Origin: Balanoglossus misakiensis
Lineage: Eukaryota > Animalia > Hemichordata
NCBI GenBank assembly: GCA_040954595.2
Contig: CM082578.2
Coordinates: 1,470,831 to 1,534,830, forward strand
Direction: 5' to 3'
Length of the DNA stretch: 64,000 nt
The notes under the pieces are model-generated. The model had not been told where the DNA came from and ran no database searches. It was given only the letters and a program-made list of their open reading frames with translations. Shown here in pieces: positions 1-64,000 of this stretch. Numbering within the stretch: the stretch's first letter is position 1; each line of letters opens with the position of its first letter. Both the position numbers and the translations under genes were made by a program.

Positions 1-1
1 G

Positions 2-676
<675 letters not shown>

Positions 677-1289
677 CATCAGCACAACTGGATTCAAATA
701 CTCAGTGACACACACATTCAGATGCTTTATTATTGTGGATTAGGTACCTGTCAATATTTACATGCCACTTACAATTGCCTATCTGAGAAATATTTTTATT
801 TTCAGGCTCTCACCCCATCATCAGTGTAATATTCTTTTTACAGGGTTTCATCTCATTTACTGTGCAATTGTTTATTGTACAATATTACCATACTCTTGAT
901 TACCACAAGGCATAATACATGTGTGTTGCCCAGGAATGTTCCTCACAGATTTTACTATGTTGTCAGGTACACAGTCCAAACCACCATTTCCAGTTGCTAC
1001 TTATCTTGTTTTCTTCATTTCAGATCTTCGCCCAGTGAGTTCCAGTGACAAGATTGACAAAAAATCATCAGTTTCCATGAAGATCCATCATTTACTTGTG
1101 TTGTATTTTTATCATTTACTCTATGTTCTGTATTTTTTATGACTTTTGTAATATTATTTATATTTATTTGCTGATATATGTTCATTTGGAATTCTATATT
1201 TATTTGCCTTGTCATCAGTTCTACTTATATAAAATAAACACTGTTTACTTGGACAAAATGGTTTGGCTTGGTTACTCATAACATAATTA

Positions 1290-1890
1290 GCACTTAGATA
1301 TTCCTAATATGGCTGTTGAAATATGATAATTATTTGTTTATTTATTGTTTATTTGTTTACTCTTAGTGGGACCCGATAAACAGTTTGAAGTTATAAACAC
1401 AAGCCTACACCTCCAACCAACATACCTGGAAAATTTGAGCGTGATTGGCCCTCTAGATCAAATTTTACAGCAAAAACAACATTTTCAGCTATTTTTTGAC
1501 CAAAAATTGCTATTTTTAGCCCAATTTGCCCTCCTTTGTTTTTGAGTTTGGCCCTTTTGTATCACATGTTCACTTGTTCAGTTCATATACATATCAAATA
1601 ACCTTGTGATTTGGTATCATGATAGGGCTATTGTGAACTACATTAGTTCCAAATTTCTTGTGTTATTCCTAATTTAGCTGTTGAAATATGGTAATTATTT
1701 GTTTATTTATTGTTTATTTGTTTACTCTTAGTGGGACCCGATAAAAAGTTTGAAGTTATAAACACAAGCCTACACCTCCAACCAACATACCTGGAAAATT
1801 TGAGCGTGATTGGCCCTCTAGATCAAATTTTACAGCAAAAACAACATTTTCAGCCATTTTTTGACCAAAAATTGAATTTTTAGACCCATT
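1290..1890. repeat. ~220-bp direct repeat (period ~365 bp) in the piggyBac subterminal region
   Basis: gctgttgaaatatg...tttttagcccaa at ~1312-1525 recurs at ~1677-1890. Confidence 0.85.
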
Positions 1891-2109
1891 TTAAAGTACA
1901 AGTTATCAATCAATCATCATTTCCATAGTTGGCATTGATTCTCCATTTTGCACAGATATAAATTCATATGAGGTTTATAGGATTATGTAGCACTATGCAT
2001 GACTTACAAGTGCTTGAATGAAACTATGCATGTCAGGGAATTTTTCCTTAAAAGTCCTTGGCAGTGGGGATTACCTGTGCATGTAAGTCTATGGCATTGT
2101 AAGGGTTAA

Positions 2110-2463
2110 AGGGACAAAGTCTCTCTCCCGCTGCCCTTTTTCCATTAATTATGTTGATACAAGACACCGTTTGTGTTATTCTACATGTGGATATGTAGTG
2201 AATGAACGTTCAACCACATACAACTTCCATCCCACTTGTAGACACAAGAGTGAAAAACTCGCCAAAATGAATAATCGGTGATTACTGTTTATTCATTTTG
2301 GGCGAGTTTTTACTCTCATACCCTACAAATGGGATGGAAGTTGTTTGTGGTCGAAGGTTGATTACAAATGTATCTATATATCCACAGGTAGAATAACATA
2401 AACAGTGTCTTGTATCAAACATAATTAATGGAAAAAGGGCAGAGAGAGAGAGACTTTGTCCCT
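2110..2463. mobile_element. Kolobok-like MITE (AGGGACAAAGTCTCTCTC...GAGAGACTTTGTCCCT, TTAA flanks), a multi-copy family
   Basis: Palindromic with TTAA on both sides. Relatives at ~5420-5747, ~9937-10057, ~23773-24080, ~49847-50100, 50502-52016, ~58766-59023, ~59426-60940 and 61551-61918. Superfamily inferred from RR termini plus TTAA. Confidence 0.75.
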
Positions 2464-2585
2464 TTAATGCTGACAAAATTTTGTCATATTATTTTGCAGT
2501 GATTTTAGTATGACAATTTTGGCAGACATTACTTCAAACTATACAACTTTGGAACACAATTTTGAAATTCAATTAAACACATATA

Positions 2586-3005
2586 TACTGTAAAACGGTA
2601 AACTTTTGCAACATGAAATTTTCGCGTTCTTGTATTTCACTGCATCATTATCCCTGAAAAACATTTTTATGCGACTTTTTATTTTTTACCCTTTGATGGC
2701 TCTCGCATAGTTCACGAAAATTTATCATTTGCGAAAATTTCCCGTTTTACAGTATTTGAGTAGCTGTTACAGCAGGAAATGCAACAAGGATTGAATACTG
2801 TAAAACGGGACATTTTCGTGAATGATAATTTTTCGCCAGCTACGTGAGAGCCAAAAAACATGAAAATAAAGACTCGCATAAAATGTTTTTTTCGGAGATA
2901 ACTATGCAGTAAAATATGACAATGTGAAAATTAATTGTCGTGTAACAGTAGCCACCTTTGATATCGCGAAAATTTCCTGTTGTGAAGATTTCCCGTTTTA
3001 CGGTA
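2586..3005. mobile_element. Two TA-flanked MITEs (TACTGTAAAACGG...CCGTTTTACAGTA, ~170-210 bp), the most abundant family in the window
   Basis: Copies at 2586-2754, 2796-3005, ~6113-6324, ~7660-7850, ~10980-11120, ~14863-15072, ~17121-17332, ~17920-18091, ~30050-30257, ~32085-32279, ~36265-36410, ~47645-47840, ~56564-56759, ~62041-62209 and ~62251-62450. Confidence 0.8.
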
Positions 3006-3042
3006 TTAACAATGCATGCTTAATTTGTCTTTGTTTCTGAAG

Positions 3043-3226
3043 GTATACAATGGTACTGAGAGTGATGATGATGTCATTATTGGTCCATGGAGTGGCAATT
3101 CTGATGAAGTCATTGATGGCACATTGCCACCACCCGATTGCCGTACAGACATTGGACACTTTTCGGTTGTGTTCAGGAGTAGTAGAACACGACCAGCTAA
3201 AGGATTCAGGGCGTCATTTTCACCAG
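3043..3226 (+). CDS. Exon: second half of CUB domain 3
   Basis: ag|GTATAC...CCAG|gt; VYNGTESDDDVIIGPWSG...FSVVFRSS...KGFRASFS. Near-identical exon at 62488-62671. Confidence 0.85.
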
Positions 3227-3400
3227 GTATACATAACTTACTAACATTTCAGAAAAGGATGTTACAGAATTCTTAGAAACACGCACTCCCTTTATTCCTT
3301 ATGATTTAGAGTCATTAAGTGAAAGGTGGAAAGATTTTTGAATATGCTTCGTTCATTCTAAGAATGATCTAATTTCAGGGACTTGTTGATGAATTGTAAT

Positions 3401-4150
3401 GTTTATAATCTTTACGGCCCTGATACGGGTTTTGTGGCCCGAGGTCGTACGGCGGAAGCGCCCGACCGCAGGGAGGGCGGGAATCGACGTACGACCGATG
3501 GCCGCAAAACCCGTATCAGGGCCGTAAAGGTTTTATCATATGCCTTATTGAACGATAATCTACAAGAAACTAATAAAATACACATTCTGTAATATTTTGG
3601 AATGTAAATATTATGTGTTTATCTATCGTTTTGGAATGATCTATCCCGTAGCATAGAGGCGCATTCCTCCAGTTCTTGCGGATTGATATGCACGATGTCA
3701 TTTGTTTATATTCTATTGCACGTGAGATATAGACGCGCTCGAACGCACAGAGCCGAGCGCGAGCAAAACATTATTTTTTCTTTGCGACGACCGACGCCGA
3801 CAGTCACACATTAATCAAATCAAATCATCAATTTTACTATTCATATTTCCAAATAAAGCTCTACAACATGCAGCGATTACGGAAGATGATGAGATTCGGT
3901 AGCGGCATAGGACATACACACACTGCAAGTGCACTAGTCACTGACACCGCACCAGAAAAATTTAATTCCGAACGTAGCAATGACAACTTTCGAATCTCGC
4001 GCAATAAACACAAAACTAGATCCGGATATTGAACGCGTCTTCCAAATATGGTCACCGGGCCGGGGCGTGATAAGCAAAAAAACTGCACGGATGTGAGGGC
4101 GCTTTTCCCCATAGATATTACGTGGGCACGTGAATATAGGCATATGATAA
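3401..4150. mobile_element. Non-autonomous element with a long terminal hairpin and asymmetric inverted repeat
   Basis: Hairpin at ~3406-3533; TTATCATATGCCT (~3533) pairs with AGGCATATGATAA (~4138-4150). A copy lies at ~62846-63696. Confidence 0.6.
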
Positions 4151-4151
4151 T

Positions 4152-4499
4152 CAGTGTTTCCGCTACCCGCTCGCCAAATCGCAAATGCGAGTAAAAAATT
4201 GTGTTTGGCGAGACGATTTTCATACAAATTAGCCAAACTTGCGAAGCACTGCTATCTAACATCGTCGTTTCTTGTGCCATGATCAGCGCGAGTTCACTGC
4301 ACTACAACGCGTGAAAGTGGACCGTTGTTCTGTTCATTGATCATCACCCCCTGTATATCATGAACATCGTAAGGCAATGCATTGAATTCAGCTGTTGCGG
4401 CAGCATTGGTTTGGCTAATGCAAAGTCAAGTTTGGCTAGTAAATTTTCATGTCTTTTAGCCAAATTGCTAGAAGATTTTGAAACCCAGAGGAAACACTG
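4152..4499. mobile_element. hAT-like MITE, TIR CAGTGTTTCC/GGAAACACTG, 6-bp TSD GATAAT
   Basis: GATAAT at 4146-4151 and 4500-4505. The element is absent (single GATAAT) at the paralogous site ~63692. Confidence 0.75.
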
Positions 4500-4598
4500 G
4501 ATAATAAACATACAAATGCGGCACGACGACCCCTCACATTTATGAGTCAAAGTATTTGTCTGCATGCATTCTTATCATTGTGATCCTTGTTCTGACAG

Positions 4599-7129
4599 AC
4601 TGTCCCGAAATTGTGATTGGTGAGGGCGTGGTGACCAGTACAGATGATAGAAGCTATGATGTCACTGTCTCATTCCAATGCTTGGATGGTTATCAGAAAG
4701 TGTCTGGTACTGTCTCTTCTCTCACTTGTCTCTTTGGTGGAAACTGGAATGAAGAGGATCCTCTCAAGTTACCAGCATGTCAAAGTAAGGCAATAGTGCA
4801 CTATTCTTCGATATCAAATAACGTCAGACGCAGTTCCGTTGGCATTCAAATTTCCAGATGACGGGCAACATCAACAACTTGGTGCAGACAAAGACAGTGC
4901 AGATGAAACGCCATGAGGCTGATGAGGCACCATACCTGATACATGTTACGTGTCTGGTAGTTCTAAAGTAAAAACATACTCGGAAAAACTTTTACTGGAT
5001 GCCGAAATATTGTTTGCCCGTCATCTGGAAATGACAACACCGTGGGTCACATGGCCAGATCACGTGATTGATAGTAAAGAATTGGTAGGACCGAATCCAG
5101 TAGAAGGGGTCCAGCTAATTTCTACATAATTTGGTAGCTTTGAGGTCACTCTTTCAGAAGAAAAAAAAAAACATTATTAGAAACCCATTGCCTGTTGATT
5201 TCCAGTGCGTAAACAAGCCTACATTTCCTGTTCCACAGTTCAGTCAAGTTTAGGAGAAAACTAAAGTCGTCTCAATGTGAACTGTAACTCATGTAGGAAT
5301 TAATGACTTCTCGTACAGGTGTCATGTTGTTTGTAGCTATAAAATTTCTGTGATGGGAATTATTAATGTGAAGATATGATTCAATCTAACTTATATTTGT
5401 TTATTTTATGAACACTTAAAGGGACAAAGTCTCACTCGCTGCCCTTTTCCATGAATTATGTTTGATATAAGACACTGTTTATGTTATTCTACATGTGGGT
5501 ATACATGTATAGTGAATCAACGTTCGACCACACACAACTTCCATACTGTTGAGTAATGAGAGTAAAAATCTCGCCAAAATGAGTAAATGGTAGAGACCGA
5601 TTATTCATTTTGGCGAGTTTTTCACTCTTGTGTCTATAAATGGGATGGAATTTGTGTGTGGTTGAATGTTGTTTCACTATACCATGGTGTCTTGTATCAA
5701 AGATGATTAATGAAAAAGGGGCAGCGAGATAGACTTAATTTGTCCCTTGAATCTATTGTTAGTAACAACTTGAATGACACTAATTTGTTGTTTATTTTTT
5801 AGGAATAACATGTGGTGGACCCCCTGAGTGCAGCAGTGGAATTCTTACCAATGTTACCAGTACAGTGTATGGTGGAATTGCTTATTATCAATGCATTGAG
5901 GGCCATCAGTTTATAAATAATGTGACTTCATTGGAATGCCAAGCAGATGGTGTCTGGGGTCCGCTTGTGCCCCAATGCGAGCGTAAGTTGATATTTTTGA
6001 AAACAATTAAACTGTCATTGTAGTGCACACGTAGGAGACGGATTTTACAGGGTATATTGGCCTACTGTTTGGAGTAGAACAAAACATTGCATTTGGTACA
6101 GAGAACAAAAAATACTCTAAAACAGGTTATTTTCGCAACAGGAAATTTTCGCAATATCGAAAGAGGCAACTGTTATGCGAGGATTAATTTTCGCGTTTTC
6201 ATATATCACTAACTGCATTGTTATCTCTGAAAAACATTTTACGCGACTTTTTATTTACATGTTCTTTGGCTCTCGCGTATTTCGCTGAAATGTTTTGCTC
6301 GCGAAAATAGCCCATTTTGCAGTACTTAAAATAAAGCCAATTACAAGTTACTGTAGCTACATGTAATGTCCCTTTAAACTTTTTTCCTAGTAGTAACACG
6401 CTTGTGATGTTATCTGTTCATCTTACCCAAACAGCTCGTGAGTGTCCACCACCGAATGTAGACAACTACTTATCTTATGAAATTGTTAATGGTGATTCAT
6501 TGGTTTTTGGAACAACCATTGCCTACTCATGTCCATCTGGCTACAGTCTGACTGGCTACACTGTCTCTACATGTGGTGAAGATGGATCTTGGATTGGAGA
6601 TCCAGGATACTGTCAACGTAAGTCATTTAAGGACATGTACGTTCACTAAAATTGAAAGTATGGTCATTTCTTTTAATTGTTGATTTTTGGATTCGCCTTT
6701 GTATGTATAATGAAAATCAGTAATGAAATATACGGGTCACCGTGCTTGTTTTTGAAATACAGAGCCATGAATTCAGTCGATAATAGAAGAAAAGGAGTCT
6801 ATGGTATCTGGACTTTTATAGTGGGAACTTGGGGTGAAAAGGTTAAAGTTGTTTCACAATACAGGTACCTGATACATACCGGTATACCACAACCAAGTCT
6901 GAATCCACATAATCCATAAAGATGTTTTATTTTTTTTTACTTGCAGGATTAAACTGCAGTGACATACTCATAACAGACCAACATTTACAAGCTGTCCCAG
7001 ATAGTGGACCATATTATATGGGCAGCAACATCACATTCTATTGCGATGCTGGCTATGAATTAAATGGTGCTGATTATCTGACTTGTCAATCAGATTTACA
7101 GTGGAAGGATGCAATACCATCATGCATTG
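4599..7129 (+). CDS. Four sushi/CCP exons: 4599-4784, 5803-5982, 6435-6617, 6947-7129
   Basis: Each is a phase 1-1 exon with the C..P...C..GY...C...W...P.C pattern and canonical splice sites. Confidence 0.88.
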
Positions 7130-7173
7130 GTAAGTTCACATCATGATTGGTCTTCATGTGGTTGTCTGCTTAT

Positions 7174-7482
7174 TAGGCCAAAAAAGGAAATGTTTCTGGT
7201 CAGACCCTTCTTTAAAAACTGGTGGGGGGACGCAAATTTAAAAATAAAAATTTCCCTCAAGGGAGGAAGGCCGTCAGTTTTATAGTTTTTATCAATATAG
7301 TCACATGTACACTGTTCATGCAGTCATTGATTACACGCCCCAAAATGTCCAGTGATTTATATCTAGTTGAAGCAGTTTGAGTTTGCCGTGGCCGCCACCA
7401 CAAACCAGGAAAAAAATGGGGGTGACGCGCTGTTATTCAAGTGACCCACGCGCTGACCAGAAACATTTCATTTTTTGGCCTG
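7174..7482. mobile_element. MITE with AGGCCAAAAAA...TTTTTTGGCCT termini
   Basis: Terminal inverted repeats; elements with similar termini at ~21535-21810 and ~26145-26492. Confidence 0.55.
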
Positions 7483-7941
7483 AGTTATTGTAATCACTCC
7501 AGTAATTCGACTGCTCCATTAGTTTGACCACCCACTAATCTTTGGATAATTAATTATTCTAAAACCTCCAATTGTTCAACCAGTGCGTGACTGCATAATT
7601 CCCCCACCCCTCACCCCCAACCCCGGAGTTTTAATATCCTCATATAAGTGCCCTTTATCGCTACAGGAAATTTTTGCGACCGGAAATTTTCGCGATATAA
7701 AAAGCAGAAACTGTTACGAGACGATTAAGTTTCATGTTCTCGTATTTCACTGCATTGTCATCACTGAAAAACATTTTTAAGCGAATTTTTATTTTCACTA
7801 CGTCTTTTTTGGCTCTCTAGCGTAAAAATTTACTGTTTGCGAAAATTTCCCGGTGGTCTATTACCCAGCTAAACTTGTTGGTCCGAATTTTCCCCTTGGA
7901 CCTCTGGGATTTTGATCATATCTTGATGAATAACATTTCAG

Positions 7942-8711
7942 ATATCAATGAATGTAGTACATTGGTGGCACCATGTGGAATCAATCAAGTCTGTGAAAAT
8001 AGAGATGGTGACTATCAGTGTGCATGTCTGGTGGGATTTGAACCGGATGTGAATGGAACAGCATGCAAAGGTGAGACATACCCAGTCACATACAACATAA
8101 CTTCAAGTCACTATTCACATTTAACACATTCCAAACTATCTGGATAAATTTTTAGAATTTCCTTGTAATTTTAAATTTTCTTCAACAGACATAAGTGTTG
8201 CCATCACCTTGACACAACTTTATCATAATTTATCTTTTAAGTTCATTCACAACCTAAAAACAGTCATTTCCTGGAAATGTTCATCTGTTTTCTCTAAAAT
8301 ATCAGCTGAACTGTTTTGTAGAAGGAAATGTTCAACTAATTATTTCACAGATTTTTTTTCTCCCAAAAATTGCTGAATTTTTCACTGATTTCCCCCCCCC
8401 CCCTAAATTCAGCTGAATTTTACACTGATCAGACACTTTTGGAAAGGTGTGGCACAAATTACTGAACGTACATCCTTAATGCAATTTTTTAATCCAACCC
8501 ATGTTCCTTCTTTACTACTTTGTAGATATAAATGAATGTGCTTCACATTCTTGTGATCAACTTTGTGAAAACACTGCAGGTGGTTTTCAGTGTTCCTGTG
8601 AAGAAGGCTATCTCTTATATGCAAATAACGGCACAGGTGGATTCTATCTACCACCTGGAGAAACTGGTCTCTCAATGTATGATGTCTACACTTTTAACCA
8701 ATCATGTGTTC
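7942..8711 (+). CDS. Two calcium-binding EGF exons: 7942-8070, 8526-8711
   Basis: DINEC motifs, six Cys each, canonical splice sites. Confidence 0.9.
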
Positions 8712-9635
8712 GTAAGTATCATGTTAAACTATAGAGTTAAAGGTATATGATCACCCATGGAAAATTAGCTATAATAGTAACCATGGAAAATTGAAATCTA
8801 GCCAATCACAGACTTTCAGTGGGAGGTACACGTGAAAAAAGAGCGCCACGATATGTTCTTTAGAAGGCTCTAATATGCCATTTCAGCCATATATGGGCAT
8901 ATATAAATTGGAGGTGACTGTATACCTTTAACCAATATTTGTCATATTATTGACCTTTATACCGCAATGAATTTGCAGCGACAAAAATTGGACAAATGGC
9001 TGAATTTCATAATTGGATTTCATAATTTTGCCGTAATTCAGTTATGAAATGTGGAGAAACTCAGCAGACCAACTTTGCACCGTTATTATTCATTTTGGAT
9101 TTGTTTCTCTCCTGCTAACAAAAGTGTGCTCTCACCTTATGGCATGAACATGCATTGAATTCTGAGGAAAAGGGGATTAATACTTGAGTGTATTTACAAA
9201 GACAAACAAGCTCACTGGTAGCATTTAAAGGGGAAGTCCGGTTCAGCTACATAATTGGGTAGCTTTGAGGTAATTCTTTCAGAAAAAAACATTGTGTAGA
9301 AATTATGCATAAATCAGCTGAACAGTACTTCCCTTTTAATATTTCCAAGCAAGGCAATTGGTTTACTGCAACAATTATTACTTTGAAAACACAGTGTAAA
9401 ACAACAATCATGATATACCGGTAAATGTTACTTTAATAGATAGTCATACTTATATAAGCATGACTGTCTATGTTGGTCTGTAAGTTGTATTTGAAAGAAA
9501 AGTTTCATGTACGAATAGTACGAAGATTGACATTTAGTGTTCTATGTAATGGCTATAGTTTGTCATTCTATAAAAACATATATTAATTTGTGTGTACTTC
9601 ACCAATATTCTCTTCTTATTCCTAATCTTGTACAG

Positions 9636-11490
<1,855 letters not shown>

Positions 11491-11679
11491 TAAACATCGT
11501 GGTGTGCTGAAACAGTACCGTGATAACTTCTATGTTCATGTAGTGTGATATATGGAGAAATGGTTCAGAATGCCCGCTTCCAAAACAACAGAGAGGCTTT
11601 AAAAGCAATTTGAATGTTGAAGTGAAACGTGACAAACAGAATTCAATCAGCATAACCTCTATTGCCTCCATTGTCATAG

Positions 11680-12739
11680 AAACGGAAACGGTCACAGACA
11701 TGTCAACTGCAGAGCTTGGGACGACAGAAATGGATGGAACTGATAGAGCGGCAACAGAAGAGGAAGAAGTGACCACATTGCGGATGAAAATCTCCACAGC
11801 AGCTGCAGACACAGATGTTATGAGAACCACCAAGAGAGCACAGACAGATGGCATGGTAACCACAACGGCAAAAGTACACACAGATGATGTGGCAACCACG
11901 GCGACAAAAGTACACACAGATGATTTGGTAACCACGACGGCAAGAGTACACACTGATGCTCAAACAAGAGATGCAACAGGTACGTCAAGTACAAACATCC
12001 ACTGAATATCTGAAAACAATATGACAAGTTTACTTTACAGATGTCCTCTCAGTGGAAGTGAAAGTATCTCATTTCTTTTAATTGTGGATTTTTGGTTTCT
12101 CATTTGTTAGCATAATGAAAAGCTGTATAATACAGGGGTCACCATGATTGAATTTAGTCATGGCCTTGTGTAGTTGAAAAACAAACAAACAGCTGAGTCA
12201 GCATTTCTTCACCCAAAAACATTTAACGATATTTATCTCTGAATAGACTGTGGTGACCATACAATTTTATTTGACCAATGAATTTATTTTCATTTAACTG
12301 AGCTAAATTGTCATGAAAATGACAATAGTAGTGAGTTTATATCAATCTAATCCCATGCGAAGAGACAAATGTGCACGAATTTGCGCAGTTTACAAGTTTA
12401 CGTTCTGTGTGTACATCAGTAATAGGTTGTGTAGCAAAATGTAGCAATAACATCCAAATTCCATTCCAGTCAAGTTATTTATCATATAGTTATATTAAAT
12501 AATTGATATTAAATAATCATTAGTGAGATCTATGGAATCTCACATATTTTAATGCAGAATGACTTGATTTCCATATGCAGGTTATGAGGCGCCATCAACG
12601 CAGGCAATCACTGTGACTGAAAGAAAACCAACGACAGATTCAGATAAAGAATTTACAACATCTGAAACTACTAGTGCACCACTTTCAACTAAAATATCAA
12701 CAACAAAACCAGTGACACCTTCTCATGATGTATCAACAG
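11680..12739 (+). CDS. Mucin-like Thr-rich exons 11680-11979 (33-bp repeats, TTAKVHTDDVA) and 12581-12739
   Basis: Phase 1-1 exons, open and T/S/E/D-rich. Confidence 0.75.
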
Positions 12740-13430
12740 GTAATTATACTGTGTATTCGTATAATTCGTATTCATATCAGTATTTGTCCTTTTATTGCCA
12801 CAATTTAAGAAAGGAATATATTTTGTGGCAGAGAAATGGTAAATACTTAATACCGTATACCAGTATATCTAATTTTTTACATTGGCAATATGGAGCAAGA
12901 AACATAGCATAGCGCTAGTCAAGTCTTGCCCCATTGTCACATATATAGTAATATACATTGCAATTACTGAACAATATTATGGCTTCTGCTGAATGTGTGT
13001 GTGTACCGATAAACTGTGCATATTGACTGGCAGTGAGGGCAACAGCATACATTTGTTTCCCTAAGGGACTGTGAGTCAACCCAGAACAGTCTGTTTTTAG
13101 AGGCTGAAGGCCGATGGAAACAGATTGTTTTGGGGGTAATTTGCATTCCCGAGGGGACACAAACGTATGCTGTTATCCGAACATGGCTAGTCGATATGTG
13201 TTTCAGTATCAGAAAGCAGCACAAATCAGGAAATTTCTCTGCTGTACATCATCAATTGGTCTTCATTGTAGATGATATATCACCACTGTACAAGGTCCCA
13301 TACCTGTAAATAAATGATAAAAGCTTACACACAAACACATTTCACCAGATTAGAAAATGTACCACACAAACCCATTTTAGGATATTAACTCTTCTCAAAG
13401 AATATCTTGCTTGTGTTGTTGATTTTACAG

Positions 13431-14720
13431 TCAGTAGAGATTGTGGAACCTTTGAGACTTTTGTAAACGCAACTTGTGAGAAGTACATTGAGACAACAAC
13501 TGATGGTACCTGTTCATTTGGAACATTCTACACAAGTATGGTCGCTGGTATGGCCAATTTTCAAGATTCACATGTAAGTATAAAGTTAGTTCTTGAAAGT
13601 CTATGTACCGCTAAATGTTTTGCTCCAGTGTCAATACTGACCAGATTGTCTCCAATTTCTCATTGTGATTTGTAACATTGTTATGAATGATTTTATTTTG
13701 TCTTGTTTTGTGTGTTGCACTGTATTTTTTTAAATTTCTCACCCAAGATTGATTTAATCACTAAATGTACTTGAAAAAAACTGCATACTGTAGTATTTCC
13801 AGTGTTGTCTAAAGGAGTTTTTTGGTTTGTGTAATTGCAGGTTTGCGGGCAATGCCTGAATGTGATTGGTTCAAATGATGCATCTGTAGTTGTCCGGGTA
13901 ACAGACATGTGCATGTACCCATACTGCATGATTGATGAAAATGGTCTGGTTCTAAGTCAGGATGCTTACAACATCTTGTCAGATGGTGAAAGTCCTTCAT
14001 CTCTTCTTGTATCCTACTCAGTTGTTGCCTGTCCTGAGGATGTCTCTATCAAGTTCAAGGTTTGTGAAACAACACAAGTATTAACTAATTTAGATACCCT
14101 TGTCTTAAATTGCTACTTAAAAGTAAATATTCACTTGTAGTTGTCACATCACTGCAAAATTGTTTGAAACCTCACAAGCCATCTTCTTAACAGTATTTTT
14201 AACTCATGATTGTCTATGGGGCCGAGCCTCAACGCATATACACAAACTTTGTGTGTGTGGACACAATGCTCTGAGTTTATCATAGGCAAATAGTGTCTCA
14301 CATTTTTCCCTGTGTGAACCTGGTATGTGTCATTCATTTTGTGAGTGTATCACATATTGATTGATTAATTTGTTTATTTAGTTTGCAGAGAGCATTTCTG
14401 CATCATTCAGCTTATTAATATTGGATCATCGTTACCCTGTCACCACTGTGGAAGTCCACACAACTGGTCCCTGGATTTAACTCTAGACAGACTCAGTGAT
14501 AACTTATTTGAACCACCCATTGGTTCTGGTGATATACAAGCCCCTCTCAATGTCAAGGTCTATTCGGTGTCTGGTAAAATTAACTACAGGGTTAGAGAGT
14601 TTCAGTTTGGTGAGATTATTGACACCTCCAAGCAATTTCGACATTGTGAGGATGATGAGCTTGAAGTTACTACACTTCCAGACTTTGGAATAGTTACAAC
14701 AATCGAGAGTACGCTTGAAG
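13431..14720 (+). pseudogene. Expansin-like domain copy 1 (exons 13431-13573, 13841-14059, 14382-14720); 2-bp insertion gives TAA at 14478-14480
   Basis: DGTCSFG...CGQCLNVIG...SVVVRVTDMC...LVLSQDAY...VSYSVVACP (DPBB) followed by HRYPVTTVEV...GPWI (CBM63). The third exon is 339 bp versus 337 bp in copy 2. Confidence 0.8.
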
Positions 14721-15239
14721 GTAAGATTGTGTTTCAGTTTCATAGTTTAGGTCCAATTTGGTATATACCAGTATACATATATACTACACCATGGGACCTT
14801 ATGGGATCAAGGTAGTCTGTCTGTCTGTATGTCTGTATGCCTGTCTGTCTATCTGTATGTATGTACTGTTAAACGGGTCATTTTCGTGACGAAATTGTTC
14901 ATGATATCAATGGAGGCAAATGTCTCGCTAGGATTAATTTTCATGATCTCTTATTTTTACTGGATAGTTATTTCTGAAAAATATTTTATGTGACTTATTA
15001 TTTTCATGTATTTTGGCTATCGCATATTTCACGAAAAATTTAATGCTCGCGAAAATAACCCGTTTTACAGTATGTTTGTATGTATGGATGGATGGATGGA
15101 TGCATGCATGTATGAATGTATGTATGAATGTAGGTATGAATGTAGGTATGAATGTATATTAAATGCAAGTAGTGGACATTCTATGGTTTGTGAGAAATCA
15201 GAAGCGCTTATTCTTCATGTATCCTTCCTGCCAAAACAG

Positions 15240-15851
15240 ACGAGATGCAATCTACTCAGGAGGGTCCAACAACATTGCCTGGGTACATTACAACCCGGGG
15301 GCCTGAGACTGATTCCTTCACCAGTCGGTCTACAAGAACTGAAGTGACAAGTGGAACAACAGTTTCATCTGAAGAGATCACAACTGGTCTCCACTCGACC
15401 ACCCATGTTATAGTCACAGATCAGGATGAAGTCAGCTCAGCAATATCCGAGACTGTCACAACTGCAACTCTGTCAACAACAAGCGTCAATCCTACGATAC
15501 TTTCAACGATGGAAGATGAAGAAGACACCACAGAAACAGCAACAAGAACTGATATAGGCCCAACTGCAACAGATGTAACAAGTGCTCAAAGAGCAACTAC
15601 TGATATCAAGCCTAACCCAACAACAGCTGAGCCAGTCACACAAAAGTCTTTGACAACAGAATATGAAATCAGGTCAACAGAATCCAAAACAAGAATAGTA
15701 ACAGATGTAGATACAAGTACATCCCTGCCTACAACTAGTGTCCAAGAACTGACCACCGAACGCACTGAATTTCAATCGAAATCTTCGGAACCACTTTCAA
15801 CTAAAATATCAACAACAAAACCAGTGACACCTTCTCATGATGTAACAACAG
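15240..15851 (+). CDS. Mucin-like Thr-rich exon between the two expansin-like domains
   Basis: Open 612-bp phase 1-1 exon. Its 3' end (PLSTKISTTKPVTPSHDV) duplicates that of exon 12581-12739. Confidence 0.8.
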
Positions 15852-16230
15852 GTAATTATACTACGTATAAAGACTACGCATGTAAACTCGTCTTGGGCAG
15901 CTAATGGTTGCCACTCAGAATAAAAATAGCTAAAAGATACAAAAATGGACCTTTCAGACATTATGAAAAAAAGTCTTGTACATTGTTTGCAATTGCCAGC
16001 AACTGTCCAAATGCACACTATTTGGCTGAAATTCAGCAGAAGTGTACAAGTCATGGAGCCTTGGAAGCAAAGAAAAATACGCCTGTTTTTCAAAAATCAG
16101 TATCGTTTATGACATATAACATTACACCCTCAATTTTTGTGCATAAATTATTTTTTATAGTTGTGTGATTCTGATTGAAACCAAGATTACATATTGATTG
16201 AATATATGTTAACATATGTTGTTGTTGCAG

Positions 16231-17767
16231 TCAGTAGAGATTGTGGTACCTTTGAGACTTTTGTAAATGCAACTTGTGAGAAGTACAGTGAGACACCAAC
16301 TGATGGTACCTGTTCATTTGGAACATTCTACACAAGTATGGTTGCTGGTATGGCCAATTTTCAAGATTCACATGTAAGTATAGATAACGTTAGTTCTTGA
16401 AAGACTATGTACATGATTGGCTGTGATGTCAATACTGACCGGATGGTCTGTCATTTCGAGTCATTGTGATTTGTAACAATTTTTGTTATGAATAATTTTA
16501 TTTCATCTTGTTCGTTTTTGTGTGTTGCGCTGTTTTTTTTAATTTTCTCAGCTAAGATTGATATAATCGCTTTGTATTTGAAGAAACCCTGCTGGCTTTA
16601 GTACTTCCAGTGTTGTCTAAAGAAGGAGATTTTGGTTTCTGTGATTGCAGGTTTGTCGGCAATGCCTGAACGTGATTGGTTCAAATGATGTATCTGTAGT
16701 TGTCCGGGTAACAGACATGTGCATGTACCCATACTGCATGATTGATGAAGATGGTCTGGTTCTAAGTGAGGATGCTTACAACATCTTGTCAGATGGTGAA
16801 AGTCCTTCATCTCTTCTTGTATCCTACTCTGTTATTGCCTGTCCTGAAGATGTCTCCATCAAGTTCAAGGTTTGTGAAACAAAACAATTATTAACTAATT
16901 TATATACCCTTGTCTTTAATTGTCACATCTTGGCAAACTTGTTTGAAACCTCCCTAGCCATTTTTTTAAGTATTTGTAAGATTGAAGTTGAAATTGTCAA
17001 GAGTATTCATCTGTTTCTTTACTGGAAGTTTAGATCTCCTGGAAATCAAACCAGTCTCAACTGATTTGGACAAGGGAAATTCCAGTGGGGACTAGGTCAT
17101 TGACAATGATTTGTTGCAAATACTGTAAAACGGGAAATTTTCACGCCAGGAAATTTTCGCAATATCAAAAGAGGCAACTGTTACGCGAGGATTAATTTTG
17201 GCGTTCTTGTATTTCACTAACTGCATCGTTAAATCTGAAAAACATTTCACACGACATTTATTTTCACGTCTCTTTTAGATCTTGCGTATTTTGCGAAAAT
17301 TTATGCTCGCGAAAATAACCCATTTTACAGTAAGTCTTGCTCTAAATTTCAAAGTATTAGGACCAACCAGGGACTGTGTTGTTCATCTTTTTAGTGTACT
17401 GCATATTGATTGATTGATTTGTTTATTTAGTTTGCAGAGAGCATTTCTGCATCATTCAGCTTATTAATATTGGATCATCGTTACCCTGTCACCACTGTGG
17501 AAGTCCACACAACTGGTCCCTGGATTACTCTAGACAGACTCAGTGATAACTTATTTGAACCACCCATTGGTTCTGGTGATATACAAGCCCCTCTAAATGT
17601 CAAGGTCTATTCGGTGTCTGGTAAAATTAACTACAGGGTTACAGACTTTGAGTTTGATGAGATTATTGACACCTCCAAGCAATTTCGACATTGTGAGGAT
17701 GATGAGCTTGAAGTTACTACACTTCCAGACTTTGGAATAGTTACAACAATTGAGAGTACGCTTGAAG
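16231..17767 (+). CDS. Expansin-like domain copy 2 (exons 16231-16373, 16651-16869, 17431-17767), open reading frame
   Basis: Spliced product (phases 1-0-0-1) is a full DPBB + CBM63-like domain: ...LDHRYPVTTVEVHTTGPWITLDRLSDNLF...PLNVKVYSVSGK...TSKQF. Confidence 0.82.
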
Positions 17768-18314
17768 GTAAGATGGTTTCATTTTATACAATATGTAATT
17801 ATTTTACTGTATAACATAGGTCAATGTTGCTGATGATTTCAATGGAGTGTAGCTGAATTTGTTACATTAGTTGTGATATCTGATATTGTGTTTTGCACAC
17901 CAATATCTGGTACACTCTTATGCAAAATTTTCGCAAGAGGAAATGTTCATGATATCAAATGTGGCAACTGTTACGTGGCGATTAATTTTCACGTTCTGGT
18001 ATTTCACTGCATCGTTATCTCTGAAAACCATAAGCGACTTTTTTTTTCACCAGTAAATTTATCGTTCGTGAAAATTTCCTATTTTACTGTATTTTGAATA
18101 AGAAATCTCAACACCCTCATAAACAATTGCATTAAAGAAAGCAATAGAATAATAACACAATATCATTTGAATCACACACCGGGATGAGAATACCTTGAAA
18201 TTGTCTCCTGCCAGGAACATTGATTCAATACTGTTCATGTTAGTGGAGAACAATATAACATTAGATTTCCTTGTTCTAGATTATTAAAATTGTAATGTTC
18301 ATTTTTATCAACAG

Positions 18315-19531
18315 ATGAAACAACGCTGGAATATTTAACTAGTCCCTACACCGAAGGCACAGAAAAAAGCATCTCAACTGATGGACATGCCATAACTTCG
18401 CCCAGAATGACAACTGTGTTGGACACAGACAATATACCGGCTGTGACAACTGGAAAAAGCAAGTCAACCACAACAGTTACTATGGTTACAGTAACCATGC
18501 CTGTTGTCGTGACAACAGTAGAGGCAAGTTCTGAAAAGCCTGATCAGCAGTCAAGCACAGAAGGTGAGGGTACATACAAGACAACATCTGCTCCGATCTC
18601 AAAAACAGAAATGATGTCAACAGCAGAATCTGTGGATATTACTCCTGCAGACCAGACTTCAGAGTATGACGATGCAAGTGATGTGATGCCAACAGAGTCA
18701 TGGACCACACCAGAGAAATTGTTGACAACAAACAAAATGGACGCCACCACACCAGAGACACTTTTGACAACAAATAAAATGGACGGCACCACAGAATATT
18801 GGCAAACGGTAGAAGGCACCACAGAATGGCAAACACAAATGATAACTGATGATACTGCCAATTCCCAAAGAAGAACAACAAGAAAACATACAACTGAGGC
18901 ACCGACAGATCTGTTAACATCAAAAGGTGAATGTATACGAATTTCTACACTTTTCAGCATTATGAGCTCCAAAGTAAGGATTGATCTTGTTTACTTAGTT
19001 GACACGACTCTAGCTCCTGGATGACACCATTATTTTTAGGGGGTGAGGGGTGGAAGAAAGGAGAAAACATATTCACTCCTCACTTTTTTTTCAAAGAAAT
19101 GTAGGTTTACTTCCTATTATGATAAAGTAAACTATGAATAATAAAACATTGAAAATTTGGCTTTATTGATAGAAACTTCATGTACGGGTACAGTGAAAAT
19201 TTCAATTGAAAAAAAAAAATTCATAATACCTGCAATGTAAACAGTCATACATTGTTAGTTACCATCATCATCGTTGTTTGAATCAGACTCTATGTCACAA
19301 ATGAGGCAATAACAATGCTCAGTGCAATTGATCTGTATACAGTTGGTCAAATAACTCTTCCACTCTTATCATATAGACACCCATGTCCAGTGTGTAATAT
19401 AAAGTATTCATTCAATTTCATTTATACAGTATAACATGATGTCAGTACTAAACCAACTACGAAACCAGCAACAACTCTGAAAGCCACAACAGGTGGTCTT
19501 ACGACCCTACCAACTCCAACTCAACTACCAG
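18315..19531 (+). CDS. Mucin-like exons 18315-18926 and 19430-19531 (the second has an in-frame TAA at 19432-19434)
   Basis: Thr-rich with a 42-bp repeat (TTPEKLLTTNKMDA); phase 1-1 splice sites. Confidence 0.7.
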
Positions 19532-19954
19532 GTAAGAGATATTACCCTTAGTTTGGTTGATAACGTGTTGTATTTGAGTGATGTCTCAAAGTGTTAAAAC
19601 AAAACATCCAGAAAACTTGTTTTTGGAAGTTAATTTAAATTGCTTGTCACATAATAGTTGTGTAAACAATGGTCACACCAAAATGTTCTCCTATATTTAC
19701 TTTCAGAAAATATATACTTTTAGGGGATTCTCGATAATTAACAGAACTTGATAATTAACAGAGAAATGTTTATTTCAAAAAGTGATTTTTTTTCTTGTAT
19801 CTTTCATACACACCATGAAGTAATAATACAGTTAAATTTAAAATCAGAATAAACCACAAAGAGTTGAACCCATTTATGCTTTGAACAAATTGACCTGAAG
19901 AGAATAGGAGTTGTATGGGTCTGTATTTACAATTAATTGATAATTACTTTGCAG

Positions 19955-20957
19955 ACCGTGACGTTCCTGACTACTGTGCACAGCTTAGTGTGTCATATAA
20001 TGGTAGTGGGCAGATTACAGACCAGCAATCCTGTGGCAACTACTATGGTACAGAAATAACAACACAACTTGTTAATGGTTTAACTCAACTCCTGTCTCAA
20101 GATCCATCAGGAGCATGTGTTCCTCTTGCTGGTCTGGTTACAATCAATATCGCATTATCCATAAGTCTCACCTCGCTATCGGATAATTCGGTGGGTACTC
20201 TAACTGTCTCTTTCAGTCTTGCAGAAAATCTTGTAGACTCTTTCTGGAGTCTAGAATATTACACTCAACAAATTGTTCACTTCATAGCATTTTATCTCAC
20301 ATGCTCTTCAGATTGCATATCCAAAGAAAAAATGCATATTGGGAGAATATTTTCATGCAAATGTGACAACCATGCGATGTTTAATTTTGTCGATACAATC
20401 GATCGTAAACTGCTCAGCTGAAACAGTGAGCAGTCATCTTTCTTTTTTGTTTACGTGCGTTGGAGTGGGGATGTCTTGAAACCGTCCGCATAACAGTACA
20501 TACCTGTACACGGTGAGTTGGGGCGCCTTGAAACTTAAGGCGTATTTAACACGCGTTCCGTACGTACCGTTCCGTATGGCTTTTTAGTACACGCTAAATT
20601 CTATTGTTCTTGGTGCCAGATGCATAATAATAAAGCATATTAAACATAACATCTTTTAAAACAAATGCTTATGACTGTATTTTCATTACCTGCAGCTTTT
20701 AATGGATGTGGGGCTGAACTTACTGATTGAACCCATAGACCCATTGAGCCCTGGATACGACAATGCAGAATTGTTGGGATGTGGTCTTCAACTAATCTTT
20801 TATCTGACCAACCATCCAAGTGTATTTCCAGTTTTGGTTGCCATTGACAGTTCAGACAATTGTCCAGAACTATCATCTTCTGCAAACCCAATTCAAGAAG
20901 ATGATGCAACATTCTGTTGTCCTGAAGGATATGAGCTCTTCCAGAATGTCAGATGCA
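19955..20957 (+). CDS. uif-type SEA-like module, extra copy (exons 19955-20190, 20696-20957)
   Basis: DRDVPDYC...C.NYY...LTQLLSQ...C | ...CGLQLIF...CPELS...CCPEG. Homologous to exons 23386-23606 and 24467-24707. Confidence 0.7.
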
Positions 20958-21426
20958 GTATGTATAAAATCATTATTTTTATTCACACTAAAGTGGCGCT
21001 TATATCTCTTCTTTTCTTTTAAGGATGTATGCGCAGAACATAAACCGGAAAACTGCACGCACCCGTCTTTTTCCCATAGGATTACATTGATAATTGCTAG
21101 AAAACAAACTTCTTCTATTGTCATTGTCACAAAATTTTCTACATAGCTCAGTCCAGTAAATATAAATTCATTGGTCACTTAAAATATAAGGGTCACCTTG
21201 CTCTATTTTGAGATAAATTGCATTAAAAAAAAATTTGCCCATAGACAAACCATTGGTGAAAAATGCTGAATCAGCAGTTTTCTGCTATTATCGACTAAAT
21301 TCGTGACTCTGTAATGTGTATTTCATAAACAGGCACGGTCATCAGGTAAATGCATGCTATGAGCGGTGTGTTACAAGCATGAATTAAGTATTACTTACAG
21401 AAAAAAAATTCTTCTTATTTCAACAG

Positions 21427-21525
21427 CAGCCGCAGTGGAAGTTGTGAGGAAAAGAAGGGATGCATCTGAACAGTCATCATTTCTCACTAATGCTAAATGG
21501 AATGGCACTGCACCTGTTTGTATTG
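21427..21525 (+). CDS. Exon with a furin site (RKRR) and the C-terminal end of the split sushi (KWNGTAPVC)
   Basis: 99-bp phase 1-1 exon reading AAVEVVRKRRDASEQSSFLTNAKWNGTAPVCI. Confidence 0.8.
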
Positions 21526-22204
21526 GTATGTTCATTAGGTCAAAATAAAAAAATATGTGCTGTTACCAATTACCCGACCTACCCTAAGTATAACCCGCTG
21601 ACCCTAAACATTTTAGAGCTTCCTAAACCGGAAGTATAAAAAACAATGTCAAATATACAAAATTTATGAAAATTGCAAGAATCACGTAAGAATTATGACG
21701 TTATTCTTATACACTACGGCGGCCAGAGTAATAAAAAAATGCAACATAAAAAAACATTCCCTACCTACCTACCCTATTTTTGAAAACCATGTAATCAGAA
21801 CAGCACAATTTAGCAATTTATCCGCCAGATTGAGTTCTTGAATGAAATCACCAATGTTGGAATTGGATTTTAATGTTTGTTTGTGTTTCATTCTAATTTG
21901 ATTCTGATTGTGTTTCATTCTGATTTGATTTGATTTGATTTCATGCATTGTCTGCCTGCTTTCATTTGTGGAAATCACAAAGCTTATAAATGGTCCATCA
22001 TTGGAGTGGTTGTCAACATCACTGGGAAAAAGGACGATGTTCAACTGGTTTAGCAATTGGGGTTGTCATGGAGCCACCTACAGAACAGTTCTTCTCCCAG
22101 CTGAATTCAAGATTACTATGTCGCTTTAATGGCTGGCAAGTATTGTGGTTACAAACTTGGCAGATTACAGTCTCATATCTTATGAAATATTTTTTGGCTT
22201 GCAG

Positions 22205-25200
22205 ATACCATGCCACCAACTTTAGACTGTCCAGACACGTACGTAATTCTTGTTGATGAAGTGGAACACAATGTGTCATATCCAGCAGTCTCTGTTGTAG
22301 ACAACCACGGAATCAGTGACGTCATATATGAACCACCAAATGGAACTGCAGTTGAAACCAGGAACTACCGGTACATCACAGTGACTGTTACTGCAACCGA
22401 TTACAGTGGCAACCAGGCTCAGTGTCAATTTGATGTTTCTGTTCAACGTAAGTGTTCAGCTAAACTAGCCCACTAGTCGCTTGGTGAATTTTGAATCTCA
22501 ATACTTTTGTGTGTTTGTGGTGATTTTTTGTCTTTATAATACTTTTTGTGTGCATGCTGCTTTGAGCGTTTTTCTGGTACTGAGTTGAGTTTCGAAAATA
22601 ATGCAAGAAGTGGTGGCAGAGACTTTAAACATTTAGAAGTTAATATGGCATTGTTTTGAGACATTAGACATTTCACCTTTTAACATCTCATTTTGTTATT
22701 CAGCTGATACATGTCCAGAGTGGTCACTACCTACACCAGAAGGTGGACAGAAGACTTGCACCCGTGTCATGGGAGGACCACTGGGTTCAGGATTCTCATG
22801 TGCATTGTCCTGTCAAGCTGGTTATGATTTCATTCAAGAAATTGATTCACCTGGAGGAATGTACACCTGCATAATTGGTGGAACATGGCTACCCCATAAT
22901 TACGTACCTGATTGTGTTGGTGTGTATGGGCTTCTACTGATCTATTTTTGCGTAATTGAAATTCAACTGATATCATATCAATATTCATTAGGCCCCCAAA
23001 ATAATATGTGAATGCTGATGCAGATAATAAACTTGAAGAACCAAAATAACCAACTAATTCAGTGTTACTGTTGGTTCAAATTTTCTCTGTATATTGTTGA
23101 TATGTGAGGGAATTTGTGTTTTCAGTTTGCTATGTGTGCCCTTATATAAACTGATCATTTTATAATCAGTCAATACCTACATTTTTATAATCAGTCAATA
23201 CCTACATTTTTATAATCCGTCAATACCTACATTACCGCATGGAAGATGGCACTAGTCCAGATTTGAGTTGATTAGCAAAAATGGGATTTTTTCACCAGCT
23301 TAGTAAAGCGAAAACTGGATTGACGATTGACAATTCAAATAGTTGGCCTGAAGTTAAATTCTCTTCCATATTGATCTTTCCACAGAGAAGGAAGTTCCAG
23401 ATTATTGCCTGACTGTGGGAGGTGTATACAACTCTGTGATAACCATTCCAAGTGATACCAACCAATGTATCTCATATTACGAGTCGAGTCTGCTTGGAAT
23501 TGTGCAGTCTGTTGAACCACTGTTGTCGGTCCTGTGTAACTCGATTGAAGACAGTGTTGAAGTTCAAAGTGACTATTCAACAATGGCCATAGTAGACTCC
23601 AATCAGGTATTATTATATGTCCTGCTGGAAAATTTTACAGTTTTATGATGAAGAAGAAGGTTGATGTAATCCTTTATTTGATTTCTGTCGTTACATTATT
23701 GTACAATGTGTTACCCTAAGGTTGGGTTCTCCAAGGTGTGTCATTTTTAAGAAGCATTATCTTGTTATTGGAGGGACAAAGTCTCTCGCTCGCTGCCGTT
23801 TTCCCATTAATTATGTTTGGTACAAGACACAGTTTATGTTATTCTACATGTGGATATATAGTGAATCATCATTTGACCACACACAACTTCCATCTTGTTT
23901 GTAGGATATGAGAGTAAAAACTCGCCCAAAATGAATGAATGGTATTCATTTTTCGCGTGTTTTTTCACTGTCGCGTCTACAAGAGGATAGAAGTTGTGTG
24001 TGGTCAAACATTGATTCTCTATATATCCACATGTAGAATAACATAAACAGTGTCTTGTAATTGTATCAAACATAATCCCTTTAAATGCTCCATAATAGCT
24101 TTATCTTTTTGCTACGTTTTCAGTGTGTTTGTTTTGTGTATCTACTGCAGTTTCTTGTTCAAATACCTGAAGAATCATAAAATGTTGAGCATTTGGCTTA
24201 ATATCAACACAACATATATGTGAATGGTCAGCATTGTTATTGTGCAAAATTTAATTTCAGACTAGAATTCATTTGTCAACAATAACAATGGCTGTTACAC
24301 GCATACATGATAAGTACTGGGTATAGTAACATGCTGTTTGGAGTAGAACAAGAAATAGCGTTTGATACACGGAAGAAAATACTGAAAAAAAGCCAAAAGT
24401 TACAGCTACTGTGTCCTTTTAATCCATTAAACCAAACTTTCTATTTGGTGTTTTTCATACCGGTAGGTGAATGCAACAGTTGCCATGAAATTACTTGCAA
24501 AGACAGACAATGCAACAAGTTTAGATCTCCAAACCTGCGGTGATAGTATAATGAGTGCAATTACAACTCAGTTCAGTCAATTTAACAGTCTCATCAAAAT
24601 CGAGGCAAATGGTGCTTGTCCAGAATTGAATCTGTCAGGAGCCCCAACTAATGAGTTCTCAGGATGTTGCTGTCCATCTGGAAAGATTCTCAGTGACTGT
24701 TATTGTTGTAAGTATCATCAATCCAATATACCTTGAACCAAGAGTCTAAGTTTATGGTGTCAATTACTTGTCAACTTATAAATATTTTCATCCCAACCCA
24801 CTAGTGACTTATACTGGTGTACCATATGCTTCGACATATCTCCAAGGCTTACATGCATATACACCTTACACAACAGCTTATAAACAGCATCATTATCATC
24901 ACAATTTATCCTGATATAATTGTTCATAGACAGTTGCTCCGAAAAAATGCATAATTTAATTAGTACAGTAAAACCTGTCTAAACTGAACCCTGTCGAATC
25001 TGGAAACCTGTCTAAACCAAACACATTGTCCTGTCTCTTCGACATACATGTAGAACACCATGTTAAAAGAACGTCTATAAAACCAAACACCTCTGCAAAC
25101 TGAACAGTTTCTTCAGTCCATTTGGTGTTCAGTTAAGACAATTTTTACTGTACTGGTATATGTGTCACTTCTGTGCCTTGATGAGTTAAAGGGAAGAGGT

Positions 25201-26714
25201 TGTCCCACCGCGTGGGTGTCCTCCTTGATGAGAATATGTCCTCCAATACAAGCACAAACCCCACTGCAGTCATCAAGACGTACTAGGATCTTCAGTTTCT
25301 GTCATGCCCAGTCTATGCTGCGGTTGGCTGCTTTGTTATTCATCCTAAGAATTATCTATTTTCAGAGATTTGTGGATGCATTATAATGTTTATAAACAAA
25401 CAAATGCGTCGCGATGACCCCTTCACTTTAAACATCTTTGTCTTTTTAATCTGTTACATCGTAGTGACGTGTACAGCTGGAACTTATGATACAGGAGATG
25501 AATGTGCTAGCTGTCCTGTTGGATCTTATCAAAATTCCGCTGGTCAAACATCATGCATTACCTGTCCATCAGGTTATAGTACACACGATAAACACAGCAA
25601 GAGTCAAGATGACTGTATTGGTAAGAGAAATAGTCTATAACGAATACCACATCATCTCTGATGAGCTAGCACTGTGACTGACAGACTCGTTTATTTTATT
25701 CCACATACGGTTTTGGTAACACGTACAAACGAGATTTTAAAAAAAGCCATTACATGAATACTTTGAATTTTACAGATCGCACATCATGCAAACAAGGTGC
25801 TTCTGTTGGATGTAATTGTAAAAAACTGTGTTGCTATTGACTTCTCTAGATTTCAATCTTTTTATGACGTGATGATTCAAAACTAAATAGTACATGCAGT
25901 TTATGAATATATAGTGTTTAAGGTCAAATTGTGATCTTTTTTTAACTTTTAGAGTTGTGCAAACCTGGCTATTACTCAGATGATGGTAAAGCTCCATGTA
26001 CACAATGTGTGCAAGGATCTTATCAACCAGATTATGGTTCTACTGATTGTCATCTGTGCCCAAATGACACGTCAACACACGGGGTAGCAGTTGTAGTAGA
26101 GAGTTGCAAAGGTAGGAAGATTATTTTACAATGCCAAGTTTTTATTGGGCCAAAAAAATAGTATATGCTGTTCTGATTACATGGTTTTCAGAAATAAGGT
26201 AGGTAGGTAGGTAAGGATTTTTTTTTATTTTGCGATTTTTTTTAGCTCTCAATGTGCATTTCACATCAGAAAAAACTATAGTGTAGAAGAATGACATCAT
26301 AGTCCTGCGTGATGTGCGCGATTTCGTCATAGTTCTCGCATGATTTGCGCAATTTTCATAAATTTTGTATGTTTGACAACAATGTTTTTTTTTACTTCTG
26401 GGTTTACGAAGCTCTAAAAAGTTTAGGGTCAGCAGGTTATAATTAGGGTAGGTCGGGTAATCGGAACAGCACATATTTTTTATTTTGGCCTCATTTCATC
26501 TTTTCCAGGATACAACATCATATTAAAATTTCAATTTGTATTTAACTTCCAGAAAAATGCACAGTTGGCTCATATTCCAACACTGGTCTTGAGCCATGTG
26601 TACTTTGTCCCCGTCACTATTACCAGAATGAGAGTGGTTCCAGAGAATGCAACCCATGTCCAACAGGACTGCGTACAACGCATGAAGGTGCCAATAGTTT
26701 GGATGACTGTATAG
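22205..26714 (+). CDS. HYR (22205-22447), sushi (22704-22919), SEA-like module (23386-23606, 24467-24707), three GCC2/GCC3 (ephrin-receptor-like) repeats (25465-25620, 25953-26111, 26553-26714)
   Basis: PPTLDCP...DNHG...TATDYSGNQAQCQFDV (HYR) and CPVGSYQNSAGQTSCITCP-type repeats, with canonical splice sites. Confidence 0.88.
24964..25152. mobile_element. pogo/Tigger-like MITE (TACAGTAAAACCTGTCTAAAC...TTTTACTGTA)
   Basis: TA-flanked TIRs. Relatives at ~36500-36620, ~43779-43955, ~46380-46561, ~48287 and ~57206. Confidence 0.65.
25187..25432. mobile_element. TTAA-flanked Kolobok-like non-autonomous element (second family)
   Basis: ttaaAGGGAAGAGG...CCCTTCACTttaa, with an inverted copy at ~42533-42758. 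Confidence 0.55.
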
Positions 26715-26858
26715 GTAGGTACATTTGGCATAAAAATTGAAGGGTTTACTTATATATTGATTACATATTCTTTTCCTATTTCTTGAGTTTCTTGCAAAAA
26801 AAAAACATATTGACCAAATTTGATCATTATGGTTTTATGTTTACATCGTTTATTTCAG

Positions 26859-29800
26859 TTATTGATATATGCGAGTACATGTCGCCTTGTTTGAATGGTG
26901 GTACCTGTACCAACACTGCAGATGGTTATAGCTGTCAATGCTCAGCACATTATATTGGGTAAGCAGTCGAATATGTTCTCTTGTTATGTTAAAGTGTTTT
27001 ATCATACATGCAACACCTGTATTTAACACTTTCTATTGTTCTCGCCCCGAAGATATTATACGGTATTTCACAATGTGAAAATATCGCGTCCGCGTCTCGG
27101 CGCGACAGTTCGCTGCGCGCGCGAGCGACGCACGAGCCATAGGACTCTAGTGGAGAGGGGTGTTGTAAAATTCGGTTATTAGAAGCTGTAATAAAGTTTT
27201 CAAAGCTGGCGGTTTTGTCATGTTTAGTTCTCCGAAATTCTCAATGCAAAATAATTGTTAACATGATATTTTGAAAGAGAACGTAGACAATTTTATTTAG
27301 AATGCGGATGTGCCCATCGTAATGAAAGCTGCCAACCCCCTTAAAATGATACTACGGCCCACACATCATACGTCACAACATGGCTACTGCCGTGATCCCA
27401 GCGCCCGGTTCAAATTTGAAATTGTTTTTCTCGGCGCATTTTCGCAAATCGTACTGTTTTATAGGTAGGCATGTATGATAAAGGGGTTATTACACGAATT
27501 TTGGTCGATAACGCGACGCATTCTCGTGATGTCCGTATTTTGACTCGTTGCGCAGCGAAACTCGTCAAAATACGGACAATCACTCGAATACGACAGATAT
27601 ACCTAATATATATGCACCAGTATCGGCGCATTTTCGCAAATCGTACTGTTTTATAGGTAGGCATGTATGATAAAGGGGTTATTACACGAATTTTGGTCGA
27701 TAACGCGACGCATTCTCGTGATGTCCGTATTTTGACTCGTTGCGCAGCGCAACTCGTCAAAATACGGACAATCACCCGAATACGACGCGTTATCGACCAA
27801 AATTCGTGTAATAAACCCTAATTATTTGCGCAAGTGTGCACATACATTGTACAGATATACCTAATATATATGCACCAGTATTTATTTAAGCAATAAAACA
27901 CCCCCAGCCATGGTATACCACGAGATTTTGACCAGTTCACGACATATACGCACGAGCGATAGCGAGTGCGTATATGGAGTTGAACTGGTCAAAATCGAGT
28001 GGTATACCATGGCTGGGGGTGTTTTATTGCTATTATATTATGCCAGTATATTGAAACTTTGCATAAAACATTTTAAAAAGGCATTTTCTTTGACTATGAT
28101 ATATGACTGTGGTATATGGCTAATATATCACGGTCACATGTCGTGACTCGACCAATCAAATAGCTTGATTTACACCATCAATATACTGGTATAATATAAT
28201 TCCTTATAACAAACCTGAAAGATCCATAAAGGTTTGTAATGTTCAGCTTATGAGGAGTATGCTCAAAATCAGAGGAATTGAAAACATATATCCCAAATTG
28301 AACAGACATATAGTCATTTGCCAGTGGCATCACAGAGATGCATCTGATCATAACTTAGTGAAATTAGATGCCATTGTCTCATAATTATACATTTGTATTA
28401 CTACCTTCATGACTACATGTTTACGAAAACACATGGAAAGGTGTAGTACCTTTGTTCTAAGGACCACTTTCATTAAGTCATTACTGGTAATTGTACATAC
28501 AAATCTCCTGAAGAACACTATCCATGGTAACATCTATGTGTTGATTAAGAATCAATTTAAGTGAAGTTAAAACACATTGGGCTGTTCTAAAACTTCAGAT
28601 TTCTTCCATTATGCAGGAGTAAGACTTGCAAGTTGCAGTGTTGTATAAAAACAATTAATCTGTAGTTCTGAAATAGTGAAGGCAGGTATTTTGGAATTGT
28701 TTTACTTTGTGCATATTTTATGGAAACTCTTTGTTTTCTTATAGAAATCAATGTGAAATCCCTGCACTGTGCAGCAGTGAGCCATGTCAGAATGGTGGCT
28801 TGTGTGAAGAATTCAACACAACAGACATACAGTATGCAACCTACAGCTGTCTGTGTCTAGATGGATACTCAGGTGATCTTTGCCAGATTGATGTGGATGA
28901 GTGTGCTTCTGATCCGTGCCAAAATGGAGCCACCTGTATTGACCTCATTGCTGATTATAACTGTACATGTGCACCTGGATATGAAGGGGGAGACTGCTCA
29001 TTGGATGTCAATGAATGTGCAGATGACCCTTGTGACTTGGTTGGAACCATGCAATGTCAGAATTTGATCAACGACTTTGCTTGCCAGTGTAAAGCCGGAT
29101 ATACAGGAGAGCTGTGTGAAGAAAATATAGGTAATTCTTCGCAAACTTTTGTTTGAATCAAGTGTTGATCTAGGAAATTCTTGAAAGTCCCAGACTTTGG
29201 AAAATGGGAATGTTAAATACGCTGGAATAGAAAATCTTTTAGTCTTCTCCAAAATGTCATGTACGTAATTTTATCTGACAAATAGAACTTAGTACAGTAC
29301 AGTATAAACAACTGGTATTATATCCACCTTATTCTTAAATCTTTCTTCATAATCTCATAAAATCTAAAATTTTAATTTTTATCACAGATGACTGTCAACC
29401 AAATCCTTGTCACAATGGTGCAACGTGTCTAGATCGTGTGAACTCCTGGAGATGTGAATGTGTGGAAGGATTCCGAGGATCGATGTGTCAACATAACATA
29501 GATGATTGCCAGGACGTTCTCTGCCAAAATGGTGGAACGTGCCAAGATGAGGTCAATGGATTCACATGTGCATGTGTTTATGGCTGGACTGGTGAGTCTG
29601 TTGAATGTTTGTTGTCGTACGAAAGTACATGTTTCAATTTAAAGGGACATTACCTATAACTTTTGGCTTTATTTCCAGTATTTTTGTTCTGTGTACCAAA
29701 TGTTATGTAATTTTGTACACTGAACAAAACAGCATGCTATATATGCCCAGTACTCTACTTGTCACCATAGTATGTATGTGCATAACAGTCACTGTTTATT

Positions 29801-32031
29801 GTTGACAAATGAATGCTGGTCGGGACTTAAATTCAAATTTTGCATAGTAATAATGGTGACTTATATACACATATATGTTTTGGTGATAAACTAGATGCTA
29901 GGCATTTCCTTATGTGTTAAGTATTCAAACAAAAACCTGCAGTAAATACACAAAACAAAAATATTGAAAACATACCAAAAAGTTACAGCTAATGGAGCTT
30001 TAAAATTAATAGAAAGTGATGTGCAATTTGTATTGGCAGAACATTTATATACTGTAAAACGGGTTATTTTCGCGAGCAATACATTTTTCGCAAAATATGC
30101 AAGAGCCGAAAAAACGTGAAAATAAAAAGTTGCGTAATTGTTTTTTTTTCGGAGATAACGATGAAGTGAAATACTAGACCATGAAAAGTAATCCTCACAG
30201 TTGCTTCTTTTGATATCGCGAAAATTTCCTGTCATGAAAATAACCCATTTTACAGTATTTAGATTCATATATTTTAAATCCCTGCATGATAATTACTTGA
30301 TCACAATTCTCTTACACGGTAAGGTTTTTCAATAGTAATGTCATCTGGCATTTTATGTCCTGAATGTAACATACCGCTAAAACAAAATTTAATTTCTTGC
30401 GTTATTATTTTTGTAGGCTACCTTTGTCAAAACCAGACAGAACCGTGCATGCCAAACCCATGTCATAATGAAGGCGTGTGTGAAGTCCTTGTTGAAACTG
30501 AAGCATACATGTGTCATTGTTTGCCAGGATATACTGGGCAAAACTGTCAGGTTGGTCTTTTAACTTAACATATTCACATGTTGTGATTAAGCAATTACTC
30601 CAATTATTATGGAAAAGTGAATTTTCCTTTGCAGACCAGACCCAGAGATGCTTAACTGCAACTTCTAAATTGCAACAAACCCAGTAGTTTTCTCGTACAT
30701 TTAAGAGCTGTGGGGTACTATCCATTACCATGACAACACTGTGATACAAAATACTAGTAAACTTTAAAATGGTCATAACCTTGTTAGTTTTGTGGATAGT
30801 GTTTGAATGAAATTAAGTGTTATCTGCTGTGGAAAAAATTCTAAAACCTGATCAGTAGTAAACATAAAGATATCTGCCCATTAAAATTTTATAAATTTAT
30901 ACTATAACATGTCTAATAAATTCATGTATTTTCAGGATGAAATCAACGAATGCGAGTCCAATCCTTGTGTCAATGGTGGTACTTGTAATGATTTAGTGAA
31001 TGCATATGAATGCAGTTGTGTTGACGGTTTTACCGGTCTTCGCTGCGAGCAAAACATCAATGAATGTGCTCCTGATCCATGTCAGAATAGTGGCAACTGC
31101 ACTGACCTCATCAATGATTACATTTGCGAGTGAGTATACATTTTTTTTTAAATCGGTACATATTGATTTCATTCATTAGTTTTGAAAACTTGTTTTGCCA
31201 GATGTGTAGTTGGGTATGGTGGTAAGAACTGTGATGAGGATATTGATGACTGCATTGGTGACCCGTGCCAGAATGAAGCCGAATGTATTGATGGACTGAA
31301 CACGTACACTTGTAATTGTCAACCAGGTAACTAACAGATTTGGAAGATTAAATTTGAAGATTACTGATGTACCATACAAACAGACCCTTCCGGGAATTGT
31401 ATTTTTTGTCCAATACCGAAGTCATAAACCCCCAAAAGTGTGCATTTTCTTAAAAACAAGATATAGTGGAACCTGATCGGATAGCACACTACAATCATTT
31501 ATGCTGTGTAATGCTCAAAAATTGGCAGCTGTAGAGGTATAAATTTAGAATGGATCCAGGAAGTGTTGTGTCAACCAAAGGCTGTATGTCGTATGTTGTA
31601 TGTCTATCATAAGAACCAGGAGAGGGCTGAGAATATTAATTTTGTGGTGGATGCTTTTATATCATAATCATTCTATTTAGATTGCATCACGAATCAAGCC
31701 CAGAAATGTTTGCTGCTGTTTCCCTTTTTCATAAATTTGTTTGGCATAATCCTTTGTTTCTTCACATTAACAGGGTTTGAAGGAGACTTCTGTGAACATA
31801 ATATCAATGAATGTGACGAGTACCCCTGTGAGAATAATTCAACATGTTACGACACTTTAGGCAGTTATTATTGTTTGTGTGCTAATGGATTTGAAGGCAG
31901 CCACTGTGGGACCAACATTGATGATTGCCATGGTAACATGACATGTCAAAATGGTGCCACTTGTCACGATGGAATAATGGAATTCACATGTGAATGCCCT
32001 CCGAGGTTCGAAGGGACACTTTGTGATAGAG
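26859..32031 (+). CDS. EGF-repeat array exons: 26859-26958, 28745-29130, 29388-29591, 30417-30550, 30936-31129, 31202-31326, 31774-32031
   Basis: Repeated Notch-type EGF motifs (DEC...PC.NGG.C.D....Y.C.C..GY.G..C); exon phases are compatible. Confidence 0.9.
26997..28200. mobile_element. Two adjacent hairpin-terminated non-autonomous elements (~26997-27820 and ~27885-28200)
   Basis: A ~143-bp palindrome at 27889-28031, a hairpin at ~27673-27820, and a 192-bp-period duplication (27432/27624). Confidence 0.6.
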
Positions 32032-32957
32032 GTAACTGTGTGCTGACCATTTGTGATCCTATTCTTGGTTTCTTTAGTAATGTTTACTGTAAAATGGGAA
32101 ATTTTTGCCGCAAACTACGCGAGAGCCAAAATAACATGCAAATAAAACGTCGCGTAAAAAAAATTTCGGAGATAACAATGCAGTGAAATACACGAACACG
32201 AAACTTAATCGTTGTGTAACAGTTGCCCCTTTTGATATCGCGAAAATTCCCTGTCGCGAAAATTTCCCATTTTCCAGTATTTATTTCCATGCTGTACCAT
32301 GCATATTACTTTTTACAGCCTGAATTTCATTTACCTGTATTCTTCTTTCTCAGAAATCTGTCGATCAATTTACCAATCATTGAATGTATTATATAAATAA
32401 GCAAGCAGGCTTGCTGCACAATCAGATGTATAGAGGCTTGGATCTTTCATTACATTTGCTGGTTCTTTGCTGTTCTGTTCTCGGATGTGCGCCTCACTAC
32501 ATGTACATCTGAATCTACTCCATTGAAAATGTTGAATGTGTTTTTTCAAAAGTAACCAATCTAAAAGCAGCTAACTTAACGCTTTTTGCTATGTGTTCTG
32601 ACAGGTGCATTATGTCTTCTGTAACGAGTGCTTAGATTGGCTTGAGAAAGCACATGATTTTCTATGTGCATATGAGGAGAATATTTGAGAATAGGAAAGC
32701 AAAGAACTAGCGAATGTAAATATCAATCAAACACTACACCAGTTAGCCAGCAAGCCATCCAGGAAACAAACTCATATGTTAGTATTTTCATTTTAGCTTG
32801 AAGTACAGTTTTATAGAACTGATAATATTCTATAGATGAAAGTACATAGGACAGTAACATACCATTCCAGTACAAACAAGTAATAATAAGCTGCACATGT
32901 TTTGGTTGTAAAGCTTAGTCTAATGTTCTGTTATGTTTGCTTTTATATTTCTAACAG

Positions 32958-35900
32958 AAAAGTCATCCAATTATGATCTCTTCTTCAATGGAGCTGACTC
33001 AATGGTTGTCTCACCAACATTTAATTGCAGTCAAGACTTCAGTGTATCACTGTGGGTCAGATATAGCACCACTGATAAATCAACACCAGGTGTCTATCTT
33101 ACCATAGCATTGCAAGGATCAAGGTACTCTTTATGTTATTCTTTCTAGTCTGCAACCAATCTGATTAAAATCAGAAGCCCCCGTTCAACCTCCCGTTGTG
33201 GCCAGGCCAATCAGTACAGTTGAAAGTTCCTGCACTAAAAAAATAAATATTACAATGAAATGAAATATAATGTCTCGGGAGTTCATTTACTTCCATGTGT
33301 TCTAGTGGATGAGATAATGCTTTGTTTAGGAATTTCAAAGTGGGAAATGCAACGTTTTCTCATTGTATTTTGCATTTTCTCACAGTGGTGACCATATTCC
33401 TTTGCGGCGAAGATTTATTATTTGTCTGGTTTAAACTTGCATATGCACTTATACTTAGGGTTCATAATACTTGTGCATAGTTCAGTGCATACTTCTGTAT
33501 GGGCTAAAGGTGGTGCAGTTTGAAAAAAGTGTGATAATTTCCCAAAAGTAACAGCTGATGCACCGATTTATGTCTAATCTCTGTTTTGAATTTCTTGGCA
33601 GCTTAACCCAAGTTGATAGTACCCTTCCTTGTCCTGGACAGAAGTCTATCTGTCAGTACAAATGGTGTAACCGTATCAGTTGATGACAACTCGTGGCATA
33701 ATGTTGTCATGGTAATTGAAGAAGGCATTGTGGCAGTTTACTTGAATGGTGTTGCAGTAACATCACCCCTTCCATCCTGGACAGGTATCGCTGACTCAGA
33801 AAAGTAAGTTGCTCGTGGAACTCCGAACATTTTTAACTCCTACAAAGCCATAGAAAATTGTCATCATCACATGTTAAAATTCTATATTTTCCTATACTGT
33901 CAAGTTTTCCCAAGCCTCAAGAGAAGTGAACCATTTATTTGTGAAGCAGTTATCTTGTTTATAACTTATCTGCTAGGTAGCTTGTCTTACTCCTACATGA
34001 CAATACAATATCATCATAACATGTTGCGACTTACAACAAAACTGGCCAAAAAAATCAAGGGAGCAAACTATGGACATCAGCAAAGCTATCTTCGTGGCAC
34101 TTTCAAATTCAAACTTATGCGGAACGATACTGATTTTCACAGTTTATTTTTGACAACTTCTTACCAGCACTTTTAATGAATTCATTATTCTCTTGTTTTT
34201 CAACAGCTGTATGGTAATTCTTGGTCAAAGCTATGACGAAAATGGACTCCTTGACAACTATTTTAGCTTCCATGGTGATGTTACACAGATGAATGTATAC
34301 GATTATGTATTGACTCCTGTTGAAATCCAGAGTCTGGCTTTGAACTGTTCACAAAGTCCACTTGGCAATCATGTCATGTGGGTTGAAATGGATCAAGAGT
34401 TATTGGGTAGTGTGGTCAAAATCCAGCCATCAGCTTGTGGAAGTACCAGGTGCCCAATTGGTTACTCTGGTTCACCATGCACACCTGTTGGTAAATAGCC
34501 TTATTCATTACTATCAAACAATGTTATGCATAATCTGACGAGGAGAAATTGGGTCATATTCACAGAAATGATTAATCCTAAATCCTTACTTTAACACAGC
34601 TCTCCTTGTAATGTTGTGTCTGTCCAGGGAAAACTGTGTGAAATTTTGAGTAGTTTTTCCTGTGTACATTCACCAGCCCCTAGCTGCTGTGTGTTGTACT
34701 CCAATCACACAGCCTGCAATCTCCCTACTTTAGGAAGTATAGGGAATCATCATCTGCCCATGCCTGTATCGCTCACTCTTTTTGTTTCTACCGTACATGT
34801 ATTTAACACTGAATGTAATGATACTATTCACAACCACCACCACCACCATCATCATCATAATCATCATCACCACCACCACCACCACCATCATCATCATCAT
34901 CGTCATCATCATCACCATCATCATCATCAGTTTCTGCTGTTCCAAGAACTAGGCTTATCATGAGTGTAATTGATCATATCATTTATTATGCCTATGGATA
35001 CCATCTCATGACTCCTGTCCTATCTTGTAGTGTTTCTTGACAGTGATCTAGTCTATTCACATGTATCAGAAAACAAGCACTTAACAATATCTGGATTTCT
35101 CATGAATATGTGACAGATATTAACATCTAGTAGTGCATTTACCTAAATGTACCAGTTTATGCATAGGGGGTGTGGACCAGTTGTTTAATTTACAAACATT
35201 TGTTATTCTTTCACTTTTTTTTCTTCAGATAAACACGCTCCTGAAGTCATTTACTGTCCCAATACGACCCGTATAATTAGTCCTAATAGCTTGACAACAG
35301 GAGTATGGCAGGAGCCTATATTTACAGATGATGTCGCCATTGCCAATGTGACACAAACCTACACAATGGGTAAGTTTCCTATAAAATATCATTTCTGATT
35401 ATAGATAATATATAACATTCACACTAACTAAGTTTTTTTTATCGGGGTGGGGTGGGGAGTTGATCTAAACAGAAACCAACAAGCTGAGACAACTTTCCTA
35501 AGATTATGGTCAGTATGAAGCATACTGGTACAGTTTATTCTTGTGGCCGTTACTCATATATGGCTAGCACATCCTATGTGCGACAGATGATCTTGCTTCC
35601 AAGTATTAAAGCCTCAATTGCTGATACTATTACCATATGTTTATAGGCCCTTTCCTCGATCCCAGGGCAGTACAATGAAGTTAAAACTCGAAAGCATTTG
35701 TGTTTGCACGTAATTGTTTATTGGAAACAAAAGATTTGACCAACTGTTGAGCAAGGCCTTTAATCAGTAAAGTACTTAATATTCTCCACTACTACTGGGG
35801 ATACCCATACCACAAATGTTGTGTTCTCTTACAATGGGCAGTTGAATAAACGTGTGCGGCACCATATCTGTTTAGTATACATATCTTGTTCATGTTTATA

Positions 35901-36168
35901 TGTACAGTCACAATCAGGAGTTGATAATATGCCTGTGTATACCCACCAGATAGCTCACTTAAATGGACCATTCTAAGTTTGAAAAGAAAATCATGAAAAA
36001 CATTCAAGAAACGGAAGCTATTTTGGCTTTAGCACCCATGCCTGTAATGATGTGCATAATTTTGTTCTTACAGGTGACACCTTTTCCTGGGGAACCTACC
36101 AGATCGCTATGTTGCTTCAGATACAGCTGGCAACAATGCACAGTGCAACTTTTTACTCTATGTACTGC
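32958..36168 (+). CDS. Pentraxin/LamG exons (32958-33123, 33642-33803, 34207-34490) and second HYR (35229-35369, 36074-36168, frameshifted)
   Basis: FSVSLWVR, WHNV, VYLNG, ILGQ...FHGDVTQMNVYDYVLT motifs. HYR reads DKHAPEVIYCP...GDTFSWGTYQI/YVASDTAGNNAQCNF with a 1-bp loss near 36107. Confidence 0.8.
34828..34929. repeat. (CAC/CAT)n microsatellite, intronic
   Basis: Direct inspection. Confidence 0.95.
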
Positions 36169-36954
36169 GTGAGTGAATTTTTTTATCATTCATACATAAA
36201 CTTTACAAATTAATTAATATCTTGACAAATTGTCATCTCTACCCCTTGTTATGTCTTGTCACATACTGTAAAACGGGACATTTTCGTGACAGAAAATATT
36301 TTGCAATATATCAAAAGAGGCAACTGTGACACGAGAATTAAATTTCCGCATTCTAGTATTTTACTAACTACTCTGGTATCTCTGAAAAACATTTTATGCG
36401 ACTTTATTTTCTTCTTCTTTTTTGCATCATTATCACTTTTGTCCCTATGTAACTATCAAAAATTATAACAACATCATTCAGAACATACAAGGACACTCAA
36501 ACCCGTCTAAAACAAACCCTGTCTAATCGGGAAACCTCTCTTCAACCAACAGCTTTTCCTAGTCCCTTTTACATAGAAACATGTTAATGTGTTGGTGTTC
36601 TGTTTACAAGATTTGACTGTGTAATAAATATGGGTGTCACACATACACCATTAAGACAGTTCTGAAGCATCTCAGAATTGATACTGTCTTAAAAAAACAT
36701 GTGTGGACGGTGTAAGTGGTCCTGAAACGTCTCAGATTTGAGACGGCTCTGCCAGCCAGACCTGAGCCGGTGTAAGGATTAACACCTCTCCGCAACCCAT
36801 TGTCTATGGGGCCGAGCCTCAGCGCCTATACATAAACTTTGATTGGATGACATTTTGCATTCCTTAGTTGACACACACAAAATGTTATCCAATGACGTGA
36901 AGTGTATTACACGGCAGAGACTACAATGTGCCAGAAGACAGTTCCAGAGTCATT

Positions 36955-39900
36955 GGGGGCACAAGCGCCCTCAGGCGGCTTGTGCCCCCATTGTTATTGT
37001 TGGAATTTTTAGGGCCCAAGCGCATACCAGCGCTTGGGCCCTATTGGTTTCGTTGGGGTTTTTATGGGCCCAAGCCAAGCCAGGCTTGGGCCCGTATTGG
37101 TTTCGCTGGGGTTTTTCTGTCTTTCTTTCTTTCTTTATTCTTGGTTCCATTCTTTATCGCTCTAGATCTCAGACACCGCTGCAGGTACAGTTCTCAAACT
37201 ATCTACAGTGGTCAAGGTCAATGAGTAGATGTGCAGTGACTTGTGAATACTTAATTAGTCACGTGACATGGCGGCCATCTTGGATTTTCTGAAAAAATGC
37301 AAATCTCAGATCTCAGAAACTACAAGTCAGATCGACTTCAAATTTGGCATGCTGGTAGACTACCTTCTGCCCATCATTTTTGTAATTGGAAATTATGCTG
37401 ACAAAGTTGCAGTTTTTTTGCTACAGTTGTTTTTCTGAAATCTGGCCTAAATTTCAAAAATCTTCTTCTCCAGAACCGGTGATAACCGAGACACGGGGTT
37501 TGGGTTATGTGGTCACCTAACTGATGTCTATCAAGTTTGCGAAGATCATTGTGATTGGTCCAAGATTATGGCGGCCATATTGGATTTTCGAAAAACCCTA
37601 GTAAAATTTGAAAAATCTTCTACTCAAGAACCGGCGATAACCGAGTCACAAGATTTGGTGTGTGTGTTCATTAAACAGATGTCTATCAAGTTTGCAAAGA
37701 GGAATGTGATTGGTCGAAGATTATGGCGGCCATATTGGATTTTGTGAAAAACGATTAAAAAGTAAAAATGCCCTTTCTAGCCTAAAAATTGATAGCACAG
37801 AAATTCTTTTTATGGATATGAATCATCATATGACAAGAATAAGCTATAAATATTTTGGTAATTTTGGCAATGACCTTTGACCTACTTTTGATGCATCATT
37901 TTTCTGCATATCTAATTCCAGGCTAACAAATAGGGCTATAAGTTTGGTTTTTGATGTATGTGGATTTGTATGTGATCAAAACATTTTGCTACTTTTCATG
38001 ACCCCTTTGACCTCTGGTGACCTCATTAAATATGCGCATACCTAATTAATGATGAACCAATAGACCTAGAGGTTTTGTTTTTGTTATACATAGACCAGTA
38101 TGGGGTCAAAATATTTTGCCCAAATGTTGGGTGACCTTTGACCTACTTAGCACTATATTAGCATCAGATCAGATAATAGAGCTTGGGCCCGGACAATGCT
38201 GCTTGCAGCTTTAATTCTGTCTTTCTTTCTTCTTTCTTTATTCTTCTGTCATTTCTTTGTCGCTCTAGATCTCAGACACCACTGCAGGTACAGTTCTCAA
38301 ACTTGCTACAGTGGTCAAGGTCAATGAGTAGTCGTGCATTGAACCCATGAATTTTTAATTAGTCACATGACCTGGCGGCCATCTTGGATTTTCTGAAAAA
38401 ATGCAAATCTCAGATCTCAGAAACTACAAGTCAGATCGACTTCAAATTTGGCGTGCAGGTAGACTACCTTCTGTCAAACATTTTTGTAATTGGAAATTAT
38501 GCTGTCAATGTTGCAGTTTTTTTGCTACAATTTTTTTTCTGAAATCTGGCTTAAATTTCAAAAATCTTCTTCTCTAGAACCGGTGATAACCGAGACACGG
38601 GGTTTGGGGTATGTGGTCACCTAACTGATGTCTATCAAGTTTGCGAAGATCATTGTGATTGGTCGAAGATTATGGCGGCCATATTGGATTTTCGAAAAAC
38701 CCTAGTAAAATTTCAAAAATCTTCTTCTCGAGAACCGTAGATAACCGAGTCACAAGATTTTGTGTGTGTGGTCATTCACCAGATGTCTATCAAGTTTGCG
38801 AAGAGGAATGTGATTGGTCGAAGATTATGGCGGCCATATTGGATTTTGTGAAAAACGATTAAAAAGTAAAAATTCCCTTTCTAGCCTAAAAATTGATAGC
38901 GCAGAAATTCTTTTTATGGATATGGATCATCATATAACTACAATATGCTATAAATATTTTGGTAATTTTGGCAATGACCTTTGACCTACTTTTGACGCAT
39001 CATTTTTCTGCATATCTAATTCCAGGCTAACCAATAGGGCTATAAGTTTGGTTTTTGATGTATGTGGATAAGTGTGTGATCAAAATTTTTTGCTACTTTT
39101 CACGACCCCTTTGACCCCTGCTGACCTCATTAATTATGTGCATAGCTAATTACAGGCGAACCAATAGACCTAGAGGTTTTGTTTTTGTTGGACAGGACTA
39201 GTATGGGGTCAAAAAATTTTACCCAAATGTTGGGTGACCTCTGGTGACCTTTGACCTACTTTTGCAAATATCAGCATCCACAGCAGATACAGCCTTGGCG
39301 TTTGGAGGTATGGGGCCATAATGAAAAGCCAAAGTTGTGGGTCACCTGTGACACCTGCTTCACTCATTATTTATGTGCATACTTAATTCCGGGCTAACCA
39401 AAAGTATTATAGGTCTGGTTTTTGTTGGACATGGACCACTATGGGTCAAAATTTTCTGCCCAAATTATGGGTGACCTCTGGGTGACCTTTGACCTACTTA
39501 ACACTTTATCAGCACTAAACATAGATATAACCATGATATTTCATGGGATAAAACACAGCATTATGTTTCTACTCATTAATTATGTGCATATCTAATAATC
39601 AGATCAGATAATAGAGCTTGGGCCCGGACAATGCTGCTTGCAGCTTTAATTCTTATTATTATTCTTCTTCTTCCGAGAAATATGTCATTGTAAATCTGGA
39701 AAACGGCAGCACCTAGGGGGCCGAAACTTGGTAGGGTGGTAGGGGCCAATGAGTAGACGTGCAGTGGCCCGTGAATATTTAATTAGTCACGTGACCTGGC
39801 GGCCATATTGGATTTCCTGAAAATCGTTAAATGAGTCCTTCTCAAAAACCACTGGGCTGATCGAGTTCAAATTTGGTGTGCAGGTAGCCTACCTTCTGTC

Positions 39901-40863
39901 CATCATTTTACCCCATTGAAATCATGACGTCATACATAAAGTTTTTTTGCTACAATTGTTTTTCTGAAAAACTACTTAAAACTTTAAAAATCTTCTTCTC
40001 CAGAACCAGCGGTTACCGAGTCTCGGGATTTGGGATATGTGGTCACCTTACCTATGTCTATCAAGTTTGCGAAGCGCACTGTGATTGGTCAATCATTATG
40101 GCGGCCATGTTGGATTTTCGGAAAACCATTGAAAAGTGATAATTCCGTTTTGTAGCCAAAATGTTGACAGCATGGAAATTCTTTTTTTGGATATGAGTCA
40201 TCATATGACCGGAAGTTGTCACAATTTTTCAGGGCAATTTTCACATGACCTTTGACCCAGTTTTAAAACAACTAATTATATATGCATATTCCCCATACCT
40301 CCTCTTGTCAAAGCACCACAGTCATGAATTTTGTGGACATGGGTACCAATGCTGCCAGGACATGACACAAATATTTTGGTAATTTTGGCAATGACCCTTG
40401 ACCTATTTCTGAAACATCATTTTTCTGCATATCTAATTCTAGGCTAACCAATAGGGCTAGAGGTCTGGTTTTAGTTGGACATGGCCCACTCTGGGGTCAA
40501 AATTTTATGCCCAAATTTTGGGTGACCTTGGATGACCTTTGATCTACTTTCCCATATCTCAGCATCCAGAGCAGTTAGAGCCCTGGCTTTTATGGGTATT
40601 GAGCACAGAATGGAGTCTTACACAAGACCTCATTAATTATGTGCATACCTAATTGCAGGCGAACCAATAGGGCTAGGGGTCTGGTTTTTTGTTGGATCTA
40701 GACTAGTTTGGGGTCCAATTTTTTTGCGCAAATTTGGGGTGACCTCAGGTGACATTTGACCTACTTTCCCATATCTTGGTATCCCCAGCAGATACAGCCG
40801 TGGCATTTGCTGGTCACCATGGGAACCGCTTGTGCCCCCCCAATGCTGCTTGCAGCTTTAATT
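36955..40863. mobile_element. Three nested Helentron-associated (HINE-like) non-autonomous elements
   Basis: Three 5' hairpin heads (36955, 37011, ~37066). Three tails, each a subTIR plus GCTGC-TT-GCAGC hairpin plus TTTAATT, end at ~38216, ~39651 and ~40863. TCTT/ATT microsatellites and internal ~140-bp repeats are present. Confidence 0.7.
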
Positions 40864-42291
40864 TATTCAATGTTTTTTAACGAATTTGGCTAATTTGTGG
40901 CCGTGTGAAAAATATAATCTCACACACCAAAGACCTGGGATCATATTTCTCACGCTCATCAGGGATATTTTGTCCCACACTCGCCTGCGGCTTGTGTGGG
41001 ACACTAAATCCCCAACTCATGTGTGAAATATGATCCCAGGTCCTTGGGGAATGGGAGATTCTAGTAATCCCACACTCTGGCAGATTTGAAAGCATTATAT
41101 GTGCAATACATGGACAGAAACTTCAATGTGCCAGCAATCTAATTAGTATCAGATGTAGAGTTAGGCGCTTTTGATAGGTTTGGCTATTCTGTTCTCTTAG
41201 CTTTGGCTGTTCTGTTCTCTGTCTTGGCTGTTCTGTTCTCTGTCTTGGCTGTTCTCGGGTGCACACATCTCTTTCATACAGAACAGCCAAGAATCAGCGA
41301 AAGTAAAGAAGGCGCCTAATTCTACATCTGATTTTAATCAGATTGATGTGCCAAGTGACAGTTACACGAGAAGTAGAATCTCAAACACCGAGGAACCTGA
41401 AATAAGATTTCTGACACTCAAACTAAAATATTGCATCTCACACTCACCTTTGCCCATGAGAAGAAATCTAACACCATATCCTTTGGGATGTATTAGATTC
41501 GGTTAATCTCCTACATGGGACGCAAGACCTGTAATTCATTTTCCATAGCCAACAATGGGAGCTTTGAGCTAAATATTCCTATTTTATAACATTCAGCGAG
41601 CCAAATTCCATTGCATGGTTTTATCTTTGATGTTATATTCTGCCATTATATTTTCCAAGAAATAAAAATGACTCAGGTGAAGTATTTGAGCCCCAGTAAC
41701 TCTAACATTTGACTGTTTTTTCAGTATTTTTCTCCTGTGTCATTTTCTTCTTTTACTCTTTATAGCTTTTCAACAAAGTCTGTATATAAGCAACGGCCAT
41801 TGTTATTGTAGAAAATGAATTCGAGTCTCGACTTCATTCAATTTTCATCAATAACAATGCAGATTACTACAAAAGGGCTGTTTTGAAATAATATCTTAGT
41901 ATAATTTCTGGCACTCGACGTAGTCAAGGGGTTTAACCCTAATGCTACTGGGTGTCATATCTGTTCAGCGTGTCATGTCCCTTAAAAACCTATATGCCAT
42001 TTTTCTTCTAAAATATATTTTGACTGTCTTGACATGGCTCTCATACGTACTTAGACACACTTGGCAGTCTGAACCCCCTGTAAAATGTACCAAATCGCAC
42101 TGGTTTGCACTGTATTGGTTTGAGGGTCTTGTATAGGCCCAACTGATTAACACACACTTGGCAGCCTAACATGCCTGGGAGCCAGGATTCTAGGCACCCT
42201 GGAAATTAGTCTGGTCCCCTGCCCCAATCCCACCGCTGGCTGCGCTACGCTAAAGGGAAAGGGGTCAGGTACGGCCCGATTTCACACCCAG

Positions 42292-45200
42292 AAACCTGGG
42301 AAGACCATGTGATCATAAACAAGATGGATGCCTCCAATGTCCGTACGTGTTGGTCAACACTCATTCGCTGTCATGGAAGGGGATCATGACAAAGAAAGAA
42401 AAGAAAAATTACACAGTAGAACTTCAAATGAACAGCTCTTTGTTGTAGTACAACAGAGAAGGTAACGCCACAACCTATCAAATGTCACAGAATTCATCAA
42501 AGTATGAGCCCAGGAAAAAAATTCCAGACAATTTAAAGTGAAAGGATCGTCGCGCTGCGTTTGTTTGTTTATAAACATTACAAGTCATCCACAAATCCCT
42601 GAAATTAGATCATTCTTAGAATGAACGGAGCAGCCAACTGTAGCGTAGACTGGGCATGAAAGCAACTGAAGATCTTAGTAGGTCGTGGTGACTACAGTGG
42701 GGTTTGTGCTGGTATGGGAGGACATATTCTCATCAAGGGGGACAGCCCTTCCCTTTAAACTCGACATACAGCCTATCAGTTAACTTTTCGTATCAATCAA
42801 AATTGACTAGGAAAGATCAAAATGTCTGGCTTTTTTCATTAAGGTTAGTGAATTTAATAACTGGAAGTTGTGAAAAAAAGTACCATTTACTCTCCCACAA
42901 ATCAAGAGTCTCATATTTTTGAGGAATGATTCTCAGAAAATCTTGTTCAGTTGCTTTGCAGGGTCTTTATGGCCGTCCTTGTTATAATGTTTCTCATTTT
43001 CTGACTCTTTCTGTTGTTTGTTTTATGCAGATACAACCGCTGGCTGCAGAGATCTCGGCAGACTGATCTGACTGAAATTGCAACACTGCATTGTCTCTAT
43101 CAGTCTGGAGTGGATTATTTTGGTCGACCTGTCATTTTCTTTGTTGGCAGAAATTTCCCAGCAGCTTCCATTGACCTTGACAAGGTAATTAAAGCTCCAT
43201 TAGCTTTATCTTTTCGCTACGTTTTCAGTATTTTTGTTTTGTTTATTTACTGCAGTTCTTTTTTTTCAAATTCCTGAAGCATGATGAAATGCCCAGCAAT
43301 TTGCTTATTGAGTTATGACAACCAGTAATTGATCCCATTTCAGTGAGCAGAACAATACAAATAATATTTCACAAGAAAATTTAAATAACTAAAATAATGT
43401 CAAAAATGAGTGACTTTGTCCCTTTAACCAATTTTTTCACATCTGAAGTGTTTTTTTGTCCACAGTTAGCTATTTTCTCTATCAGTGTTTTATCAGATCT
43501 CTGATTTTTTTTTCAGGCTGTGCTTTATCTGATTCAGCAGTTGGATCCCATTGTGAACAAGGATTACATTGTTGTGTACTTCCATACACTCAGTTCTCCG
43601 GCTAACCATCCAGACATCTCCTGGATTAAACAGGTCTACAACTTGTTAGATTTTCGATGGAAGAGGAACCTCAAAGCATTTTACATCATTCACCCAACAC
43701 TGTGGTCAAAGGTCAGTTGCTAAGGTTACTTCTGTTTCTAACATACAGAAGCCTAGATTTTCATCTCTGAATGTAAAATACAGTAAAATCTATCTAAACT
43801 GGGCACCATAGGGACTGAAAAAAATTGTTCAGTTTGCTGAGGTGTCCAGTTTGTAGAGGTATCCTGTGGTTCTATGTTAAAGGGCTTGTGAAAGATGTTT
43901 GGTATAGACAGGTTTCCAGATTAGAGAGAGTTCAGTTTAGATAGATTTTGCTGTAGTATGGGGTTATGTGTAAAAAAAATGCCATATGTGGATGAAAGCC
44001 TTGTTTGTGGCATATTAGACGACCAATGACAGAGTCCAATAGTTCACATAGGGAGCCAAAGTTCATATGTGGTCATGTTTTGTGTATGATTCATTGTTTA
44101 ACACTTTCATTAGTTAATTAATTGATTAAGGGGGTATTGCATGAAACCGTCAAGACTTTTTCAGAGGCCTATTTCTCATCAAACACTACGTTAAAACCCC
44201 CTATAAACCATACATATTCTGGAAGCTAAGTCTTTGAACTTTTGTTTGAGATGCATGTTTTATTGACCCCCGGAAATGGTGGCCAATCAACGCAAAGCAA
44301 AGCTACTTAGATCTAAAGTTGTTAAAAGTGGCAGAAATGCAGACCAAGAAAAACGGCAATGTGCATTGTTGACACTTATTTCTTCAACTGCGGACTCATT
44401 CAGAAAAGTGCTATTTTGGGTGATTATGTACCATTTCTGCCAAGATGCATTTGTCAGAATGTGGGTCAGTATTAGACCTACCGATTATGTAAAAAAGAAA
44501 AAAATTGGTAAAAATCATAACTTTTCATGTAAGGTAAATATTTAAAAACAAGGGAGGAACACAATGCCTTCATTACAAGTTGTCACACACAGTAGAAACA
44601 CTTGTCAATTTGTTTTGGGATTCCAAACCACTCCAAATTTGTGTAACTTTCCAAGGTTATGCAAATTTCAAGCTTCACTCTGTTCAAGGGTGAGAGCCAA
44701 TGTGTTTTGTTCTAATATCAACTTCAACCCCTTGTGTTGTCTTTGTGGGTGTTGGTGGTGTCACTGACTCCTTGGTGGCTGGTGTCAAACTGGGGAGGCT
44801 AAACCCCCATTGAAATCAGTCTGTTGGGAATAAGTGCAAATGTACATAACTGTGGAAGGAATTTGTTCTGCTATGCTCACTTTAGTTGAGAGAATGAACC
44901 TGATTAGAAATGTTTTAAGTTCATTTTAGTTCATATGACCTACATGCTGAGTGTGCATGTTCTGTGACATCTTTTGCCTTTTTGAAGTGATCAACGCATC
45001 TGAACCAGAGTTTTCTTTAGCTGTTGGTGAAATAAGAAATATGTACTACCTAAATATTAAATAATAATTAAGACAAAGCATACCTATCCTTGTGAGGTCA
45101 AAATGGGCATCATAGATTATCAGAGATGGTGGTGGTGGTGGTGGTGCATAGTATGTTTTAAAAATGATGAAATTACTGTTTAGAAATCCTTTTTTAAACT

Positions 45201-46325
45201 CCCTGGCTAAAGAGAAAAAAGGGTGTTTATTAACTGAAAATGTCATTAGACATCAAACTTTGGTGTTTGTTTATGATTACCAGTCACTTTTATAATCTTA
45301 ACATTGTTTTATTGGAGAACCGTTTTGATATGTGGTGACAACATGGTTTCATGAAATTCTTTTTAATGAGTGAAAAGAATTGAAAGCACACTAATTATAT
45401 TTCAGATAAAGAAAGGAGATGGTTGAAGTACCTTACTTTATCTAACAGACTTACGAGTTTTGTATGATATGTTCATGCTTATGTAGTTTATCTGTTCCAT
45501 TTCAGGTTTTGACGTGGTTCTTCACAACATTCACAGCATCGAGTCTCAAAACGCGTGTTCACACTCATTCAGGAGTCAAGAACCTGTATAATCTCATCCC
45601 TCCAGAACACCTGGATATTCCACCTTTTGTTTTGGACCATGACATGAAAGTGAGTATCATTTTGATGCTTATAGGATGATTTTCTTACAATTACTTTGTG
45701 CAAATAGGGTGTTCTTACACTGCTGGCATGCTGATAGTGTGGGATCAGAGTGTGTGAACAAATCGATCCCACATTCTCACTGAATGGGAAACTGTATATA
45801 ATGCGAGCGCTGATTGGATGACAAAGCATTCTTTTATTACCAGGCGCTAAATGTTATCCATTGGCGCAAAGTGTAATACATGGACAAAAACTACAACGTA
45901 CGAGACGACATTTACAGTCAATTATTCAATGTTTCTAATGCGAATTATAATTTGGCTTTTTTTTGTCGTGAGAGAAATAGAATCTCACACACCAAGGACC
46001 TAGGATCATATTTCTCACACTCGTCGGGGATATTTTGTCCCACACTCGCCTGCGGCTCGTCTGGGACAGAAAATCCCCCACTTGTGTGAGAAATATGATC
46101 CCAGGTCCTTGGGGAATGTGAGATTCTATTAATCTCAATTCTATGTTTTGGTAAAATGTGGATGTCAAAACTTTTCATTTTCTACAAAAATGGTCTACAG
46201 TGAAATGGTTTGGTTGTATAATATGTAAACTAATCTCTTGGCATTTTCTTAATTTTTTTGCAACTTGGGTCAATGGTCCAGACTACTACATTTCAGCCAG
46301 TGATGACAGTAAAGATGGCCTGTAA
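42292..46325 (+). pseudogene. GDAP2: GDAP2 3' fragment (linker + CRAL-TRIO/BCH domain): exons 42292-42461, 43031-43184, 43517-43711, 45506-45649, 46269-46325
   Basis: HSFAVMEGD...YNRWL...LYQSGVDYFGRPV..VGRNFP...IDLDKAVLYLI...YFHTL...KRNLKAFYIIHPT...TWFFTTF...IPPFVLDHD..NGP matches the GDAP2 C-terminus. No macro-domain exons are seen upstream, the last acceptor is GG (46267-46268), and there is an apparent 4-bp insertion at ~42345. Confidence 0.85.
45810..46130. mobile_element. Hairpin-terminated repeat; a second copy is split by the nested HINEs (~36840-36952 + ~40863-41063)
   Basis: Shared gattggatgac...aatgttatcca...actacaa body and gatcatatttctcac...gtgagaaatatgatc hairpin. Confidence 0.6.
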
Positions 46326-46691
46326 AATGAGATGCAGTTGACAACAAACCAGAGTGGTAGTTAAAAACAGATTTCATGGTACAGTAGAACCTTCTAAACC
46401 GAACACCAAAGGGACTGAAGGAATTGTTTCAGTTTGCAGAGGTGTCTGGTTTATACAGGTTCTTTTAATATGTGGTTCTATGTCAAAGGGACAGGAAAAT
46501 GTGTTCAGTATAGACAGGTTTCAAGATTAGACAGGGTTTGGTTTAGACAGGTTTTACTGTATTTGTAATATCTTTCAGTGGTGTTTGACATCACACACAT
46601 GTGGACAAATGTTACACATGTGCTAACCATTGACTTGGTACCAAAATGCTTTCTTTCTTATTTTGTCAACATTTTGAATGCTGCAATATTG

Positions 46692-47140
46692 AACACCTAT
46701 TGCCTGGCCATGAGGGCCATAGCAGCCGTTTATTACACCCGAGGGGCTGTGCGTTACCAGAATCACATGGTATTTCCCGAGGCCGCAGGCCGAGGGAAAT
46801 AGCATATGATTCTGGTAACTCACAGTCACGAGGGGGTAAAAACGGCTGCTATGGCCCGAATATAGGCCAGGCTATAGGTGTTTTATAATAAACCTCATGC
46901 TAACAGCTGGGAAAATCTTGCAATTTTCTCTTGAGGTTGGCAGACGACATCTTCCGCGGTGGCCATTGTGTCAGACGAAGCGACGCTGATTGACGTGACC
47001 GAGTCTGCGCACTCACGCTGGTCACGTGACCGGTTTATATTTTTTCTGCTATTTCCCTAGCGGTTCATAGTCAATTCTATTTTCCTATCACGTGACGGAT
47101 TCTGGCGAATCACGGCACAGTATTAGCATGAGGTATATTA
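46692..47140. mobile_element. Hairpin-terminated element adjacent to the start of duplication block B
   Basis: ~190-bp palindrome (46692-46882) with a GCC-GCA-GGC loop; CCTCATGCTAA (~46893) pairs with TTAGCATGAGG (~47124). Confidence 0.6.
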
Positions 47141-47261
47141 TAACTAAGCATATGTCTCTGATTCTAGAAAATTAATAAGATATATCAGTATTATGACAAA
47201 AGTTAAAAAAATATCCATCAATGTAAATGTTATCTTTATTTTTTAAATAATTTTTGTTCAG

Positions 47262-50200
47262 GTGACTTTCGTTGCTCCAATGGTAATTGTATAAATCCTG
47301 ACTGGGTTTGTGATGGTACAGTGGACTGTGGTGATGGTGATTTCTCTGATGAGATTGGATGTGCAGGTAAGTTTTTGGCAAGTGGTCTGAAACAATCATC
47401 TCTACGCTCTCCTCAACATCATTGCAAAGTGGGCCCAGGTGATGAGACCAAGTTTCCTAAATGTGTGGTATAGTGTACTTTTGGCTTGAAGTCATCATGC
47501 AAATGAATCTTGTAAATATGCGTGACAACTCTTATGTGCCAACCTCAAACTACTAGACCGTAATTTATTTGTATGATCATCTCCTTTGCAACTACAGACT
47601 ACTTTTGAACTGTCAGCAGAAAGTCTGATCCTCAAAGAATTTCGTACTGTAAAACAGGAAATTTTCGCGAGCGATAAATATTTCGCGAACTATGCGAGAG
47701 CCAAAAAACACGAAAATAAAAAAGTTGTGTAAAAATGTTTTTCGAAGATAACAATGCCGTGAAATATGAGAATGCGAAAATCAATCATCGCATAAAAGTT
47801 ATCACTTTTGATATCACGAAAAATTTCCTGTTTTACAGTATGTCATAATTATAAATCAGAAACAAAACTGGGTCAAGTATTTTAAGAATCTGGCATCTGT
47901 CACGCTGATAGTTTGAGCTTAGAGAATAATAATATGCTGTTCTTGGAATTTTCGGGTGTGATAAATGTCGTTTCAAAATTTTTACATTTGATTTATACTA
48001 ATATAAAATTGGTTTTATACATGTACAATGGATACTCACTGTTGGTGAAGTAATTTTATCATCAATGAAATTTCTTCAACTTGAAGAGCAGAAGCTTTAT
48101 GACCATTCATCACACAAATAAACCCTTTCTTTTTATTTTGATGATGTTCAGGAACATGTGGTGGTTTGGAAACTGGTGTCTCAGGGACCTTTCACAGCAC
48201 TGGATACCCAGATGATAATTATTACATTCTACAAGAATGTATTTGGACAATCCAGGGACCTGCAACATCCAGAATAAAAATTGAGGTACAGTAAAACTTG
48301 TCCAATCTGGAAACCTGCCTATACAGAACACCTTTTCCCATCCATTCGTCGTACAAACACAATTTTAAAGGAACCTCTATAAAATAAACTGGACACCTGT
48401 ATTAAAAAGTTTCTTCCTTATAACAAACTATCTATAACTTCAGGCTAGTTTATCAGTATTTTTGTTTTGTGTATAAAACACATTTCCTGTCCTTATGAGT
48501 AACCCATCACACCCCTGCAGCTCTCTGCTTGTCAACAAGTCATGTGTATGTACTGACCATTGTTATTATTTACAAATGTTTTCAAACAACAACAATGCCA
48601 ATTGTGCACTCATAGATTTCAATGAGAAGATTAAGACTATGGATTTAACTCTGCCCTGGGGAGCTGAACAAGAAACTATGGTTGATACACAGAATAGAAA
48701 TACTGAAAAATGCAACAAGTTACAACTAATGGGGCTTAAGTCATGAATCTGTGTTTATTTTCATGTATATTGGCTTGAGACAGCTCACTATTTATGATGT
48801 GTGTTGTAACATTTTGTTTTTATTCTTTTCAGTTTCCGTATTTTGACACTGAACTTTATCATGATACTGTTGTCATTGTCGATGGGTCTGTGTTTGACCA
48901 ATCCAAAGTTCTTGCAACATATAGTGGACCGGACCAGCCTGATGAAGTTATTAGCAGTGGTAATGCAATGTTGGTGAAATTTCTCTCAGATAGTTCGCAT
49001 ACTGCTACTGGCTTTGAAGCATCTTAGCAAGCAGGTAATACTAAGTTTTGTATATGTACATACTTTAAAACGAGAAATTAATGCTCTGTGTTTACCTTAG
49101 GCAAATATTGTCTCTGAAACGTTTCGAATTTTACCCTGTGTGAACCAGGTATAACATTATAGATTGCACGTGTAGGCAATATTGGCCCTACCTTGACTGT
49201 GATCTTGCTGATGTTCTGTTTGTGAGGTGTGTATGTTAAGATGACTTTTTCTTTCTTCCAGTGTATTCTTTGTGTGGTGGGAATTTCATAGCACAGTCAT
49301 ATAAACAGAATCTCAGCAGTACAGAATATTTTGAAGGCAAGAATTATCTCAACAATGAAGATTGTAACTGGCAGCTGGCATCATTCACAACAGAATTTGT
49401 TGTCACTTTACAGGTAAATAGAAGACTACATGTAGATGAATTCATATTTTTACTCTTTTTAACCATTCATTTCATGTTATTAGTGGATTCAGATGCAATT
49501 AATCGTGTGAGTTGTTTGACAGCATGACAAAAATTAGTAATTGTATTTTTAAAAAAACATTTTATTTTTGTCATTTCTGGTCAATTCTCAGTAGCCACTT
49601 TTCTGATTTCTTAAAATTTGGTTTACAAGGACCAAGTATTTTTATTATGGTGTACATAAACATGTGTCAAATATCAATACTGGGGAGGAGGGGGGTGGGT
49701 AGTTTTAGACATTTTTGGTCCAAAAGTCCACTCATGTCAGAAACGGCTCTTCCAGTTGTTTTGGATTTTGGTTTATTGGGATGTGAAAATATTCTTCATC
49801 AGATTTATTCTTATATTACCTCATCAATGCTAAAGGTGCCCTTATAGGGACAAAGTCTCTCTCTCTCGCTACCCTTTTCCCAGTTATTATGTTTGATACA
49901 AGACACCGTTTATGTTGTTCTACATGAGGATATATAGTGAATCAACATTCAACCATTTTTAGGATATGAGAGTAAAAATCTCGCCCAAAATGAAGCGGGA
50001 TGGAATGTTGATTCACTATATATCCACATGTAGAATAACATAAACGATAATCAAACGATAATTAATGGAAAAGGGGCAGCGAGAGAGAGACTTTGCCCCT
50101 TAATGGTTTTGTGTAGGAAATTGTGATCACTATGATTGTACGGTATGTCACATTTAAATGTACATATCAAATGGGAGCACAGTGTCTTTGATGCTATTTT

Positions 50201-50416
50201 TTATATCTTTTCAGTTTATCTCCTTTGCAACAGAAGATGGGGCTGATCAAGTGTCTGTATACGATGGCGCTGAACTGAATCCCGTCCTCCGACTTGCTTT
50301 ATTTTCTGGGATGGAGTTACCCAATGTCATCATATCTTCCAAAAGTGTGATGAGAGTTGACTTTAAGAGTGATGATGCAGTTACAATGAGAGGTTTTCAT
50401 GCACATTACTGGGCAG
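47262..50416 (+). pseudogene. uif-like copy B: LDLa (47262-47366), CUB1 (48152-48285, 48833-49034), CUB2 (49262-49413, 50215-50416); Trp>stop at 49025-49027
   Basis: [29 protein letters not shown] (LDLa) and CUB motifs. TAG here versus TGG at ~57944. Confidence 0.85.
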
Positions 50417-50812
50417 GTAGGTAACGCATTCAAATTGATCAAGATGTTGTTTGAATGAAGAGGCAATCAAGGATTCATGATACAAGAGAATAATGTTTTA
50501 TAGGGACAAAGTCTCTCTCTCTCTACCCTTTTTCCAGGAATTATGATGATACAATACAGCATTTATGTTATTCTACATGTGGATATATAGTGAATGAACA
50601 TTCAACCACACACAACTTCCATCCCACTTGTAGACATAAGAGTGAAAAAACTCGCCAAAATGAAAAATCGGTCTCTACCGTTTATTCATTTTGGCAAGAT
50701 TTTTACTCTCATATCCTACAAACGGGATGGAAGTTGTGCGTGGTTGAATGTTCATTCACTATATATCCACATGTAGAATTACATAAACAGTGTCTTGTAT
50801 CAAACATAGTTA

Positions 50813-51976
50813 TAGTGCAGGAGCTAAACCCAAAATTTGGGCATAATTGTGCACTTTGGGTTAAAAGCATGAAACTTGGTACACTTATGCATTGACCCAT
50901 GGCGGCCATTTTCTGATATGGATCCAAAACGACAGCGCCCTCTAGCGGCCAGAAACAGACATTTATACTTTAAAATTGTACACTTCGGGTTAAAAGCATG
51001 AAATTTGGTACAATTATTCATTGACCCATGGCGGACATTTTCCAATATGGATCCAAAAAGACAGCGCCCTCTAGTGGCTAGAAACTGACATTTACACTTT
51101 TCCCCCCATTAATGACACTTTTTGGGCAAGTTTAACACTCAGAGACAGAAATGTGGGTTGTAAAACATGCTTGCTGCCATACATTCCTTTTAATATTATC
51201 CTAATCCTGATGTACATGTATCAGATCAATCTTGTATGTTACTAATTGAACGATTTGTTCTTCGAAATAACAGACCAGTTTTATTCACAAAGTCATGCAA
51301 AGGGGTAAGACAGCACCTCTTCTCCAGAAAGTCAAGGGTTCTCGAGAATACAGGCAGCTCCTAAAGAACATGTGCTGTGAGAAACCTAGCAAAGCTATAT
51401 CAAACCAACAGAATCCCAGTGGAAATCAAGTTAGACAACTCTTAGTCAAGCCCAAGAAAAGAGTCAACCACAGGAAATCAGTTGCAAAAAGTCATACACA
51501 TGTTTCTGTAGGTGCTTTAGATCTAGTCTTGCAGCAGTGGTCATTGTTACTGTGAAGGAAGATGTCATCAAGATTGATCTGATACATGCATATCAGGATT
51601 AGGATAATATACACATGAATGTATGATACCAACCATGTTTTACAACCCATATTCCTGTTTCTGAGTGTTACAAATTACCAAAAAGTGCCATTAATGGGGA
51701 AAGTGTGAATGTTAGTTTATGGTCACAAGAGGGCGCTGTCATTTTGGATCCATATCAGAAAATGGCCGCCATGGGTCAATGCATACGTGTACCAAGTTTC
51801 AGGCTTTAAACCCGAAGTGCACGGTTTTTAAGTATGAATGTATGTTTCTGGCCACTAGAGGGCGCTGTCATTTTGGATCCATATCAGAAAATGGCTGCCA
51901 TGGGTCAATGCATAAGTGTACCAAGTTTCATGCTTTTAACCCAAAGTGCACGATTTTTTGGTTAACTGCCCCACTA
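50813..51976. mobile_element. 1.16-kb long-TIR element (TAGTG...CACTA, TA duplication) nested in a Kolobok-like MITE; possibly Academ-related
   Basis: ~400-bp inverted arms with internal ~126-bp repeats. The host MITE rejoins as catagttaatgg. Copy at 59736-60899. Confidence 0.65.
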
Positions 51977-54900
51977 TAATGGAAAAAGGGCAGCGAGAGA
52001 GAGAAACTTTGTCCCTTTAAATCACTTAAAATCCTTCCCAAAGAATTTCAACCCAGTAAGAATTGTAAGGATCACAAATATATCTTCCTTTGCCATTCTT
52101 TCTGGAGGTTTATAAGCTCATCTGATACTGGGTCATTATGGAACTTTTTAACAGAAAAAATAACAAAATGTGAAAAAAGTTAAATGAGTTTAATTTGCTA
52201 ACTACATGTATAACGACAGAAATGTTTGACCTAAGGAAAAATGTCTGTCTTTTTCAAAACGTTGTATTATACTTCTGTGTTATTCGAACTTTAATACAAG
52301 TGACAGTATCAGAGGACAGATTTGGCACAGACAAAATTCGTATAAACAAACCACAGAGAAAACGTCAAAAGGGAGCGATTTATAAAATTATCAATTCCAC
52401 GAGTTTGCAAATTAAAGTTAAAGATATACAGTTTCATTGGTTGGATAGAGCGGTCTGGAAGCATGGGTGGATTTTTACCTGGTGTCTGTTTACCTGGTAA
52501 AAATAGGTTATTGTTCTCCCCTGCTTTTCATAGCGGATTTTTTAACACGTCTCCTCGAGATCAAACATTAATGAGCGATTAAAAGCGCTTCGTATACTTT
52601 TTGTGGGTCGAGTTGTGTTTTTCGTTTTATTTGGTCATTAATTCGATCAGAATGTTTATTGTTGTATTGTAAAAAGCTTGGATTTTATGTTTCAGTTATG
52701 CAGAGTGCTTAAGTATGCTCGACTTGCGTGGCAATTCTGCAAAGATATTTGGAGCATTCTGTGGAATTTAATTGATTTGGACATGAGTTTGTTGTTTGGT
52801 TGGTCATGGAACAACACGTGACATTGTCTGCATGACATTCTTTAGGGTGTTTCAATTCTGTAAATGACATGAGGTGGTTAATTGCCTGTTGGTACTAAAC
52901 AGCACTCTCCCCGAGTCTAGTGGAACATTATTTTTGGGGATCTGGATTTCGTGTGCAGACGTCATTATTGCGTGACTGATACGGCGGGTATCGATTGGAA
53001 TAGGCCCTATCGTTAACATAGAAGTTCATTCTTGTTCGGGCGACCCAGGAAGGCATAAGCTTGACGTGCCTAAACTTTGTCGGACATTGTCCGACCATCA
53101 CGGCTGCAAATTGGTTCAAGTTCGGTGTAGCCTGCTCCAATAGAAATGGCGAAATTAAGTATAAGGTAACAACCCGAATGGGCCACTTTTTCACTCACAG
53201 CGTCCCTATAAAACCACAGTAAGTGATAAAACAAAAGCTTAGGTCGACTTTTCATCAGCTGGAAAAACACACAACTATTAAAATGGTTAGAAAATATAGG
53301 AAATGTCCTTATGCGTATGAAAAGCAAAGAATGAGACAGGGTCAATGAAGCCAAACTCGTGTCTTCGTGCACACGAAGACGCCCGAGCCGTTCATCATCA
53401 TGGTATTCCTCTGGGAATCTCTTGGCAACTGCATCGCGTGTACCGAGTCAGAACATGTAAATACTGACTTCTGCCATAGACGTACCAGGTGCTTCGACGA
53501 GTTGGCCTTCTGCGTTGTAGTTTTTGGCTTTACTAGTGAAGCCGAAGGCCAAAACCAAGGACCGTGACTAAACTGAAAAGCCCCCCCCCCCCCCCCCCGC
53601 CCTCTCCAGTTTTTGTAGTAGCAATGTTCTTCATGCCTATCCCAATTCTACCGCTGGCTGCGCTGTCACAGTGACCTCAAGCCAGGTCAAAATTGAGCTG
53701 AAAGGCAAGTTCCGTCTACATACTGATATTTCTTGGTTTCTTCGCGTATAAACTCAGGAATACTATGCCCCTGAAGCCTCGGCTGGTTTTGATGCACGTT
53801 ATCATGTTTTAATTAGTCAAAGACCCACGGTAGCAAAGTAGGTAATTGTCTTTTTTTCACGCGGATCCTTTGGTCATATATTCTGCCTGCAGCCCAGCCT
53901 GCAGCCCCATATTCGCTGATATTGTCACGTTCCTCGATAGTTATTATAATAATAAGCTAGAGACGGCCTTGTAGACTCTGAATTTTAGACTAGGAACGAC
54001 TCAGCTGGCATATCGTACCACTTTTTCTGTGACATTGCCGACCGGCCCGGCGCAACTACCGAGGAAAGATACGGGTGTGCTCGTGGGAATTGTCAACTAC
54101 CCGTTCATCGTTCGACTGCACAGCACAGATCATTGATAACACATTTCGAACTTATTTCGGAATTCTGGCAAAATTTTCGGAATGTCCTTTAGTTTCTTCA
54201 CCAGACAGAAATTTTGCCATCACCTTGATGCAACTGTATCATAATTTGTCTTTTAAGTTTAATCACACCAAAAACAGCCATTTCCTGGAAACTGTCGTGT
54301 TTTCTCTCTAAAAAATCAGCTGAACATTTTGGTTCGAAGGAAACTTCAGCCTTCAGGAGATTTTCCCCCACAAAAATTCAGCCGAAAGAGACGGATCACA
54401 CACCTTTGGAAAGGTGTGATGCAAAATCTCATGTCACATTTATAAACCTTTAATTCACCAATATCATGTTTTCATATAGGGAATTTTGAAATTAGTTTGG
54501 AACATGTTTGATGTGTTATAAACTGATTTATTTTCAGATTTTATGGTGGGCACTTGACAGTAATTGAGGGTTATTCTGAAAATCTTTATGCTGGAGCAGA
54601 GATTGTAAACCAGATTGAAGAGACTTCCAATGAAACAGCGAACCATGGTTGGATTGGTGAGTGTGTCTTTTCAGTATTTCTCAGTGTTCCCAAATAATTT
54701 GTGGGTGTATCAAGTGTAAAAAATAACTGGTTTTGGAATTTGACAGTTTACAAGTGAGCACTGCATATTAACACTTGAATGATAATTGTCTCAATATGGT
54801 AATTGAAAAGCCTATTTTTTACATCTCAATCACCTCATAAAATCTTGCCAAGTGACTCTGTATGCAGTTTTTCATCCAGACGGAGGGATGAGGGAATTCG

Positions 54901-55447
54901 CCCACTGTCGGCATGTTGGCACCCCCCCCCCCCTAGAAATTTTTCAGGGGGGGGGGCAGTGCCCTTTAAAATGATGTCATTCACATACTGAAGATACATG
55001 TATTAGTTACAATCCCCCTTGGCAGAGTGGAATCCCCTCCCCCAAATAATCTTTCAAAGGGGGACATTTCCCCCCCCCCCCCCATCCTTCATGAAACACT
55101 GCTGTATGCATCTTCTTTCTTTATTTCCATTTTATAGGATTTAGTGGACCCAATCCAGATGGCAGTGTGGAATATGATTATTCAGATGGCAGGAAAGGTA
55201 GTGTCTTTGATGGTCGATGGGCAGACACAGAACCTGATGCCCCCACTGGGCAATGTGTGAGGTTAAAGTAAACCTCTTTGAAAATAATTACCCATGGTAT
55301 CATGCAAGATGTGATGATGTCAGTCCGTCAATGTGTGAAGTAGCAGCTTGTGCTGAGGGTAAGTCTGATTCAAATCAACTAGAATCTGCCCTTACTAGCA
55401 TCAGGTCTTTACTTTTCTCACACTGCTGTGGTCACTTCCCTACACTA

Positions 55448-55710
55448 AGAGAGAGAGAGAGAGAGCAAAAGGGAGGGAGGGAGAGGGTGGGAGGGGAGAG
55501 TGAGAGGGGAGGGGGATCGAGGGGAGTGGGAGATCGAGGGGAGGGTGGGAGAAAGGGAGGGAGGGGAGGGGGGGTAAGAGAAAGGGAGAGGGAGAGAGAG
55601 GGGAGGGAGGATTGAGGGGAGAGGGTGGGAGGGAGGGAGAGGGGGAGGGAGAGAGCTAGAGAGGGAGGGGGAGGGAGGGAGAGTGGGTGGGAGGGAGAGA
55701 GTGAGAGAGT
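55448..55710. repeat. Purine-rich (GA/GGGA)n low-complexity tract, intronic
   Basis: Direct inspection. Confidence 0.9.
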
Positions 55711-58700
55711 CCCCTAAGCCATACAAGATATACATGTGATAGGATATTAAACTTTAAACATCTAGACTTGGAAGAGCTCACCACTAAAAGTTAAACAAAG
55801 GGGATCAGATGAGATCATGTCTCCCGCGGTGCAGAATGGTGTTATATTTGAAATTCAAAACGGAGGAGAGTTACTTCATTCTGGCCAGTAATTTTGTCCA
55901 CTCATTAATTGTATTGTTATCTTTAAATTATACTTTTAGACTTTTTATGTGAAACAGGTTTTCATGCTTATTTGTTAAAGCAGTTTTACTTTTGGCAGAG
56001 ATACAATATTGATCGTGTGATATTGTTCATAAACTTAAAAGCTTATGGGTTTGATACAAAAACTTTCATGTCCTTTCCTACATACAGAAAATTAATAAGA
56101 TATATCAGTATTATGACAAAAGTTAAAAAAATATCCATCAATGTAAATGTTATCTTTATTTTTTAAATAATTTTTGTTCAGGTGACTTTCGATGCTCCAA
56201 TGGTAATTGTATAAATCCTGACTGGGTTTGTGATGGTACAGTGGACTGTGGTGATGGTGATTTCTCTGATGAGATTGGATGTGCAGGTATGTTTTGGCAA
56301 GTGGTCTGAAACAATCATCTCTACGCTCTCCTCAACATCATTGCAAAGTGGGCCCAGGTGATGAGACCAAGTTTCCTAAATGTGTGGTATAGTGTACTTT
56401 TGGCTTGAAGTCATCATGCAAATGAATCTTGTAAATATGCGTGACAACTCTTATGTGCCAACCTCAAACTACTAGACCGTAATTTATTTGTATGATCATC
56501 TCCTTTGCAACTACAGACTACTTTTGAACTGTCAGCAGAAAGTCTGATCCTCAAAGAATTTCGTACTGTAAAACAGGAAATTTTCGCGAGTGATAAATAT
56601 TTCGCGAACTATGCGAGAGCCAAAAAACACGAAAATAAAAAAGTTGTGTAAAAATGTTTTTCGAAGATAACAATGCCGTGAAATATGAGAATGCGAAAAT
56701 CAATCATCGCATAAAAGTTATCACTTTTGATATCACGAAAAATTTCCTGTTTTACAGTATGTCATAATTATAAATCAGAAACAAAACTGGGTCAAGTATT
56801 TTAAGAATCTGGCATCTGTCACGCTGATAGTTTGAGCTTAGAGAATAATAATATGCTGTTCTTGGAATTTTCGGGTGTGATAAATGTCGTTTCAAAATTT
56901 TTACATTTGATTTATACTAATATAAAATTGGTTTTATACATGTACAATGGATACTCACTGTTGGTGAAGTAATTTTATCATCAATGAAATTTCTTCAACT
57001 TGAAGAGCAGAAGCTTTATGACCATTCATCACACAAATAAACCCTTTCTTTTTATTTTGATGATGTTCAGGAACATGTGGTGGTTTGGAAACTGGTGTCT
57101 CAGGGACCTTTCACAGCACTGGATACCCAGATGATAATTATTACATTCTACAAGAATGTATTTGGACAATCCAGGGACCTGCAACATCCAGAATAAAAAT
57201 TGAGGTACAGTAAAACTTGTCCAATCTGGAAACCTGCCTATACAGAACAACTTTTCCCATCCATTCGTCGTACAAACACAATTTTAAAGGAACCTCTATA
57301 AAATAAACTGGACACCTGTATTAAAAAGTTTCTTCCTTATAACAAACTATCTATAACTTCAGGCTAGTTTATCAGTATTTTTGTTTTGTGTATAAAACAC
57401 ATTTCCTGTCCTTATGAGTAACCCATCACACCCCTGCAGCTCTCTGCTTGTCAACAAGTCATGTGTATGTACTGACCATTGTTATTATTTACAAATGTTT
57501 TCAAACAACAACAATGCCAATTGTGCACTCATAGATTTCAATGAGAAGATTAAGACTATGGATTTAACTCTGCCCTGGGGAGCTGAACAAGAAACTATGG
57601 TTGATACACAGAATAGAAATACTGAAAAATGCAACAAGTTACAACTAATGGGGCTTAAGTCATGAATCTGTGTTTATTTTCATGTATATTGGCTTGAGAC
57701 AGCTCACTATGTATGATGTATGTTGTAACATTTTGTTTTTATTCTTTTCAGTTTCCGTATTTTGACACTGAACTTTATCATGATACTGTTGTCATTGTCG
57801 ATGGGTCTGTGTTTGACCAATCCAAAGTTCTTGCAATATATAGTGGACCGGACCAGCCTGATGAAGTTATTAGCAGTGGTAATGCAATGTTGGTGAAATT
57901 TCTCTCAGATAGTTCACATACTGCTACTGGCTTTGAAGCATCTTGGCAAGCAGGTAATACTAAGTTTTGTAAATGTACATACTTTAAAACGAGAAATTAA
58001 TGCTCTGTGTTTACCATAGGCAAATACTGTCTCTGAAACGTTTCAAATTTTACCCTGTGTGAACCAGGTATAACATTATAGATTGCACGTGTAGGCAATA
58101 TTGGCCCTACCTTGACTGTGATCTTGCTGATGTTCTGTTTGTGAGGTGTGTATGTTAAGATGACTTTTTCTTTCTTCCAGTGTATTCTTTGTGTGGTGGG
58201 AATTTCATAGCACAGTCATATAAACAGAATCTCAGCAGTACAGAATATTTTGAAGGCAAGAATTATCTCAACAATGAAGATTGTAACTGGCAGCTGGCAT
58301 CATTCACAACAGAATTTGTTGTCACTTTACAGGTAAATAGAAGACTACATGTAGATGAATTCATATTTTTACTCTTTTTAACCATTCATTTCATGTTATT
58401 AGTGGATTCAGATGCAATTAATCGTGTGAGTTGTTTGACAGCATGACAAAAATTAGTAATTGTATTTTTAAAAAAACATTTTATTTTTGTCATTTCTGGT
58501 CAATTCTCAGTAGCCACTTTTCTGATTTCTTAAAATTTGGTTTACAAGGACCAAGTATTTTTATTATGGTGTACATAAACATGTGTCAAATATCAATACT
58601 GGGGAGGAGGGGGGTGGGTAGTTTTAGACATTTTTGGTCCAAAAGTCCACTCATGTCAGAAACGGCTCTTCCAGTTGTTTTGGATTTTGGTTTATTGGGA

Positions 58701-61546
58701 TGTGAAAATATTCTTCATCAGATTTATTCTTATATTACCTCATCAATGCTAAAGGTGCCCTTATAGGGACAAAGTCTCTCTCTCTTGCTACCCTTTTCCC
58801 AGTTATTATGTTTGATACAAGACACCGTTTATGTTGTTCTACATGAGGATATATAGTGAATCAACATTCAACCATTTTTAGGATATGAGAGTAAAAATCT
58901 CGCCCAAAATGAAGCGGGATGGAATGTTGATTCACTATATATCCACATGTAGAATAACATAAACGATAATTAATCAAACGATAATTAATGGAAAAGGGGC
59001 AGCGAGAGAGAGACTTTGCCCCTTAATGGTTTTGTGTAGGAAATTGTGATCACTATGATTGTACGGTATGTCACATTTAAATGTACATATCAAATGGGAG
59101 CACAGTGTCTTTGATGCTATTTTTTATATCTTTTCAGTTTATCTCCTTTGCAACAGAAGATGGGGCTGATCAAGTGTCTGTATACGATGGCGCTGAACTG
59201 AATCCCGTCCTCCGACTTGCTTTATTTTCTGGGATGGAGTTACCCAATGTCATCATATCTTCCAAAAGTGTGATGAGAGTTGACTTTAAGAGTGATGATG
59301 CAGTTACAATGAGAGGTTTTCATGCACATTACTGGGCAGGTAGGTAACGCATTCAAATTGATCAAGATGTTGTTTGAATGAAGAGGCAATCAAGGATTCA
59401 TGATACAAGAGAATAATGTTTTATAGGGACAAAGTCTCTCTCTCTCTACCCTTTTTCCCGGAATTATGATGATACAATACAGCATTTATGTTATTCTACA
59501 TGTGGATATATAGTGAATGAACATTCAACCACACACAACTTCCATCCCACTTGTAGACATAAGAGTGAAAAAACTCGCCAAAATGAAAAATCGGTCTCTA
59601 CCGTTTATTCTTTTTGGCAAGATTTTTACTCTCATATCCTACAAACGGGATGGAAGTTGTGCGTGGTTGAATGTTCATTCACTATATATCCACATGTAGA
59701 ATTACATAAACAGTGTCTTGTATCAAACATAGTTATAGTGCAGGAGCTAAACCCAAAATTTTGGCATAATTGTGCACTTTGGGTTAAAAGCATGAAACTT
59801 GGTACACTTATGCATTGACCCATGGCGGCCATTTTCTGATATGGATCCAAAACGACAGCGCCCTCTAGCGGCCAGAAACAGACATTTATACTTTAAAATT
59901 GTACACTTCGGGTTAAAAGCATGAAATTTGGTACAATTATTCATTGACCCATGGCGGACATTTTCCAATATGGATCCAAAAAGACAGAGCCCTCCAGTGG
60001 CTAGAAACTGACATTTACACTTTTCCCCCCATTAATGACACTTTTTGGGCAAGTTTAACACTCAGAGACAGAAATGTGGGTTGTAAAACATGCTTGCTGC
60101 CATACATTCCTTTGAATATTATCCTAATCCTGATGTACATGTATCAGATCAATCTTGTATGTTACTAATTGAACGATTTGTTCTTCGAAATAACAGACCA
60201 GTTTTATTCACAAAGTCATGCAAAGGGGTAAGACAACACCTCTTCTCCAGAAAGTCAAGGGTTCTCGAGAATACAGGCAGCTCCTAAAGAACATGTGCTG
60301 TGAGAAACCTAGCAAAGCTATATCAAACCAACAGAATCCCAGTGGAAATGAAGTTAGACAACTCTTAGTCAAGCCCAAGAAAAGAGTCAACCACAGGAAA
60401 TCAGTTGCAAAAAGTCATACACATGTTTCTGTAGGTGCTTTAGATCTAGTCTTGCAGCAGTGGTCATTGTTACTGTGAAGGAAGATGTCATCAAGATTGA
60501 TCTGATACATGCATATCAGGATTAGGATAATATACACATGAATGTATGATACCAACCATGTTTTACAACCCATATTCCTGTTTCTGAGTGTTACAAATTA
60601 CCAAAAAGTGCCATTAATGGGGAAAGTGTGAATGTTAGTTTATGGTCACAAGAGGGCGCTGTCATTTTGGATCCATATCAGAAAATGGCCGCCATGGGTC
60701 AATGCATACGTGTACCAAGTTTCAGGCTTTAAACCCGAAGTGCACGGTTTTTAAGTATGAATGTATGTTTCTGGCCACTAGAGGGCGCTGTCATTTTGGA
60801 TCCATATCAGAAAATGGCCGCCATGGGTCAATGCATAAGTGTACCAAGTTTCATGCTTTTAACCCAAAGTGCACGATTTTTTGGTTAACTGCCCCACTAT
60901 AATGGAAAAAGGGCAGCGAGAGAGAGAAACTTTGTCCCTTTAAATCACTTAAAATCCTTCCCAAAGAATTTCAACCCAGTAAGAATTGTAAGGATCACAA
61001 ATATATCTTCCTTTGCCATTCTTTCTGGAGGTTTATAAGCTCATCTGATACTGGGTCATTATGGAACTTTTAACAGAAAAAATAACAAAATGTGAAAAAA
61101 AGTTAAATGAGTTTAATTTGCTTACTACATGTATAACGACAGAAATGTTTGACCTAAGGAAGTCATAAAATACAGTTAACAGTCATTTCTTCTATCGCTT
61201 ACGACTTTTTATCCAGAAGGCAATTATTATGTGATTTGATCCCCTAGCACGAAATAAAAGGCAGCCAGGATTACACCAAACCTGTGGATTGAATTAATTA
61301 TTTCTTGTTTGGTATTTTTTCTTCAAAGGTTGCCAGGGAATTGAAATTCTGCGTAGTTTTGGTACGATTCAGTCACCAGGCTTTGATGTTAGCACTTACC
61401 CTGATGATGTTATGTGTAGCTGGGTAATCAAGGAACCAACTGGAAGACCATTAACTCTTATCATTGATGACAACTTTGGATTAGAGAGGAACACAGATGT
61501 TGATTACATCATTGTAAGTATCAGATATGATCAGGAGTCAGCTATG

Positions 61547-64000
61547 TTAAAGGGACAAAGTCTCTCTCCCGCTGCCCTTTTTCCATTAATTATGTTGATA
61601 CAAGACACCGTTTGTGTTATTCTACATGTGGATATGTAGTGAATGAACGTTCAACCACATACAACTTCCATCCCACTTGTAGACACAAGAGTGAAAAACT
61701 CGCCAAAATGAATAATCGGTGATTACTGTTTATTCATTTTGGGCGAGTTTTTACTCTCATACCCTACAAATGGGATGGAAGTTGTTTGTGGTCGAAGGTT
61801 TATTACAAATGTATCTATATATCCACAGGTAGAATAACATAAACAGTGTCTTGTATCAAACATAATTAATGGAAAAAGGGCAGAGAGAGAGAGAGAGAGA
61901 GAGAGAGACTTTGTCCCTTTAATGCTGACAAAATTTTGTCATATTATTTTGCAGTGATTTTAGTTTGACAATTTTGGCAGACATTACTTCAAACTATACA
62001 ACTTTGGAACACAATTTTAAAATTCAATTAAACACATATATACTGTAAAACGGTAAACTTTTGCAACATGAAATTTTCGCGTTCTTGTATTTCACTGCAT
62101 CATTATCCCTGAAAAACATTTTTATGCGACTTTTTATTTTTTACCCTTTGATGGCTCTCGCATAGTTCACGAAAATTTATCATTTGCGAAAATTTCCCGT
62201 TTTACAGTATTTGAGTAGCTGTTACAGTAGGAAATGCAACAAGGATTGAATACTGTAAAACGGGACATGATAATTTTTCGCAAACTACGTGAGAGCCAAA
62301 AAACATGAAAATAAAGAGTCGCATAAAATGTTTTTTTCGGAGATAACTATGCAGTAAAATATGACAATGTGAAAATTAATTGTCGCGTAACAGTAGCCAC
62401 CTTTGATATCGCGAAAATTTCCTGTTGTGAAGATTTCCCGTTTTACGGTATCTACAATGCATGCTTTATTTGTCTTTGTTTCTGAAGGTATACAACGGTA
62501 CTGAGAGTGATGATGATGTCATTATTGGTCCATGGAGTGGCAATTCTGATGAAGTCATTGATGGCACATTGCCACCACCCGATTGCCGTACAGACATTGG
62601 ACACTTTTCGGTTGTGTTCAGGAGTAGTAGAACACGACCAGCTAAAGGATTCAGGGCGTCATTTTCACCAGGTATACATAACTTACTAACATTTCAGAAA
62701 AGGATGTTACAGAATTCTTAGAAACACGCACTCCCTTTATTCCTTATGATTTAGAGTCATTAAGTGAAAGGTGGAAAGATTTTTGAATATGCTTCGTTCA
62801 TTCTAAGAATGATCTAATTTCAGGGACTTGTGGATGAATTGTAATGTTTATAATCTTTACGGCCCTGATACGGGTTTTGTGGCCCGAGGTCGTACGGCGG
62901 AAGCGCCCGACCGCAGGGAGGGCGGGAATCGACGTACGACCGATGGCCGCAAAACCCGTATCAGGGCCGTAAAGGTTTTATCATATGCCTTATTGAACGA
63001 TAATCTACAAGAAACTAATAAAATACACATTCTGTAATATTTTGGAATGTAAATATTATGTGTTTATTATGTAAATATTATCTATCGTTTTGGAATGATC
63101 TATCCCGTAGCATAGAGGCGCATTCCTCCAGTTCTTGCGGATTGATATGCACGATGTCATTTGTTTATATTCTATTGCACGTGAGATATAGACGCGCTCG
63201 AACTCACAGAGCCGAGCGCGAGCAAAACATTATTTTTTCTTTGCGACGATCGACGCCGACAGTCACACATTAATCAAATCAAATCATCAATTTGACTATT
63301 CATATTTCCAAATAATGCTCTACAACATGCAGCGATTACGGGAGATGATGGGATTCGGTAGCGGCATAGGACATACACACACTGCAAGTGCACTAGTCAC
63401 TGACACCGCACCAGAAAAATTTAATTCCGAACGTAGCAATGACAACTTTCGAATCTCGCGCAATAAACACAAAACTAGATCCGGATATTGAACGCGTCTT
63501 CCAAATATGGTCACCGGGCCGGGGCGTGATAAGCAAAAAAACTGCAGGGATGTGAGGGCGCTTTTCCCCATAGACTTTACGTGGGCACGTGAATATATAT
63601 TTTAATGTGTGTGTTCTTGTTTTTTACTTCTCTTGCTGTGTTTTTATGGGCTACGAGCCTGAAATAAAGATTATTATTATTATAGGCATATGATAATAAA
63701 CATACAAATGCGGCACGACGACCCCTCACATTTATGAGTCAAAGTATTTGTCTGCATGCATTCTTATCATTGTGATCCTTGTTCTGACAGACTGTCCCGA
63801 AATTGTGATTGGTGAGGGCGTGGTGACCAGTACAGATGATAGAAGCTATGATGTCACTGTCTCATTCCAATGCTTGGATGGTTATCAGAAAGTGTCTGGT
63901 ACTGTCTCTTCTCTCTGGAAACTGGAATGAAGAGGATCCTCTCAAGTTACCAGCATGTCAAAGTAAGGCAATAGTGCACTATTCTTCGATATCAAATAAC
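61547..64000 (+). repeat. Segmental duplication of 2106-~4822 (copy C versus copy A)
   Basis: Collinear MITEs, CUB3b and sushi exons; the copies differ by lineage-specific TE insertions and small indels. Confidence 0.95.
63598..63680 (+). mobile_element. 5'-truncated LINE/SINE 3' tail (...CTGAAATAAAG(ATT)n)
   Basis: Present only in copy C (empty site at ~4137), with AATAAA plus an ATT tail and TATA flanks. Confidence 0.6.

Follow-up and report, generated by a model that had tools for sequence, protein, structure and literature searches.

Does a gene for an animal surface receptor contain expansin domains, and do such domains still act on cellulose? This question was raised by an initial annotation of 64,000 nucleotides of Balanoglossus misakiensis DNA (the whole stretch analysed, here called the window), which placed two tandem expansin-like units on mucin stalks inside an uninflatable (Uif)-like receptor gene and proposed that they may bind or sense polysaccharides such as cellulose.

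Two three-exon units between mucin-like exons

Six module exons, three per copy, were found on the forward strand, all with AG acceptors and GT donors. In copy A, exon 1 (13431..13573, phase 1-0) encodes the N-terminal part of expansin domain 1, exon 2 (13841..14059, phase 0-0) the DPBB core and linker, and exon 3 (14382..14720) a CBM63-like domain 2. The corresponding exons of copy B are exon 1 (16231..16373), exon 2 with the DPBB core (16651..16869) and exon 3 with an open CBM63-like domain 2 (17431..17767, phase 0-1). Spliced copy B is 699 nt long and forms an open unit of 232 amino acids with phases 1-0-0-1, the symmetric phase-1 module described in the initial annotation. Copy A, as assembled, is not intact: it has 701 nt, and two extra bases in exon 3 near 14478, which had been overlooked, shift the frame so that codon 153 becomes a stop. 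This frameshift is either a sequencing error or a recent lesion. The motifs quoted earlier are contained in spliced copy B, with CRQC where copy A has CGQC.

The mucin stalks were borne out, as the Ser/Thr-rich exons flanking the modules are real (phase 1-1; S+T, 0.27 to 0.42), and all lie on the forward strand. Upstream of the stalk region, the final sushi (CCP) exon (11291..11470, phase 1-1) ends in a Thr run and is followed by a Ser/Thr-rich stalk exon (11569..11979, phase 1-1; S+T, 0.27). A mucin-like exon precedes copy A (12581..12739; S+T, 0.42), with its 3' end duplicated at 15790-15862, and mucin-like exons of 203 amino acids each separate copies A and B (15240..15851, phase 1-1; S+T, 0.41) and follow copy B (18315..18926, phase 1-1; S+T, 0.35). 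If copy A and a 63-nt micro-exon are left out, an open chain of 973 codons extends from this final sushi exon, by way of copy B, as far as the conserved exon that comes next. Judging from exon ends and reading frame, the module exons are likely spliced into the receptor in this species. One RNA run, apparently from another organism, contained 6 partial reads among 13.0 million.

The units are homologous to expansins

A hidden Markov model (HMM) built from 12 bacterial expansins only gave 64.9 bits for spliced copy B and 70.3 bits for copy A, compared with 6.9 bits for the best of 1,000 shuffles. With this model, 4 of 1,649 six-frame pieces of the window matched at an E value of ≤1, and all four were module exons; the expansin match of both copies is far above chance. 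Pfam DPBB_1 matched exon 2 alone in copy A (E = 2.9e-4) and copy B (E = 2.5e-3), in both cases below the gathering score, and the Pfam scan found nothing on exons 1 and 3 and no Expansin_C match among the module exons. The NCBIfam expansin_EXLX1 model (NF041144) placed exon 2 on profile positions 39-109 and exon 3 on positions 119-193 of 194, with E values of 1.3e-7 for exon A2, 4.6e-5 for exon B2 and 5.6e-6 for exon B3; scores were 23 to 31 bits for window exons scored singly, below the 100-bit cut-off. In PDB sequence searches, the best match of exon B3 was EXLX1 (E = 0.009), and exon B2 alone had no match at an E value of ≤10. Thus, a DPBB domain 1 directly followed by a CBM63/Expansin_C beta-sandwich, as expected of EXLX proteins, was found, and homology to expansins is supported by four routes of sequence comparison (Pfam, NCBIfam, PDB sequence search and the bacteria-only HMM against shuffles). 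The best Atlas matches for domain 2 were Expansin_C at 0.87, which we take as a lead only. Four of seven HMMER matches obtained with exon B2 as query (P0002, P0004, P0006 and P0007) were dropped as repeat-rich false positives of prokaryotic type.

An AlphaFold2 (AF2) model of the third module of a Saccoglossus kowalevskii counterpart, described below, had a pLDDT of 70.7 and a pTM of 0.62. All 12 of its Foldseek matches at an E value of ≤0.001 were expansins, and the top five VIA matches had Z scores of 10.0 to 12.4 and rmsd values of 4.9 to 5.8; the AF2 alignment included bacterial expansins, so that fold and sequence matches are not independent of each other here. The model of window exon B3 was weak (pLDDT, 64.3) and had no Foldseek match at an E value of ≤0.001. 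The structural check thus gave expansin matches for the S. kowalevskii module and none at this threshold for exon B3. Together, the profile, PDB and S. kowalevskii Foldseek matches sustain the proposed DPBB plus CBM63 domains, and the predicted fold of the receptor modules is that of an EXLX-like expansin.

The host gene and its counterpart in S. kowalevskii

The host gene (3034..36167, forward strand) encodes CUB, sushi and EGF domains, the stalk with the expansin modules, HYR, Ephrin_rec_like, an EGF array, LamG/pentraxin and HYR. It is collinear with residues 517-4201 of XP_077862127.1 (S. kowalevskii LOC100378937), its start lying before the window; residues 4202-4825, including the transmembrane exon, had no match in the window before the next gene. 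XP_077862127.1, found with copy B exon 2 as query, is a single predicted RefSeq gene model of an uncharacterised Uif-like protein of 4,825 amino acids, with a predicted signal and a single C-terminal transmembrane segment. It carries three expansin modules between Thr-rich mucin stalks, already bears a precomputed DPBB_1 match and has a summed NF041144 score of 221.7 over its three modules. It is the probable orthologue of the window gene, being collinear exon by exon, with the same stalk and with degenerate modules 41 to 44% identical; it differs in having three modules rather than two, independently amplified, and in being complete to the transmembrane segment.

The Uif-like set (CLECT, LDLa, three CUB, CCP, EGF, HYR, Ephrin_rec_like and LamG) was found in XP_077862127.1, whereas in the window CLECT, LDLa and the first CUBs occur only in a second gene copy at 47 to 61 kb. 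The accessible text on Drosophila Uif (PMC3340373) gives that protein, like the acorn-worm one, CLECT, three CUB, CCP, HYR, many EGF domains and a transmembrane segment. It also lists two FA58C domains, which together with CLECT are putative carbohydrate-binding domains, and lists no mucin or expansin region. A whole-protein scan of XP_077862127.1 gave no FA58C match, although that scan likewise failed to show Lectin_C, a domain detected in a local scan. The identification of a Uif-like host was upheld by domain set and collinearity, the likeness to fly Uif being one of domain set.

Integrity of the locus

The window gene copy may be a truncated duplicate or the product of faulty assembly. It has frameshifts near 14478 and 36105, its 3' exons are missing, a second gene copy, which starts at about 47-54 kb, carries a further frameshift as well as a 14-nt deletion, and the window contains near-identical repeats of 5 kb and 2 kb. 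These features are what would be seen if the locus were a truncated, decaying segmental duplicate, with the working fusion at another locus or in relatives alone. We consider this rather unlikely, though the best placed of the alternatives. A homopolymer-length change is possible for three of four lesions and for three of four indels that separate the 5-kb repeats, a pattern that points to long-read error, and among the more than 30 segments of the host gene copy matched by tblastn, the frame changed only at the two places named. Furthermore, copies A and B differ at 10 synonymous and 11 non-synonymous sites (pN/pS, 0.34; binomial P = 0.013), with 95 to 98% identity in exons and 78% in intron 1. 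Decay would in any case concern this locus and not the existence of the fusion. Since contigs from one sample, representing a different individual or haplotype, span exon A3 with its own intron, and exon B3, the A/B duplication is not only an assembly echo. The two read sets with matching contigs were DNA-like, the contigs continuing through introns.

Residues for cellulose binding and loosening are replaced

According to the parts of PMC5072189 and PMC11040781 at hand, Asp82 of EXLX1 is required for loosening, and W125, W126 and Y157 are required for cellulose binding. We compared these positions in five receptor modules (two from the window and three from S. kowalevskii) with those in 12 bacterial rows. 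The Asp82 position was Val in all five receptor modules, including exons A2 and B2, and Asp in 12 of 12 bacterial rows. The W126 and Y157 positions were non-aromatic in all five and Trp and Tyr, respectively, in all 12 bacterial rows. Overall, the W125/W126/Y157 platform, which exon B3 also lacks, was replaced in 5/5 modules by a gap or Ser, by Ser, Pro or Ala, and by Asp or Asn, respectively, in an alignment that is gapped and uncertain at W125 and at T12/T14. D71 was kept in all five modules, a tyrosine in domain 1 was invariant, 61 columns were invariant, and the modules were acidic (pI 4.3 to 4.5). Because Asp82 and the aromatic platform are absent from every receptor module, the cellulose reading of the initial annotation fails: canonical binding of cellulose by these modules appears unlikely from the residues present, canonical binding or loosening was rejected as an explanation, and another ligand is possible. 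The cysteines and core of the module, we infer from the substitution pattern, are kept under purifying selection.

The microbial EXLX proteins (Bacillus subtilis EXLX1/YoaJ, 2bh0; Streptomyces, 9ms5; Talaromyces, 7wvr; Clavibacter, 4jcw; NF041144) were the top sequence and fold matches and share with the receptor modules a DPBB followed by a CBM63-type domain 2, the motif order and D71, at 16 to 29% identity to the 12 bacterial rows. In contrast to them, the receptor modules, besides the residue losses, score below family cut-offs when scanned exon by exon, are split by introns and lie inside a giant animal membrane protein, whereas microbial EXLX proteins are secreted as single proteins or as fusions with GH5 or CBM2.

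Free-standing expansins of acorn worms

The nearest free relatives of the receptor modules are acorn-worm expansins without a receptor fusion (S. kowalevskii APU50764.1 and XP_006812919.2; P. flava XP_070533744.1), which are secreted two-module proteins of 430 to 510 amino acids, 25 to 33% identical to the receptor modules. Unlike these, the second module of the free proteins retains most canonical residues. An unrooted tree of 21 rows was built from nine animal modules (five receptor and four free) and 12 bacterial rows, eight of which came from animal-query searches; plant, fungal, amoebozoan, oomycete and other animal expansins were left out, and L008 (stops and masked bases) and the duplicates L002 and L010 were kept out of both alignment and tree. 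Support was 100/100 for the receptor modules, 97/96 for these plus the N-terminal free modules, and 99/98 for the split between the nine animal and 12 bacterial rows. The phylogenetic check therefore grouped the receptor modules with the free acorn-worm expansins, apart from the bacterial ones. A topology in which the receptor modules fall outside the group of four free ones was not rejected (p-AU = 0.12) and the receptor stem is long (1.54), so that descent from the N-terminal module is tentative. One-to-one orthology between the tandem copies, with copy A equivalent to S. kowalevskii module 1, was rejected (p-AU = 1.4e-4). We read the acorn-worm expansin gene as bona fide and probably of microbial origin, and a horizontal origin is plausible.

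A proposed non-loosening role and its alternatives

The reading that we favour, by a modest lean, is that these are expansin-fold modules without the residues for loosening and cellulose binding, carried as phase-1 cassettes in a Uif-like gene, likely spliced in, and likely serving as non-loosening adhesion or recognition units. The starting point would have been a free-standing, secreted two-module expansin gene in acorn worms, probably microbial in origin. A module of this family, probably the N-terminal one and already partly degraded, would have gained phase-1 ends and then been shuffled into the stalk of the Uif-like gene. Tandem amplification would have followed separately in each lineage, giving two copies in the window and three in S. 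kowalevskii; Asp82 and the aromatic platform would then have been lost, with cysteines and core kept under purifying selection. At the apical surface, acidic modules spaced along an O-glycosylated stalk could engage mucus, glycoproteins of the matrix or some protein partner and so contribute to the matrix-organising role of a Uif-type protein instead of loosening cellulose.

Alternatively, the surface of the modules may have been remodelled and still recognise a foreign polysaccharide (peptidoglycan, chitin or algal glucan), which would make the receptor a sensor of food particles or microbes on a mucociliary epithelium. The retained fold, D71 and the invariant domain-1 tyrosine are compatible with such binding, EXLX1 binds peptidoglycan avidly (PMC5072189, as far as its available text goes), and mucins are used in acorn-worm feeding (PMC4729200, likewise in part). 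With a CLECT but no FA58C match in XP_077862127.1, expansin modules could fill the FA58C role. However, the type-A CBM platform and Asp82 are gone in all five modules, a pI of 4.3 to 4.5 is unfavourable toward anionic walls, and the free paralogues, canonical in their second module, could do that job; we regard a polysaccharide sensor as unlikely. A broader version, to which we would give an equally small weight, is that a microbial loosening protein was domesticated, lost its cellulose face and was exon-shuffled into a Uif-type receptor as a microbial or algal recognition domain in feeding mucus, replacing the discoidin domains of fly Uif. If true, a horizontally acquired domain would have turned into a mobile animal receptor module.

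It seems improbable that the modules are inert, ligand-free, disulfide-stabilised spacers serving to make the mucin stalk stiffer or longer. The known functional residues are all lost except D71, copy number varies between species, and the copies were amplified along with stalk sequence, as spacers might be; yet 61 columns are invariant at 41 to 44% interspecies identity, including the non-cysteine motifs LDHRYPVT and IDT, and some invariant motifs are unique to the receptor clade, although fold constraint alone could explain these.

It is highly improbable that the module exons form a nested gene of their own or stem from contamination with microbial DNA. No RNA junction was seen, and earlier authors, in the consulted part of 10.1101/637728, could not exclude contamination for metazoan expansins. 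Nevertheless, the exons have spliceosomal introns, lie on the same strand, have phase-compatible ends and, in copy B, show no start or stop of their own; their GC content is like that of the window at large, and S. kowalevskii has such modules at the same position. Contamination was rejected on the introns and the shared arrangement in S. kowalevskii.

Other animal expansins and searches for further cases

Expansin-type domains have been reported in other animals, namely, an Oikopleura GH9-expansin (10.64898/2026.03.31.715263), nematode expansin-like proteins and annotated bivalve expansins (10.1101/637728). In the portions of these sources available, the proteins are either secreted or fused to an enzyme and have links to the handling of cellulose, with reversed domain order in nematodes, and none is reported within a sushi/EGF transmembrane receptor. 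The same portion of 10.1101/637728 treats it as unconfirmed that expansins of metazoans are true cellular genes and not contamination. With intron-split modules lying within an animal gene in two species, this question is settled for acorn worms at the genome level.

The novelty proposed initially is narrower than claimed, as a free acorn-worm expansin is already named in GenBank ("expansin-yoaj protein-like protein 170" for APU50764.1) and the fusion is present as the uncharacterised RefSeq model. In the literature searched, a receptor-expansin fusion was not described; supplements of PMC4729200, 10.1101/637728 and PMC13342648 may bear on this point. Two supplementary files of PMC4729200 and eight of PMC11175523 gave no match, and the sole work found with both "expansin" and "Saccoglossus kowalevskii" applies expansin to nematodes. 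The fusion is a rare and clear example of how a domain of probably microbial origin became a shuffled, symmetric phase-1 module in the surface protein of an animal while its ancestral active surface was being lost, and the free paralogue with canonical residues is a natural control for the role of expansins in a deposit-feeding deuterostome.

Word-index searches gave 0 of 64 candidates for exon B3 among proteins of 164 to 2,000 amino acids. They gave 0 of 2,045 for the S. kowalevskii module against shorter proteins, an insensitive search, as free relatives exist. For the module region against proteins of 2,653 to 8,444 amino acids they gave 1 of 1,280, which was the protein itself, such blanks being no proof that the fusion is absent from other animals. 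None of 12 pattern matches in viral contigs was confirmed, and 0 of 594 metagenome contigs matched. In GTDB, 1 of 77 matched, and 7 of 401 genomes in the phylum of that genome had a match.

Results

Expansin homology of copies A and B

All six predicted exons of the two tandem expansin-like units were found, each preceded by AG and followed by GT, at 13431-13573, 13841-14059 and 14382-14720 (copy A) and at 16231-16373, 16651-16869 and 17431-17767 (copy B). The initial annotation had taken both as intact three-exon copies in phases 1-0-0-1, which held for copy B (699 nt spliced, 232 open codons, phases 1-0-0-1) and failed for copy A (701 nt spliced), where it had overlooked a frameshift in the third exon, A3 (two surplus bases near 14478), with a stop at codon 153 of the unit. 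Animal extracellular modules spread by exon shuffling typically have phase 1 at both ends; the exons flanking the copies are phase 1-1 and rich in Ser/Thr. Identity between A and B is 95-98% in exons and 78% in intron 1, and the duplicated unit also includes the 3' end of the mucin exon upstream of each copy (12678-12750 versus 15790-15862). With copy A and a 63-nt micro-exon left out, the exons that start at the final sushi exon, cross copy B and end at the following conserved exon form an open chain of 973 codons. This candidate micro-exon (19430-19492, Thr-rich, phase 1-1) has TAA as its first full codon, and the frame survives its skipping.

The proposed DPBB+CBM63 identity was supported by profile searches. 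Pfam DPBB_1 matched exon 2 of the two copies weakly (E 2.9e-4 and 2.5e-3, both under the gathering score), and exons 1 and 3 had no Pfam match. Among PDB sequences, B. subtilis EXLX1 was the best match of exon 3 of copy B (B3; E 0.009; expansins in three of five matches), and exon 2 (B2) had none. In NCBIfam, expansin_EXLX1 (profile length 194) was the sole family for each of three window exons tested, exon 2 covering 39-109 and exon 3 covering 119-193. An HMM of 12 bacterial expansins scored spliced B at 64.9 and spliced A at 70.3 bits (best of 1,000 shuffles, 6.9). Judged by homology, both copies are expansins. Structural comparison, another check that the initial annotation had proposed, likewise pointed to expansins: with the AF2 model of the orthologous Saccoglossus kowalevskii module (pLDDT 70.7, pTM 0.62), all 12 Foldseek matches at E<=0.001 were expansins, and VIA against five expansins gave Z 10.0-12.4 (rmsd 4.9-5.8), a fold match that is not fully independent evidence because the AF2 input alignment contained bacterial expansins. 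B3 alone gave a poorer model (pLDDT 64.3), whose best 11 Foldseek rows, all of them weaker than E<=0.001, were expansins or group-2 pollen allergen.

Host gene and novelty

HMMER with B2 against 1.84 billion representatives returned 7 matches, four of which were discarded as repeat-rich false positives. The best was S. kowalevskii XP_077862127.1 (E 1.7e-29, three stretches), an 'uncharacterized protein LOC100378937' of 4,825 aa with Lectin_C, LDLa, 3 CUB, sushi, EGF, HYR, Ephrin_rec_like and LamG/pentraxin domains, a hydrophobic segment close to the C-terminus, and expansin modules at residues 1272-1475, 2161-2364 and 2539-2741 with Thr-rich stalks in between. Its residues 517-4201 are collinear with window 3034-36167 (+), except for repeated domains matching alternative repeats. 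This architecture matches the Uif type known from Drosophila (PMC3340373), but the two FA58C domains of the fly protein were not detected in the acorn-worm protein; the host was thus rightly called uninflatable-like.

The fusion, with the modules predicted to be spliced into the receptor, is real and apparently undescribed: RefSeq already contains it, unnamed, with an automatic DPBB_1 match, and our literature search found no paper on an expansin within a sushi/EGF receptor or on acorn-worm expansins, although supplements of PMC4729200 and 10.1101/637728 may list free genes. Novelty does not extend to free animal expansins, already named in GenBank; animal expansins are also reported from Oikopleura, bivalves and nematodes, with the caution that annotated ones could be contamination (10.1101/637728), and include an Oikopleura GH9-expansin (10.64898/2026.03.31.715263). 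Significance is lowered by this naming, by loss of the cellulose-binding surface and by a damaged or mis-assembled locus.

State of the locus

Besides that in A3, the first Uif-like gene copy has a frameshift near 36105, and the window up to the CRAL-TRIO gene held no match for XP_077862127.1 residues 4202-4825 (including the transmembrane segment). Within 36167-43000, after the second HYR domain where the match ends, lie repeats, and 3' exons were not found. The CRAL_TRIO_2-domain gene (43005-45679, +; a domain match, possibly partial) presumably resembles the GDAP2 C-terminus. A second Uif-like gene copy starts at ~47-54 kb and carries a 5-kb repeat, its LDLa and CUB exons (47166-52238) recurring at 56086-61161 with 99.4% identity; CLECT exons lie at 54542-55363, 61546-64000 repeats 2105-4822, and lesions occur near 55262 (frameshift) and 63915 (14-nt deletion). 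This copy (47166-64000) is a segmental duplication or uncollapsed assembly. Three of the lesions could be errors in homopolymer length, pointing to a noisy assembly; the first gene copy, lacking the C-terminal match, could still be a truncated segmental duplicate.

Copies A and B are both present outside the B. misakiensis assembly, since DNA-like contigs from one other sample (X1/X2, about 2-5% divergent) extend over B3 as well as over the 3' end of A3, the latter joined to an intron distinct to it. At 16231-16700, one contig (depth 3.6) is an apparent A/B mosaic around intron 1 and looks like a gene-converted allele, third copy or collapsed contig. Simple-sequence tracts (CAT/CAC repeat, ~34800-34950; GA-rich purine tract, ~55400-55750) yield spurious His-rich and low-complexity ORFs.

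Origin of the receptor modules

An unrooted tree of 21 rows (nine animal modules and 12 bacterial, without plants, fungi, amoebozoa or other animals) placed the five receptor modules (A, B and the three of S. kowalevskii) in one group (100/100), joined them with the N-terminal modules of free expansins (97/96), and separated the nine animal modules from the bacterial rows (99/98). Grouping receptor modules with Streptomyces rows was rejected (p-AU 0.0016), as was a tree uniting copy A with module 1 of S. kowalevskii (p-AU 1.4e-4). From these tests, tandem amplification was separate in each lineage, or the copies were homogenised. Tree and tests together make it likely that the receptor modules were recruited from an expansin family of the animal itself, with the N-terminal free module tentatively their exact parent; a topology in which the four free modules group without the receptor modules was unrejected (p-AU 0.12). 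On this unrooted sampling, horizontal transfer of the expansin is no more than plausible.

Residues and function

Published work states that EXLX1 loosening requires Asp82, also Asp71, Tyr73 and Thr14, and that cellulose binding requires W125/W126/Y157 (PMC5072189, PMC11040781). We transferred these residues by motif via the printed EXLX1 alignment and the alignment of 21 rows. All five receptor modules have Val at Asp82 and non-aromatic residues at W126 and Y157, versus Asp, W and Y in 12/12 bacterial rows; Asp71 is retained. Cellulose binding or sensing, among the options initially envisaged, is not supported, and we conclude that the receptor modules are pseudo-expansins that have kept the fold and lost the classical surface. 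They are acidic (pI 4.3-4.5) and remain constrained: 61 columns are invariant in all five, and A versus B pN/pS is 0.34 (p 0.013). Their likeliest role, judged somewhat more likely than not, is to adhere to or recognise a partner at the apical surface, be it mucus, matrix or a protein. That a remodelled surface binds a foreign glycan seems rather unlikely, and that the modules are pure spacers is more doubtful again.

Free-standing expansins

The two other HMMER matches, from P. flava and S. kowalevskii, were free expansins with two modules each. The HMMER matches make an acorn worm the likely source of the window. A cluster member bears the GenBank name 'expansin-yoaj protein-like protein 170'; its 55-member Atlas cluster has Hemichordata as commonest phylum (phylum known for 7) and an amoebozoan (Evosea) neighbour cluster (0.92). 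In the free acorn-worm proteins P0011 and P0003, the N-terminal module is degenerate and the C-terminal one near-canonical: module 2 retains most key EXLX1 residues, and module 1 has partly lost them. P0011 has a hydrophobic C-terminal tail that could serve as a membrane anchor signal. A Bacteroidota MAG encodes an expansin (L001:556-1812; L009) that shares 43-44% identity with module 2 of the free acorn-worm proteins; behind it lies a C-terminal tail that seems to resemble a secretion sorting domain. Genome G146 carries three expansin genes, two of them adjacent.
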